The notes under the pieces were generated by a model. That model did no database searches, was not told where the DNA came from, and worked only from the letters and a program-made list of their open reading frames with translations. A stretch of DNA of 64,000 nt from an uncultured Candidatus Sumerlaeota bacterium (lineage in GTDB: Bacteria > Sumerlaeota > Sumerlaeia > MWCT01 > JAGHBZ01), in contig CAZSMK010000044.1 in the NCBI GenBank assembly GCA_964608095.1, forward strand, positions 1 through 64,000. Direction: 5' to 3'. Numbering within the stretch: position 1 is the stretch's first letter; every line of letters starts with the position of its first letter. Below, in pieces: positions 1-64,000 of this stretch. A program made the translations under genes and the position numbers.

Positions 1-3000
1 TTCTTCCAGCACGCCTTTGCCAATGACCTCCCAGACAAGATGCATGCTGGCATCGTAGATATTTATGGTTACAAGGCCGACGCCTTTCTGGAATCCCCAC
101 AGCACCCCGGTGGCTGGATTGAAGGAAAGGGCATCCAGCATTGCGCCTGCACCGGTAGTGCCGATAAGGGTAAGGGCGCCGGTCTCTTTATCTACTTCAA
201 ACAGGTCGCCCGCATGACCCGCACCACCGGCGACAGCGAATAATCGTCCGCTGAATGGGTGCATGGCAAGCGACTCGAAGTCGTAGGACGGGTAGAGCGG
301 ACCGAGCGCGGTGAACTCAGCCGTGTCCAGATTGACCTTAAAGAACTGGCTATCGCTGGTGCCGAAATCCTGCACGCCGTAGACCAGATATTCACAGGGA
401 GGAGGAGTCGGGGTCGGCGTAGGCGTCTCGGTCGGCGTAGGCGTGGGTGTGGGAGTCTCGGTCGGGGTGGCAGTAGGAGTCGACGTAGGTGTCTCAGTAG
501 GCGTGGGAGTCGGGGTATCCGTTGGTGTCGGCGTGGGGGTATCTGTAGGCGTGGGAGTCGGGGTATCCGTTGGTGTTGGTGTGGGTGTTTCTGTTGGTGT
601 TGGAGTAGGTGTATCAGTCGGTGTCGGTGTCGGCGTCGGTGTGGGTTCTGGCTCCTCAATATACACAAAGTAGTCTTCCACTTCACCGTTCGCAACCGGC
701 TCGCCCTCGTATTGGGCGTTATCATAGCCGAGTCCCGGTACTGTAGAGAAGCGGAAACGTGTAAAGCTCAGACCCGCTATGGCATTGTCCGGAACCGGAA
801 ACGTAAGCATATTTGTACCCGGACTGAGCTGGAGGTCTATAAAGACATGCTCGCCCGCATCAGCCCAGGACTGGTTGATATTAAAGTCTATCCATGCGTT
901 GAGCAACCCCGTGGTACTGGCATCCACATAGAGAGTTGATGTAGTCCCGATGACGTGAGAGGTGATGAAGAATACGCCGTCTTCATCACTAATGTTGGAT
1001 AAATCGTCGCCAAGTGCGAATGGATGCGGTTGCCCGTCAAGCTCGGCATCGATGTTGGCGCCGAGATAGGTTACGTTATCAATAATATGCGAGGCGCCAA
1101 AGCTCGCCTTGAGCGTGGGATAACCGGGATCAGGTGCGTCGCCAAAATCAAGCTCGGGCGTGGGCGTCGGCGTTGGTGTCTCAGTCGGAGTAGGTGTGGG
1201 AGTATCCGTTGGCGTCGGCGTTGGGGTTTCAGTAGGTGTGGGGGTCGGCGTCTCGGTTGGTGTCGGGGTCGGTGTGTCAGTCGGCGTCGGTGTCGGCGTA
1301 GGTGTAGGCGTAGGCGTTACTATCTCAAGTTCATAATCCTCCACTTCACCGTTCGCAACCGGCTCGCCCTCGTATTGGGCGTTATCATAGCCGAGTCCCG
1401 GTACTGTGGAGAACCGGAACCGAGCAAAGGTGGTACCGGGTGATGCAGTAAACGGTATATATAATTGCAGGACATTGAGTCCCATATCGAGCATCATGTC
1501 GTTATACACATGTTCGCCGGCATCCGCCCATGACCCATTGATGTTGAAGTCGACCCATGTGTTCAGCAGGGCAGTGGTGCTGGCGTCCACATGGAGAGTT
1601 GACGTGGTACCTATAACGTGAGAGGTGACAAAGAGCACCCCATCTTCGTCGTCGATATTATTATTATCATCGCCAAGAGCCGAGGGGTGGGGTAAACCGT
1701 CGGATTCCCCGTCAACGGTGATACCGAGATACGTTACGTTATCAATAATATGCGACGCACCAAAGCTTGCCTGGAGCGTGGGATATGTCGGATCCGGCGC
1801 ATCGCCGAAATCAACTGCGGGTGTCGGCGTTGGTGTTGGTGTTGGTGTTTCAGTAGGCGTCGGCGTCGGGGTATCAGTCGGGGTTGGCGTAGGCGTATCT
1901 GTAGGCGTGGGTGTCGGTGTATCAGTAGGCGTAGGTGTTGGTGTTTCGGTCGGTGTAGGCGTCGGCGTCTCCGTAGGCGTCGGCGATGGTGTGGGAGTGG
2001 GAGCAGCTACAAGAATAACCGCGGTATCGCAATTATTGTCCGGATTGGGGTCTTCATTATCGGCAGCTGTAATGCAAGCCTCATTGACAATCCCCTGTCC
2101 CGCGGTTCCCACATCAACGTTTGCCGTAATAGTAAGGGTCGAACTTGCATCAACCGCGAGGGAGCCTGCAAACCAGATGTCTGTGGCGGGATTATATGTG
2201 CCCGTAGTGGCGGTTGAATCGACATAGGTGACACCGAGGGGGAGATTATCGGTCACATAAATACCGGTAGCGAGAGCGGGACCATGGTTATGGAGTCCGA
2301 TGGTGTACACAATATTTTCACCCTCCATCGGATACATATTGTCCACATCTTTAATGATTTCCAGATCGGCATCATCTTCAACATCGACTTCAATGGTGAG
2401 GACCTGGAAATCCCCATTATAATGAAAGCTGTTCCCTGAAAAGTCGGTGATAATACCCGCTATGGTAAGAGGAGTCGGAGAAAGTGCGAGCACCTCTACA
2501 GTGTAGACCGTGGTGACCGTGCCGCCAACCTTATCTGACCCGAAATCAGGATTCGTGCCGGTACATTGCATGTAAGTCGGACTACCCGGATCGTTATCCC
2601 ACAAGCAGGCGTCGGCATAAAGTTTGTCATTTGTTGCGCCGGCAGGCGCAGTGTAGGTGGTATACGTTGAGACAATCCTGAAAATAGTATTGGGGAAATT
2701 AGCGAACGTAGTAAGCTGCCCATATCCTTGAGGGGCGGTATCAGAAAGCAAGGTGAATTGATAAATCCCACCGACGTAAACAGTGGAAGGACCAGTAAGA
2801 CTGAGGACCGAGTTTCTTGCCTGTGAAAGAAAAGCCTCCACAACATAAAGTTCGCGTGGAGTCGGCGTGCTGGCGACCCCGATAAAGTTATCCGCAGTCA
2901 CCTCGATATGGTACGAGCGCGTGGTGTCAAACGCGGCTGCAGTCCGTGTGACTTCCGCAGTGTAATAAAAATCCTGGTGCTCGCTCGGGAGAAGCATGGG

Positions 3001-3285
3001 GAGCGTGAGCACCATATTATCATTGATATTGATATACGGGTTAGCGCTATCCCAGACGAACGTGGAAACCACATTAAGGGCTGCCTCGTCGCCTGTATTG
3101 GTAACCCGAGCACCGACGATGAATTCCGACGGTCCTTCTGTCGCAGGGTTATTGTGGTCAAGCCCGATGACGTTCCACGTTATCGGCTCGACCGTAAATG
3201 TTACCGCTCCATAGCCCAAGGCTACAAAAGAAAAAAGCATCAAACAAACAATCATACTTTTTTTGCTAAAGATATTTCCTGACAT
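1..3285 (-). CDS. Large secreted multidomain protein, partial (C-terminus beyond window start). Signal peptide, adhesin-like N-terminal region, three (Thr-Pro)n linkers and two tandem ~165-aa GEVED-like modules.
   Basis: Reverse-strand frame is open from ATG at 3285..3283 to the window edge. GGAGG lies 7 nt upstream of the start. N-terminus [24 protein letters not shown] looks like a signal peptide. Two modules end in the motif GEVEDY. TPTPTP linkers are encoded at ~397-657, 1156-1318 and 1816-2010. The ORF track misses it because it has no stop in the window. Confidence 0.8.
397..657 (-). repeat. Low-complexity (ACNCCN)n DNA encoding a (Thr-Pro/Glu/Asp)n interdomain linker. Similar linkers at 1156-1318, 1816-2010, 8531-8566, 8966-9003 and 23808-23935.
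   Basis: Visible GGNGTNGG periodicity on the + strand. The reverse frame reads [16 protein letters not shown]. The + strand gives spurious GVGVGV ORFs. Confidence 0.85.
660..1817 (-). repeat. Intragenic tandem duplication, period ~665 bp (two GEVED-like modules), with 75-90-nt near-identical stretches.
   Basis: 661-770 vs 1321-1430 share ~75 identical nt. 1066-1152 vs 1731-1817 are ~88% identical. 881-1000 vs 1541-1660 are ~80% identical. Confidence 0.8.
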
Positions 3286-4178
3286 TTTGCCATCCTCCTT
3301 TTTTTCTTCACTTCAGTATATTTCCATACACAAAGTTGTTTTCCATACGCTGGTAAATTGATTAAAGCAAGATTAAAATACCAACAATGTTTTACTTTAT
3401 CAGAATAAGTATTTAAATTCTATCGTCCGGCTTTAATCTATATATAGAGATGTCCCCTTTCTCTCCATCGGCCTATAGACAACATACTTTATATCGTCAA
3501 ACCTTATTTTCAACTTAAGAGAATAATTTAGTTAAGATTTTATCACGTTGAGAGATTGACAGGTAGCAGGTATAATAAAAAGATGAATACCCCAGGTAAA
3601 AAACGCCGGAAGAAGGATTCAGCTCGAAAATGTAATCTTCAGATAGAGGCATGATGCAGGATAAAGCCGGAAGCCGTTATATTTCCCAGAAGTTCAAAGC
3701 ATTACTTGCAGTTTGTGTGACTATAGCCTCGCTTTACGCGTCATATCGCGCCCAGACCGCATATAAATCAGCAGGGCTGGTTTACGACCTATTTTGGAGA
3801 GTACTCTAAGTTAATAGATCCGAGATTGCTTCAGCTTGGTTCTTTGGGACTGCTACTCAACGCACCTCAACAATTCTTGTGCACGCAGCTGAGTAGGGTC
3901 GTTCGGCCCGAACGACCCCTGGCGGTAAAGACTTGACATGCACTGCAATCCACTGGCATGGGCTGAATGAGTTCTGGGTACTCTCAGAAACAAAAGAGCT
4001 GCTTCTCCTCCCGCAAATCTCTTAAGTAACAATGGTTCAATTCATTTACAAAATATCAAGAAACATATTGCAAGCCTTTTTGGTATGTTTAAAATAGAAT
4101 ATGTCTACTATGTTAAACTTTTTCTAAGCTCATATAGATAGGGAAATTTTCCATTTACCCTGAAAAGAAAGGAGATAA

Positions 4179-6062
4179 ATGGCCATGAAAAAAAGCATTG
4201 TAGCGCCATGGATTGTGTTATTATGTTTGCTAACATTCGTAGGACTCGCTGAAACCATTGTCATCGACAACAAATCAGCGGATTACACTACTACAGGTTC
4301 ATGGACAGAGGGGTCGTATGCCGGCTATCATGTAACCAATTATCACTTCACCGACACAGTAACAGGAACCGCAACGCATGAAGCGTCCTGGTCGCCAACA
4401 CTCTCGTCATCAGGCACTTATGAAGTATTCGTGTGGTATGTCGAGGGCACCAACCGTCCAACTGACGCTGAATATACTGTCAATCATAGCAGCGGTTCGA
4501 CAACGGTCTATGTAGATCAAACCACGAACGGTTCCCAATGGTACTCGTTGGGGAGTTACAGTTTTCCTGCAAGCGGCGGCTCGGTCGTGCTGAGCAACCA
4601 TTCGAGCACAAGCGGGAAAGCCGTGATCGCGGATGCGGTGAAATTGGTGCGGTCAGGCACCAGTTACGGAGACCTTTACCAGGGGATGTGGATTTATGCC
4701 TGGGGGGCGGGAATTCTTTCCGAGTCGCAGACCAATACCATGATAAGCACGGCACGTGACAATTATCTCAATATCATCTTCCCACAGGTGCGAAAAACAG
4801 GGGATGCGTATTATATAAGCGCGACTGAACCGCGTGGAACCAATATAGACCCCACTTATGAGGATCCCCTCGCCGATATCCTCCAAAAAGCGCATGATAC
4901 ATCAGGGGGTAAACAATTCATCGAGGTGCATGCATGGATCGTGCCGTACCGTGTATGGAATACCTCATTAGGCGACTATCCCACAAGTCATGTGCTTGCG
5001 GAACACCCTGAATGGAAAAACGAAACCTATAACGGCGACACACAAGACAGCGGGGGTAACACATATCTCGATCCCGGCGTACCCGATGCCATGGATTACG
5101 TGGTTGACGTGGTGAAAGAAATCGTTCAGAACTATGACGTGGACGGAATCCACTTTGATTATATTCGTTATCCGGGAAATACGTGGGGGTATAACACGAC
5201 AGCAATCAATCGTTTCAACACGCTTTATGGCAAAGCGGGAAAACCCTCTACCAGCGATCCTGATTTTTGCGATTTTCGACGCGACCAGATTTTCTTCCTG
5301 GCACGTAAAGCCTATGTCGCCGTGAAAGAGATCGACTGGGATTGCAAGATGTCGGCAGCAACGGTACAATGGGGCTCATACGGCGGGGATTTTACGGCGA
5401 CCTCCGCCTATACAAGCGTGTTCCAGGATTGGCCCAAATTTATGAGTGAAGGCGCCATGGATATGAACGTGCTCATGAACTACAAACGGGAACACCTGAC
5501 GGATCAAGCACAGGATTACCGAGACTGGTGCAATTTCCTTGCCTCGTCGAAGGCGGGGCGTCACGCCGTGAATGGACCGGGTGTGTATATGAATAGCATC
5601 GAGAACAGCGTTACACAAACCCTTTTCGGCATGGACACAACGGGAATTGACGGCACCAATTTTTACGTATATCACATGACAAACATGGACGGCGACCCGG
5701 CGGATGATTTCTGGTATACCATGCGGGCTGATTGCTATACACAGCAACGCAATGTACCCGCCGCTTCATGGCTTGACAGCCCACCACACGGAATCCTGAA
5801 AGGATATGTCACGAGCGGAAGCACCGATCTGGACGGTGCAACGGTCACGCTTTCCGACGGCGCGACCGATCAGTCACCTGCAGACGGCACAGGTTTCTAT
5901 GCATTCTTGAAACTCGCACCCGGAAGCTACACCGCTACCGCATCGGCAACAGGATATAATCCATTGGCAAAACCGGTTACCATTACCGCAGGAACAATAA
6001 CCACGGTGAACTTCGACCTGACATTGGTTCCCGTAGAACTAAGCGAGTTTACCATAGAATAG
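4179..6062 (+). CDS. Secreted glycoside-hydrolase-like family 10 (GHL10, PF02638-like) protein with N-terminal beta-sandwich domain and C-terminal carboxypeptidase-regulatory-like domain.
   Basis: RBS AAAGGAGA lies before the ATG. Signal peptide is present. Motif DVDGIHFDYIRYP matches YngK/YddW-type GHL10. N-terminal 160 aa are ~60% identical to the N-terminus of the 22824..25769 protein. A hairpin terminator follows. Confidence 0.85.
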   Translation: MAMKKSIVAPWIVLLCLLTFVGLAETIVIDNKSADYTTTGSWTEGSYAGYHVTNYHFTDTVTGTATHEASWSPTLSSSGTYEVFVWYVEGTNRPTDAEYTVNHSSGSTTVYVDQTTNGSQWYSLGSYSFPASGGSVVLSNHSSTSGKAVIADAVKLVRSGTSYGDLYQGMWIYAWGAGILSESQTNTMISTARDNYLNIIFPQVRKTGDAYYISATEPRGTNIDPTYEDPLADILQKAHDTSGGKQFIEVHAWIVPYRVWNTSLGDYPTSHVLAEHPEWKNETYNGDTQDSGGNTYLDPGVPDAMDYVVDVVKEIVQNYDVDGIHFDYIRYPGNTWGYNTTAINRFNTLYGKAGKPSTSDPDFCDFRRDQIFFLARKAYVAVKEIDWDCKMSAATVQWGSYGGDFTATSAYTSVFQDWPKFMSEGAMDMNVLMNYKREHLTDQAQDYRDWCNFLASSKAGRHAVNGPGVYMNSIENSVTQTLFGMDTTGIDGTNFYVYHMTNMDGDPADDFWYTMRADCYTQQRNVPAASWLDSPPHGILKGYVTSGSTDLDGATVTLSDGATDQSPADGTGFYAFLKLAPGSYTATASATGYNPLAKPVTITAGTITTVNFDLTLVPVELSEFTIE

Positions 6063-6088
6063 CAAAACTGAACTTTTGTCTACAGACC

Positions 6089-6125
6089 GCCATGGCAACG
6101 TCATATTCGCCATGGCGGTTTTTCA
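6089..6125 (+). terminator. Rho-independent terminator
   Basis: Stem CCGCCATGGC / GCCATGGCGG with a 12-nt loop, followed by TTTTTC. Confidence 0.7.
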
Positions 6126-6376
6126 CTTCGAAAATGATGGTATCCATCAAACGCCGCTCCTTCCTTGAGAACTCATTATAATTGACGAGCTATATTGAAA
6201 TGAGTACTATAGGCATTCATAGGCTAAGGGAAAGTGTATACAAGTCCAGAAGTATAATGAGAGAAAAAAGAGCCGGTATCCCTGAAGAAAGTCAAAACTG
6301 ACTGCGCTTCAGATTGGAAATATGAGAACATATGTATGGATCCTGTAAATTTGGATGTTCTGAAGGCATCTGAAAA

Positions 6377-7522
6377 ATGCGACTGCTCAAAAAAATACTG
6401 CTGGCAATGGATTTCACACCATCCTCGCGTAGCGCTTTAACCACTGCACTATCAATAGCGAACTTGTTCGAGTCGGAAATTCATGTGATCCATGTCGTTC
6501 CGGAAAAAAAAGCCACCACTAAAGGGCAGGACGTTGTCAGGATGGAAATGCTCAATAAGGTGCAGATGCTTTTGCAAGAAGTTGAGGATAAAGGTATCAA
6601 ATTCGAAGCCCCGATTGTTTCGTTTGGAATTCCCTGGAACGAAATACATAAACAAGCCCTGAATCTTGATGCTAATGTAATTATGCTGGGATATGGAGAC
6701 AAGAAAGAGGGCGGCAAATATTCACTCGGTGTTACCTCTGAAAAACTAATTCAAAAAGCGCTTAAACCTGTCTGGATTGTTTCACCTGAGACGCGGGATA
6801 CGATTGAAACAATCCTGTGCCCGGTAGATTTCTCTGGTCATTCGCGTCGCGGTCTTATTAATGCAATTCACCTTGCGCGTTATGTACATGCCGAGCTGGT
6901 TATCATGATGGTTATTCAACCCTTGAGTAACTTTTATGCCGGAGTGGGAAGGGTGAGCCCGAGAGAGGAAGAGGGGTATCTGAAAGAGATCAAAACGCAC
7001 CTCGAGAAATTTCTCAACGGGTTCGATATGGCGGAGGTTTCCTATAAAAGCATCATCCGACAAGGGAAAATACACCAGGAGATACTCGAGACTGCCCGAG
7101 CAGAGAAAGCGGGCCTTATCATCATGGGCGTGGAACAAAGAACCGGTCTTACCCGCCTTCTCACCGGTGGTGTTGCAGAACGAATTCTCAGCGACCTGCC
7201 CTGCTCCTTTATAACGGTAAAAGGTGAAGATGCAATTCGGTTACAGGTGGATACAGAGATTGGGGACATGAAGGCTCATTACGAGCAAGGACAGGAGCTA
7301 TTGAAGAAGGGATTCCCGAAAGAGGCGGTGCGCGAGTTTGAGATGTGCACGGAGATCGATCCGATGAACATGGCGGCATGGGAGGCATTAGCACAGGCGC
7401 ATCAACGCCTGGGGAACCTCGATCACGCAGACAAATATTTCAACAAGGCAAAGAATATCCAGCGTGAAAAATGGGAGCAGCAGGTTGCAACTGAAGTTAA
7501 GCAAGGACTCCTCAAACATTAA
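6377..7522 (+). CDS. Tandem universal stress protein (UspA) domains with C-terminal TPR-like helical tail.
   Basis: Two Usp-like halves (IHVIHVV...; LVIMMVIQP...GLIIMGVEQR). Tail AWEALAQAHQRLGNLDHADKYFNKAKNI is TPR-like. Confidence 0.75.
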   Translation: MRLLKKILLAMDFTPSSRSALTTALSIANLFESEIHVIHVVPEKKATTKGQDVVRMEMLNKVQMLLQEVEDKGIKFEAPIVSFGIPWNEIHKQALNLDANVIMLGYGDKKEGGKYSLGVTSEKLIQKALKPVWIVSPETRDTIETILCPVDFSGHSRRGLINAIHLARYVHAELVIMMVIQPLSNFYAGVGRVSPREEEGYLKEIKTHLEKFLNGFDMAEVSYKSIIRQGKIHQEILETARAEKAGLIIMGVEQRTGLTRLLTGGVAERILSDLPCSFITVKGEDAIRLQVDTEIGDMKAHYEQGQELLKKGFPKEAVREFEMCTEIDPMNMAAWEALAQAHQRLGNLDHADKYFNKAKNIQREKWEQQVATEVKQGLLKH

Positions 7523-7545
7523 AACCACATTTTCCCGTAAGATGC

Positions 7546-10500
7546 TCAGGGAGTGATGGTCACTTCGTCCATGGCGACGGAATTGAGATACAGGGAAGAA
7601 TATACATCGTCATTGGCGTCGAAACTGAGCATATCAAACGAAAGAAGAAGGGCGTCGTCACCAGTTCCCGCGACCAAAGGGTCAAGATAGACGTTATACA
7701 TTTTAGGATTGTCAATTGATGGTGCGTTACTGAGAAAACTATTCACGTTTCTGCTCCATGCAGACCACGAGCCTCTTTGATTGTGCCTGAGCCGGAACTG
7801 AACCGCCTTATCGGGGAAATCAACGCTGCTCTCGATTTCCCACTTTACTCGATAGACTTTGCCGTTCTGGATAGCAACATCGGGGCTGTACCAATACGAG
7901 AACGCATTGGCGGAGCCTTCGGGATTGAGCCCGATTTTACCAAACATGGTGATAGATGCCGGTGAATCGAATCCTCCCACAGTCCCCTGGAACACCCAGG
8001 CGTCAGTTCCCGAGACAAAGTCGTAATTCAACACCTTGCTACCCGGCGTTACATAGACCTCCTCGACAATCATCTGATTGAGAAAGGTCCATGAACCGAT
8101 ATCGTCATTTGCGTCGAAACTCAGAATGTCGAACGACAACACCACGAGATGATCATCGCTCAAGCTGCTTACGGCAGGGTCAAGGAAGAGGGTGTATATT
8201 TTCTGATTTCCGTCAGCGGGTGCGATTGAGAGATTACTGTTGACGTTTCGTTCCCAGCCGGACCATGCAGATTTCTGATTCGCGCGAAGCCGGAACTGAA
8301 CGGCATAATCTGGATTCGAGGTGGTGCTTCCCACAAGCCAGCGCGCACGATACAACCTGCCGTTCTTTACTGTAACATCGGGACTGAACCAGTAGGAGAA
8401 AGCATGAGAAGAACTCCCGGGAGATAAGCCAAGGACACCGTTTGACGCGGTATGGAGAGGCAGATCGAACGGACTAACCTGTCCTGCGAACTGCCATCCC
8501 TCGGCGCCGCTATCAAAGGTATAATACGCCGCAGGAGTAGGGATAGGCGTGGGAGTTGGAGTACCCATGCCGAACTCCACCCTGTCGAGCCATCCACAGT
8601 CGGAACCCGAGGCACTCTCGTCATCTTTCTGATACCACCACATAACAGGATAGGAGCCGGTATCTATTGCGTAAACTCGCTGACTCCAGTCTACCTCACC
8701 GCTTATCGATTCCTGTTCAACGCCATCAATATAAAACCTTAGAAAATCATGGTCTTCCTGTGAAGAAACTTTCCAATAAAAGCGCAGAGTGCCGGGTCCC
8801 TCCAGGGTAGTATAAATACGTGTGTATTTACTATCGGTTATGGGTGCACTTTGCGCTGCATCTCCATCGTAATAATAGGTCTGGAACGTAGGCATCCAAT
8901 CGCCGAATCCGGCGGTATCCCATGTAAGCAAGAGATTATCTACGGCTTCGCCGAGTGAAAGAGAAGGAGTGGGCGTAGGGGTAGGCGTAGGGGTGGGAAC
9001 CTGTCCTGGAGCAAATTCCACTTTATCGAGCCATGCACAATCGTCGTGATCGCTGAACGCATTATCTTTTTTGTACGTCCATGTTACGGTGTGATTACCG
9101 GGTTGGATGGGAAAAATCACCTGCTGCCAATCAACCTCACCGTTGATGCTCTCGATCTGCTCGCCATCAACATAGAATGCCACGTAATCCCAATACCACT
9201 GGCAGGAGACTTTCCAATAGAAGCTGAGCATTCCCGGTCCGGTAATGGATGTCGAAAGGGTAGATTGCTGGTTGTGCGAAATGGTTCCGCTGCGAGCGGC
9301 ATCGCCGCCGTATAAGTATACCTGGGTTTGTCCAAACCACTGCGCATTGCCTGATGTATTCCAGATAAAAGAAGTGTTGTCGAGCGCTTCGCCGAGAGAG
9401 GGACTTCCCGTAAACGAGACCTTGTCAACCCATCCGCAATCCAATCCTCCCGTGCCGGTGGCGTCCTTGTAATAAATCCAGCGGATAGTATGTTGTCCTG
9501 CATCGATAAGTTGTGTCTTCTCACGCCATGACGAAAGGAGCCAGCCGCTGATTTTTTCCTTGAGTACACTGTCCACGTAAAATTCGAGGTAGTCGTGACC
9601 GAGCTCAGATGAGACACGCCACCAGAAATTCAATGTTCCCGGTCCATTGATGGTTGTCTCGAGATAACTGCCCTGGTTATGAGAAACCGCGCCGCTTCGC
9701 GCTGCATCGAATCCATAGTAATACGAGTCCTGTTGTCCCGCCCAAAAGCCGCTCCCGTAAGTTGACCAGGAAAGTGAGGTATTGTCGACTGCCTCGCCCA
9801 ACGTTAAATTATCCGGGAAGAATTGCACGCGGTCGAGCCATCCATAATCGGTAGTATCGGAATATAAGGAGTACTCCCAACTCAGGACATGGGGACCCGG
9901 TGGAATGATAAATGTTTCCTGTTCCCACGAATTTTCATACGTCCATCCCTTGTTTACCCCATCGATGTAAAAATAGAAATCACCGCTGTAAGATATGTCG
10001 GAATCACGCCAGTAAAAGCTCAATGTACCGGGACCTGAAACCGACGTTTCGATGATGGATACCTGGTCTTTAGAAAGGGAGCCGGACTGAACGGCATCGC
10101 CTGCGTAGTAATAGGTTGAAGTCTGATTAAACCAGAGTGCGTCACCACGTGAAGTCCAGGGAAGAATTATGTTATCCACGCCATCGGCAAGCGAAGAGAT
10201 ACTGAAATTCACTTTATCGACATATCCCTGATCGAATCCGGCAGAGGCGGAGGCGTTTTTCTGGTAGTTCCAGAGGAGGGTGTGAGAACCGGCGGGTATG
10301 TCGTACGTCATCGGTTGCCAATCGACTTCGCCGCTGATCTCATCCTCAACTACACTATCAATCAGAAACTGGAGATAATCACCGCCCGGTTCCGATGATA
10401 CCTTCCAATAGAAGGATAATGTTCCCGGTCCTGTAACCGTTGTGTGCATGTAAGAATTCTGGTTGTCGGATATTTTGTAGCTTCGCGCAGCGTCGCCGCC

Positions 10501-12060
10501 GTAATAACTGATGAACTTCTGTCCGGTCCAGCTTGCTGTACCCCCGAAATACCATAATAATAGGGCATTATCCACCGCCTCACCGATGCTTACCGGGTTA
10601 TAGGTCGACACCATCAAATTGGCTATATAAAAGGACCCCACGTCCATAGGAACAATGTCAAGAACACAAACGCCAGTCCTGTTACCAGCGTAATTCCGGC
10701 TGTCGGGAATTGACTCATGTGTGAAGTATTGATTAGCGGAATAAAAATCACCTTTATCCCCGGACTTATTTTGCTCAATCTGCTCGAGCCCGTCTGCTTC
10801 CATCAGGCGAAGCAGTTTATGGCTTGTAAAGCTATTGTTATAGTAAAAATTGGTGCCCTCGGAGTTGAGTCGGGCATCAACGTGCCAGATAAGCAGACCG
10901 TCCGTGGGGAAAAAATGGTCGTTTGTGTCGGCATCGAGAGGCGAGCGGTTCTGAACAATGAAATATTCGGAGAAGATATCGTCCATTTGCAGACCGGGCA
11001 TAATGACCGCACAGTCTTTAAACGTGGAAGAGGGTCTGAGCAAATGAGAGTAGGGCATATTCAGAACGCTGCCGCTCCCGATAACGGTGGGAGAAACCCA
11101 GTCGAGGAGCCATTTACTGAAGGCATTATGGTCGCCCATGTTGGCGTCCATCATGTCCAGACCACCAACGCCGCCCATGGGACCAATTGCGTCGTCGTAA
11201 TCGTAATAATCGGGCAATCCGAGACCATGCCCGGTCTCATGAATAACGACCTTCGGCTTGAAGGTAGAGCCGACCGGGCGCCCTTCCCACTGCCAGGAAA
11301 AGACGCTCAAGCGTTTTCCATCGACGGTATACATGTCGTCTTTGAAAAAGCCACCCCCCATATCGCACCATGCCCACCATAATGTTAACCACCCGGTATC
11401 AGGACCGCTCCAGAAAACCATAAAAAAATCTATGACGCCATCGCCGTTGTTGTCATAGACCGAGAAATCATGCGTGGAGTTGAACGAGTTGATAGCCTCT
11501 TTGATCAGTTCGTTCACGCCACCGGCTTTATGGTAGTAAACCCTGTCGTTCTTGGCTCGATACCATGGAAACACATGACCTTGAATATCAAGGACACCAT
11601 AAGACGAACGGCGGTAATATTCCCTCAGGCTTTCGTAAGGCTTGTCGTCGGCGACACCATAGCCGAAAAGTTTCGTGTTGAATACGGAGTAGTCATTGGT
11701 GTGAGGGTAGTCAGGAAAATCGATAAGAAGGGCAAAGACCTTCGGGTTTCCATGTGAGGGTAAGCCGGTCTTATAGGGAAACGATTTGATATCGAATGCG
11801 CTACCTTCTTTGAGCGCGGAAAGTTGCGCCTGTTTTCGTGCGATCAAATCAGGATGGATTTCATAACAGCCAAGAAATCTGCCGAACTCGATGCGTTCCG
11901 CTAAGACGCCGTCTTTTCGCAAGGTGACGAGTTCATCTTTATCCGGTGGGGCAACACCGAACACCGTCAATGATGGTGCGAAGAGGAAAAGGCAGATCAA
12001 AGAAAGAAAAACCGGATTTTTAATACACCTAAAAGGGAACAACACGTAATGGAATCTCAT
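7546..12060 (-). CDS. Secreted M6 (immune inhibitor A-like) zinc metalloprotease of 1504 aa, with five ~128-aa repeat modules, two TP linkers and a C-terminal tandem pair of the unrecognised ~160-aa module.
   Basis: Catalytic motif VVIHETGHGLGLPDYYD (M6 HEXXH...E signature). Signal-peptide-like N-terminus. Repeat modules carry GPGTLSFYWKVSS...ISGEVDW...GWLDKV. C-terminal copies A (~8035-8530) and B (~7549-8034). Confidence 0.85.
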   Translation of the reverse strand: MRFHYVLFPFRCIKNPVFLSLICLFLFAPSLTVFGVAPPDKDELVTLRKDGVLAERIEFGRFLGCYEIHPDLIARKQAQLSALKEGSAFDIKSFPYKTGLPSHGNPKVFALLIDFPDYPHTNDYSVFNTKLFGYGVADDKPYESLREYYRRSSYGVLDIQGHVFPWYRAKNDRVYYHKAGGVNELIKEAINSFNSTHDFSVYDNNGDGVIDFFMVFWSGPDTGWLTLWWAWCDMGGGFFKDDMYTVDGKRLSVFSWQWEGRPVGSTFKPKVVIHETGHGLGLPDYYDYDDAIGPMGGVGGLDMMDANMGDHNAFSKWLLDWVSPTVIGSGSVLNMPYSHLLRPSSTFKDCAVIMPGLQMDDIFSEYFIVQNRSPLDADTNDHFFPTDGLLIWHVDARLNSEGTNFYYNNSFTSHKLLRLMEADGLEQIEQNKSGDKGDFYSANQYFTHESIPDSRNYAGNRTGVCVLDIVPMDVGSFYIANLMVSTYNPVSIGEAVDNALLLWYFGGTASWTGQKFISYYGGDAARSYKISDNQNSYMHTTVTGPGTLSFYWKVSSEPGGDYLQFLIDSVVEDEISGEVDWQPMTYDIPAGSHTLLWNYQKNASASAGFDQGYVDKVNFSISSLADGVDNIILPWTSRGDALWFNQTSTYYYAGDAVQSGSLSKDQVSIIETSVSGPGTLSFYWRDSDISYSGDFYFYIDGVNKGWTYENSWEQETFIIPPGPHVLSWEYSLYSDTTDYGWLDRVQFFPDNLTLGEAVDNTSLSWSTYGSGFWAGQQDSYYYGFDAARSGAVSHNQGSYLETTINGPGTLNFWWRVSSELGHDYLEFYVDSVLKEKISGWLLSSWREKTQLIDAGQHTIRWIYYKDATGTGGLDCGWVDKVSFTGSPSLGEALDNTSFIWNTSGNAQWFGQTQVYLYGGDAARSGTISHNQQSTLSTSITGPGMLSFYWKVSCQWYWDYVAFYVDGEQIESINGEVDWQQVIFPIQPGNHTVTWTYKKDNAFSDHDDCAWLDKVEFAPGQVPTPTPTPTPTPSLSLGEAVDNLLLTWDTAGFGDWMPTFQTYYYDGDAAQSAPITDSKYTRIYTTLEGPGTLRFYWKVSSQEDHDFLRFYIDGVEQESISGEVDWSQRVYAIDTGSYPVMWWYQKDDESASGSDCGWLDRVEFGMGTPTPTPIPTPAAYYTFDSGAEGWQFAGQVSPFDLPLHTASNGVLGLSPGSSSHAFSYWFSPDVTVKNGRLYRARWLVGSTTSNPDYAVQFRLRANQKSAWSGWERNVNSNLSIAPADGNQKIYTLFLDPAVSSLSDDHLVVLSFDILSFDANDDIGSWTFLNQMIVEEVYVTPGSKVLNYDFVSGTDAWVFQGTVGGFDSPASITMFGKIGLNPEGSANAFSYWYSPDVAIQNGKVYRVKWEIESSVDFPDKAVQFRLRHNQRGSWSAWSRNVNSFLSNAPSIDNPKMYNVYLDPLVAGTGDDALLLSFDMLSFDANDDVYSSLYLNSVAMDEVTITP
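7549..8530 (-). other. Tandem A+B copies of the unrecognised ~160-aa C-terminal module (M6 protease).
   Basis: YYTFDSGAEGWQF...FSYWFSPDV...YRARWLVGSTTSNPDYAVQFRLRANQ...LSFDILSFDANDD..SW, then a second copy ending DEVTITP-stop. Confidence 0.8.
8572..10584 (-). repeat. Five tandem ~128-aa protein modules of unrecognised family inside the M6 protease.
   Basis: Recurrent GEAVDN..W...W.GQ...YYGGDAA.SG.IS.NQ.S....T..GPGTLSFYW.VSS...DYL.FY.D......ISGEVDW......I..G.HT..W.Y.KD.....D.GW.D.V.F. Confidence 0.7.
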
Positions 12061-12321
12061 ATCTACAACCTACTACTCCATAGTATTTAAAAAAAACAGA
12101 AATTGTCTCACAAGAACTCCCTAAAGACAATTAAAAAATAACAAGCCGTAAAAGAGGCGTTACAAGGAAAAAACGGATGCAATCTTTTGCTTTTTCCCTG
12201 ACTCCTAATTCATCACAAAATGTCAACACCGTAACCATTGGAATTGATACAAATAGTCCTGTTATCCTATCATCGTAATCGATAAAAATGATTCCGGTAA
12301 AAAGTCTGACAAGGAGCTTTT

Positions 12322-14022
12322 ATGAAGATCAACAGGATACATACACTCTCACTTCTGATTATTATTGTACCGTTTGCTTCGGCGATATTGTGTGGATGCG
12401 GGGTGCAGGTGATGCCCTCTACCGAGCCTGCATATAGTATGCCGCCAGAATCGAAAGTAGAGGCTTATATCGAGGTCTGGCGGATGTTTCCCGGTATGTT
12501 TCCCTATGAAAAGCTTTATGCGACAGAGGAATCCATCCAGGTAGCACGTGAGGATATGATCGTTGAAAGGGAGTTATCCCGTAGGGCGAGAAGAAAAGAC
12601 CTGAGTCTATCAGAGAAACATGAAAATCTGCTCAAAAAGTTCGAGACCAAACGCCTGATAAAGCTTCTTTACGAGAAGAAGGTGGTTCCCGATATACAGG
12701 TTTCGGATGAAGAGATAAGGCGCTACTATGCAACAAATCTCGAGGAATTCACTCAGCCTGAAGAAGTTGAGATTGCCCAGATTTTCGTTGAAGCGTCAGA
12801 GGGAATGGGCAAAGAAGAGATTGATCGTGCGAGGCAAAAGATCGAAGCGGCGCTTGAGGAATTGCATAACGGCAAGGCTTTCGAAGAGGTGGCAAAAAAA
12901 TATTCGGAAGCCGCGAGTGCGGAAAGAGGCGGTCGAGCGGGAAAACTAAGACGAGGTATTGCGCCGCCGGCGATAGAAACCGCGGCTTTTTCTCTCACCC
13001 CGGGTCACACAAGTGACATTATCGAGTCAACGCATGGCTTTCATATTATCAAGATTATCGAGCATTATCCAGAAAAAATCCCTCCTCTTGAATCAGTATC
13101 TGACCGTATCCGAGCAGTAATCCGCGGACAAAAAGAAGAAGAAAAGCAGATTCGATTGCTCAATCGTGTAGCAAACTCACCGGGTGTCGAGACACACTTT
13201 GATCGTATGCGAGATGCGGATGAAGAAACCATTATTGTGAAGATCGGTGAGTCTTCGTTTTACCCTTCGGACCTGCTGCACCGCTTACCCGAGGAAACAG
13301 CTCCATCATTGGCACGATGGGACCGTTTGTTTATACCTATGTTTAAAGAAGATCTTCTCGCGTTCGAGGCACATCGGCATGAACTCAACCAAAACGATGA
13401 ATTCTTGAGAGACCGCCAATGGGTTATCCATTATCTTTTGGCTGAAGAGTATTTTTCTCAAATAGTATTTCCAGAGATTCAGGTTGAGCCAGATGAAGCA
13501 AAGCGTTATGTAAAGGAACACCCTTTATTGTTTATCCAGCATGAGCAGGCGGATTGCATGGTGTTAAGTATGAGGTTCGAAACACTGCCGGACCATCCCG
13601 CGAGACGGCATTATTTTTTGAAATCAGTTGAGGAAGAACTGAACAATTTCAGAGAAGAGATCACCTCATCAGGGACGTCACTTACCTCCACGACATTCTC
13701 ACTTCGGGCAGATGAATACATAAAAAACAAAAAACAGGGAGAATTGTATCGAACCGGGATGATAATTCCAGCGCGCAGGGGGCGTTTCTTTGATATGACA
13801 GTAGAAAAGTTATCGCCGGGAGAGTTGAGTCCCGTTGTCGCGCTCCCTGATGGCGCCATGCTGATTTATTGCATAAAGAAGACGCCTCGCGAGCAAATGA
13901 GTGAAAAGGATGCAATCCAAAAGGCGACCGATATTGTGATGGGCAAGAAAATGTGGGAGGCGCGTAAAGGTTTGTATTTAGAAATACTCGAGGAACAATC
14001 CAAATCAGCAAGATTAAAATAG
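12322..14022 (+). CDS. Periplasmic/lipoprotein peptidyl-prolyl cis-trans isomerase, parvulin type (SurA/PrsA-like), two PpiC-like domains.
   Basis: RBS AAGGAG. Lipobox-like AILCGCG. Rotamase motifs GKLRRGIAPPAIETAAFSL..G.TSDIIESTHGFHIIK and a second degenerate PpiC region. Confidence 0.7.
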   Translation: MKINRIHTLSLLIIIVPFASAILCGCGVQVMPSTEPAYSMPPESKVEAYIEVWRMFPGMFPYEKLYATEESIQVAREDMIVERELSRRARRKDLSLSEKHENLLKKFETKRLIKLLYEKKVVPDIQVSDEEIRRYYATNLEEFTQPEEVEIAQIFVEASEGMGKEEIDRARQKIEAALEELHNGKAFEEVAKKYSEAASAERGGRAGKLRRGIAPPAIETAAFSLTPGHTSDIIESTHGFHIIKIIEHYPEKIPPLESVSDRIRAVIRGQKEEEKQIRLLNRVANSPGVETHFDRMRDADEETIIVKIGESSFYPSDLLHRLPEETAPSLARWDRLFIPMFKEDLLAFEAHRHELNQNDEFLRDRQWVIHYLLAEEYFSQIVFPEIQVEPDEAKRYVKEHPLLFIQHEQADCMVLSMRFETLPDHPARRHYFLKSVEEELNNFREEITSSGTSLTSTTFSLRADEYIKNKKQGELYRTGMIIPARRGRFFDMTVEKLSPGELSPVVALPDGAMLIYCIKKTPREQMSEKDAIQKATDIVMGKKMWEARKGLYLEILEEQSKSARLK

Positions 14023-14028
14023 AAAAAT

Positions 14029-14055
14029 CCTCCCTCGAGAATCTCGAGGGAGGAT
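14029..14055. terminator. Bidirectional hairpin terminator between convergent genes.
   Basis: TCCTCCCTCGAG-AAT-CTCGAGGGAGGA is a perfect 12-bp stem. On the - strand it is followed by TTTTTCTATTTT; on the + strand it is preceded by AAAAA. Confidence 0.65.
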
Positions 14056-14076
14056 CTGAAATTCTAATGAACAGTA

Positions 14077-14631
14077 TCAGGGTTTGTTTGCATAAAGCGA
14101 CCAGTCACTAACGCTGGAAGATTCCGTGTAAGAGATGTCGTCAAGATAGAATTCATTAGTTGCGGGATCGGTAGCATCCCATGGAGCAGTGGAATTGATC
14201 ATAATATAACCACTAACTCCGGCTTTTGTCTGACCGCTTAAAGTTTTCGACTGCCATGTGCCAAGGAGTGTGTCGTCAAAGGCAATATTGGTGCCACCAG
14301 GATTATCCTTATCGAGATCGTAAGTATTCAACCCCAGCCCGTATTCGCTAATCGCAACGAGCTTGGTCCACGCCGTAATCTCGTAAGGGAGATCTTCGGC
14401 ACCGATAGTAACCGTGTTTCTCACGCCGCACCAGACGTCGCTATCCGTGCACTTGATAGAACCTGCAGCGTCATGAAACTCGACAGCGTCATGAGCGATC
14501 GTTGTGTTCCATGTGCTCGCGGCTGAATTCCACCCTTCTATGTCGGAATCAAACGTCCACAGCGAATTATCAGCCACACAAAGGGAAGCAACAGACATGG
14601 CAATAGCAATCACAAAAATACACTTTTTCAT
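14077..14631 (-). CDS. Small secreted CBM4/9-like beta-sandwich protein.
   Basis: RBS GGAGGAG. Signal peptide MKKCIFVIAIAMSVASLCVA. Begins WTFDSDIEGWNS, the F-D-S-x-x-E-G-W start typical of CBM_4_9-like domains. Confidence 0.65.
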   Translation of the reverse strand: MKKCIFVIAIAMSVASLCVADNSLWTFDSDIEGWNSAASTWNTTIAHDAVEFHDAAGSIKCTDSDVWCGVRNTVTIGAEDLPYEITAWTKLVAISEYGLGLNTYDLDKDNPGGTNIAFDDTLLGTWQSKTLSGQTKAGVSGYIMINSTAPWDATDPATNEFYLDDISYTESSSVSDWSLYANKP

Positions 14632-14741
14632 CTCAAAACTCCTCCTCTCTCTTTAGTATTAGATAGTGTCTATTTAAAGGGGAATAGAAATATAAGTCAA
14701 GGTATTTTAGTATCTTTGAGTTTTTTTTTATGACACGCGGT

Positions 14742-15200
14742 TCAAGTAGTCTGAGGCAATTCAGACGTACAATGAGGACAACGGGTTGCCTTGATAGGAA
14801 TGGTTGACAGGCAGAAGGGACATTCTTTGGTTGTGGGTACAGGTGGAGGCGCCTCCTCTTTTCGTTTCATGTTATTAATGGCCCGAATAAGGAGAAACAC
14901 AGCAAAGGCAACGATAAGGAAACTGACGACGGTATTGATGAAGGTGCCGTAGTTGAGGGTAACAGCGCCTGCAGCCTGGGCATCGGGAAGGGTAAGATAG
15001 GGTCCTGCGACCTCACCCCTCTTGAGTACAATAAAGAGGTCGGCAAAATCGACATTTCCCAGCAAAAGACCAATAGGCGGCATAATGACATCGGAAACGA
15101 GCGATTTTACGATCGTGCCGAACGCGCCACCAATGATAATACCTACCGCCATGTCGACCACATTTCCGCGCATCGCAAACTCTTTGAAGTCTTTCAGCAT
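14742..15200 (-). CDS. mscL: Large-conductance mechanosensitive channel MscL with an extra C-terminal CxxC...CxxC zinc-ribbon-like tail.
   Basis: [28 protein letters not shown]...[21 protein letters not shown] is canonical MscL TM1/TM2. The tail is [35 protein letters not shown]. Confidence 0.85.
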
Positions 15201-15326
15201 TTTTATTCCTCCCTTTCTCAGGAGAAGATTAGTACCACTACATTCGAATTCTCTTCTCTTCTTTCTCGTTACAAATAGCTGAAAAGTTAAGCTAAAATTG
15301 AATTTTTTATTCTTATATTTATATGA

Positions 15327-16466
15327 TTATTTTCCCCCGAGCAAGGTGTGAACCTTTTTCAGATTATTCATAATCTGGATGTTCTGTGGACATTTTTCTT
15401 CGCATTCACCGCATTCGACACAACTGGACGCCTGATTCTCGGGTTTGAGCAAGAGATGATAGACGCGTTTAGCAGAGGCTTTATTGTCGTACATGACCGC
15501 CTCGTTGTAGAATCGGTGGCAAATCGGAATGTTCACGCCATAAGGGCAGGGCATACAATAGCCACAGCCTGTACATTCCACGGGAATTCGTGCGCGAAAC
15601 GCTTCCCTGACTTTTGCAAAAATGGGTAGGTCGTTGGACAACAGGCAACCGGGTTGCACCTGTGAGGCAATGGCTATATTTTCCTTAACCTGCTCGATTG
15701 CGTTCATTCCGCTCAAAAGCATCGAGACGTCCGGATGGTTCCACACCCATCGCAACGCCCATTCCGCATAGCTACGGTTGACCGGTGCGCTTTTCCAGAT
15801 TTTTTTAATCTCGCGCGGCGGTTCTTTGGCAAGATTGCCCCCTCTGAGCGGTTCCATTACTATAACGCCGATACCCTTACCGGCTGCGAGTTCCAATCCT
15901 TTTCTCCCTGCTTGCTCGTGCTCATCCATGAAGTTGTACTGAATCTGGCAAAATGTCCAATCATACCCATTAATTACCCTTTCAAAAACCTCGTACGTGT
16001 CATGGAAAGAAAATCCAGCATATTTTATTCGTCCGTCGTTGAGCGCCGAGTCAAGAAAATCCCCTACCCCGATCTTCCTATAGGTCTCCCAATTTTTCTT
16101 GTTCACTGCGTGGAGAAGATAGAAATCGATATGGTCGGTTTGCAGCCGTTCGAGTTGTCGAGCGAGAAGTTTGTCGCAATCATCGCGAGTCTCGACGAGC
16201 CATGAGGGAAGTTTTGTCGCCAGAAACACCTTTTCGCGATACCCATCGCCGAGCGCTCTACCGAGCCAGAGTTCACTATTACCGCCGTGATATCCCCAGG
16301 CGGTATCCACGTAGTTCACCCCATGATCGATGGCATAACGCAAAAGGCGCGTGGCTTCCGGCTCGTTGATCTTACTCTCATCGTTGTCGATCACGGGTAA
16401 CCTCATACACCCGAAACCAAGTATAGAGACCTCAGGACCTCGTTTTCCCATTGTGCGATAGTGCAT
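15327..16466 (-). CDS. Aldo/keto reductase fused to a C-terminal 2x[4Fe-4S] ferredoxin domain (COG1453-type oxidoreductase).
   Basis: AKR N-terminus MHYRTMGKRGPEVSILGFGCMRLP. C-terminal CTGCGYCMPCP and CVECGECEEKCP. Start trimmed to the GGAG-supported ATG at 16466; the track ORF extends to 16541. Confidence 0.85.
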   Translation of the reverse strand: MHYRTMGKRGPEVSILGFGCMRLPVIDNDESKINEPEATRLLRYAIDHGVNYVDTAWGYHGGNSELWLGRALGDGYREKVFLATKLPSWLVETRDDCDKLLARQLERLQTDHIDFYLLHAVNKKNWETYRKIGVGDFLDSALNDGRIKYAGFSFHDTYEVFERVINGYDWTFCQIQYNFMDEHEQAGRKGLELAAGKGIGVIVMEPLRGGNLAKEPPREIKKIWKSAPVNRSYAEWALRWVWNHPDVSMLLSGMNAIEQVKENIAIASQVQPGCLLSNDLPIFAKVREAFRARIPVECTGCGYCMPCPYGVNIPICHRFYNEAVMYDNKASAKRVYHLLLKPENQASSCVECGECEEKCPQNIQIMNNLKKVHTLLGGK

Positions 16467-16608
16467 TTTGTAACTCCATTTCAATAAGAATATGAAGAAG
16501 AGAAACGTAAAGAAATGTTCTCTAATCCTGAACTTATCCAATGCGAAATCTGAGGGTATAGATTAAACATCCGCAGAGAGTATATATTACGTAAGTCAGG
16601 AGAGTAAT

Positions 16609-17289
16609 TCAACATACTTGGAATATTAAAAGGGTAGAAGAAAGTTCTTTTGAGAAAAGAGCCTTCTTCCACCCCAATGTTGAAAGCCTACAAAACGCTC
16701 GATCTGATGAACCAGATACTGCAGGGTCGATGATGACATCGAAAAACTTAACGCCGGTGGTCGACGGCGCATGCTGATTAAAACTGTTTACGATTCGGTA
16801 CCAGCTCGTCCATGTCCCCTTCTGGTTGACGCGTAAGCGAAATTGAACCTCAAGGTCAGCGTCGCTGCAATCGCTGCCCACCTGCCATCGTGAACGATAA
16901 ATCTTTGCGTCCTCTATCTGGACGTCGGGACTATAGAGGTACGAGAAACAGTTTGTCGAGAGCTACGGAGAAAGACCGGTTCCATCGATAACGGTTGTTT
17001 CCCGGCATATAAGATTATGGGGATCTTTACTTCTCAGATGTATTTCTTTTTTATCGAATTTGAGCGGTTCGTATCCTTCTCCGGCAGTGTAAACCCCCGG
17101 TGCGACGATTATGGTATCGCCAACCGGTCCCGCATCGTCCACCGCATCATACATTGAGTTGAATGCATCTTCCCACGACGTACCGTCGTTGTTTCCTGTA
17201 GCGTTAATATCTACATAAATGGTCTTTGCGATGGTTGTAGAGAACAAAAGACAACAAAAAATCAAAACAATAATATAGATTCTTTTCAT
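16609..17289 (-). pseudogene. Decayed gene. A signal peptide plus ~100 aa of a right-handed beta-helix N-terminus is fused, through an in-frame TAG (16963-16965), to the middle of an A-type copy of the unrecognised C-terminal module, and then frameshifted.
   Basis: Reads ...TTVIDGTGLSP-TAG-LSTNCFSYLYSPDVQIEDAKIYRSRWQVGS...VQFRLRVNQKGTWTSWYRIVNSFNQHAPS...DPAVSGSSD, then loses the consensus. The 3' end runs into the promoter region of the AKR gene. Confidence 0.6.
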
Positions 17290-17524
17290 GATATTTTCTC
17301 CTTCTGTGTTTTTTTGTAAGAGACGGAACAGGGAAGACTAAGCGTCTTAAAAAAGAAAAAGTCGACCCTTAAATGTTCGGAAAATCGGACTGTCTGCTTC
17401 TTGAACATGTAGAAACATGATCTGGTAATTTTCGCTTGCCTTTCGGCGTTTCAACAAAAGACAATAGGCTGTCCCCTATGTTCAATATGAACACGATATA
17501 CATAGCAAGGAGGCAAAGGAACTG

Positions 17525-17833
17525 ATGATTGTCACTATCGTAGCAGTGCACGTTAACAAAGAGCATGTCCAGGATTTCATCGAAGCGACCGTTCGGAATC
17601 ATGAAGGCTCGATCAAGGAAGAGGGGAACCTGCGGTTTGACGTGCTGCAATCGACAGATGATCCGACACGCTTCAGCCTGTATGAAGCGTACGAATCGGA
17701 AGAAGCGGCGGCAGCCCATAAGAATACGCCTCATTACCTTGAATGGCGTGAGAAAGTAGCGCCATGGATGGCGCGTCCCCGCGAAGGGCTGAAACACATT
17801 GTCATTCGACCTTTGGAGAGAAATCAATGGTGA
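17525..17833 (+). CDS. Antibiotic-biosynthesis-monooxygenase (ABM) family protein, YgiN-like.
   Basis: RBS AAGGAGG. ABM-like fold sequence. Overlaps the next gene by 7 nt, suggesting an operon. Confidence 0.7.
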   Translation: MIVTIVAVHVNKEHVQDFIEATVRNHEGSIKEEGNLRFDVLQSTDDPTRFSLYEAYESEEAAAAHKNTPHYLEWREKVAPWMARPREGLKHIVIRPLERNQW

Positions 17834-19008
17834 TTGCGCCGTTCAAATTCGCACGTATTCCCGTGCTCATTTTCGGCAACGGAACGATTGCACAGTTGCC
17901 TGAGCATCTTATAAAGATGGGGAAACATGTCTTACTGGTTACGGGCAAAAAATCATTTCGCACAACCGAGGAGTGGAATCGGCTTGTCAATACCCTGAAG
18001 GAGCACGGGGCGATGTGGTACGAGGTGCACGTGGCGGATGAACCTTCGCCCGACCTTATTGATGAGACTGTCGTCGAGTTCAGGGAACAGGGAATTGAGG
18101 TCGTCGCCGCTATCGGCGGGGGAAGCGTGATTGACGCAGGTAAGGCGATCTCAGCTATGCTGCGGGAAAAAGGTTCCGTGCTCGACTATCTCGAGGGCGT
18201 CGGAAGCGGCGCTGTTCATAGCGGCAATAAGGTGCCCTTCATCGCGGTTCCCACGACAGCCGGAACGGGAAGCGAGGCAACAAAGAACGCAGTGTTGAGC
18301 CGAATCGGTCGCGAAGGATTCAAGAATTCATTACGGCACGATAATTTCGTTCCCGATGTCGCCCTGGTCGACCCGCAGTTGACCTTAACATGTCCACCGG
18401 CATTATCCGCGGCGTGTGGGATGGATGCCTTTACACAACTGCTCGAATCCTATGTATCGACAAAAGCCAATCCGATGACGGACGCACTCGCATTCAGCGG
18501 AATGGCGTTCTGTAAGGAGAACCTGATAAAGGTATGCACAAAAGAGCCGAACAACCCGGAATCGCGCACGGCAATGTCGTACGCCGCCTTTATATCAGGG
18601 ATTACCCTGGCAAATGCGGGGCTTGGTATCGTACACGGACTGGCTGGACCTATGGGCGGCTTCTTCAGGATTCCTCACGGCGTGGCATGCGGAACTCTGT
18701 TGAGCGCTGCTGTAAAAAGTACAATCCGGAAACTACAAGAAACCGACCCGGGCAATAGTGCATTGGAGAAATATGCACGAGTCGGCGCCTTACTCAGGGA
18801 TACTGACGAGAAGGATATGGAACGTTCCCTTAATACTCTCATAGACACACTGGAAGAATGGACAAGTAGCCTTCACCTTCCGCGCCTTGGCGCCTATAGT
18901 ATAACACCTTCGGATTTTGACAAAATAATCAAGGCGAGCAGTAACAAAAACAACCCAATCTCCCTTAATGATGATGAGGTACGAACTATCTTGAGCGCCC
19001 GGCTCTGA
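17827..19008 (+). CDS. Iron-containing alcohol dehydrogenase (Fe-ADH family).
   Basis: GGGSVIDAGKAI motif and AVPTTAGTGSE. Start moved to ATG 17827 (MVIAPFKF...). Confidence 0.85.
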   Translation: MVIAPFKFARIPVLIFGNGTIAQLPEHLIKMGKHVLLVTGKKSFRTTEEWNRLVNTLKEHGAMWYEVHVADEPSPDLIDETVVEFREQGIEVVAAIGGGSVIDAGKAISAMLREKGSVLDYLEGVGSGAVHSGNKVPFIAVPTTAGTGSEATKNAVLSRIGREGFKNSLRHDNFVPDVALVDPQLTLTCPPALSAACGMDAFTQLLESYVSTKANPMTDALAFSGMAFCKENLIKVCTKEPNNPESRTAMSYAAFISGITLANAGLGIVHGLAGPMGGFFRIPHGVACGTLLSAAVKSTIRKLQETDPGNSALEKYARVGALLRDTDEKDMERSLNTLIDTLEEWTSSLHLPRLGAYSITPSDFDKIIKASSNKNNPISLNDDEVRTILSARL

Positions 19009-19245
19009 TCCCAAAAAATTGACATCTCTCAAGGAGGTGAAGTAGGATAATTCCTGTGTTTTATCGTACAATGGGATTTATGTAACCAGAGAGACTCAAC
19101 ATGTATGTTGCCTCATACATGACTCTTCATACTTATTTACAACCATCCAAATTCACACTTTATCACCCGGAACCTATACACATTCGTCCTCATGCTTTTT
19201 TAAATTTATCCACACATGAAAGCCGACGGAGGTAACTAAAAAAAT

Positions 19246-20778
19246 GTGCGTAAAAAAGAATATATCACTGAATCAGTTCTGGGGATAGTGCTTGCGGTGT
19301 TGATAACAGTCATGATACTGAACGTGAATGTTGGATGTGCCGAATTGAAAGCCTTTGTCACCAATACAGGAAGCAATTCGGTGTCCGAGATCGACCTGGC
19401 GACAGGAGCGGTCAGTAACACCTATCCTGTAGGAACGCAACCAGTGGGCATAGGAGCTGACAAAAATGCCCATGTACTATATGTGGCAAACAGCGGGTCG
19501 CAGTCCGTAACAAAAATCGATCTGCACTCAGGTATAACGAGCACGCTCACCATCCCGGGTTCCGAACCCGAAAGTATCACAGTAAGCCCGGTTGATAACC
19601 TGGTCCTGGTGACATCAATGGAGCGGATTACCTCGGGCACCGGTTCTGCAAGTCTCGTTTACGTAATCGACAGTTCTTCGTTTACGGTTCTGGATTCTAT
19701 TCGCGTAGCCGACGATCCGGAAGACGACATCATCTCGGAAGATGGCCATCAGGCATGGATCGCCTCAGATGAAAAAATCCGGGAATTAGAGCTCAAGCCC
19801 TCGACCTTTCTCCAATTAACCGGCGTCATTTCAGGAACTGCGGGCATAGACGACTTCGAAGAGCTGGCGGTAGTGCCGGACAAATCCGTGCTGTTTGCCA
19901 CAAAGCCGGGACAAACACGCGTCGATGTCATCAGTCTATCAACCGAGACCATTATCGCCACAATCGCCACCGGCGCTGACCCTGAATCCGTAGTGTTACG
20001 ACCCGGCGGTGAGAAGGGCTACATTACCAACCAGCAGGGGAATTCGCTCACCATTTTTTCTCAGACGACCTATGATGTGGTTGACACAATGAATCTCAGT
20101 CTCATAGAAGCCCGTGGCATCGCGTTTATGCCCGATGGGTCGAATGGTTACGTGGTGATGTCGGGAAGCAATTCAGTAATTAAATTCGATCCGGATTCCT
20201 TGACCGAACTGGACACCATATCCGTGGGCACCCAACCTGAGGAAATTATCATCCTCGATGTTACCGCCCTTGAGCCGACTCCTACACCGATTGCGCACTA
20301 TGATTTCACAAGCGACGCGGAAGGATGGTCTTTCACGGGACAGGTGAATCCCTACGATCAACCACAATCGCGTGTGCAGGATGGACATATCGGGTTGAGC
20401 CCGAATGGTTCAACCAATTGCTTTTCCTACTGGTCCAGCCCCCACATTGAAATCGACGGAGCAAAACCTTACAGGGCTCGCTGGATTATGGGCAGCACCG
20501 TTTCGAATCCCGATCAGAGCGTGAATATTCGTCTTCGAGGAAACAATGTGGACAACTGGCTGAGCTGGCTTACTATTGTGAATAGTATAAACAGCGCCGC
20601 TCCCTCTTCAGGCGATTCAAAAATGTACGATTTGATAATGACGCCTGCCGGTGCTTCTGGTTCTAAAAGCCGCGTGCCGGATAACCTGGTGCTCAATTTT
20701 GACATTATGAGTTTCGAGATGAGCGACGATACCTCCTCATGGCTTTTTGCAGAGAGAGTGTGTCGCTCCAGGAAGTGA
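19246..20778 (+). CDS. Secreted YVTN-family beta-propeller protein carrying one intact A-type copy of the unrecognised C-terminal module (~20290-20760).
   Basis: YVTNTGSNSVSEIDL / YVANSGSQSVTKIDL repeats. LEPTPTPIAHYDFTSDAEGWSFTG...FSYWSSP...YRARWIMGSTVSNPD. GTG start with GGAGGT upstream; the ATG at ~19311 is an alternative. Confidence 0.7.
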   Translation: MRKKEYITESVLGIVLAVLITVMILNVNVGCAELKAFVTNTGSNSVSEIDLATGAVSNTYPVGTQPVGIGADKNAHVLYVANSGSQSVTKIDLHSGITSTLTIPGSEPESITVSPVDNLVLVTSMERITSGTGSASLVYVIDSSSFTVLDSIRVADDPEDDIISEDGHQAWIASDEKIRELELKPSTFLQLTGVISGTAGIDDFEELAVVPDKSVLFATKPGQTRVDVISLSTETIIATIATGADPESVVLRPGGEKGYITNQQGNSLTIFSQTTYDVVDTMNLSLIEARGIAFMPDGSNGYVVMSGSNSVIKFDPDSLTELDTISVGTQPEEIIILDVTALEPTPTPIAHYDFTSDAEGWSFTGQVNPYDQPQSRVQDGHIGLSPNGSTNCFSYWSSPHIEIDGAKPYRARWIMGSTVSNPDQSVNIRLRGNNVDNWLSWLTIVNSINSAAPSSGDSKMYDLIMTPAGASGSKSRVPDNLVLNFDIMSFEMSDDTSSWLFAERVCRSRK

Positions 20779-21132
20779 TAACCACAGACACGGGGAACAT
20801 AATCACCACGTATACGTTTGACTCAGGAGCGGAAGGTTGGACGTTTACAGAAAGTGTCCCCCCGTTCGACCCTCCAATCAGCAGCGCTTCGGAGGGTCAA
20901 CCAGACCGGTAACTGGCGCGCGTGGAACAAAATCGTACCCTCTTTTGGCGACAATTCTCCCACCAATACCACATACAAAGACTACGATCTCATTATCATT
21001 CCGCAGATGTCGACTGGTACGGATAACCTCGTTCTCAACTTTGACATCATGAGTTTCGATGTAAACAAAGACCTCTCGTCATGGTTGCTGCTCGACAACC
21101 TCGAGATAGAAGAGATCCTCATCGGTCCGTGA
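20760..21132 (+). pseudogene. Decayed B-type second copy of the C-terminal module. There is a +1 frameshift in a GTGTGT run (~20758-20763) and a ~60-codon internal deletion (~20885-20905).
   Basis: In a shifted frame: ESVSLQEVITTDTGNIITTYTFDSGAEGWTFTESVPPFDPPISSASEG, then a jump to LRRVNQTGNWRAWNKIVPSF...VLNFDIMSFDVNKD.SSWLLLDNLEIEEILIGP-stop. Confidence 0.55.
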
Positions 21133-21291
21133 GCGCGGATTGTAACGAGAAAAAGATTAAAAAAATATATATAGTAGTTATAGGTTATGGGAGGAAAATC
21201 CTAAGTGATATTACTCAGTCTACAAAAAATTAGATAAGTATATATAGGACTATGAAGTCGAAGCGGAAAATGTAAGTTTAATAAATGTCTG

Positions 21292-21726
21292 TTATTTGTC
21301 CTTTTGTCTTCCCAAATCTCTTCCGGGGCGGTCTCGTGATCTCTCCGGCTCTTTGCCCCCGGGTCTTCCCCTATTATGTCTTTTCTTTAAACCCGGTGGA
21401 ATCCTGTCTTCTGATACTCGCCTCCACGTACCTTCATACGATACACTGATCTCCCACCTGTTATTACGAAACCGGAAGTACCTCCCGCCGGAATAATAGA
21501 GATGAGGATGTCCAACCGAAACATACACACCGATTCTTGAATCAAAGACGAGGTCAATACCGTCGGGGTTTTTATGCCTGTACCCGTGCGCTGGAGCATG
21601 GGGAGGGGGACCGAAATCCCTGTGCGGTTCCGGATGGCTTCGCAGCCCGACATGGACACATGCATTAAAAACGAACAAAATTAAACATGAGAACAACACT
21701 GAAAGCACTCTTTTCTTTGTTCGCAT
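21292..21726 (-). CDS. Hypothetical lipoprotein, His/Arg-rich.
   Basis: GGAGGA RBS 7 nt before ATG (MRTKKR). Lipobox LFVFNAC. No recognisable domain. Confidence 0.5.
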   Translation of the reverse strand: MRTKKRVLSVLFSCLILFVFNACVHVGLRSHPEPHRDFGPPPHAPAHGYRHKNPDGIDLVFDSRIGVYVSVGHPHLYYSGGRYFRFRNNRWEISVSYEGTWRRVSEDRIPPGLKKRHNRGRPGGKEPERSRDRPGRDLGRQKDK

Positions 21727-22027
21727 GGTAATTCCTCCATTTTGCAAGGATAATAACAGTTACACAATAAAAGTTTAAATACGTTTCTCAGTCTGTTTAT
21801 CTAATTATATACATAAGGTAATAGTCGAATCAAAAGAATTATAGCATTCCGAATCTTCACTCATAGAGATGGAATTCTCTTTTTTAAAGTGCGAAACCAT
21901 CTCTTTGCGCATAAATTTAACAAAAAAATAGACGAAGAGGGTAAATTTAGCTTGACATCTCAATTCCCTTTGAGTTCAATCTATATCATCTGAATATTCA
22001 AAAAAAAAGTAAAGGAGGAAGAAAGAA

Positions 22028-22729
22028 ATGAAGGTAAGTATATTTTTGTATGCAATTTTGATGCTCCTGATGTGTCTTGTTACGGGGGTTCAAGCGGCAT
22101 TAACGTTACCCATCACCGACAATTTTCCATCAACCGGGACAGAGCAGTCCTGGGAAGACTATGATTCTGCGTATACCCTGGTTGAGGCATTCACTCCTTC
22201 AGCACCCAGCGGCGATGGCTACGTATTCAATGTCAACGACGGCTCGGGCTGGCAGGATGTCTTTCTGTCAGACGACGACGGTACTCTCGGTAATTACAAG
22301 ATTACGGCATATTTGTATCTTCCCAGCTCCGATGGTACAAACTGGGGTCGAGTTGGTATTTTTGGACGAGCACAAGGCACTCACTATACTACATTCCGTA
22401 ATTGTTATTTCTTCTGCGCTGACAGCGATGCCTCCGACTGCCTACGTGTCGGGAGGTATTATACTGATGGCAGCGATTGGGATGTTTACTATCAGGGTGA
22501 CGTGACATTAGACGCATGGCATAAGTTCGAGCTCGAACTCAGCAGCGCAAACATTGTAGCACGGCTCGATGATGTTGAGGTCTACTCAGGGACCGATGCT
22601 ACTGATTTCACCGCAGGGTACGTGGGAATTTTCAATTATATGGCGACGACATCCGCTCCACCTACCCGCTGTGACCGTATCACCATCGAGAGTTCCAACC
22701 TTGGTGTCGATGCATGGGATCTGTATTGA
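22028..22729 (+). CDS. Secreted concanavalin-A-like (LamG/DUF1080-like) beta-sandwich protein.
   Basis: RBS AAAGGAGGAAG. Signal peptide ...VTGVQA. Followed by a strong terminator. Confidence 0.55.
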   Translation: MKVSIFLYAILMLLMCLVTGVQAALTLPITDNFPSTGTEQSWEDYDSAYTLVEAFTPSAPSGDGYVFNVNDGSGWQDVFLSDDDGTLGNYKITAYLYLPSSDGTNWGRVGIFGRAQGTHYTTFRNCYFFCADSDASDCLRVGRYYTDGSDWDVYYQGDVTLDAWHKFELELSSANIVARLDDVEVYSGTDATDFTAGYVGIFNYMATTSAPPTRCDRITIESSNLGVDAWDLY

Positions 22730-22765
22730 TACTCATTGCTATTGACACCTCGTAATGAGGAAACT

Positions 22766-22801
22766 ACGCCCCACAGATAAGTGTGGGGCGTTTCTTTTTT
22801 C
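22766..22801 (+). terminator. Rho-independent terminator (bidirectional position between convergent genes).
   Basis: ACGCCCCACA-GATAAG-TGTGGGGCGT is a 10-bp stem, followed by TTCTTTTTT. Confidence 0.8.
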
Positions 22802-22823
22802 ATATTTATAACATCGACAAGAT

Positions 22824-25769
22824 TCAGGGAACTAACGTCATCTGATCAAATGAAGCTGATTCGAGGTACAGCCATGAGTTCTCGTTGTCAGTTGGATCAA
22901 AGTTAAGTATATCACATGATAGTACAACTATGCCCTCGTCAGCTCCCGTCACACACGGAGCAAACAATATGTCGTAGCTCTTAGGCTCGAGAGAGGTAGG
23001 ACTTTGCTTAAAAAAGCTGGGAACCACGCGTTCCCAACCCTGCCACGAGCCTTTCTGGTTGACTCTCAGCCGGAACTGCACGGCGTCGTCCGGCTCGCTC
23101 ACGCTGCTTGCCATCTCAAACCTTGCTCGATACATCCTCTCTGCCTCTATAGGAACATCCGGGCTGTACCAGTAGCCGAAACAATTGATGGAGCCATCCG
23201 GGCTGAGCCCGAGGTGGCTGGTTTCATTAACCGTCATGGGGGAGTCATAGGAGGATACATCTCCCACAAAAATCCATCCATCCGAATCGTCCATAAATTC
23301 ATAATGTTCAAGTTGTGCCCCGGTCTGTAATGAAACTTCATCAACGATAACTTCCTGGAGCATGAGCCATGATGAGCAGTCATCGGTCCATTCAAAACTC
23401 ATGACATCGAAATTCAGCACTACGGCATCACCGTCTTCACCGCTTACAGCGGGATTGAAAAACAAATCATACCACTTTGCCCTGGAAATGCAGCACGATT
23501 GTTGGTTGAAGCTGCTGACAATGCGGTTCCATCCCTGCCATGAACCAGTCTGGTTAACGCGCAGCCGGAACTGGACGGAATCATCCGCGTTACTGCATGT
23601 ACTTCCCATCAACCACCGAGCCCGGTAGAGTTTTTCGTCTTCTATGGAGAGGTACGGGCTGCTCCAATATGAAAAACAGTATGAAGAATAAAAAGGAGAA
23701 AGGCCGAGGTAGCCGCCCTGGCAAGACGAGGTTGCGATATCGTAATCCGCTATGTATCCGTGAAACTGCCACCCTTCGTTTCCGCTTTCAAAGGAGTACG
23801 TATGAATAGGAGTGGGTGTAGGTGTCGGTGAGGGTGTCGGCGTAAAAGAGGGTGTGGGTGAGGGTGTCGGCGTCGGGGTCTCGGTCGGGGTGACAGTGGG
23901 AGTGGGCGTTGGCGTAGGCGTCGGAGTCTGTGCAAAGTCGAAATCGAGTCTTGCTACCTCTCCTGCTGTTATATCGAAGGCAAGTGTTTGGTTGTCATAG
24001 CCCGTAAACGAAGCCGTGGCATGATAGTTAGCTCCCTCATCGAGTTTCAGGAAGGCATACCAGCCACAACCGTCGGTTGTTATGCTACCGCTCACACCGT
24101 TCGACAACGTTATGGTTGCGCCATCAATCGGGGTGCTCCCATAGGTGACTTTGCCGCGTAAAATACCCTGAGTCGGCGTATCGATCCAGTCAGCAGGAGG
24201 GACATCTCTCCGCTGCGTATAACAATCCGCTCGCATCGTGTACCAGAAATCCGTTGCCGGAAACTCGTTGTTTCTGTTGGTCGCCTTGTACTCGTAAAAG
24301 TTGGTACCCACGATATCGGGAATATCCAGTGCATAGAGAGTTTGGGTGACGCTGTCCTGGATATAGTTTAGATACACGCCTGGACCGTTAACGGCATGGC
24401 GTCCAGCGCAAGTGTCTGCAAGTTTATGAGCCCAATCGCGATAATCCTGCGCCTGACCTGAATAGTATTCTCGCTTGTAATTCATGAGCACGTTCATGTC
24501 CAGCAATCCCTCTTGCATGAATCCTACCCAGTCTTGGAACACAGAGGCGTAAGCGCTGCTCTTGGTGAAATCAGCGGGACAGCTGCCCCACTGGATGGTC
24601 GCTGCGGAGACTTTGCAATTCCAATCGATAGCCTTGACAGCGGCATAGACACGCCGCCCAAACTGGCGAATCTGGTCGCGCCGAAAATCGCAGAAATCAG
24701 GATCGCTTGTCGATGGAATTCCTGTTCTTCCATAGAGTGTATTGAACCTCTGAATTGCCACCGGATTGTAGCCCCAGCTGGTTCCCGGGTAACGATAATA
24801 ATCGAAATGAATACCGTCCACATCGTAATTGAGGACGATTTCTTCTACGACGTCGATGAGATAATCCTGGACGGCAGGGACACCGGGATCGATATAAATC
24901 GAACCGTCTGACTGAGAACCCGTGTTCGTCTGTCCTTTCCAATCAGGATGTTCAATAAGTACATGTCCGTCCGGTGGTGTACCGAGAGAGTCCCTCCAGA
25001 CCCTGTAGGGAACAAGCCACGCATGCACCTCGATATACTGCTTATCGTCAGAAGTATCATGTGCCTTGGCGAGAACATCACCGAGTGGATCATCGTAGCC
25101 GGATGCGACGTTATCCGCAAAGGGCTCGGTGGCGCTTTGGTAATACGCATCGCCCACCTTACGCACCTCCGGGAAGATTATGTTCATGTTGTTTTCCCGG
25201 GCGCACCCTATCATTGCATTCGTTTGCGACTCGGAATGAAATGATTGATTCCAGGACTGAATCCACATCCCCTGATAAAGATTATCGTAGGTAGTGCCGC
25301 TTCTGACGAAACGGACTGCGTCGGCAATGACCGCTTTATCAGCGGCGGACGAGTGATTGCTCAATACGACGGAGCCGCCGGTTGCGGGAAAATTATAGGT
25401 GCCTATAACGTGCCATTGAGAGCCATTTACCGTCTGGTCAACTTTGACCGTTGTGGCGCCGCCTGAATGATGTATAGTATATTCCGCATCCGTAGGGCGA
25501 TTTGTTCCTTCAAGGTACCATACCGCCACTTCAAAGGTACCGGCAGAGTTGAATTCGGGCGACCAGGTGGCAAGATGCGTGGCTGAACCGCTCACTGTAA
25601 GGGCATATTGGTATCCCGTGACATGATAGCCGGCGGAACTTCCCTCCTGCCAGGCCCCACTCAGGAGAAAAGAACCGCTCTGGTCATCAATAATAAGTGT
25701 TTCCGAACCGGCTGTTGACAGCGCAAAAACCATAACCATAGATAGTAAAACACTGATGTAGTTTTGCAT
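22824..25769 (-). CDS. Secreted GHL10 (PF02638-like) protein with N-terminal beta-sandwich domain, TP linker and C-terminal A+B tandem pair of the unrecognised module.
   Basis: AGGAGG RBS before ATG 25769 (MQNYISVLLSMVMVFALSTAGS signal peptide); the track ORF is longer. DVDGIHFDYYRYP is present. Linker [27 protein letters not shown]. Module copies at ~23319-23807 and ~22827-23318. Confidence 0.85.
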   Translation of the reverse strand: MQNYISVLLSMVMVFALSTAGSETLIIDDQSGSFLLSGAWQEGSSAGYHVTGYQYALTVSGSATHLATWSPEFNSAGTFEVAVWYLEGTNRPTDAEYTIHHSGGATTVKVDQTVNGSQWHVIGTYNFPATGGSVVLSNHSSAADKAVIADAVRFVRSGTTYDNLYQGMWIQSWNQSFHSESQTNAMIGCARENNMNIIFPEVRKVGDAYYQSATEPFADNVASGYDDPLGDVLAKAHDTSDDKQYIEVHAWLVPYRVWRDSLGTPPDGHVLIEHPDWKGQTNTGSQSDGSIYIDPGVPAVQDYLIDVVEEIVLNYDVDGIHFDYYRYPGTSWGYNPVAIQRFNTLYGRTGIPSTSDPDFCDFRRDQIRQFGRRVYAAVKAIDWNCKVSAATIQWGSCPADFTKSSAYASVFQDWVGFMQEGLLDMNVLMNYKREYYSGQAQDYRDWAHKLADTCAGRHAVNGPGVYLNYIQDSVTQTLYALDIPDIVGTNFYEYKATNRNNEFPATDFWYTMRADCYTQRRDVPPADWIDTPTQGILRGKVTYGSTPIDGATITLSNGVSGSITTDGCGWYAFLKLDEGANYHATASFTGYDNQTLAFDITAGEVARLDFDFAQTPTPTPTPTPTVTPTETPTPTPSPTPSFTPTPSPTPTPTPIHTYSFESGNEGWQFHGYIADYDIATSSCQGGYLGLSPFYSSYCFSYWSSPYLSIEDEKLYRARWLMGSTCSNADDSVQFRLRVNQTGSWQGWNRIVSSFNQQSCCISRAKWYDLFFNPAVSGEDGDAVVLNFDVMSFEWTDDCSSWLMLQEVIVDEVSLQTGAQLEHYEFMDDSDGWIFVGDVSSYDSPMTVNETSHLGLSPDGSINCFGYWYSPDVPIEAERMYRARFEMASSVSEPDDAVQFRLRVNQKGSWQGWERVVPSFFKQSPTSLEPKSYDILFAPCVTGADEGIVVLSCDILNFDPTDNENSWLYLESASFDQMTLVP
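22827..23807 (-). other. Tandem A+B copies of the unrecognised ~160-aa C-terminal module (GHL10 protein).
   Basis: IHTYSFESGNEGWQFHG...CFSYWSSP...YRARWLMGSTCSNADDSVQFRLRVNQTGSWQGW...VLNFDVMSFEWTDDCSSW. The second copy ends DQMTLVP-stop. Confidence 0.8.
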
Positions 25770-26099
25770 GTTAGTCCTCCTTGATAAATGTAATCGTCGG
25801 GAATTCAATACTCCCCTACTTCCCTCTTTGTGTTCATGAGGATTTATTGATGAAATCATCCGCAACAATTTGTTGTTGTCCTCAAGGCTTTGAAAATAAA
25901 GTATAGAGACACGCCCTTACTTTAATCAAGATAGATATCTTCTTTTTTGCAGGTCTAAAAAAATTCGCAGAAAGTCGAATATATCCAAATAAGGAATCAA
26001 CATTGACATTAAACTGAATTTTACATTTAATAGAAAGCGAGAGGTTGCCGAAAAGAATGTAAAGAGAGGCACTATAACTTCAAAAAGGAGGGTTGAGCG

Positions 26100-26456
26100 A
26101 TGGCAAATGAATATCATGAGACTGGTTTATCCGAAGAGGCAAAGGATTTTCATCGGGCTGCAAAGAGCCTGATCGAAGAGATCGAAGCAGTAGACTGGTA
26201 CAACCAGCGCGCTGATGTAACACAGGACGAAGAGCTCAAAGCGGTATTGTTGCACAACCGTGACGAGGAGGTTGAGCACGCATCAATGCTACTTGAATGG
26301 CTGAGACGAAAAAATACCATCTTCGACACCCAATTAAAAACCTATTTATTCACCACCGCCCCGATCACGGAGATCGAGGAACATGAAGAAGGGGGCGGCG
26401 AGGAGTCTTCAAACAAATCTTCTCCCGGGAGTCTCGGGATAGGGAATATGAAATAA
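26100..26456 (+). CDS. Encapsulated ferritin-like cargo protein (EncFtn) with C-terminal encapsulin targeting peptide.
   Basis: RBS AAAGGAGGG. ExxH motifs (EEVEH). The C-terminus ...GGGEESSNKSSPGSLGIGNMK matches the family-1 cargo-loading peptide consensus GSLxIGxLK. Sits immediately upstream of the shell gene. Confidence 0.8.
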   Translation: MANEYHETGLSEEAKDFHRAAKSLIEEIEAVDWYNQRADVTQDEELKAVLLHNRDEEVEHASMLLEWLRRKNTIFDTQLKTYLFTTAPITEIEEHEEGGGEESSNKSSPGSLGIGNMK

Positions 26457-26470
26457 AAAGGAGGAATGCT

Positions 26471-27274
26471 ATGGATATTTTAAAAAGAACGATTGCCCCT
26501 ATTATTGATAATGCCTGGGATGAAATAGAAGAACAGGCGAAACTGACGCTCAAAGGAAATCTTTCAGCCCGCGGTATTGTCGATTTTAGCGGTCCGCATG
26601 GCATGAAAAAGGACTCTGTTAATCTTGGTAAAGTTGAGAAAGGACAGACAACAAAAGGGGTAACATGGGGAATTCGAAAAGTCCTTCCCCTTGTGGAGAT
26701 GAAGGTTCCTTTTAAACTGAGCCTTACAGAGCTTGACGATGTCTCGCGGGGACTGAAGAATCCGGAACTCGATGCGGTGGAGGGCGCGGCTCGCAACGCA
26801 GCGTTGTTCGAAGAGAATGCGTTATATCACGGGTTTCCCAAAGCAGGAATCGAGGGCATTATCCCCTCCTCACCTCACAAAGCAGTGAGCATTCCCGCAA
26901 ATGTGTCAAAATATCCCGAGGCTATAGAACAGGCGATATTGACCCTTGAACAAGCAGGTATCGGTGGAGATTATACCCTTGTGCTCGGAACCGAGACGTA
27001 TAGCATCCTCATGCAGGGCGATGAAAAAGGATATCCCTTAAACAAGCGCGTCGCGGATATGATTCGAGGCAAAATTTTATGGAGTCCGGCACTAACTGGC
27101 GGTGTCCTGATATCCACACGCGGCGGTGATTACGAAATGGTTGTAGGTCAGGATTTCTCGCTCGGTTATTCTTCACATACCTCCGAATCGGTGGAGCTCT
27201 TCCTTATGGAATCGTTTACGTTCCAGGTGCTGGAACCGAGAGCAGCCGTAGAATTGAAACCCAAAAAGAAATAA
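26471..27274 (+). CDS. Family-1 encapsulin shell protein (Linocin_M18 / HK97 fold).
   Basis: RBS AAAGGAGGAA. MDILKRTIAPIIDNAWDEIEEQA...GGDYEMVVGQDFSLGY...ESFTFQVLEP is collinear with Thermotoga maritima encapsulin. Confidence 0.9.
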   Translation: MDILKRTIAPIIDNAWDEIEEQAKLTLKGNLSARGIVDFSGPHGMKKDSVNLGKVEKGQTTKGVTWGIRKVLPLVEMKVPFKLSLTELDDVSRGLKNPELDAVEGAARNAALFEENALYHGFPKAGIEGIIPSSPHKAVSIPANVSKYPEAIEQAILTLEQAGIGGDYTLVLGTETYSILMQGDEKGYPLNKRVADMIRGKILWSPALTGGVLISTRGGDYEMVVGQDFSLGYSSHTSESVELFLMESFTFQVLEPRAAVELKPKKK

Positions 27275-27311
27275 ATCCTGAATGTTCTAATATTCTATGC
27301 TAAAAGATATC

Positions 27312-27350
27312 CGGGGGAGGTTATGAGACCTCCCCCGCTTTCTTTTTATA
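27312..27350 (+). terminator. Rho-independent terminator after the encapsulin operon.
   Basis: CGGGGGAGGT-TATGAG-ACCTCCCCCG, followed by CTTTCTTTTT. Confidence 0.75.
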
Positions 27351-27403
27351 TCTATTCTCGTTCTGCCAATCTATATATTTTAATTCGCTCTATTATCCGG
27401 GGC

Positions 27404-28903
27404 TCAATCGGACACTTCGACCGGAACAACGGTTTTGTCGCTCTCGTTGCCGTTGTTATCAACGGCGGAAACAGCGACTTGCGTGATTTTGTCTTCTCCC
27501 ATTTCGAGACTGGTACTCGACTTGTCTCCGGGCACGAGTTCATAACCCCATCTGTCCTTTTTCTCCGAATAAACCACCCAGAGGAAGGGCGCTTCTTTCT
27601 CTGTCGCTTTCCATGATACCACGACTTTATCGTCTGTAATTTTAACCGCGACGTCCGGCGCTTTGGGTGGAGTAGCTCCGAGCCAGGGCGAAAGAGGCAC
27701 AAGTGCCGCTCTTCTATACGCTCCGTCAACAAGTTTTTGTGCCAGGGCGCAATCTTCAGCCAGTAACGGTCTGATACTGAAATGAATATTCCCCGGCGCC
27801 TCGGGTATAAAACCGCGCGTAATCATTATCTGGTTTATAATCTCGATACCTTCGTTCTCTCGGGCGAATTTACTGGTGTAAAGACCGGGCCAGATGTGAC
27901 GGTTCTTTTTATTCTCCCCTATCCACCATCCAAGGAGAACCGGGTAACTCTGTGGCACCTGACTGGTTGCCCAGTACAGCTGAGGCGTAAAATAATCCAC
28001 CCAGCCCTCGTTCAACCAGAGTTTGGCGTCGGCGTAAAGTTGATCATACTGATCGAATCCCGCAATGCTTTCGGGGTAGCCGGGTCGCCAGATGCCAAAC
28101 GGGCTTATGCCGAATTGGACAGAAGGTTTTGCCGCTTTGATTTCATCATACAGCCGCTTAATGAATGTGTTGACGGCGTCGCGGCGGAAATCACCTCTCG
28201 AGAGCGTGCCTCCCGTCTTCTTATATGCGTTCCAGCTCTCATCATCAGGAAAGTCTTTATTGTCGTTGTAACTCGGGTAAGGATAGAAATAGTCATCGAA
28301 ATGAACACCGTCCACATCATAACGTTTTACCACGTCCATAACCACGGCAATGGAATGATCCTGAACCGCTTTGAGTGCCGGGTCCATCCAGTAATAGCCT
28401 TGATCGCCGAGTTTCACCACGAGCTCAGGACGCGCCTTGACAATGGATTTCTCGGAGATTTCGCTTTTCATGGCAGGGTGGTTGGCGCGATAAGGATTAA
28501 ACCAGGTATGCAACTCGAGTCCGCGCGCGTGCGCCTCCTTTACCCAGAACTCCAAAGGATCATAGAACGGTTCCGGGGCTTTCCCCTGTTCACCGGTCAG
28601 GTAGTACGACCAGGGCTCGAGCTCGGATTTATACAAGGCATCCGCCTGGGGACGAACCTGAAACACGATTGCATTGAAGTTCAGTTCCTTTGACCTGTCA
28701 AGTATTGCAATCGCTTCTTTTTTCTGTTCTTCAGTGGAGAGACCGGGTTTAGAGGGCCAGTCAATATTGGCGACGGTAGCCACCCATGCGCCGCGGAATT
28801 CACGCGGCGGCGATGGAATTTCTTCCTCTGCGTTGACCAAACCGGGACGAACCATCATCAAAACAAGACCAACCGCACAGAGTGACAACAATAATCTACT
28901 CAT
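27404..28903 (-). CDS. Secreted GHL10 (YngK/YddW-like, PF02638) protein with C-terminal Ig/FN3-like domain.
   Basis: RBS GGAGGAG. Signal peptide MSRLLLSLCAVGLVLMMVRPGLVNA. Motifs RGAWVATVANIDWP and YDVDGVHFDDYFYP. Confidence 0.85.
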   Translation of the reverse strand: MSRLLLSLCAVGLVLMMVRPGLVNAEEEIPSPPREFRGAWVATVANIDWPSKPGLSTEEQKKEAIAILDRSKELNFNAIVFQVRPQADALYKSELEPWSYYLTGEQGKAPEPFYDPLEFWVKEAHARGLELHTWFNPYRANHPAMKSEISEKSIVKARPELVVKLGDQGYYWMDPALKAVQDHSIAVVMDVVKRYDVDGVHFDDYFYPYPSYNDNKDFPDDESWNAYKKTGGTLSRGDFRRDAVNTFIKRLYDEIKAAKPSVQFGISPFGIWRPGYPESIAGFDQYDQLYADAKLWLNEGWVDYFTPQLYWATSQVPQSYPVLLGWWIGENKKNRHIWPGLYTSKFARENEGIEIINQIMITRGFIPEAPGNIHFSIRPLLAEDCALAQKLVDGAYRRAALVPLSPWLGATPPKAPDVAVKITDDKVVVSWKATEKEAPFLWVVYSEKKDRWGYELVPGDKSSTSLEMGEDKITQVAVSAVDNNGNESDKTVVPVEVSD

Positions 28904-29004
28904 ACTATCTCCTCCTTCTCGACATGTTTTTATCTATCTCAAGCATGATGTGTTATACCTGTATCGTGTGTTTTCTGTCAATGACGGGATTGTAAACTGG
29001 CGCT

Positions 29005-32000
29005 TCACCAGATTGCTATTTTGAAGGTATTATCGCTATCCTCTTTTACATGGATTTCGCGTTGCCGGATGATTTCACCGGTATCGACCCGAAGGGAATA
29101 TTTGCCGTGAAAACAGCGAAGACTTAGATGGCCATTTTCGTCTGTCCGAAGAGTTTCGCGCATGCTCCACTCGTGATTGATCAATCGTTCGAGCTCGAGG
29201 TACGAGGGTTTGGGATCAAGATTCTTTCTCAACAAGCCCCCGTTGAATTTGGTTTCATGCTCGATTGCGGTACCATCACCCAGGTTCCACCATGTAATCC
29301 CCTTCATCCGTGGCACGCTGAACCAGAGCCGATAATAATTGCGCACCATCTCTTTCTGGAGTTCTTCGCCTTCAGTTTCACTCCCTGGCGTCGGCATGGT
29401 GATTTCCGTTATATACATGGGGAGTTCGAATCGGTCGTATAGGTCGTATACCTGGAGCAGTTGTCGCGGTGAATAGGTATGTCCGCCGAGGATTTCGGCA
29501 ACGGCCTGGTCTGACATGATATGAAACTGGAATCCGATACCGTCGAATGGCACACCTCGCTCGACAAGCCCTTTGATATGCTTGTAGTAGCGGGTTTGAG
29601 TGGGATCCTCTCCATTATACTCATGACATACATGTGGCATTTCGTTGATGAAGAGTTGAGCCGAAGCGGGAAATAATGTGCGCTGTTCTCGAAAGGCCCA
29701 TTCGACATAGGAGCGTTCCTCATCGTACAACGGAAAATCCTTTACGCAATCAATGGGTTCGTTCACCCCGTCCCAGAGGGCGATTTCATGACCATAGCGA
29801 GTGGCGATTTCACGAAACCGCTTGAGAAAAAGTTCCTTCAGGGCTTCAGGGTCTTCGGGGAGCCAGTCGGGATTGTGAGCGTGCCACAGAAGCGGGTGTC
29901 CCTTGGGTACGATATCGTAGTGCTTGCACCAGGCAAGGACACGGTCCGGTGGAGGGCGTCGCCAGATTCTTCTCGACCCTTCTTCATAGCGCAATTCTCC
30001 TTGTACGGGCTCGAGCCCAAGCCAGTAGAAGGGGATGGTTGCGCTATTGAGTATTTTCCGAAACGCTGCTTCGTATTGTGCATTTGCCTCCGGGGTGGCG
30101 AGCTGCCCCAGCACGAATATGTTCGAGCCGAAGAGAAAATCATGGGACGTCTGCTCGATTGAAACCTCGACATTGGTAATCGGTTTAGCATTCGTGTCAA
30201 AGAGGTAAACCGAGACATCGCTTTTGCGATAGCGTTCGATGCCATCAGAGATACGTTTTTCGAGTTCGGGATCAGCCCAGATATCCTTGAATGTTTTGCT
30301 CACGCGGGTGTTCTGCCAGATACTGGGGGCGCGGAAAAAATTCACCTCGAGGGCATCCAGCCGCAAGCCATGCGCTTTGAGGCGTTTGATGAAGTCATCT
30401 GTTTCGCGAATCTCCTTTGGCGACCAGCCTACTTCCGCCGTAGCGAGTAAGCGGGGGAAGGTATGGTATTCGATTTCATGGGTGGGCATCATGATACCAT
30501 GGCTTTCATAATAGCGACGCGATACATTACCAAGCCACTGGCAGCACTCGACTCCAAGGATGTGTGAAGCCTGTTCCGGGGTGAGCTCTACGCCTACGGG
30601 TTCCAGCGAATAAGCCTTGCTTGCCGAGGTGGCACTGTAATCGTAGTCGAAATAACAATGAGAATGCGGCGACATGATGACGTCATATCCCTTTTGGGCT
30701 GCCTCGATTCCGTACTCGATTTTCCGGTAAGGCTGGATTATGGTTGATGAGGGCACCCCTGCTTCGAAATTGTCGTCCCACCCGATGAGACGTCGTCCTT
30801 TGTCCCTCACAAAGGCTTCGACGCGACGGATAAAATAGCTGTGAAGATCATCGGCGGTCGCCAGCCCTTCCTCCTTAATACGTTGCTGGCATTTTGGACA
30901 CGCTTGCCAACGGTCTTTGGGACATTCGTCGCCGCCGATATGAATCCATGGCGATGGAAAAAGCGTCATGACCTCGAAAAGGACGCCTTCAATAAAGGCA
31001 AAGGTCTTCTCATTCCCCGCGCAGTACACGTCCTTATATATCCAGGTGTTTCCGAGTTCCGTCGGTATTTCGCCCGTGCAGGAAAGTTCGGGATACGCCA
31101 TCAATGCGGAAAGGCAGTGACCGGGCATCTCGATTTCTGGGACCACTACAACGTGACGTGCTTCTGCATACGCCACAATCTCACGTATGTCATTCTGGCT
31201 GTAAAACCCGCCATACCTCTCTCCCGATTCGGTCGATTCCGTGGAATCGAGGGATTCCACGGAATCGGTCGGCATATAGTTCAAACGCGCATTTATGTTG
31301 GGACGGAATGCACCTACCCTGGTTAATTTCGGGTACGCCTTGATCTCGAGACGCCATCCCTGGTCGTCGACCAGATGCCAGTGGAGCCTGTTCATCTTGT
31401 AAAGGGATATCAAGTCGATTATGCGCTTGATATATTCCTTATCCTGAAAGTGGCGAGCGCTATCCAGCATATAGCCTCGCCAAGAAAACCGGGGTTTATC
31501 CTGAATTTCAACACAGGGGATAATCCACGAAACTCCCGGTGACTGGACGCGCAACTCTATCTCATGGGGCAGCAGCTGGCGGAGCGTTTGACAGGCATAG
31601 AATATACCTGCTTCGGTTTTTGCTGTAATATCAATCCTCTCAGGGGTGACGTGTAAAGAATAGCCTTCATCGCCGAGCGTAGCATCGGATTCGTCGATAC
31701 GGAACACAACGGCATTCTCGACCTTCATACCGACCTTGAACTCATGCACGATAAGGGGGAATTGTGTCGCCTTCCTCACCCGTCCCAGGAACAATTCAGC
31801 GCCGTCCCCGGCATCACCGATTACGAGAATGACCGTTTCGTGATTAAAAAGGAACTCCCCCTCATACACCTTAACCGAAACCGGCTTCGGGATGATGCAA
31901 ATCTCGGATTTACTCTCGGAAAGAGGCTCGGCATGGCTCGATAAGGTCATAATACACATGATGCTAAGCACAAGAAAAACCTGCAAGAATGGGCAATTAA

Positions 32001-32025
32001 ATGACTGAAAAAATTTTTGAAACAT
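29005..32025 (-). CDS. Bifunctional GH20 beta-N-acetylhexosaminidase fused to a C-terminal GH10 (xylanase-like) domain.
   Basis: GH20: RHVVVVPEIEMPGH and WIHIGGDECP (H-x-G-G-D-E). GH10: FLFGSNIF, KGHPLLWHAHNPDWL, WDGVNEP (acid/base), QLFINEM, FDGIGFQFH and YITEITMP (nucleophile). Start trimmed to the AAGGA-supported ATG 32025 (MFQKFFQSF... signal peptide). Confidence 0.85.
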   Translation of the reverse strand: MFQKFFQSFNCPFLQVFLVLSIMCIMTLSSHAEPLSESKSEICIIPKPVSVKVYEGEFLFNHETVILVIGDAGDGAELFLGRVRKATQFPLIVHEFKVGMKVENAVVFRIDESDATLGDEGYSLHVTPERIDITAKTEAGIFYACQTLRQLLPHEIELRVQSPGVSWIIPCVEIQDKPRFSWRGYMLDSARHFQDKEYIKRIIDLISLYKMNRLHWHLVDDQGWRLEIKAYPKLTRVGAFRPNINARLNYMPTDSVESLDSTESTESGERYGGFYSQNDIREIVAYAEARHVVVVPEIEMPGHCLSALMAYPELSCTGEIPTELGNTWIYKDVYCAGNEKTFAFIEGVLFEVMTLFPSPWIHIGGDECPKDRWQACPKCQQRIKEEGLATADDLHSYFIRRVEAFVRDKGRRLIGWDDNFEAGVPSSTIIQPYRKIEYGIEAAQKGYDVIMSPHSHCYFDYDYSATSASKAYSLEPVGVELTPEQASHILGVECCQWLGNVSRRYYESHGIMMPTHEIEYHTFPRLLATAEVGWSPKEIRETDDFIKRLKAHGLRLDALEVNFFRAPSIWQNTRVSKTFKDIWADPELEKRISDGIERYRKSDVSVYLFDTNAKPITNVEVSIEQTSHDFLFGSNIFVLGQLATPEANAQYEAAFRKILNSATIPFYWLGLEPVQGELRYEEGSRRIWRRPPPDRVLAWCKHYDIVPKGHPLLWHAHNPDWLPEDPEALKELFLKRFREIATRYGHEIALWDGVNEPIDCVKDFPLYDEERSYVEWAFREQRTLFPASAQLFINEMPHVCHEYNGEDPTQTRYYKHIKGLVERGVPFDGIGFQFHIMSDQAVAEILGGHTYSPRQLLQVYDLYDRFELPMYITEITMPTPGSETEGEELQKEMVRNYYRLWFSVPRMKGITWWNLGDGTAIEHETKFNGGLLRKNLDPKPSYLELERLINHEWSMRETLRTDENGHLSLRCFHGKYSLRVDTGEIIRQREIHVKEDSDNTFKIAIW

Positions 32026-32239
32026 TTCTGTGTCCTTTTCATTTGTCTTTGTTTCTCGATATGGGCGCAACTATACTAAGAGAAATAACCGTGAGCAAGG
32101 GTAATTGCCCCTTGACATAGCCAAAGAATATACACAAAAGATTGCATGTTCAGTGTTTTCGGGTATGTGCCTGCGAAAAATGGATTCAGGGTCCATATCG
32201 CGCCCAAGAGTTAAGCGCAAATAGAAAGGGAGTAAATCT

Positions 32240-34354
32240 ATGCCGGAATCGAAAAATCAGGCGAGCAATTTTCGAGTCGTCCGGGATGACAATTCCATCT
32301 CGATTCAATCAGGATTGTTGTCGTTGAAATTTGGTGTAACAAACAGGGTTACCTTCGAGGATCTCTCGTTTAAGGGCAAGAGAAACTGGTTATCCGATTT
32401 CAGTGATATTGGATTGTTATGGAAGATTCATTTCAAAGGGCCTTATGGAACAGCGCCTGTGTATTCAAACAACGAGGCTGATTTTCAGAAAGCCTTTATC
32501 TCCAAAGATGACGCAGATGTGAAAGAAATTACATTTGTCTGGACCGCCAAAGCAACACACGATATGCATCCAGAAGTCGTCATCAGGGTAAGGTGCAAAA
32601 AAGGTAAATCACTCTCCTTCTGGTCGCTCGAGGTATCATTGCCCAGGGGATGGAAAATCAGACGCGCCGACTTTCCCTATCTCTCAAACTTTGCGGTCAT
32701 GCAGCACATGAAGGTGGTTGTTCCTACCGGATGGGGAAATGAGTATGGGTTCAAACCATGCTTCAAGTATGAAGGACCCTATCCGTCATGGTTAACAAGC
32801 ATGCAAATGGTCGCCTTCTATGACGATAAACATGCAAATGGATTATACTTTGCCTCACATGATCCTCGAGCGAATCTTAAGGAATTTTATATCGAAGCCA
32901 GAGGGAATACCGCTGAAGTAGCACAATTCCATATTCCATCCATCCCTGATAATGACGTTGATTCTTTCGCACTGGACTATGAGGTGGTACTAGGGGTATT
33001 CGAAGGCGGTTACTACGAGGCGGGGCAACTTTACAGGGATTTTGCCTTGAGAACAAAATGGGTGGACGAAACAAAAAAGAAGTCACCACCTGCCTGGTTG
33101 AAGGAGACGGAATTATGGCTCAGACCGGACGGCGGAGTTGAAAAAAATCTCGAAGTTACAAAGGAAGCCCTCAAATTCTTTGACGTTAAAACAGCGCTCC
33201 ATTGGTACAGGTGGCATGAGATACCTTACGATACGCATTATCCCGAATACTTACCGGCGCTGCCGGGAATTGCAGAGGCTATCAGAGAGTTGCAGGAGAT
33301 GGGTACGCATGTGGCGCTTTATATAAATGGCAGATTGTGGGACCCCGCCTCTGAAAGCTGGATGTCGGAAAAAGCGTATGAGCATGCGGCACGCTCGGAA
33401 AACAGCGAGTGCTACAGCGAGATTTATGGTTCCCTGATACCCAACAATGTCATGTGCCCATATACCAACTTCTGGCAGGAAAAAATAGCCGGGATAGCCG
33501 AGCGTCTGGAAGAGGCGCTTGGGATTCATGGCGTGTATATCGATCAAGTAGCGGCGGGGGAGGGGGGGCAGGGGTATAACCCCGCTCACGGGCATCCTGT
33601 CGGCGGCGGCGAGTTCTGGCGCGTCGGGTACGAGGCTCTATTGGCGAAAACAAGGAAGAAGTTGTCTAACAATACCATCCTGCTGACAGAAGAAAACGCA
33701 GAATGCTGGCTGAATCTCTTTGACGCCCACCTTATGGTAAATACACAAGTTGATGGAAAAGTTGTGCCCTTGTTCTTATCTGTTTATTCCGGCAAAACAA
33801 TCCTGATATGCACATTGTATTACGCGTCCGATGAACCGCGGAATTCGTTGTCGTTCAGGATAAAGAACGCCCTTGCCTTTTTATGGGGAGCGCAACCCGG
33901 CTGGATTCAACCGTATAGGATAATGGCGCCTGACGTGCGAAAGGAGGCTGAATTTCTCAAGGATTTAGTCCGAACAAGGCGATTTGCACATCCTTTTATT
34001 GATGCCGGTAAATTCCTTGATATGCTTCCCGTTGGCGGGAATAATCCTGTAGTACACGGCGTTATGAAAGGACCCTTTTTCGGTCAGTATGATATAAAAG
34101 TGCCCGCTGTTTCGGCTTCAGCATGGCTCTCGCCCGATAATAAAATAGGGGTGTTATCGACCAATATATCCGATCAGGCTCACGAGGTAAAAATTGTCCT
34201 TCCTTTTGAAAAAGCCGCCCTGGCGGTTGATAAAAAGTTCAAAATTACCTTCTACAATAACAGCGGATTGGTAGATACAAAAAAATATGCCGACAAATGT
34301 GTAACCTTTACTCTACCCGAGCGAAGTGCGATGATTCTGGACATTGATATGTGA
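32240..34354 (+). CDS. Hypothetical glycoside-hydrolase-like protein, family not assigned (N-terminal beta-sandwich plus TIM-barrel-like region).
   Basis: RBS AAGGGAG. 704-aa ORF with consistent codon usage. No motif I can place with confidence. Confidence 0.65.
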   Translation: MPESKNQASNFRVVRDDNSISIQSGLLSLKFGVTNRVTFEDLSFKGKRNWLSDFSDIGLLWKIHFKGPYGTAPVYSNNEADFQKAFISKDDADVKEITFVWTAKATHDMHPEVVIRVRCKKGKSLSFWSLEVSLPRGWKIRRADFPYLSNFAVMQHMKVVVPTGWGNEYGFKPCFKYEGPYPSWLTSMQMVAFYDDKHANGLYFASHDPRANLKEFYIEARGNTAEVAQFHIPSIPDNDVDSFALDYEVVLGVFEGGYYEAGQLYRDFALRTKWVDETKKKSPPAWLKETELWLRPDGGVEKNLEVTKEALKFFDVKTALHWYRWHEIPYDTHYPEYLPALPGIAEAIRELQEMGTHVALYINGRLWDPASESWMSEKAYEHAARSENSECYSEIYGSLIPNNVMCPYTNFWQEKIAGIAERLEEALGIHGVYIDQVAAGEGGQGYNPAHGHPVGGGEFWRVGYEALLAKTRKKLSNNTILLTEENAECWLNLFDAHLMVNTQVDGKVVPLFLSVYSGKTILICTLYYASDEPRNSLSFRIKNALAFLWGAQPGWIQPYRIMAPDVRKEAEFLKDLVRTRRFAHPFIDAGKFLDMLPVGGNNPVVHGVMKGPFFGQYDIKVPAVSASAWLSPDNKIGVLSTNISDQAHEVKIVLPFEKAALAVDKKFKITFYNNSGLVDTKKYADKCVTFTLPERSAMILDIDM

Positions 34355-34403
34355 TATGGTTCTTTAATCTTCAGAAATATCTAAAAGTGTAAGGAGACTG
34401 GAA

Positions 34404-36431
34404 ATGAGAACCCCAATTGCGTGTGCATTACTGCTATTCGCAGTGCACCTCAATGCAGACATATTAATTGTGGCGCATCGCGGTGCGTCGGATTATGCGC
34501 CCGAAAACACACTACCCGCATTCGAACTTGCCTGGAAGCAGGGAGCGGATGCAGTCGAGGGCGACTTCTATCTCACTAAGGACGGACAGATCGTCTGCAT
34601 CCATGACTCGAGCACCCAAAGAGTGTCGGAAGTAACAAAAATTGTCAAAGATTCCACCCTGAGCGAATTGCACACAATAGATGTCGGCTCATGGTTCGAT
34701 AAATCCTTTCAAGGCACCCGAATTCCAACACTCGCGGAAGTTCTGGCTACTGTACCCAAAGGGAAAAAGATTTATATAGAGGTAAAATGCGGTCCTGAAA
34801 TACTGCCGCAAATGTTCAAGGAACTGGCACGCTCGACCCTGGAGCGAGACCAGATCGTCGTCATCTCGTTCAACGAAGACGTAATACGCGAACTCAAAAA
34901 AAAGGATCCAGGCATCAAGGCATATTGGCTGAAAAGTTTTACAAGAGATAGTGCAACGGGAGAGTTGAACCCAACTTTAAACAGCGCATTGGAAATTCTA
35001 AAAACAATTAAAGCCGATGGTATAAGTACGAGTTATCCCGAAATTGATGAAAAGTTTATCAGGGAAGTCGAGAAGGCTGGTTTTGAATATCATGTTTGGA
35101 CTGTAGATCACGTGGAAACTGCGAGAGAATTCAAGCAATGGGGCGCACGATCAATAACCACCAATATCCCGAAGTACATGGTTAACTATCTGGATAAGCC
35201 GATGCCACCCATAGAGGCTAAATCCGATGAACCGGCATATTCGCCGTACGCTCGCATGCCCTTGAGGGAGCGCATAATCGAGACAAAAGCCCGCCGCGGA
35301 CCACATTACTCGAGCCGGCTCAATCTCTTCATGACATCAGACTATCAAAAAGGCGGGATTGTTTTTATCGGCGACTCTATAACCGAAGGGTTCCCCCTTA
35401 ACGAATCTATCAAAGATAAAAATGTTATCAATTGTGGAATCAGCGGCGATCGAATAAAAGGGATAGCCGAACGACTTGATGTGTGTGTCAAAGACCTCGA
35501 ACCAAAAGAAGTATATGTGATGATTGGCGTAAACGATATCCTTCAAGAGAATCGCGAATCCATAGAAGAACTCGGCGAGAGGTATAAAAGACTCATCCGT
35601 GACCTTAAACGCACGGCTCCCGATGCTAAGATAACATTCTTCTCGATTCTTCCGATGCGGGGTTCTTATGCGACAAGAAATCACCTTGTTCACAAGCTTA
35701 ATGCCGTCATCAAGGAGATAGTCGAAAAAGAGGGATTACGATATTTTGATCTGCATCCTTATTTTGCGAACGACAAAAAGGAACTGTATGCATATCTCAC
35801 AACCGACGGTTTGCACCTGAGTCCCGATGGTTATCTCGTCTGGTTGAAAGCGATACTCGACAAGGATGAGTTTATAGAAGCGGCTATCAATTTCTCGGGA
35901 TATTGGCTCACGAAATATGGTGGTTCTTTTCGGGTGGCGAAAATCGATCCGCCCGCAAACGGCGCCTACCCCGGCAGCCGCGGTCCCAACGAACTGGTTA
36001 TATACACTCCTGCGTACGAAAAATCCTCGACCAACACCAACACATGGGGAACCGAGGTCATTGTGAGAAACAGCAAGGTCGAAAAGCGAACACATTTCGA
36101 CACGCCCATCCCTTCAGATGGCTTCGTGGTTTCAGGACACGGCTCCGCCTCACAATGGATAGAAAAATACCTTGACCCGGGTGTTTCGGTCGAATACGAC
36201 CAGAACGCAATTTACATCAAGGATATTCCCGAGTCGCAGATGACGCCGGAACAACGATTATGGTATTTAAAAAAGTGTATATTCCGCGTGCTGCATTCCA
36301 TGAAGAAACCAGGTGCAGATGAAAAGACAAAGAATACGGCGTTAAAACTTCTCGAAAAAATCCAGCGTATCCAGGCTGATGAGAAACTATCGGGGTCAGA
36401 CCTCGATTCCGAGCTTCTCCTCTTTGAGTAG
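34404..36431 (+). CDS. Glycerophosphodiester phosphodiesterase (GDPD) domain fused to an SGNH/GDSL hydrolase domain and a C-terminal region of unknown function.
   Basis: RBS AAGGAGA. GDPD: ILIVAHRGASDYAPENTLPAFELAWKQGADAVEGDFYLTKDGQIVCIHD. SGNH: GGIVFIGDSITEGF ... DGLHLS. The last 16 codons (EKLSGSDLDSELLLFE-stop) are supplied by a REP-like element. Confidence 0.8.
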   Translation: MRTPIACALLLFAVHLNADILIVAHRGASDYAPENTLPAFELAWKQGADAVEGDFYLTKDGQIVCIHDSSTQRVSEVTKIVKDSTLSELHTIDVGSWFDKSFQGTRIPTLAEVLATVPKGKKIYIEVKCGPEILPQMFKELARSTLERDQIVVISFNEDVIRELKKKDPGIKAYWLKSFTRDSATGELNPTLNSALEILKTIKADGISTSYPEIDEKFIREVEKAGFEYHVWTVDHVETAREFKQWGARSITTNIPKYMVNYLDKPMPPIEAKSDEPAYSPYARMPLRERIIETKARRGPHYSSRLNLFMTSDYQKGGIVFIGDSITEGFPLNESIKDKNVINCGISGDRIKGIAERLDVCVKDLEPKEVYVMIGVNDILQENRESIEELGERYKRLIRDLKRTAPDAKITFFSILPMRGSYATRNHLVHKLNAVIKEIVEKEGLRYFDLHPYFANDKKELYAYLTTDGLHLSPDGYLVWLKAILDKDEFIEAAINFSGYWLTKYGGSFRVAKIDPPANGAYPGSRGPNELVIYTPAYEKSSTNTNTWGTEVIVRNSKVEKRTHFDTPIPSDGFVVSGHGSASQWIEKYLDPGVSVEYDQNAIYIKDIPESQMTPEQRLWYLKKCIFRVLHSMKKPGADEKTKNTALKLLEKIQRIQADEKLSGSDLDSELLLFE

Positions 36432-36487
36432 CCGGAAACTATCGGGGTCAGACCTCGATTCCGAGCTTCTCTTTTTCGAGCAGCCGT
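36384..36487 (+). repeat. Two abutting 52-bp copies (4 mismatches) of a REP-like hairpin element overlapping the stop codon of the GDPD-SGNH gene.
   Basis: AAACTATCGGGGTCAGACCTCGATTCCGAGCTTCTC(C/T)T(C/T)TTT(G/C)GAG(T/C)AGCCG occurs twice. The core ATCGGGG-TCAGA-CCTCGAT is a 7-bp hairpin. Confidence 0.75.
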
Positions 36488-36492
36488 TTCTT

Positions 36493-36767
36493 TTAACGCT
36501 CAAGCTGTGGATCATCTTCTTTTACACTTCGACTATGTCTTGTCACTGTACTATCGCTATTTATTCCGAATCGCAGGGCAATCTGTCGACAAGAATTTCC
36601 AGTAAGTTTGCGACAAAGATACATCGCTACTGAGCGAGGATGAGATTGCTTTCCGCGTGATGAGTGCTCAATCGAATCAATCGTAATCTTACATTCAGCG
36701 GGAACAACCTTTTTAATATCATCTATAACTAAAGGACTTGGTGAGATTGGAATCACCAGTAATATCA
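36493..36767 (-). other. Orphan ORF fragment encoding a DnaA domain-IV (Bac_DnaA_C)-like helix-turn-helix, with no ATG start.
   Basis: Translation IKKVVPAECKITIDSIEHSSRGKQSHPRSVAMYLCRKLTGNSCRQIALRFGINSDSTVTRHSRSVKE is collinear with DnaA [67 protein letters not shown]. The frame opens right after a stop and has only TTG/GTG candidate starts. Confidence 0.45.
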
Positions 36768-38782
36768 ACTAGCTCGGAATCAAGGTCTGACCCCGATAGT
36801 TTTACCAACCTGCATCCATCGTAAAAAGGAACCGGCAGGGCAATGGATTTTTCGAAAACGCCCAGATCCTTTTGACGCCATAAGTCCCTGACAAGGCGCT
36901 TTCCTTTTATGCCGAGTTTTTCCCAATTCAAGGTGTAGATAACTTCCTCCGGACAGTCCTCAATTGTGAATTTGTCGCCGTGAATGGCGAAAATACCTAC
37001 TGCAATCGAGCCGTCGTGGAGTTCTTTTAACCATACCTCACACACATCACTCTTTGCTATGCGGTCTGCCTGCTTTCCCAACCTGTCCTGGTTCACTGCG
37101 ATGACTTCGTCGTTGGTCAGCATCGACAATGTCAGGTCATCGATTTTTGTCAGGTCGCAGCCGAGGAGCAGTGGTGCAGAAAGGAGTGCCCATTGAGTTA
37201 TGTGGGTATACTGCTGGTTAATGGTGAGGGACGTATACCGCATGTTTTCCCCCCAGCCGATATAGCCGACAACGAGCATATCCGGATCATTCCAGTGTCC
37301 GGGTTTTGCATATTTGCTCAAGCCGGCGCTTCTGGTAAATCCAATTTCCTTCACCCATTCCCATTCGTCGTTGATATCACCTGTTATTCTCCAGAGGTTG
37401 CCGCCTGCTTTTTCACCCCATTCCCAGGGACTGTATAACCCCCAGTTGCAGATACTGTAAACCATGTCTCTCTTTGAGGCCTTTTTAATGGCGTCGCCGA
37501 ATCGTGCGTACGCATCGAAGGGATTATTTCCCCCGAGCCAGTCGACCTTTACATAGTCAGCACCCCAGTCGCTATACGTCGTAACGTCTTTCTCATAAAA
37601 ACCGAGACTGCCGGGTCGTAATTGGCATGTCTTCGAGGCTATACTTGTATAAAGGCCGAATTTCAGACCCTTGCTGTGAACATAATCGGCAAGACCTTTC
37701 ATGTCCGGGAAATTTGGGTCACAGATTATTTCGCCGGTCTCCTTGTCCCTGTCAATCTGCCAGCAATCGTCGATATTGATGTAACTCCAGCCATGATTAA
37801 TAAGTCCGAGACTTACAAACGCGTCAGCCGCAGCCCGGATTTTGGCATCGTCAACTTTGGCGCCCCATACATTCCAGCTGTTCCATCCCATTGGCGGAGT
37901 GAGCGCAAGAGTAGGACCTATGGCAAATTCGATGTCGCGTTCTGCTTTTCCGAGTTCGTTTTCTGCCTGTATTCTCAGGATGTATGAACCTTCATTTTGT
38001 ATTCTTCCCGTAATTATACCGCTATCGGGATCAAGAACCAATCCTTCAGGGAGATTCCGGACAGAGAATTTTATGGGTCGCCGTCCTGTTGTGGGAATGT
38101 AATACAGTATGTCCCTGCCAAGACCCGCTCCGATTATTGCGGGACCATTAATTTTTGGGGTATCTGGTAAGGCGGGATAGAGGCGTGTATCGTTTTCCGG
38201 CTTTCTGCCACTAAAAACAGGCTTATTCCGGGCATCTTCCTTCATTATGATTTTTGCGTCGGCCCAATCCGCGTGATCATAGCGGTTCCTATCACCACCA
38301 ACATTTGAATAGAGAATAAGGAATCGGACACCCGTAATGTCGAGATCGATAAACTTTGCAGGCGTTTTTTCCTTCATCACACCGCTGTCATAGATTTTTT
38401 TACCGTCGGCATACACTTCGAAATTTATCGTGCTTGTATCGGTGTTGACTTCATCGTCGACACCCACCCAGGCATGGAATCGTAGCGCTTCGCCGAACAG
38501 GTCAATCTTCATCTTGCCCCGGACATGCGTACCAATCCCGCGCTCAAAGACCTTTCCGGCTATTGTAATGGGGTTCCCGATGCAGGATTTGTTGGCTTTT
38601 GCCGTTCCCCATTCCTGCATAACGGTGTATCTATTGATATCGAGCGTATCAAGCCAGACAACGGTTTCATCGGTCAACTCATTGATCTCTGCAGCAACGG
38701 CTTCTTTTGCGTTGCTTGAAAAGTAAAGTGCACACAGAGCAATTAGAGAAGTTACAATAATGGACGATTTAGCAGGCTTCAT
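36719..38782 (-). CDS. Secreted GH27 alpha-galactosidase / alpha-N-acetylgalactosaminidase-like enzyme with N-terminal NPCBM domain.
   Basis: RBS GGAGG. Signal peptide. NPCBM: MQEWGTAKANKSCIGNPITIAGKVFERGIGTH. GH27: PPMGWNSWNVWGAKVDD...GWSYINIDDCWQ. Confidence 0.85.
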   Translation of the reverse strand: MKPAKSSIIVTSLIALCALYFSSNAKEAVAAEINELTDETVVWLDTLDINRYTVMQEWGTAKANKSCIGNPITIAGKVFERGIGTHVRGKMKIDLFGEALRFHAWVGVDDEVNTDTSTINFEVYADGKKIYDSGVMKEKTPAKFIDLDITGVRFLILYSNVGGDRNRYDHADWADAKIIMKEDARNKPVFSGRKPENDTRLYPALPDTPKINGPAIIGAGLGRDILYYIPTTGRRPIKFSVRNLPEGLVLDPDSGIITGRIQNEGSYILRIQAENELGKAERDIEFAIGPTLALTPPMGWNSWNVWGAKVDDAKIRAAADAFVSLGLINHGWSYINIDDCWQIDRDKETGEIICDPNFPDMKGLADYVHSKGLKFGLYTSIASKTCQLRPGSLGFYEKDVTTYSDWGADYVKVDWLGGNNPFDAYARFGDAIKKASKRDMVYSICNWGLYSPWEWGEKAGGNLWRITGDINDEWEWVKEIGFTRSAGLSKYAKPGHWNDPDMLVVGYIGWGENMRYTSLTINQQYTHITQWALLSAPLLLGCDLTKIDDLTLSMLTNDEVIAVNQDRLGKQADRIAKSDVCEVWLKELHDGSIAVGIFAIHGDKFTIEDCPEEVIYTLNWEKLGIKGKRLVRDLWRQKDLGVFEKSIALPVPFYDGCRLVKLSGSDLDSELVDITGDSNLTKSFSYR
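36771..36802 (-). repeat. REP-like element copy (reverse orientation) inside the last 17 codons of the GH27 gene.
   Basis: GCTCGGAATCAAGGTCTGACCCCGATAGTTTT is the reverse complement of AAAACTATCGGGGTCAGACCTTGATTCCGAGC. It encodes KLSGSDLDSEL, the same peptide as in the 34404 gene. Confidence 0.7.
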
Positions 38783-38824
38783 AATAGCAATGCCTCCTCG
38801 ATTTTCTCGGCAATTGAAATAGGA

Positions 38825-48148: not shown

Positions 48149-49204
48149 TCAGTGCTTGCCGTGTTTCTTGACTGACTTGATGAAACGCCCAAAGGTTTTG
48201 TCTTTCTTTCGTTTCTCGAGGGAGGAAAGGTTGTCGTATTCTGTTTCCTTTCTGAGCTTGAGATAGCTCTGGTACCGCTCTTCGCTGAGTGTGCCTTTAT
48301 CAATCGCCGCCATAACGGCACACCCGGGTTCGCGGGTATGGGTGCAATCCGAGAATCGGCAGTTCAGGGAAAGGTCGTTAATGTCCGAAAAGATGTCGTC
48401 TACGCTGTCACTTGTGCCAAGGAGGCCGAGTTCCCGCATGCCGGGGGTGTCTACCAGCATAGCGCCGTTATCGAGAACGAGCAATTGACGACGCGCGGTT
48501 ATGTGTACTCCTTCTCCCGTTTCGCTGACAGCCCTTGTTTCAAGCAGGTCTTGTCCAAGGAGTCGATTGATGAGGGTACTCTTTCCGACTCCTGAAGAAC
48601 CAATCAGACAATACGTCTTACCGGGCAAAAGGAGGTTGCGGAACTCTTCCAATCCAGTTCCCGTGGTGTTGCTGATAGACAATAGTCGGTTGGTGATTCC
48701 GGAATCCCTGATCTTTTCGATCATCTGATCCAGTTCTTCAGGCGTGATCAAGTCTGTTTTGCTCAAAATGATGATGGGCTCGATCTTGCCCTCGTTTGCC
48801 ATAGCGAGGTAGCGGTCGAGCCTTCGTAGGTTGAAATCGTAGTGGCATGACTGGACAATGAAGGCAACGTCAAGGTTAGCCGCAATCATTTGGAAGTCCA
48901 TGGTTTTCCCCGGACGCTTACGACGCAGAAAGGTTCTCCTTGGCAGGAGCGAATGGATGATAGCGAAATCTGCGGATGTATGCTCTACACATACCCAGTC
49001 ACCTACACAGGGAAGGTCGACGCTTGATTCGGCAGCAAAACGGAACTTTCCCGCCAGTTCTGCAGTCGATTCCGCATACTCATTTCTCACCTGAAATGCG
49101 CCTCGATCAACCGTCATCACCCGAGCCAGGTTCTGACCCGGCTGGAGAATGGCGCGTGCATGTGCACCAAACCACTCGTCAAAACCTAAAGATTGTAAAT
49201 CCAT
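48149..49204 (-). CDS. rsgA: Ribosome small-subunit-dependent GTPase A (circularly permuted GTPase).
   Basis: G4 LSKTDL, G1 GSSGVGKSTL and G3 DTPGMRE in permuted order. C-terminal Zn motif CRFSDCTHTREPGC. RBS GGAGGAGAA. Confidence 0.9.
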   Translation of the reverse strand: MDLQSLGFDEWFGAHARAILQPGQNLARVMTVDRGAFQVRNEYAESTAELAGKFRFAAESSVDLPCVGDWVCVEHTSADFAIIHSLLPRRTFLRRKRPGKTMDFQMIAANLDVAFIVQSCHYDFNLRRLDRYLAMANEGKIEPIIILSKTDLITPEELDQMIEKIRDSGITNRLLSISNTTGTGLEEFRNLLLPGKTYCLIGSSGVGKSTLINRLLGQDLLETRAVSETGEGVHITARRQLLVLDNGAMLVDTPGMRELGLLGTSDSVDDIFSDINDLSLNCRFSDCTHTREPGCAVMAAIDKGTLSEERYQSYLKLRKETEYDNLSSLEKRKKDKTFGRFIKSVKKHGKH

Positions 49205-49295
49205 TTCTCCTCCATACCGAACAAGATCTTATATGATTTTCTGGTGATACTTCAGCTCTAAATTGATTTTCAAGCAAAAATGCAAACCAGCAAGA

Positions 49296-49517
49296 TCAGA
49301 GAGGGTATCCGACGATAGCGCTTACGGCAAAACCAACGATGGCAAGGATGTACCCTTCCAAATACCTTCCCTCAAAGAAACCGATACCCACAAAGAGATT
49401 CCTCGATAAGCGATAGATCACATGGAAGATGATAAATGTGTTCCACTCAAACATAATTATGCGTTTTCGTCTCAGAATAGCATTCAAGATCAGAGTCGTC
49501 GTAAAAACACTCCCCAT
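49296..49517 (-). CDS. Hypothetical small two-TM membrane protein (73 aa). Doubtful.
   Basis: Hydrophobic ORF with no RBS. Confidence 0.25.
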   Translation of the reverse strand: MGSVFTTTLILNAILRRKRIIMFEWNTFIIFHVIYRLSRNLFVGIGFFEGRYLEGYILAIVGFAVSAIVGYPL

Positions 49518-49714
49518 TCATTGGTCTTGCAAAATATCTTCACTGAAGAATCACAAGAAGTGTAAGATATAAACACATTGGAGGGAAATTAAAACAATAA
49601 GAATCAACATCGATAGATAAAAAGATCGATAACGATCATGGAAGAATGGAAGAGAGGAAACTATCCGGGGGGCATCCCTGGAGCAAGGAGCACTCTTGTT
49701 AACTCACCGAATTT

Positions 49715-52651
49715 TCAAATGCCGATTCCTGTCAAGGTCTGCTTCCATACAAGGTCACCATCCGGGATTATAACGGCAACCCAGGGAGTCTTTGGATTTG
49801 TCACAAGGAGATTCCACTCAAATTCTGCCTTCTCCCCTGACCTGAGATTTATTTCTTTTTCCGGCTCGGAGACCTCGCCATTGAAAATGCGAATGGAAAC
49901 GGTATGCTGCCCTTTCCCTTCTGCAACAACCTTGATCCTGACATGCTTCGTTTCAATGTTTTGGCTATCTAAGGCAGCGACAAAATCAATATTCTTTTCG
50001 GGATTTAAGTTAAGAGTATACTGCATGCCGGACAGAAGCCCTAAATCACATGAAGCAGAATCGAATCGTATCTCATATTCTCCCGCCGGCATTAAGGCTT
50101 TGAACTTTCCCGCATCGTCCGTACTGACCTTTATCTGTTCCGACGTTGCCTTGTTGGAAAAGACAACCGACCTTGAATCAGAATTTGCCAATTCACCTTC
50201 AACAAGCGCAGGCATGGTCAGATAAAGAGCGTTCCAGAGAAACCGATTCACGGGAACAACCCAGATTTCCTTGAAGGTCGCATGATTTGACGCGGACCAG
50301 AAGGGTTTGTCGTCTCTTACACAATCGACGCCAACCGGCAGCGAACCGACAATATCTCCCGGATTGTACGCATACAAAGGAGGATAATCGTACCCTTCTC
50401 CATACATAAAGCTTTGTGAGAATGGATTCCCGCCAAAGACCCACTGCAGCTGCGTCTCAGCGAGATTCTCCAGGTCTAAATTATCCTGCATTTGCGCTGC
50501 AGTAAGAAGGGCAAGGGTTTGAGATAAATGTACCGCCGTATTCCCATGATGTGTCTTGGTGGTCCAGATGGGAAATATACGCAAATGGTATTCGTCCGTC
50601 AAAGGGGTTCCCTCATTGAATTGGCGAAGCATTGCCTCCCGCACGATTTCGTCCGAGACGTCGAGTATGTCGGATTTCCGAAACACAGCATTGGGAAGAA
50701 TATTGTATGGGGCCGCATATTCTGACCCTCTTTTCAAAAAGTATTCCGAATGAAGCGAGGCCGCAGCATACCAATCTATCCAATCCTCGTGATCGGGAAA
50801 CGTGTCGCATAAGGCTTTCATTGCAAGGAGCGGCGACTCTTCAAATGCCGCGTGACGGTGATTCACAATGGCAATCTTGTCCGGGCTTGTGTAGAAAAAT
50901 CCTGTTAGGGGAACACCATCAATAAATTCCTGTTGCTGACATTTCATAAGCAATCTGCCATATTCTATTGCCTTGTTGGCAAACTCGCTTTGTCCCGTCG
51001 CTTCATATAGATGAATGGAAGAAATAATTCCCCAGGAAAGGGTTAGATACGTTCCGCCGGAAAACCACCGGTGCGTAAAAGGCGTTTTATTATCGATGAT
51101 GCCGCCGCCTGTAAGAACAACTTTCCCCTCGTCCAGCCATTGTGGTTGCATTTTAACAGCAGCTTCCCAGTCTTCCCGGGCGGCGTTCAGGCATTGCTCG
51201 CTTAGATCAGGTTTATGTTTATTTAATACAAGATACGCAAGTGCTTCAGCGCCGGAGGAGATAAAATTCTCCCAGGGATTATTCTGCGCCTCTCTCACAA
51301 CGTCGTCTATTGTGCCGATGACGTTGTCCGTATACATTCCCAGCCCGCACCATGTAATGCGATATCCGTCGCCAAATCGCGTTTTAAGCAGCCAGTCCAG
51401 ACCCCACAACGCCTCTTCCTGAACCCGCTCCTGTAAGGATGTTTCCAGGTTACGTCGTTCCAATTCGTCAATGAGCTGCAACATCGAATAGACCGACATT
51501 CCGGTACGAAAAGACCCCTGGGAGAGATCTCCCGCGTCATGCCATCCGCCGTTAATGACCTTTTTCGTGCCGTTGTGTATTCCCTGCAGGTCTTTATGAC
51601 ATTCGGGATGAACTCCAGGCACCTCAAAACCACATCGCTGCGAATAATAAAAGTTAAGTACTTTGCGAATCGGTTCGAGCCATAATGTATCACTGATCAA
51701 GAACGGACGTGTTGATGACCCACCAGCCCAAAGAAAATATTCTCCCGGTTCATGCACTTCCGAGAAGTCAAGTATTTGAAATTCCCCATGATTATTTTTC
51801 ACGGATTTTACGGCTTTGGTTAACACAACGTTCCCGGAGTGTGCATCCCTGAGCTGAAATAACGGAGCAGACAAACTGCTGGAAAGTGCAATTTTTGAAT
51901 GATTAGGCTTATACCCCACATGGTTATACGCGATTTTGCCCGGAGCAACTTCCCAACCTTCATACCTCTCTGCGTCAACCCGTTGTAATTCAAGCCTGTC
52001 GATGTCATACGTTACATAACCATTTTCCTTCGAATCATGACCCGTTAAGAGCTTGGCGACCCTGAATCCCGTGACCATATCCCTCTTTAGATTAGGGATT
52101 TCCCAGAGGACATAATTCCACTGTCCCTGGGTAAGTCCCTGGATAACAGTTGCGTACTTTGGATCGGTAATCGAGGAAGGGGCGTCCAGACATGCGAAGC
52201 GGAGATACAGGGGATGGGAAGAAACATCGGAAGGGTGGACATAGATCCAGACGGCTATCCGGTTATACGCACTCCAGTCCTGCGGTTGCGCAAAATCAAG
52301 AGCAGCCGCAGCCTCTCCCATCAAGCCGCCTCTACCCGGTCTTCTTTTCAGGAGATCTTCGTCGCGCAAACAGGTGGTGAACCGAAGCGATGAAATACCA
52401 TCAATGCACCGTTCGCTGGTGATTTCTACCTTGCCGATTCCTGTCCCCGACCAATTTTCAAGAGTCTCCATATCATTGATAACCAGAGACTCGTGCACTT
52501 GCTTATTCAACCAAACATAGCGCAGTGAGTTTACAAACTCATCCTTCAACGGAATCCTTGATTTCTGTTCAGGCGACTCGGCAAAAGCCCACTTCCCCGG
52601 GACAAGGGAGATTAAGAGTATGAGAATAATAATTTGTGTATTCCGTGACAT
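49715..52651 (-). CDS. Secreted GH9 glycoside hydrolase (endoglucanase-like) with CelD_N-type Ig-like domain and C-terminal carboxypeptidase-regulatory-like domain.
   Basis: RBS AAGGAGG. Signal peptide. GH9 signature INGGWHDAGDLSQG. Ig-like region YNHVGYKPNHSKIAL before the catalytic domain. Confidence 0.8.
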   Translation of the reverse strand: MSRNTQIIILILLISLVPGKWAFAESPEQKSRIPLKDEFVNSLRYVWLNKQVHESLVINDMETLENWSGTGIGKVEITSERCIDGISSLRFTTCLRDEDLLKRRPGRGGLMGEAAAALDFAQPQDWSAYNRIAVWIYVHPSDVSSHPLYLRFACLDAPSSITDPKYATVIQGLTQGQWNYVLWEIPNLKRDMVTGFRVAKLLTGHDSKENGYVTYDIDRLELQRVDAERYEGWEVAPGKIAYNHVGYKPNHSKIALSSSLSAPLFQLRDAHSGNVVLTKAVKSVKNNHGEFQILDFSEVHEPGEYFLWAGGSSTRPFLISDTLWLEPIRKVLNFYYSQRCGFEVPGVHPECHKDLQGIHNGTKKVINGGWHDAGDLSQGSFRTGMSVYSMLQLIDELERRNLETSLQERVQEEALWGLDWLLKTRFGDGYRITWCGLGMYTDNVIGTIDDVVREAQNNPWENFISSGAEALAYLVLNKHKPDLSEQCLNAAREDWEAAVKMQPQWLDEGKVVLTGGGIIDNKTPFTHRWFSGGTYLTLSWGIISSIHLYEATGQSEFANKAIEYGRLLMKCQQQEFIDGVPLTGFFYTSPDKIAIVNHRHAAFEESPLLAMKALCDTFPDHEDWIDWYAAASLHSEYFLKRGSEYAAPYNILPNAVFRKSDILDVSDEIVREAMLRQFNEGTPLTDEYHLRIFPIWTTKTHHGNTAVHLSQTLALLTAAQMQDNLDLENLAETQLQWVFGGNPFSQSFMYGEGYDYPPLYAYNPGDIVGSLPVGVDCVRDDKPFWSASNHATFKEIWVVPVNRFLWNALYLTMPALVEGELANSDSRSVVFSNKATSEQIKVSTDDAGKFKALMPAGEYEIRFDSASCDLGLLSGMQYTLNLNPEKNIDFVAALDSQNIETKHVRIKVVAEGKGQHTVSIRIFNGEVSEPEKEINLRSGEKAEFEWNLLVTNPKTPWVAVIIPDGDLVWKQTLTGIGI

Positions 52652-53187
52652 GGATAGCCTCCTTGATTCCAGTTACTTCGATTGACGTGTGAACTATTAA
52701 TTACGGGGGTAAGTACTACTACTGCCAATTTGTCTGGAGAACGATACCTGCAAAAAGTAAGATCAAGATAGATATCTACCCCGTTTGTCTAAACGTGTCC
52801 TTTCCATAGCCGGGATTTATGTGGCACCGCCCGACAAGAAGATGGCGGGCATAACATAGAATTTAAAAGCACATTCTATGGTTTAGTACACATATATGGG
52901 AAAGTCAATATCGGAGTAGTAAGAGGTTTTACGTTCCAATCAACATCGAAACAATGGATAGATTGGAGACCATCGCCTTGTATCACTTTCTTCCTGACAC
53001 CCATGAACGAATACACGCTAATAAGCCGCGAGGACACGTCAGATGTGAAGCCAATTTTCGACAAAAGCCCGCTGAGGAATAAACCAACCGCCAGGCACAC
53101 CATTACCCCCACTAATGTATTCGTCTTCGTACCAAAATCATTGCACGTGAAAACCGCAACGATATTTCCATCAGGTCGAACGTTTTA

Positions 53188-53688
53188 TCAGCTAGTTGCC
53201 AAAAACGCCTCATGGAATACAACAGTTCCTTGCGGAACCTTTTCGTTGAACGGTAACGCCAGGAAAAATTCTTGTGGAATTCCCTCATGAACAAGTTCCG
53301 GGTAATTCTTGAAACCGAACCGTTTATAATAGTTCGGATCACCAACAAGAACGCACCCTTGCCCGCCTAATTTTTTCAGCCGTGATAACCCTTCGTCAAT
53401 AAGCGCTTTCCCAATACCTTGCCTCTGATATTCCGGCAATACGGAAACCGGACCCACGCCGTACCAGTCTTTTGTGCCGTCAGAAAATGTTACAGGGGAA
53501 AAAGCAATATGTCCCACAACACGCCCATCAATTTCCGCCACAAGGGAGATAGTTAGCGCACCTGCATCACGTAGCGCATTTATTACGAATTGCTCTGTGT
53601 GATTGCTGATTGGAAGATTCTTGAATGCCTCTATTGTTACTTCAGTTATTGCCTCGATATCCGTGGCCGTTTCTTTTCTCAGGATCAT
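53188..53688 (-). CDS. GNAT family N-acetyltransferase.
   Basis: Motif A QRQGIGKALIDEGLSRLKKLG. Start trimmed to the AAGGA-supported ATG 53688. Confidence 0.8.
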   Translation of the reverse strand: MILRKETATDIEAITEVTIEAFKNLPISNHTEQFVINALRDAGALTISLVAEIDGRVVGHIAFSPVTFSDGTKDWYGVGPVSVLPEYQRQGIGKALIDEGLSRLKKLGGQGCVLVGDPNYYKRFGFKNYPELVHEGIPQEFFLALPFNEKVPQGTVVFHEAFLATS

Positions 53689-53877
53689 TTCAAAATCCTT
53701 TTTTTTCGATTCTTTATTAAAACTATCGGAGTCAGAGAGGTTGTCTGACAATTAAATTTGGAATGCAGCGGCACGACACCGCTTTAAAAGGGCACGACAC
53801 ATCGCGCCTCAGAAAGCGCAGACCATCTGCGCTTTCCAAAATAAAACTCCACGTATTTGATTTTTTTTGCTTTTTCG

Positions 53878-53911
53878 ATTGTCGGACAGCCTCTCTGCCC
53901 TCGATAGTCCT
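53878..53911. repeat. REP-like element variant overlapping the stop codon of the Kelch/thioredoxin-like gene.
   Basis: TTGTCGGACAGCCTCTCTGCCCTCGATAGTCCTC. On the - strand it reads TGA-GGACTATCGAGGGCAGAGAGGCTGTCCGACAA. Confidence 0.5.
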
Positions 53912-55371
53912 CAACCTGAAAAGAGCCAGCTTTGAAGTTCCTGCTCGTTTAATACCCCATTTTTGCGCTTGATTTCATTCCCGTTAGCATCAAAGTAAAT
54001 CCAGCTGGGGACACGAAAGACCCCAAGCTGTTGAATAAGCTGAGGGAAGAGCGTCGTATCGACCCATCCCAGGATAATGGTATCTTGATAGGAGGTGAAT
54101 TTGAATTCTCTCAAAATCCGGTGCTGCTGTTCGCACGGCAATGCCTTTGGTGAATGGAAGTAAACAACGAGTGGTTTACGGGTTTGAAGACTTTTCTGTC
54201 GAGCCAGCTCGTAAGGCATAAATCCCTCGGTAGCTTCTTTGGGCATATCCCTGAGGTGCACATAACTGAGGTGTGGCGCGTTGATGCTATCATCCGCAAT
54301 GAGAAGTGTTTTCACAAATTCAAGGTTGGGTTGTTCAACTGCTTTTTTTGCCAGTCGAAAATAATAGACTTCAGGGGTCAAGGCGCCCTCAACAAGGCGC
54401 TGGATTCTCCCGCCGGGAAGGAATACAACCTCGCGGCGGAAATCTGTGGCGATACCTACATACACTTTCATCGGAAGATTCGTAGTCAATTTCTGCCATG
54501 GTGAAAGTCCTTTATCGGAAACCTCTGCAAACCAGATGTCGTTACTCTGCACCGTATCGGCATAGGACGGACAGAAGGAAAGGAGATACGGACCTGAAGC
54601 GGTGCAGGCGGCACGCAAAAAGGGGCGAGAAATAGTGAACGGCTCAGAACGCCATTTTCCCAGTCGACCATCGGCAAGAATCGGCGCGGAATAAATCGTG
54701 TGATTCAATTGTGTTTTGGTAGCGTTAATGGCACCACTCCACACATAGACCTTTCCTGCAACAACACCGGCATTGTGAAACCACAAGGTGACTGGCAAGG
54801 ATTCCGCAGGTTCCCATTTTACAAAATCGCCGTGGTCATCGATAATGGCTGACCAGACCTTATTGGTGGGAAGATTCTTATCAGTAAGACCGCCGATAAG
54901 ATGGATATGCCCGGGTGTGGAGACTACGACGGAGTTATCGGTTCCTTCGCCCGGAAAGGGTGGCGATTCGTTCCAGGGATTGAGTTCCCCGTCAGGGCGC
55001 GGTCGAGTCCAGAGCATAGTCTGTTTATGTTTATTTATAGACTCATCCCAGCCCGTAACAACATATAATACATCATGAAGCACCATAGTGGTGTTGCCGA
55101 TATAGGAACGAGGTTGAGGCATGGGGGTGGTATAAGACCATTGACCGATTGTTCCATTGGGATAAATCTGCGCTTTTAGTACATCCTTATTGAAGCCCTT
55201 TTCGTCAGTATATCCCCCAAGGATATACAGATAATCGCCGAGTACCGCGGTGCCATACATCTGCCGGGGCTCGGGCAACGGCGTAGTCTTATAATAAAAA
55301 GAGCCAAGCGCGAGATTAACAAAACCTATAAACAACACAGAGATTATTAAAATATTTGTTCTTTTCTGCAT
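53911..55371 (-). CDS. Secreted Kelch-repeat beta-propeller protein fused to a C-terminal thioredoxin-like-fold domain (no CxxC).
   Basis: RBS AAAGGAG. Signal peptide. Kelch-like YLYILGGYTDEKG...LYVVTGWD repeats. C-terminal PLVVYFHSPKALPCEQ...ILGWVD is thioredoxin-fold-like. Confidence 0.7.
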   Translation of the reverse strand: MQKRTNILIISVLFIGFVNLALGSFYYKTTPLPEPRQMYGTAVLGDYLYILGGYTDEKGFNKDVLKAQIYPNGTIGQWSYTTPMPQPRSYIGNTTMVLHDVLYVVTGWDESINKHKQTMLWTRPRPDGELNPWNESPPFPGEGTDNSVVVSTPGHIHLIGGLTDKNLPTNKVWSAIIDDHGDFVKWEPAESLPVTLWFHNAGVVAGKVYVWSGAINATKTQLNHTIYSAPILADGRLGKWRSEPFTISRPFLRAACTASGPYLLSFCPSYADTVQSNDIWFAEVSDKGLSPWQKLTTNLPMKVYVGIATDFRREVVFLPGGRIQRLVEGALTPEVYYFRLAKKAVEQPNLEFVKTLLIADDSINAPHLSYVHLRDMPKEATEGFMPYELARQKSLQTRKPLVVYFHSPKALPCEQQHRILREFKFTSYQDTIILGWVDTTLFPQLIQQLGVFRVPSWIYFDANGNEIKRKNGVLNEQELQSWLFSG

Positions 55372-55671
55372 AACGCGCTCCTTTCATTCTCAATAAAAAT
55401 GGAAAATAATAAGTACAGAGTTCTGATTCAAGAAAAAAAGAAACATTCAGCATTTCACCACCAGAAAGAAAAGGACAGAGAACGGTCGATAAATTCTTAG
55501 TGTACCTATGTAAAATAAGCCACCTTATTAAACTTTCGCAATTTCTTCCCTACCGTATATATATTAAAAAAGAGTATTGCTTTTTAGTGCATATAATATC
55601 AGAGCAGAGGGAGACGAAGCCAATTAATCTTTTGCCTTTCACCATTGTATAAGAAGTAGAACCGAGCAAAG

Positions 55672-56124
55672 TTAACCCAGGGCAATAATGATGAATACCA
55701 TGACAAAGATAGCGACGGTTTCTATGACGCCCAGTACCGCAAGGTAGTTGGTGAATCCCTGTCCGGTCTCTGCAAGTGCATCAGCCGCTCCTGCGCCGGC
55801 GCGTCCCTGCATCATTGCTGAAGCGCCAATAGCCAGACCCCCAACGAACCCGATACCGATCAGAGCCTGCCACGAGAACTGGGCGTTCGCCTTATTTATC
55901 ATCGAGAACATGAGAATCATACCATAGATGGTCTGTGAAAGTGGCGCACCCACAAAAGTGATAAGGAGAAAAGGAGCCATTTTATTCTGTGCATAACATT
56001 TTTTCCAGGCGCCGACCGCAGCGGCGCCGGCTGCTCCTGTTCCCAGTGACGAACCTACTGATGCGAGGGTTATTGCTACTATTGCTCCAAATTTTCCAAG
56101 TGCAATTGCCGTCTCAACGGTCAT
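55672..56124 (-). CDS. ntpK: V/A-type ATPase subunit K (proteolipid c subunit).
   Basis: Two hairpin TM pairs, Gly/Ala-rich, with a conserved Glu in the last helix. Terminal gene of the operon. Confidence 0.85.
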   Translation of the reverse strand: MTVETAIALGKFGAIVAITLASVGSSLGTGAAGAAAVGAWKKCYAQNKMAPFLLITFVGAPLSQTIYGMILMFSMINKANAQFSWQALIGIGFVGGLAIGASAMMQGRAGAGAADALAETGQGFTNYLAVLGVIETVAIFVMVFIIIALG

Positions 56125-56204
56125 GTCAATTCTCCTCTCCTCTTTCTTAAAAAAGTTTTTGTGTGTATGCCTCTCAATATACTCAGTATCTATTCCGCCG
56201 ATCC

Positions 56205-57989
56205 TTAGTCTTCCTGGTTACGAAAAGGTGCATACGGAAATCCTGACCATTGCATATCTTTATGCAGCGAGAACTCGAGAGTATTAAGCCGAACTCCGTG
56301 AACGAGGATGCCGAGTCCGCACAACATGATATTGAGTGCATGCCCTAAAAACAAGATAAATGCAGCGACAAAACCCGTAATGATAGTGTTAAATCCCGCC
56401 GCAAGAGCCATATTGTTAAAACTTTGCGCCACCGACAGCGTCGCCATTCCCACGGCAAAAAGTCTAATATACGATATCACATCAACAAAACAGCTGACCA
56501 CGTTCAGGGGTAAAATGGCGTGCCTTATCCATTCTGTCTTCAATTCTTTTACCGGTGTCATAAAAAGAACGACAAGAATCAAACCCGTGAAGAGGAGTAC
56601 GAACACCCACGAGGGGAAAGGTTCCTGCAGCACCATAGTCCCGGCAGTAAAATACATGGTCCAGGTAAGGCATACCCATCCCAGTTGAGCAATAAAACGT
56701 GTATCGGGAACGAACTCCACTGCATTCCACAGGTGAGCGATAGTAAGGTGAACAGCCCCGATTATAAAACATAGTTTCATGAGGTTGTTCTGGTTCTGAA
56801 GCCAGGGGACTTTCAGATGCGTAAGCGGTGCCGGTAAATTGGTAATGCCGAAAATATTTCCGGTTAAAAGACCCCAGGTAATAGTCGCAACACTCAAGAT
56901 AAAAAGCAGCATAAAGACCTCGGAGGGCGCTTGAGGCATTTTTTTTCGGGCAACTATGGTTATCAAAAGGAATAAGGCGCCATACCCCGCATCGCCGATC
57001 AACATGGCGAAGAACAGACTGAAAAAGAGAAGAAAAGGGACGCTGATGTCAGATTCATGATAGCCTGGTAAAATTTTAAGCAAGTTGAATACCGCCTTAA
57101 TCGGTCTCACCAACCGAGGGTAGTATATTTTGGTGGGAACTTTTTCATCAGGAGCGGGATCTTCAACCACCAACCCCCAACCGTTATCGGCTGCTGCATG
57201 TTTGACTTTTTCGAGCTCTGGGACCGGGCAAAAGCCTTGAAGCGCGGCGACTTTTTCAAACCCTGCCATGCCTTCACGCACCTCAAGAAAAGCAAGCGTA
57301 TGCTTGAGGTCGCAGATTTTTCGAACAATCTCGTTTCGCCATGCGCCCTTCTCCCTTAATCTGTCCTCAATATCCTCTCGTTCCTTTTTTCGTGTTTCCA
57401 TTAGCTCATGTAGCCGTGCAAGAGAAAATTCCGGGATTCTGAACAATTCGTAAGGCAATTCTTGTTCAAAGACGCGCGGGAAGCCTATCAGGGCAAAATA
57501 AATGTTCTTTTTTATGTGAGCGAAGATACGAAGGAGCGTTCCCTCCGGCGCTTCGGGCTCAGGTGTCTCTTGCGTTGTATAGAGACGGACTTCTATCCCT
57601 TTCTCAGAAAGTCTCTTTAAGCGGTCAGGGTCAAAGTCGCCAAACGGCTGAATGCGCTCGATCTCGGTTTCAATCTCTTTTATTGATTCGCTATGGATAT
57701 CTCGAAGTTCTTTGAGATTGAGTATATTATCGATCACCTCATCGATGTCTGAATTTTTACGCTGTTCCGGATGTTTTTCTGAGGGAAGAGAATCAGCCGC
57801 GTCGTCGGGGAGCGCGTCAAGCGCCTTTTCAGCCTGTAGCAGCTCTTCTTTCGTCCATTGAATTTTTTCCCCGGCAGGCGATCGTAAATTCACCACATGC
57901 AACACACCGAGGTTGCGTAACGCATCTACCGCCTCGTCGCGTGTCTCCGCCCTACAGAGCAAGGTTATTTTTTTCATTTTAACTATCAT
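56205..57989 (-). CDS. ntpI: V/A-type ATPase subunit I (a subunit).
   Basis: N-terminus MKKITLLCRAETRDEAVDALRNLGVLHV. Hydrophilic N-terminal half and polytopic C-terminal half. Confidence 0.85.
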   Translation of the reverse strand: MIVKMKKITLLCRAETRDEAVDALRNLGVLHVVNLRSPAGEKIQWTKEELLQAEKALDALPDDAADSLPSEKHPEQRKNSDIDEVIDNILNLKELRDIHSESIKEIETEIERIQPFGDFDPDRLKRLSEKGIEVRLYTTQETPEPEAPEGTLLRIFAHIKKNIYFALIGFPRVFEQELPYELFRIPEFSLARLHELMETRKKEREDIEDRLREKGAWRNEIVRKICDLKHTLAFLEVREGMAGFEKVAALQGFCPVPELEKVKHAAADNGWGLVVEDPAPDEKVPTKIYYPRLVRPIKAVFNLLKILPGYHESDISVPFLLFFSLFFAMLIGDAGYGALFLLITIVARKKMPQAPSEVFMLLFILSVATITWGLLTGNIFGITNLPAPLTHLKVPWLQNQNNLMKLCFIIGAVHLTIAHLWNAVEFVPDTRFIAQLGWVCLTWTMYFTAGTMVLQEPFPSWVFVLLFTGLILVVLFMTPVKELKTEWIRHAILPLNVVSCFVDVISYIRLFAVGMATLSVAQSFNNMALAAGFNTIITGFVAAFILFLGHALNIMLCGLGILVHGVRLNTLEFSLHKDMQWSGFPYAPFRNQED

Positions 57990-58594
57990 AGTGCCGATGA
58001 AGAACGTTCAATACTTTTCTTTTTTGCCATTTTCGCCCGTGCCACGGCTGCCGCCTGTGCGTCACCCAGCGCTATATGAATTCTACGGATATTATCTTTG
58101 CTTTCAGGAATCTTGACTTTTTCGAACAGGTTAACCCGTTGCGACGTAATCCTCAATTCCTCGCTTAGTCTGGTTAAGGCAAGGTGAAGAATCTGTTCTT
58201 CGATTTCAAATCTCACCAGGCGTTCGATAACGTCCATTGCGTCATCAATAAACGGCGGTGTGGCAAAGAGGTCAACCGGCGCCCGCTTGAACTCGATTGA
58301 TTGAATGACCGGAATATCCACCCCTGCAATGTTGTCGGAACCGATGTCCACCGATTCGATTTCCACGAGGTTCTCGAGGGGCACGTCGTCGGAAAACAGA
58401 CGCACCCACTCCATGACCTCCTGCCATAATTTACGTTTTTCTTTCCGCTTTTTATCGATGCGAGCCGACATATGACTGACCTCGATTCGCAACTGCTGTT
58501 TCTTGAGTTCGAGTGTGGGAAGATACTTTTCGAAACGCCTGAGCGCGTCGCGTTGCGCCTTGAGTTCTGTCTTGGTTTTCCTGATCTTGCCCAC
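57986..58594 (-). CDS. ntpD: V/A-type ATPase subunit D.
   Basis: TKTELKAQRDALRRFEKYLPTLELKKQQL is the NtpD signature. Overlaps ntpI by 4 nt. Confidence 0.85.
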   Translation of the reverse strand: MGKIRKTKTELKAQRDALRRFEKYLPTLELKKQQLRIEVSHMSARIDKKRKEKRKLWQEVMEWVRLFSDDVPLENLVEIESVDIGSDNIAGVDIPVIQSIEFKRAPVDLFATPPFIDDAMDVIERLVRFEIEEQILHLALTRLSEELRITSQRVNLFEKVKIPESKDNIRRIHIALGDAQAAAVARAKMAKKKSIERSSSAL

Positions 58595-58612
58595 GTATAT
58601 CTCCCATTACGC

Positions 58613-59953
58613 TTATTCGGGCGGTGTACTCTCAACGTGCACCGTTTCTCGTTCCGGCTCCTCTTCGGGCCAGAATTTCTCTACCAGCTCAGTGGGAATT
58701 CCCGTTTCCGCTGGAGAGAAACATTCAGCAAGAATAGACCACCCGAGGTCCAGTGCATCTTCCAAAGCAATGGATACCTGCAGATCCATCATTTTCTTCT
58801 CAAACAAATCCGCATATTTAAGAAGCTTTTTGTCCCAGCTGCTCATCCGGAATCCCATTGCCTGTTTCTCCATGCTTTCCCGGGCTGATGCATAGAGCTG
58901 AATCATGGTGTTCATAATAGTCCGATGATCCTCCCGCGTCTTACGGTTGACGAGTTGTTTCAAACGACTCAGAGACCCGAACGGTTCGATCCGACCGTTT
59001 CGGAGATAGAATTGTCCTTCGGTTATATATCCTGTATTGTCGGGGACTGGATGGGTGACATCGTCGCCGGGCATGGTGGTCACGGCAAGGATAGTCAGCG
59101 AGCCCGCTCCCTCGAAATCTACCGCTTTCTCGTAGCGTGCCGCAAGTTGACTGTATAGATCGCCCGGGTACCCGCGGTTCGAGGGAACTTGTTCCATGGT
59201 GATGGCTATTTCTTTCAACGAGTCTGCAAAGTTGGTCATGTCGGTCAGCAGCACCAGTACATCTTTCCCCTGAAGGGCGAATTTCTCAGCAACCGAAAGG
59301 CAGGTATCGGGAACCAGCAGACATTCGACTGCGGGGTCCGCTGCGGTATGCACATACATAATCGAGCGAGTCAAGGTTCCCTGTTCCTGAAATGTATCGC
59401 GGAAATAGAGAAAATCATCATATTTCAATCCCATCCCACCCAGAATAATGATATCGACCTCAGCGTTCAACGCAATGCGTGCGAGCAGGGAATTATAAGG
59501 TTCTCCCGGAACAGAAAAAATCGGCAGTTTCTGTGATTTCACCAGGGTATTAAAAACATCAATCATCGGAATAGCGGTACGAATCATATCACGGGGTATG
59601 ATACGTTTTGCCGGATTAACCGTTGGACCGTATATTTCACTCAGGTTTTCACGTATGACAGGTTTATTGTCGCGCGGTCTGCTGTTGCCGTCGAACATGC
59701 GTCCAAGAAGCGATTCTGAAAAAGGTGTCTCGGTTCTGCGACCGAGGAAACGCACTCGCGAATCCGTCGACACCCCTCGTGTTCCCGCAAACATCAATAA
59801 CGATACCCGGTCTCCCTCGATCTGTATGACTCGCGCAAGCGATGCTCCCCTCTCAGTGGTGACTACGGCGAGTTCGCCATACTTGATGCCTTGCGCTACA
59901 ACCGTAATGACGCTTCCGGAAATTCTGCTTATTCTGAAATAAACCCTACGCAT
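58613..59953 (-). CDS. ntpB: V/A-type ATPase subunit B.
   Basis: [24 protein letters not shown]. Non-catalytic alpha/beta fold. Overlaps ntpA by 8 nt. Confidence 0.9.
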
Positions 59954-61682
59954 TCTCGACTACCTCGACGAGTTTATGACGTAACTTCTCCTCGCTTTGT
60001 TTGAATTTTTCGTCGTCCATTGGTATGCGGTTCCAATCTTTCGTTGCCTGTGTCAATGTATGAAAGAAACTCCGGGCATTATCTTTGTTGTCGAACTTGA
60101 ATTTCGCCCTGAGCACATCGGCAATGAAGCAGAAGACATGGCGCTGCCGCTCCGCCGTTGTCGCTCCATCCACGGGGTCGAACGCATCCTGCTGCAGATA
60201 CACAGAATCAAGATATTCCGCTTTCAGGTACGTAACGAAATCTTCCATCGGCGTACCTTCTTCTTCAACCACCTTCATCATTTCCTGTACTTCGTGTCCA
60301 TCTCTCAAGGTTTTTCTTGCCATAGCGAGATCATCTTCGGGAAGTAAGCTGGGATACTTGCTCCAGCTTTCAAGAGGATCAATAGCGGGATAGCGACGCG
60401 CATCGGATCGTTCACGTGACAACCCATGAAATGCGCCAACGACTTTGAGTGTCGCCTGTGTAACAGGTTCCTCAAAGTCGCCGCCCGCCGGACTCACTGT
60501 GCCGCCGACCGTTACCGAGCCTATCGTGCCGTCATTCAACCGCACAATCCCGGCTCGTTCGTAAAAGGACGCGATTACGGACTCGAGGTAAGCGGGGAAT
60601 GCTTCCTCGCCGGGGATTTCTTCCATCCTGCCGGACATTTCTCGCATCGCCTGCGCCCAACGTGATGTCGAGTCAGCAAGGAGAAGAACGTTAAGCCCCA
60701 TTTGGCGGTAATATTCAGCAAGCGTGACCGCGGTATACACCGATGCATCGCGTGCCGCAACCGGCATTGAACTTGTATTACAGATTATGATCGTACGTTC
60801 CATGAGACTCCGACCAGTGCGGGGATCCGTCAGATTAGGGAATTCGCGAAGAGTCTCGACCACTTCACCGGCACGTTCACCGCACGCGGCAATGACCACC
60901 ACGTCTACCTCAGCATGACGGCTTGTCAATTGCTGAAGAACGGTTTTGCCCGCACCGAAAGGACCCGGAATACAATAGGTTCCACCACGTGCGATGGGAA
61001 AGAATGAATCCAGAATCCTTATCTTTGTAATGAGCTGTTTGCCGGGTCGCAAGCGCTCTGCATACGCCTTGATAGGAATTTTAACAGGCCATTCCTGCAC
61101 CATGGTTACCGGCTGCGTCCCTTCCGGTGTCTCGACCTGTGCTATTTCTTGTTCTATCGTATAGGAACCTTCAGGTGCCACTTTTACGAGTTTAACCCTC
61201 CTACTGAAAGTAAAAGGCACCATGATACGATGAGAAAAGATGCCTTCGGGAACAGTCCCGATGATGTCACCCGCCCTGAGCATATCACCCGGCTTGGCAA
61301 CAGGAGAAAAGTCCCATGTCGTCTTTCGAGAGAGGGCTTTTATATAGGTGCCGCGCTTGAGGAAAAACCCATACGCCTCGGCAAGTTGAGGAAGTGGATT
61401 CTGCAAACCGTCGAAGATCTGTCCGAGCAAGCCGGGGCCAAGTTCAACAGCGAGCAACTGACTTGTAAACTCCACCATGTCCCCCGCACCAACTCCCTGG
61501 GTATCTTCAAACACCTGAAGGTCTGCGTATTCGCCACGCACACGAATGACCTCGGATTTCAGCCGCACATCGCCCAGTACCACATAGGCAACTTCGTTTT
61601 GCCGGACGCTTCGGCTAAAATGTACAGTAACCATATTCCCATTTATTCCGACTATTCTACCTTCATGATGTTTTAAAATCAT
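59946..61682 (-). CDS. ntpA: V/A-type ATPase catalytic subunit A.
   Basis: Walker [10 protein letters not shown]. 578 aa with no intein. Confidence 0.9.
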
Positions 61683-62221
61683 TGCTCGACCACCTTATTC
61701 TGCAAATTCTCCTCGATGATGGTTTGTAATCTTTCCTTTCCGCGGTCGGCGTCGAGTTTCGACCAGCGATAGGCAATCTTCAACTTGATAATAAAACCGA
61801 GAATCGCAAAGGAACCAAAAGGACCGAAAAACAAAAGATTATCAAGTATCCACCAGCGTAAAAGGTCCAGTGCGCGTTCACGTTCAATCGGATTGTCGAG
61901 CGACATAGCATTATGCACCATGGTCTCGAGGTTGACATCATACCCCTGGAACTCACGAAGAAAAGGTTCAGATTCGGTCTTGCTGCGCCCTGCCCTTATG
62001 CGCGCCACTGTCGAACGTAACTGCGTATCACGGTACACATATTCTTTCACCAGTCTATTGCTGCATTGTTCCGGATGACCCGAGAGAATGAGTTGCGCAT
62101 CGCGTGTATCCTTTTCCGCCAGAAGATGCTCACACGCATTCAGAAACTCCTCTGGAGAAAAGGGAACCGGCTCGTCGAGAACGAGCATTGGCAGACTGGC
62201 AACAAGGTAATGGTACGACAC
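61679..62221 (-). CDS. DUF2764-like protein occupying the subunit-C position in Bacteroidetes/Chlamydia-type V-ATPase operons.
   Basis: 180-aa ORF between ntpE and ntpA, overlapping ntpA by 4 nt. Assignment rests on operon position and size. Confidence 0.55.
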   Translation of the reverse strand: MSYHYLVASLPMLVLDEPVPFSPEEFLNACEHLLAEKDTRDAQLILSGHPEQCSNRLVKEYVYRDTQLRSTVARIRAGRSKTESEPFLREFQGYDVNLETMVHNAMSLDNPIERERALDLLRWWILDNLLFFGPFGSFAILGFIIKLKIAYRWSKLDADRGKERLQTIIEENLQNKVVEQ

Positions 62222-62854
62222 TTACTTTTCGGCCTCCTCACCGCTGAGAATTCCGCGAAGGATTTGCTCGATTCGTGGCTGGAGGTAATTGCATATCTCT
62301 TCCATGATTGCGTCATCGGTAAAGTCGTGATAGAACTGTTGGTCTTTGAGGGCTATTCTAAATCCATGAGAAATTTGATCTGACGTATGGATGGTCATAC
62401 CTTCCTGCAAAAGATTGCGCAGGCGTTCCCTCACAAAACCAGCAAGCACGTTAGCGTCTGCTTCAGCAAGGTAAAGGTCTGACGGTTTTCCGCCCAGATT
62501 CTCTTCAAAATAGGATTTGCCTATCGTGATAAGAATTTCTTTGAGGACATCGGGAGTAAGACTTTGTTTGACCGTATCGCCGACGACTTCACGCAGCATT
62601 CGTTCAATACCACGTGCCACGGAGATGAGGACGTCTCTGCCGGCTTGTTCTATCTCTTTTTTGCTGCGTTCGCTGAATGACTCCGCTTCTTTTCGGGCGT
62701 TTTCTCGAATTTTTTCAGCCTCTGCTTCGGCGTCTCTTATGAGCTGATGCGCCTTCTCCTTTGCTTCTTTTATTATCCGCGCCGCCTCAGCCTCTGCTTT
62801 CTCTACGCCGTCTTTATGAATTGCTTCTATCAAATGCTTTAAATCTTCTGCCAT
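62222..62854 (-). CDS. ntpE: V/A-type ATPase subunit E.
   Basis: N-terminal coiled-coil EAIHKDGVEKAEAEAARIIKEAKEKAHQLIRDAEAEAEKI. First gene of the operon. Confidence 0.75.
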   Translation of the reverse strand: MAEDLKHLIEAIHKDGVEKAEAEAARIIKEAKEKAHQLIRDAEAEAEKIRENARKEAESFSERSKKEIEQAGRDVLISVARGIERMLREVVGDTVKQSLTPDVLKEILITIGKSYFEENLGGKPSDLYLAEADANVLAGFVRERLRNLLQEGMTIHTSDQISHGFRIALKDQQFYHDFTDDAIMEEICNYLQPRIEQILRGILSGEEAEK

Positions 62855-63104
62855 CTCTTCGCCCTTACCCTCTCTTTTTTATTAAAAGTCAAAAATGAAA
62901 AAAATTTGCCGCCCTGAAAAACCCTTGAGGATATCATGGAAAGTATATCATCAACATTACCCAAAAGTTAATTTTAAAACGTTTCATTCAGGATATTCTA
63001 TAAAAAAATTTCACAAAATCTTCAAACTTCCTCTTTTTCGGGTTTCCACAAAAAGTTGCGATGACCTTTTTGTCACCACTTGAAGATATTGAACTTCATG
63101 GCGC

Positions 63105-64000
63105 CTATTTTTTCCTTTCACGAAGTATTTCTGTGAGTGGATCAGGTATAGGATGAGGTTTTGATCTCTGCGTATAAATCCATTCATTCAGGTAATGCTC
63201 GCACTGCCCGACGATTTCGGGCTCATCGTTGCAAAGATTCTTTGTCTGATATGAATCGTCCACCATATTGTACAGCTCAAGGGGTTGAAAAGGATAGCCA
63301 AGGTTGTCGAATGTTCTGATCATCAGGTGGCTTTTGGTGCGAACCACGCGCTGGATTGTATAAAGCCCATGATCCCAGACAAGGTATTCACGTTCTGTAT
63401 GAGGTTTGCCACGCAACAGGTTGAGAAAGGAGAGACCATCCCAATCTTCGGGAGGGTGAATATTCAGCAATTCGCAAATCGTGGGTGCAAAATCCACGTT
63501 ATACAACAAAGCGTCGTTGGGAGAGCTGACAGGCTTGATTCCCGGAATCTTTATGATAAGGGGAATTCGATGTATACACTCGTCGGCACAAACATGATCG
63601 GAATAAATGCCATGTTCGCCGAACGCATCGCCATGATCGCCTGAAATGATAATCGCGCTGTCGTCAAGTAAACCCTGCCTGTCAAGCTCCTCCAATACCT
63701 GAGAAACATGATGATCCGTATAGGCAATGGCGGCGTCATAGCCGGTTATAAGATGTTCAAAGTCTTCCCGTGACGAAATGGAGCCGGGCATAAGTGGAAA
63801 CGGACTGATATTGTTCTCAAACTGCCCTTGTGCGGTGAACGGTCCGAGGATTGCCTGGTGCTTCTGAATGGTCTCTTCATCGGGAAAGTCCTGTTCAACA
63901 GGAATATCTTTAAACCGCTCAGCCCAAGAAGGAGACATCTTATAACAACGATGTACATCCCAATAGTTAACGTATAAGAATAAGTTCTCCTTTGCCGCGT
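63105..64000 (-). CDS. Sulfatase (arylsulfatase family), partial; N-terminus beyond window end.
   Basis: SGDHGDAFGEHG and AYTDHHVSQVLEELDRQGLLDDSAIIISGDHG. The frame stays open upstream of the track-called Met, to the window edge. Confidence 0.8.
   Translation of the reverse strand, partial: AAKENLFLYVNYWDVHRCYKMSPSWAERFKDIPVEQDFPDEETIQKHQAILGPFTAQGQFENNISPFPLMPGSISSREDFEHLITGYDAAIAYTDHHVSQVLEELDRQGLLDDSAIIISGDHGDAFGEHGIYSDHVCADECIHRIPLIIKIPGIKPVSSPNDALLYNVDFAPTICELLNIHPPEDWDGLSFLNLLRGKPHTEREYLVWDHGLYTIQRVVRTKSHLMIRTFDNLGYPFQPLELYNMVDDSYQTKNLCNDEPEIVGQCEHYLNEWIYTQRSKPHPIPDPLTEILRERKK

Follow-up and report, generated by a model that had tools for sequence, protein, structure and literature searches.

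A C-terminal domain family, usually in tandem and with a predicted CBM4-type jelly-roll fold, on exported proteins of Candidatus Sumerlaeota

Here we describe a module of about 162 residues, carried by exported proteins of Candidatus Sumerlaeota, that is with good support a previously unnamed domain family, new by sequence and known by fold. It had been noticed in a stretch of 64,000 nucleotides from an uncultured bacterium of this phylum (hereafter the window), in a sequence-only reading that could match it to no known domain family. Our results agree: Pfam, NCBIfam and PDB sequence searches gave no significant match, and a PDB profile search with the module gave no match. The consensus proposed earlier was correct when checked against the module alignments; the family's own motif set is CFSYWxSP, VQFRLRxNQKGSWQAW and SFDIMSFDxxDD. 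The R-L-R-x-N-Q strand is invariant across the family, with R81 present in 100% and R83 in 99% of 225 modules, in A (first) and B (second) copies alike. By sequence the family contains subfamilies of type I and type II, and genome CAYRXI has both.

Copies were placed by tblastn with the family consensus over the window (Table 1). The copies reported before are real, namely the intact pairs of the M6 and GHL10 proteins, a lone copy with a decayed partner behind it in the YVTN protein, and one remnant; no further copy was detected in the window by this search. Pairwise they are 39-50% identical, with E-values of 1e-35 to 1e-63, a likeness far above chance. Together the modules amount to ~3.0 kb or 4.7% of the window, about half of the ~9% first estimated.

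Table 1. Module copies, linkers and host genes in the window
Feature	Position	Strand	Remarks
Host gene 1, secreted M6-family metalloprotease, 1504 aa	7546-12060	-	TIGR03296 138 bits; PF05547
Stop codon after M6 copy B	7546-7548	-
M6 metalloprotease, module copy B	7549-8034	-	Ends at C-terminal Pro; tblastn positions 1-162, E 1.9e-58
M6 metalloprotease, module copy A	8044-8529	-	Protein residues ~1177-1342; tblastn positions 2-162, E 1.5e-63
Short Thr-Pro linker TPTPTPIPTP before M6 pair	8533-8562	-	Read from translation
Module remnant (positions 35-126)	16702-16977	-	tblastn E 4e-35; translations
Host gene 3, YVTN/YncE-type beta-propeller, 510 aa as called	19246-20778	+	TIGR02276 74 bits; PF21783
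YVTN beta-propeller, module copy A (positions 1-153)	20290-20760	+	tblastn E 1.8e-53
YVTN beta-propeller, decayed module copy B	20802-21129	+	tblastn; three-frame translation
Host gene 2, GHL10 hydrolase-like protein	22824-25769	-	PF25275, PF02638, PF13620
GHL10 protein, module copy B	22827-23312	-	Ends in C-terminal Pro; tblastn positions 1-162, E 6e-60
GHL10 protein, module copy A	23313-23807	-	tblastn, alignment
Long Thr-Pro-rich linker before GHL10 pair	23808-23927	-	Translation; Tandem Repeats Finder array 23836-23929

The host domains named earlier were recovered for the M6 (TIGR03296), GHL10 (PF02638) and YVTN (TIGR02276) proteins, but the fragment called a beta-helix had no Pfam match and merely resembles, over its 108 residues, the N termini of beta-helix cargo proteins found elsewhere. 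The M6 protein contains internal repeats of ~125 aa and is identical to database protein P0048, which lies on JGI contig MLSed_10000251. Host gene 2 has the architecture Golvesin_C-GHL10-CarboxypepD_reg; its start is probably the ATG at 25767-25769 (MQNYISV..., signal peptide), giving a product of 981 aa identical to P0043, which begins MQNYISVLL. The YVTN protein is identical to P0090, and frame analysis places a frame break right before the last strand of its copy A. Of the following copy B, 20802-20897 encodes positions 1-32 in a different frame and 20893-21129 encodes positions 83-162; it has lost ~50 codons and undergone a frameshift. Similarly, the remnant is in frame with a 108-aa signal-peptide ORF (16963-17289), directly past its stop codon at 16963-16965, and the two are a pseudogene made by deletion. 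Two other proteins of the window considered as module relatives, a secreted protein of 184 aa (14077-14631) and one of 233 aa (22028-22729), were rejected at hhalign probabilities of 2% and 0.2%, respectively. Rfam and tRNA scans were both empty.

An exhaustive profile search of 1.84 billion proteins returned 892 cluster representatives at E<=1e-3 and 264 at E<=1e-30. With so many homologues outside this contig, the module is not an assembly artefact, a possibility that the sequence-only reading had raised. Its proposed lineage specificity is borne out as well, because every instance that could be assigned to an organism belongs to Candidatus Sumerlaeota, a widespread and uncultured phylum. 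In a genome scan, seeded by an alignment of five sequences, the module was found only in four Sumerlaeota MAGs, with ~22 loci from MAG AUK269 alone; the two peptide patterns used are type-I motifs, so this genome count is a lower bound and skewed to close relatives. The named matches of a word-indexed protein search, whose matched sequences are fragments of 300 aa or less, were Sumerlaeota or Sumerlaeia, and a distant member, P0172, was located in a Sumerlaeota MAG. It is thus well supported that the module is found so far only in this candidate phylum, where copies number dozens per genome. The phylum-level Sumerlaeota genome literature that we checked does not mention envelope or secretion systems.

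Across the family, the architecture is more varied than the window suggests. The module had been described as always paired; among the best 146 representatives, 122 carry two copies (~84%) and 24 carry one, and in related MAG loci seven or more proteins whose N-terminal region is complete have just one copy. Location at the extreme C terminus stands for 142 of the 146 (~97%), in which at most 10 residues follow the module; in 87 of the 146 the last residue is the same, Pro. It does not hold for P0046, P0055, P0159 and P0120, in which the last module is followed by over 50 residues. Placement is clearly internal or N-terminal in three of these (in P0046 and P0055 the pair precedes an FGE-sulfatase-like domain and in P0159 it lies at the N terminus), and P0120 has a 72-residue tail. 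A (Thr-Pro)n linker had been reported for each copy; this is so in the window but usually not in the family, where 30 of 126 representatives have at least 40% Thr/Pro over the 30 residues upstream of the module.

An AlphaFold model of a single module (M6 copy B; pLDDT 92.5, pTM 0.86) is a beta-jelly-roll that superposes on solved CBM4 modules. Its best structural matches are carbohydrate-binding modules (CBMs), with 7-20% identity to the solved CBMs. The assignment of the module to the type-B beta-jelly-roll fold of the CBM4/9/16/22 group is well supported by this model, and a distant homology to the group is probable. The case for CBM4 consists of the similar fold and an hhalign match of moderate probability; no database-wide match was significant. 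A 29-sequence profile aligned with Cellulomonas fimi CenC CBM4-1 (sequence confirmed as PDB 1ULO) at a probability of 80.6% and a pairwise E-value of 1.3e-5, over 77 of 162 columns with 29% identity. The full host proteins have no Pfam CBM_4_9 (PF02018) match at E<=0.1, and among 29 modules scanned at E<=10 this model appeared in only three, with a best E-value of 0.019, under the gathering score. An earlier hint of a distant CBM4/9 relationship is in line with the superposition and the hhalign alignment; in Pfam the matches are sub-threshold.

In the hhalign alignment, invariant R81 corresponds to CfCBM4-1 Arg75 and Q86 to Gln80. Arg75 is the top ligand hydrogen-bond donor of CfCBM4-1 (PMC6267901, Table 2). 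Which way the conserved arginines face was inferred from this alignment and from the alternation pattern of the strand. A model of the A+B pair (pLDDT 96.3, pTM 0.92) contains a strand that runs unbroken over the A-B junction, TFLNQMIVEEVYVTPGSKVLNY. On this prediction A and B make up a single rigid body, the final strand of A passing directly into the opening strand of B. Among solved structures, none matched the pair over its whole extent. Among its structural matches is the CBM22-1/CBM22-2 tandem of Paenibacillus barcinonensis Xyn10C (PDB 4XUP), aligned over 145 residues, that is, one domain's worth; since one domain alone superposes, the inter-domain geometry is not common to the two.

The earlier description of host proteins as exported by a signal peptide and unrelated in their N-terminal domains is supported: by a crude test, the N terminus is signal-peptide-like in 85 of 103 complete members. 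The cargo of 59 full-length members includes Beta_helix (13), DUF1565 (7), Peptidase_S8 (4), NosD (4), FGE-sulfatase (2) and Cohesin (2), besides single cases of M14, C11, C25, RCC1, FG-GAP, CARDB and GEVED; hydrolase-type cargo is limited to GH113 and GHL10. At least eight glycoside hydrolases of the window (GH20+GH10, GH39, GH43, GH9, melibiase and two GHL10 among them) lack the module. Pfam and NCBIfam detected no other sorting tag on module-bearing proteins, the SLH, dockerin, PEP-CTERM and LPXTG models included, and the window's other exported proteins carry neither T9SS C-terminal domains nor other tags. An all-against-all BLAST of the ORFs in 32 loci revealed no recurrent neighbour gene family that could encode machinery or a receptor, and no secretion genes are present in the 64-kb window; T9SS machinery (SprA/Sov, PorV, PorU and others) was seen neither there nor in the short MAG loci.

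We propose tentatively, and with rather less than even confidence, that the module pair serves as a general glycan-binding tether of exported proteins to the surface or matrix. Each copy would keep a cleft for a glycan chain, with the R-L-R-x-N-Q strand equivalent to the Arg75-bearing cleft strand of CenC CBM4-1, and with a cleft kept in each copy the rigid pair could bind polysaccharide bivalently. The glycan bound would most likely belong to the envelope or matrix of the producer itself, because the cargo is mixed, mostly not carbohydrate-active and without another recognisable anchor. The pair would then retain enzymes and adhesin-like proteins on the cell surface after export, by non-covalent binding, the job of SLH, CWB2 and LysM repeats, here done by a CBM-like fold. 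The mixed cargo, together with the glycoside hydrolases of the window that lack the module, favours such a tether over a substrate-targeting CBM or a secretion signal. A uniform binding site within a genome was rejected as an argument for a self ligand: the coexistence of type I and type II in CAYRXI does not fit a picture of one genome, one self ligand and one binding site. More specifically, the tandem might be the address tag of a Sumerlaeota-specific surface-display system, acting through a lineage-specific envelope glycan or through a receptor or machinery, which we consider possible if somewhat doubtful; just as doubtfully, a CBM4-derived rigid double jelly-roll might have replaced tags of the SLH, T9SS-CTD or PEP-CTERM type in such a system, as the usual way of keeping exported proteases, hydrolases and adhesin-like proteins on the envelope. 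This reading is drawn from cargo diversity and module position.

A CBM of the ordinary kind would instead bring the secreted enzymes onto a polymer of the environment that serves these heterotrophs as food; in mats and sediments this could be chitin, hemicellulose, EPS or debris of cell walls. Type-B CBMs have this fold and the cleft arginine aligned here, tandem CBMs are common (the CBM22 tandem is one of the matches), free cellulase-like enzymes typically have Thr-Pro linkers, and the non-C-terminal placement in four of 146 representatives is usual for CBMs. The Beta-helix, DUF1565 and NosD cargo, present in ~1/3 of members, may act on polysaccharides as lyases or hydrolases, which counts against a tether. 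Moreover, the window is rich in glycoside hydrolases and Sumerlaeota have been described as polysaccharide and chitin degraders (PMC8092238). We regard substrate targeting, in which the surface of the producer would play no part, as somewhat less likely than a tether: a recognisable glycoside-hydrolase-type domain is present in only two of 59 members, proteases, propellers, cohesin, FG-GAP, RCC1 and CARDB predominate as cargo, the many glycoside hydrolases of the same window do without the module, and strict C-terminal location in 97% with dozens of copies per genome is more typical of address tags.

The near-uniform C-terminal ending, often on Pro, could also point to a secretion or sorting domain for an outer-membrane translocon or sortase-like machinery, possibly removed later and analogous to the T9SS C-terminal domain with a different fold. 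The cargo (proteases, beta-helix adhesin-like proteins, propellers) resembles that of T9SS or PEP-CTERM systems, and the terminal B copy tends toward higher conservation than A (B-B 47% versus A-A 43% identity in the MAG loci). We find this improbable, since TIGR04183, TIGR04131 and other sorting-signal models had no match even at E<=1, the unit is a jelly-roll of 162-325 residues as against an Ig-like sandwich of ~80-100 residues, copy number is one or two, non-terminal members exist, neither a neighbour gene for machinery nor, in the window, a secretion gene was found, and the conserved residues align with those of a CBM ligand cleft. There is similarly little to be said for pairs that dock on a protein partner or on each other, in the manner of dockerin-cohesin or gingipain domains, for surface complexes or cell adhesion. 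Two members contain cohesin domains and, in the model, free edge strands are exposed on the rigid pair; however, CBMs come first among the structural matches, the strand with the highest conservation is aligned to a cleft that binds sugar, no partner family was found, and the Pfam Cleaved_Adhesin (PF07675), dockerin and cohesin models do not match the module.

Among known systems, CBM4 modules (CenC CBM4-1, 1ULO; Rhodothermus marinus CBM4-2, 4BJ0) share the N-terminal F-[DE]-x-G-x-E-G-W, the C-terminal L-Y-L-[DE]-x-V strand and tandem occurrence, CenC carrying two N-terminal CBM4 modules. By contrast, the Sumerlaeota module is nearly always at the extreme C terminus, on mostly non-carbohydrate-active cargo and in a single candidate phylum, and its pair is predicted to be rigidly fused via a shared strand. 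CBM22, CBM16, CBM61 and CBM70, also among the closest systems, are N-terminal or internal modules of xylanases or lyases. T9SS C-terminal domains are alike in occupying the extreme C terminus of dozens of mixed Sec-exported proteins per genome with similar cargo, but they differ in fold and size and in that the Sumerlaeota module is duplicated and has rare non-terminal members. The T9SS domain is an Ig-like beta-sandwich of about 70-100 residues, as compared with a 162-residue, usually duplicated jelly-roll, and a check suggested by the sequence-only reading gave no TIGR04183 or TIGR04131 match on the M6, GHL10 and YVTN proteins (NCBIfam, E<=1). SLH triplets, CWB2 and LysM share the proposed principle, by which exoproteins of many kinds are kept on a polymer of the envelope through glycan-binding repeats at one end of the protein; their fold and sequence are unrelated, with no Pfam SLH, CW_binding or LysM match. 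The gingipain cleaved adhesin (Kgp K1, PDB 4ITC) gave a structural score below CBM4 and no sequence match. In gingipains, a T9SS C-terminal domain comes after the cleaved-adhesin domains.

Dozens of exported proteins in a genome thus bear one and the same domain, from a family missing in Pfam and NCBIfam. The module is therefore usable as a marker of the surface proteome or exoproteome of the phylum, and it deserves a family definition. The annotation of these C-terminal tails is also corrected, from hypothetical to CBM4-like tandem. Should the pair bind a self glycan, it would represent a new non-covalent solution to surface display from a CBM fold and offer a handle on the envelope polymer of an uncultured phylum. 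Should the glycan be environmental instead, the module would make up a new CBM family, unusual for its rigid bivalent geometry, and might be put to use as a probe or affinity tag.

The history of the pair differs in part from what had been proposed. A copies had been described as closer to other A copies than to the adjacent B, yet M6 copy A is 50% identical to M6 copy B and 45-47% to other A copies, and in general an A copy has a mean identity of 40% to its own B versus 31% to other A copies. One deep A/B split is rejected on these identities and on the neighbour-joining tree: a single ancient split would give one change of label, 32 were observed, and five pairs are sister tips. A and B are thus not two ancient clades, and the proposed ancient A-B unit shuffled as a cassette is supported only in part. 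The A/B labels do cluster on the tree, with the 32 changes set against ~72 at random, and the nearest neighbour in another protein is of the same positional type for 88 of 107 A copies and 91 of 107 B copies, indicating that pairs have been copied as units.

The predicted models and searches described here indicate that the C-terminal module, of about 162 residues, is a CBM4-like domain, with which one candidate phylum tags the C-termini of heterogeneous exported proteins in the form of a tandem predicted to be rigid. A six-frame ORF list, together with tblastn using the family consensus, placed the module almost to the base where the sequence-only reading had put it, and tblastn over the 64 kb revealed no further copies. 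The copies total about 3.0 kb, which is 4.7% of the window rather than the roughly 9% claimed earlier. Identity between them is 39-50%, and 36 columns are invariant in an alignment of the five intact window copies.

Positions of module copies, host genes and other features in the window
Feature	Position	Strand	Basis or remark
Single long ORF	1-2700	minus	open throughout, past the window start and past 2700
(TPTPTxTP)n linkers, 24/48-nt tandem arrays	403-646, 1159-1318, 1841-1992
GHL10 paralogue	4179-6062	plus	Golvesin_C + GHL10 + CarboxypepD_reg
M6 metalloprotease, 1504 aa	7546-12060	minus	TIGR03296, 138 bits
M6 module copy B, C-terminal	7549-8034	minus	tblastn with family consensus
M6 module copy A	8044-8529	minus	tblastn with family consensus
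M6 tandem repeats, residues ~490-1163	approx. 8572-10590	minus
M6 internal Thr-Pro linker, one	8965-9000
184-aa signal-peptide protein	14077-14631	minus	no Pfam family
Module remnant, positions 35-126 only	16702-16977	minus	tblastn, translation
YVTN propeller	19246-20778	plus
YVTN module copy, one	20290-20760	plus	tblastn; last strand lost to frameshift
YVTN second copy, positions 1-32	20802-20897		another frame
YVTN second copy, positions 83-162	20893-21129
Golvesin_C-GHL10-CarboxypepD_reg protein	22824-25769/25868	minus	Pfam domains
GHL10-protein C-terminal module copies	23313-23807, 22827-23312	minus	tblastn with family consensus
Encapsulin shell protein	26471-27274	plus	Linocin_M18, E 2e-81
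Glycoside hydrolase cluster	27404-52651
V/A-type ATPase operon	56205-62854	minus

Based on tblastn and frame translation, the second copy behind the YVTN propeller has suffered a deletion of about 50 codons and a frameshift, a combination that a simple sequencing error would not yield. The remnant shares its frame with a 108-aa signal-peptide ORF and directly follows that ORF's stop codon, and this locus is a pseudogene from an internal deletion; the earlier "beta-helix" label for the 108-aa fragment has no Pfam support.

Neither Pfam nor NCBIfam nor a profile run against every PDB sequence gave the module a significant match, which bears out its description as unrecognised. A word-indexed protein search returned 37 fragments, and all organism-named ones belong to Candidatus Sumerlaeota or Sumerlaeia. 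When one genome was scanned for each of 185,579 species, relatives turned up in four MAGs only, all Sumerlaeota, with about 22 loci in AUK269 and about 9 in binchicken_co40_80, counts that are a lower bound since the scan used two peptide patterns only. The profile search that had been proposed for homologues beyond the contig, run exhaustively with HMMER and a 29-module profile, recovered 892 cluster representatives at E<=1e-3, 726 at 1e-10 and 264 at 1e-30. Its library held the M6, GHL10 and YVTN proteins of the window (P0048, P0043 and P0090, respectively); the window itself is part of contig MLSed_10000251 (101.7 kb) of JGI metagenome 3300001533. A distantly related member, P0172, maps to the Sumerlaeota MAG JAUWMI, on a contig of 294 kb. 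The family is large and, as far as it can be traced, confined to one candidate phylum.

An AlphaFold2 model of M6 copy B (29-sequence alignment) is all-beta, with a pLDDT of 92.5 and a pTM of 0.86. Lower-ranked structural matches were CBM22, CBM15, MAM domains, Eph ligand-binding domains and the gingipain K1 adhesin domain (12.0); identities to the structural matches are 4-20%, and Foldseek agreed. In hhalign, the family profile matched Cellulomonas fimi CenC CBM4-1 (CenC sequence checked as PDB 1ULO, 151/152 identical) with a probability of 80.6% and an E-value of 1.3e-5, at 29% identity over 77 columns and with the N-terminal F-D-x-G-x-E-G-W motifs of the two in register. With Pfam CBM_4_9, 3 of 29 modules gave sub-threshold hits (best E 0.019), and the formal Pfam test does not place the module in that family. 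The module probably belongs, as a divergent member, to the CBM4/9-like jelly-roll superfamily, and the hint of such a fold in the sequence-only reading was right.

Among 225 modules, R81 (100%) and R83 (99%) are the most conserved residues, followed by W13, F6, Y61, F45, D134, W48, S99, P119, F133 and L150. As R81 and R83 alternate with hydrophobic F80 and L82 on one strand, their side chains should point out of the sandwich. The hhalign alignment places R81 on CfCBM4-1 Arg75 and Q86 on Gln80; among the hydrogen-bond donors of that cleft, Arg75 is listed with the highest ligand occupancy (PMC6267901, Table 2). The conserved cleft-aligned residues are kept in both A and B copies, which suggests that both clefts may be functional and the pair bivalent. 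In a model of the M6 A+B pair (AlphaFold2, 31-pair alignment; pLDDT 96.3, pTM 0.92), DSSP reads the last strand of A and the first of B as a single continuous strand, TFLNQMIVEEVYVTPGSKVLNY. The geometry of the pair is predicted to be rigid, which would account for the constant A-B spacer of 3-4 residues.

The tandem pair is usual rather than universal: 122 of the 146 best representatives carry two copies and 24 carry one, none has three full copies, and at least seven single-copy proteins in the MAG loci have complete N-terminal regions. The module lies within 10 residues of the protein end in 142 of these 146, and the final residue is Pro in 87. The claim of an invariably extreme C-terminal position thus holds apart from four exceptions, which look genuine. 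In P0159 a signal peptide and an A-B pair are followed by another 783 residues; P0120 ends in a 72-residue tail behind a single copy that matches model positions 3-142 only. In P0046 the order is signal peptide, A-B pair and FGE-sulfatase-like domain, and in P0055 it is N-terminal region, A-B pair and the same type of domain; these two proteins are both diverged, and their shared placement of the pair immediately before this domain is a conserved departure from the rule of terminal position. A Thr-Pro linker, said to precede the module each time, does so for the M6 pair (a short TPTPTPIPTP directly ahead) and the GHL10 pair (about 40 residues), but family-wide only 30 of 126 members have a Thr/Pro-rich linker. 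Judged by a crude hydrophobicity test, the N terminus is signal-peptide-like in 85 of 103 complete members.

Sequence subfamilies are two, type I (NCFSYW...VQFRLRVNQKGSWQAW) and type II (NTNTFGYW...VPQxRLRVxSxxFQ). The signatures YRARW.VGS and YRARFE.SS, proposed to separate A from B, hold for the type I subfamily of the window organism and AUK269. Within the window, the A copy of the M6 protein is nearest to its own B copy (50%), ahead of the A copies of the GHL10 (47%) and YVTN (45%) proteins, against the earlier statement that A resembles A over the adjacent B. Across 107 pairs, the nearest neighbour in another protein is of the same type for 88 A and 91 B copies. The nearest neighbour of single copies is an A copy in 8 of 11. 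Mean identity of an A copy is 40% to its own B, 31% to other A and 30% to other B copies, and no alignment column strongly separates A from B (107 pairs). In a neighbour-joining tree built from these 214 modules, 32 A/B label changes are needed (random mean 71.6, minimum 57), whereas just one would be enough for a single ancient split. Five A-B pairs are sister tips, and the largest clades of one type only comprise 23 copies for A and 18 for B. Pairs propagate as units among related paralogues, and positional A/B identity has been reset many times, via gene conversion or repeated duplication. An ancient A-B cassette is thus an overstatement, although the copying of pairs as units stands.

What the data show are the fold, the size of the family, its taxonomic confinement, the rules of position, the mixed cargo and the conservation of residues aligned with the CBM4 cleft; glycan binding and the kind of glycan are inferred. 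Cargo domains in 59 full-length members include Beta_helix (13), DUF1565 (7), Peptidase_S8 and NosD (4 each), FGE-sulfatase, Cohesin, LTD and Chlam_PMP (2 each) and, once each, Peptidase_M14, C11, C25, GH113, GHL10, RCC1, FG-GAP, Laminin_G_3, GEVED and CARDB, among others. Three points favour a general tether, holding proteins to an envelope or matrix glycan of the producer itself, over a substrate-targeting CBM: most cargo is not carbohydrate-active; at least eight glycoside hydrolases in the window, including the GHL10 paralogue at 4179-6062, lack the module; and the module behaves as an address tag, being terminal, present in dozens per genome and fast in turnover (of the four copies in the window, two are decayed). 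Three points count against a self-glycan tether, namely that the plentiful beta-helix cargo may be lyases, that type I and type II modules can occur together in one genome and that the phylum-level papers covered gave no account of the Sumerlaeota envelope.

Given how strictly terminal the module is, and its conserved C-terminal Pro, it might also be read as a T9SS-like sorting signal. This is unlikely, as TIGR04183 and TIGR04131 gave no match, neither fold nor size fits a T9SS C-terminal domain, the number of copies varies, non-terminal members are known, and no machinery was found in the 32 module loci or the window. No gene family recurs beside module-bearing genes in those 32 loci.

The M6 protein further contains five or six tandem repeats of about 125 residues (GEAVDN..LxW...W.GQ...YYGGDAARSG.I..NQ.S...T.V.GPGTLSFYWKVSSE..DYL.FY.DG....ISGEVDW......I..G.H.L.W.Y.KD......D.GW.D.V.F), which match nothing in Pfam or NCBIfam and are a second unrecognised repeat family within this protein. 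The 184-aa protein opens with WTFDSDIEGW, a CBM4_9-like motif, but hhalign (probability 2%) rejects it as a relative of the module. The ORF at the window start, whose C terminus lies outside the window, shows by eye a DUF11-like domain and two GEVED-like domains (DFGDAPD...NGEVEDY), with a propeller-like region after them; the (TPTPTxTP)n linkers between the DUF11-like and GEVED-like domains are very long and explain the high GC and the GC skew seen over the first 2 kb. The 64 kb contain no tRNA genes and no Rfam families at gathering score. An encapsulin gene lies between GHL10 genes, and the dense cluster beyond it encodes GHL10, a GH20+GH10 fusion (1021 aa), NPCBM-melibiase, GH39, GH43, GH9, DUF6259 and a GDPD+GDSL fusion, none with a module. 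The GHL10 paralogue near the window start lacks the linker and A-B pair and ends ...LVPVELSEFTIE; the two paralogues form a natural isoform pair, with and without the module.
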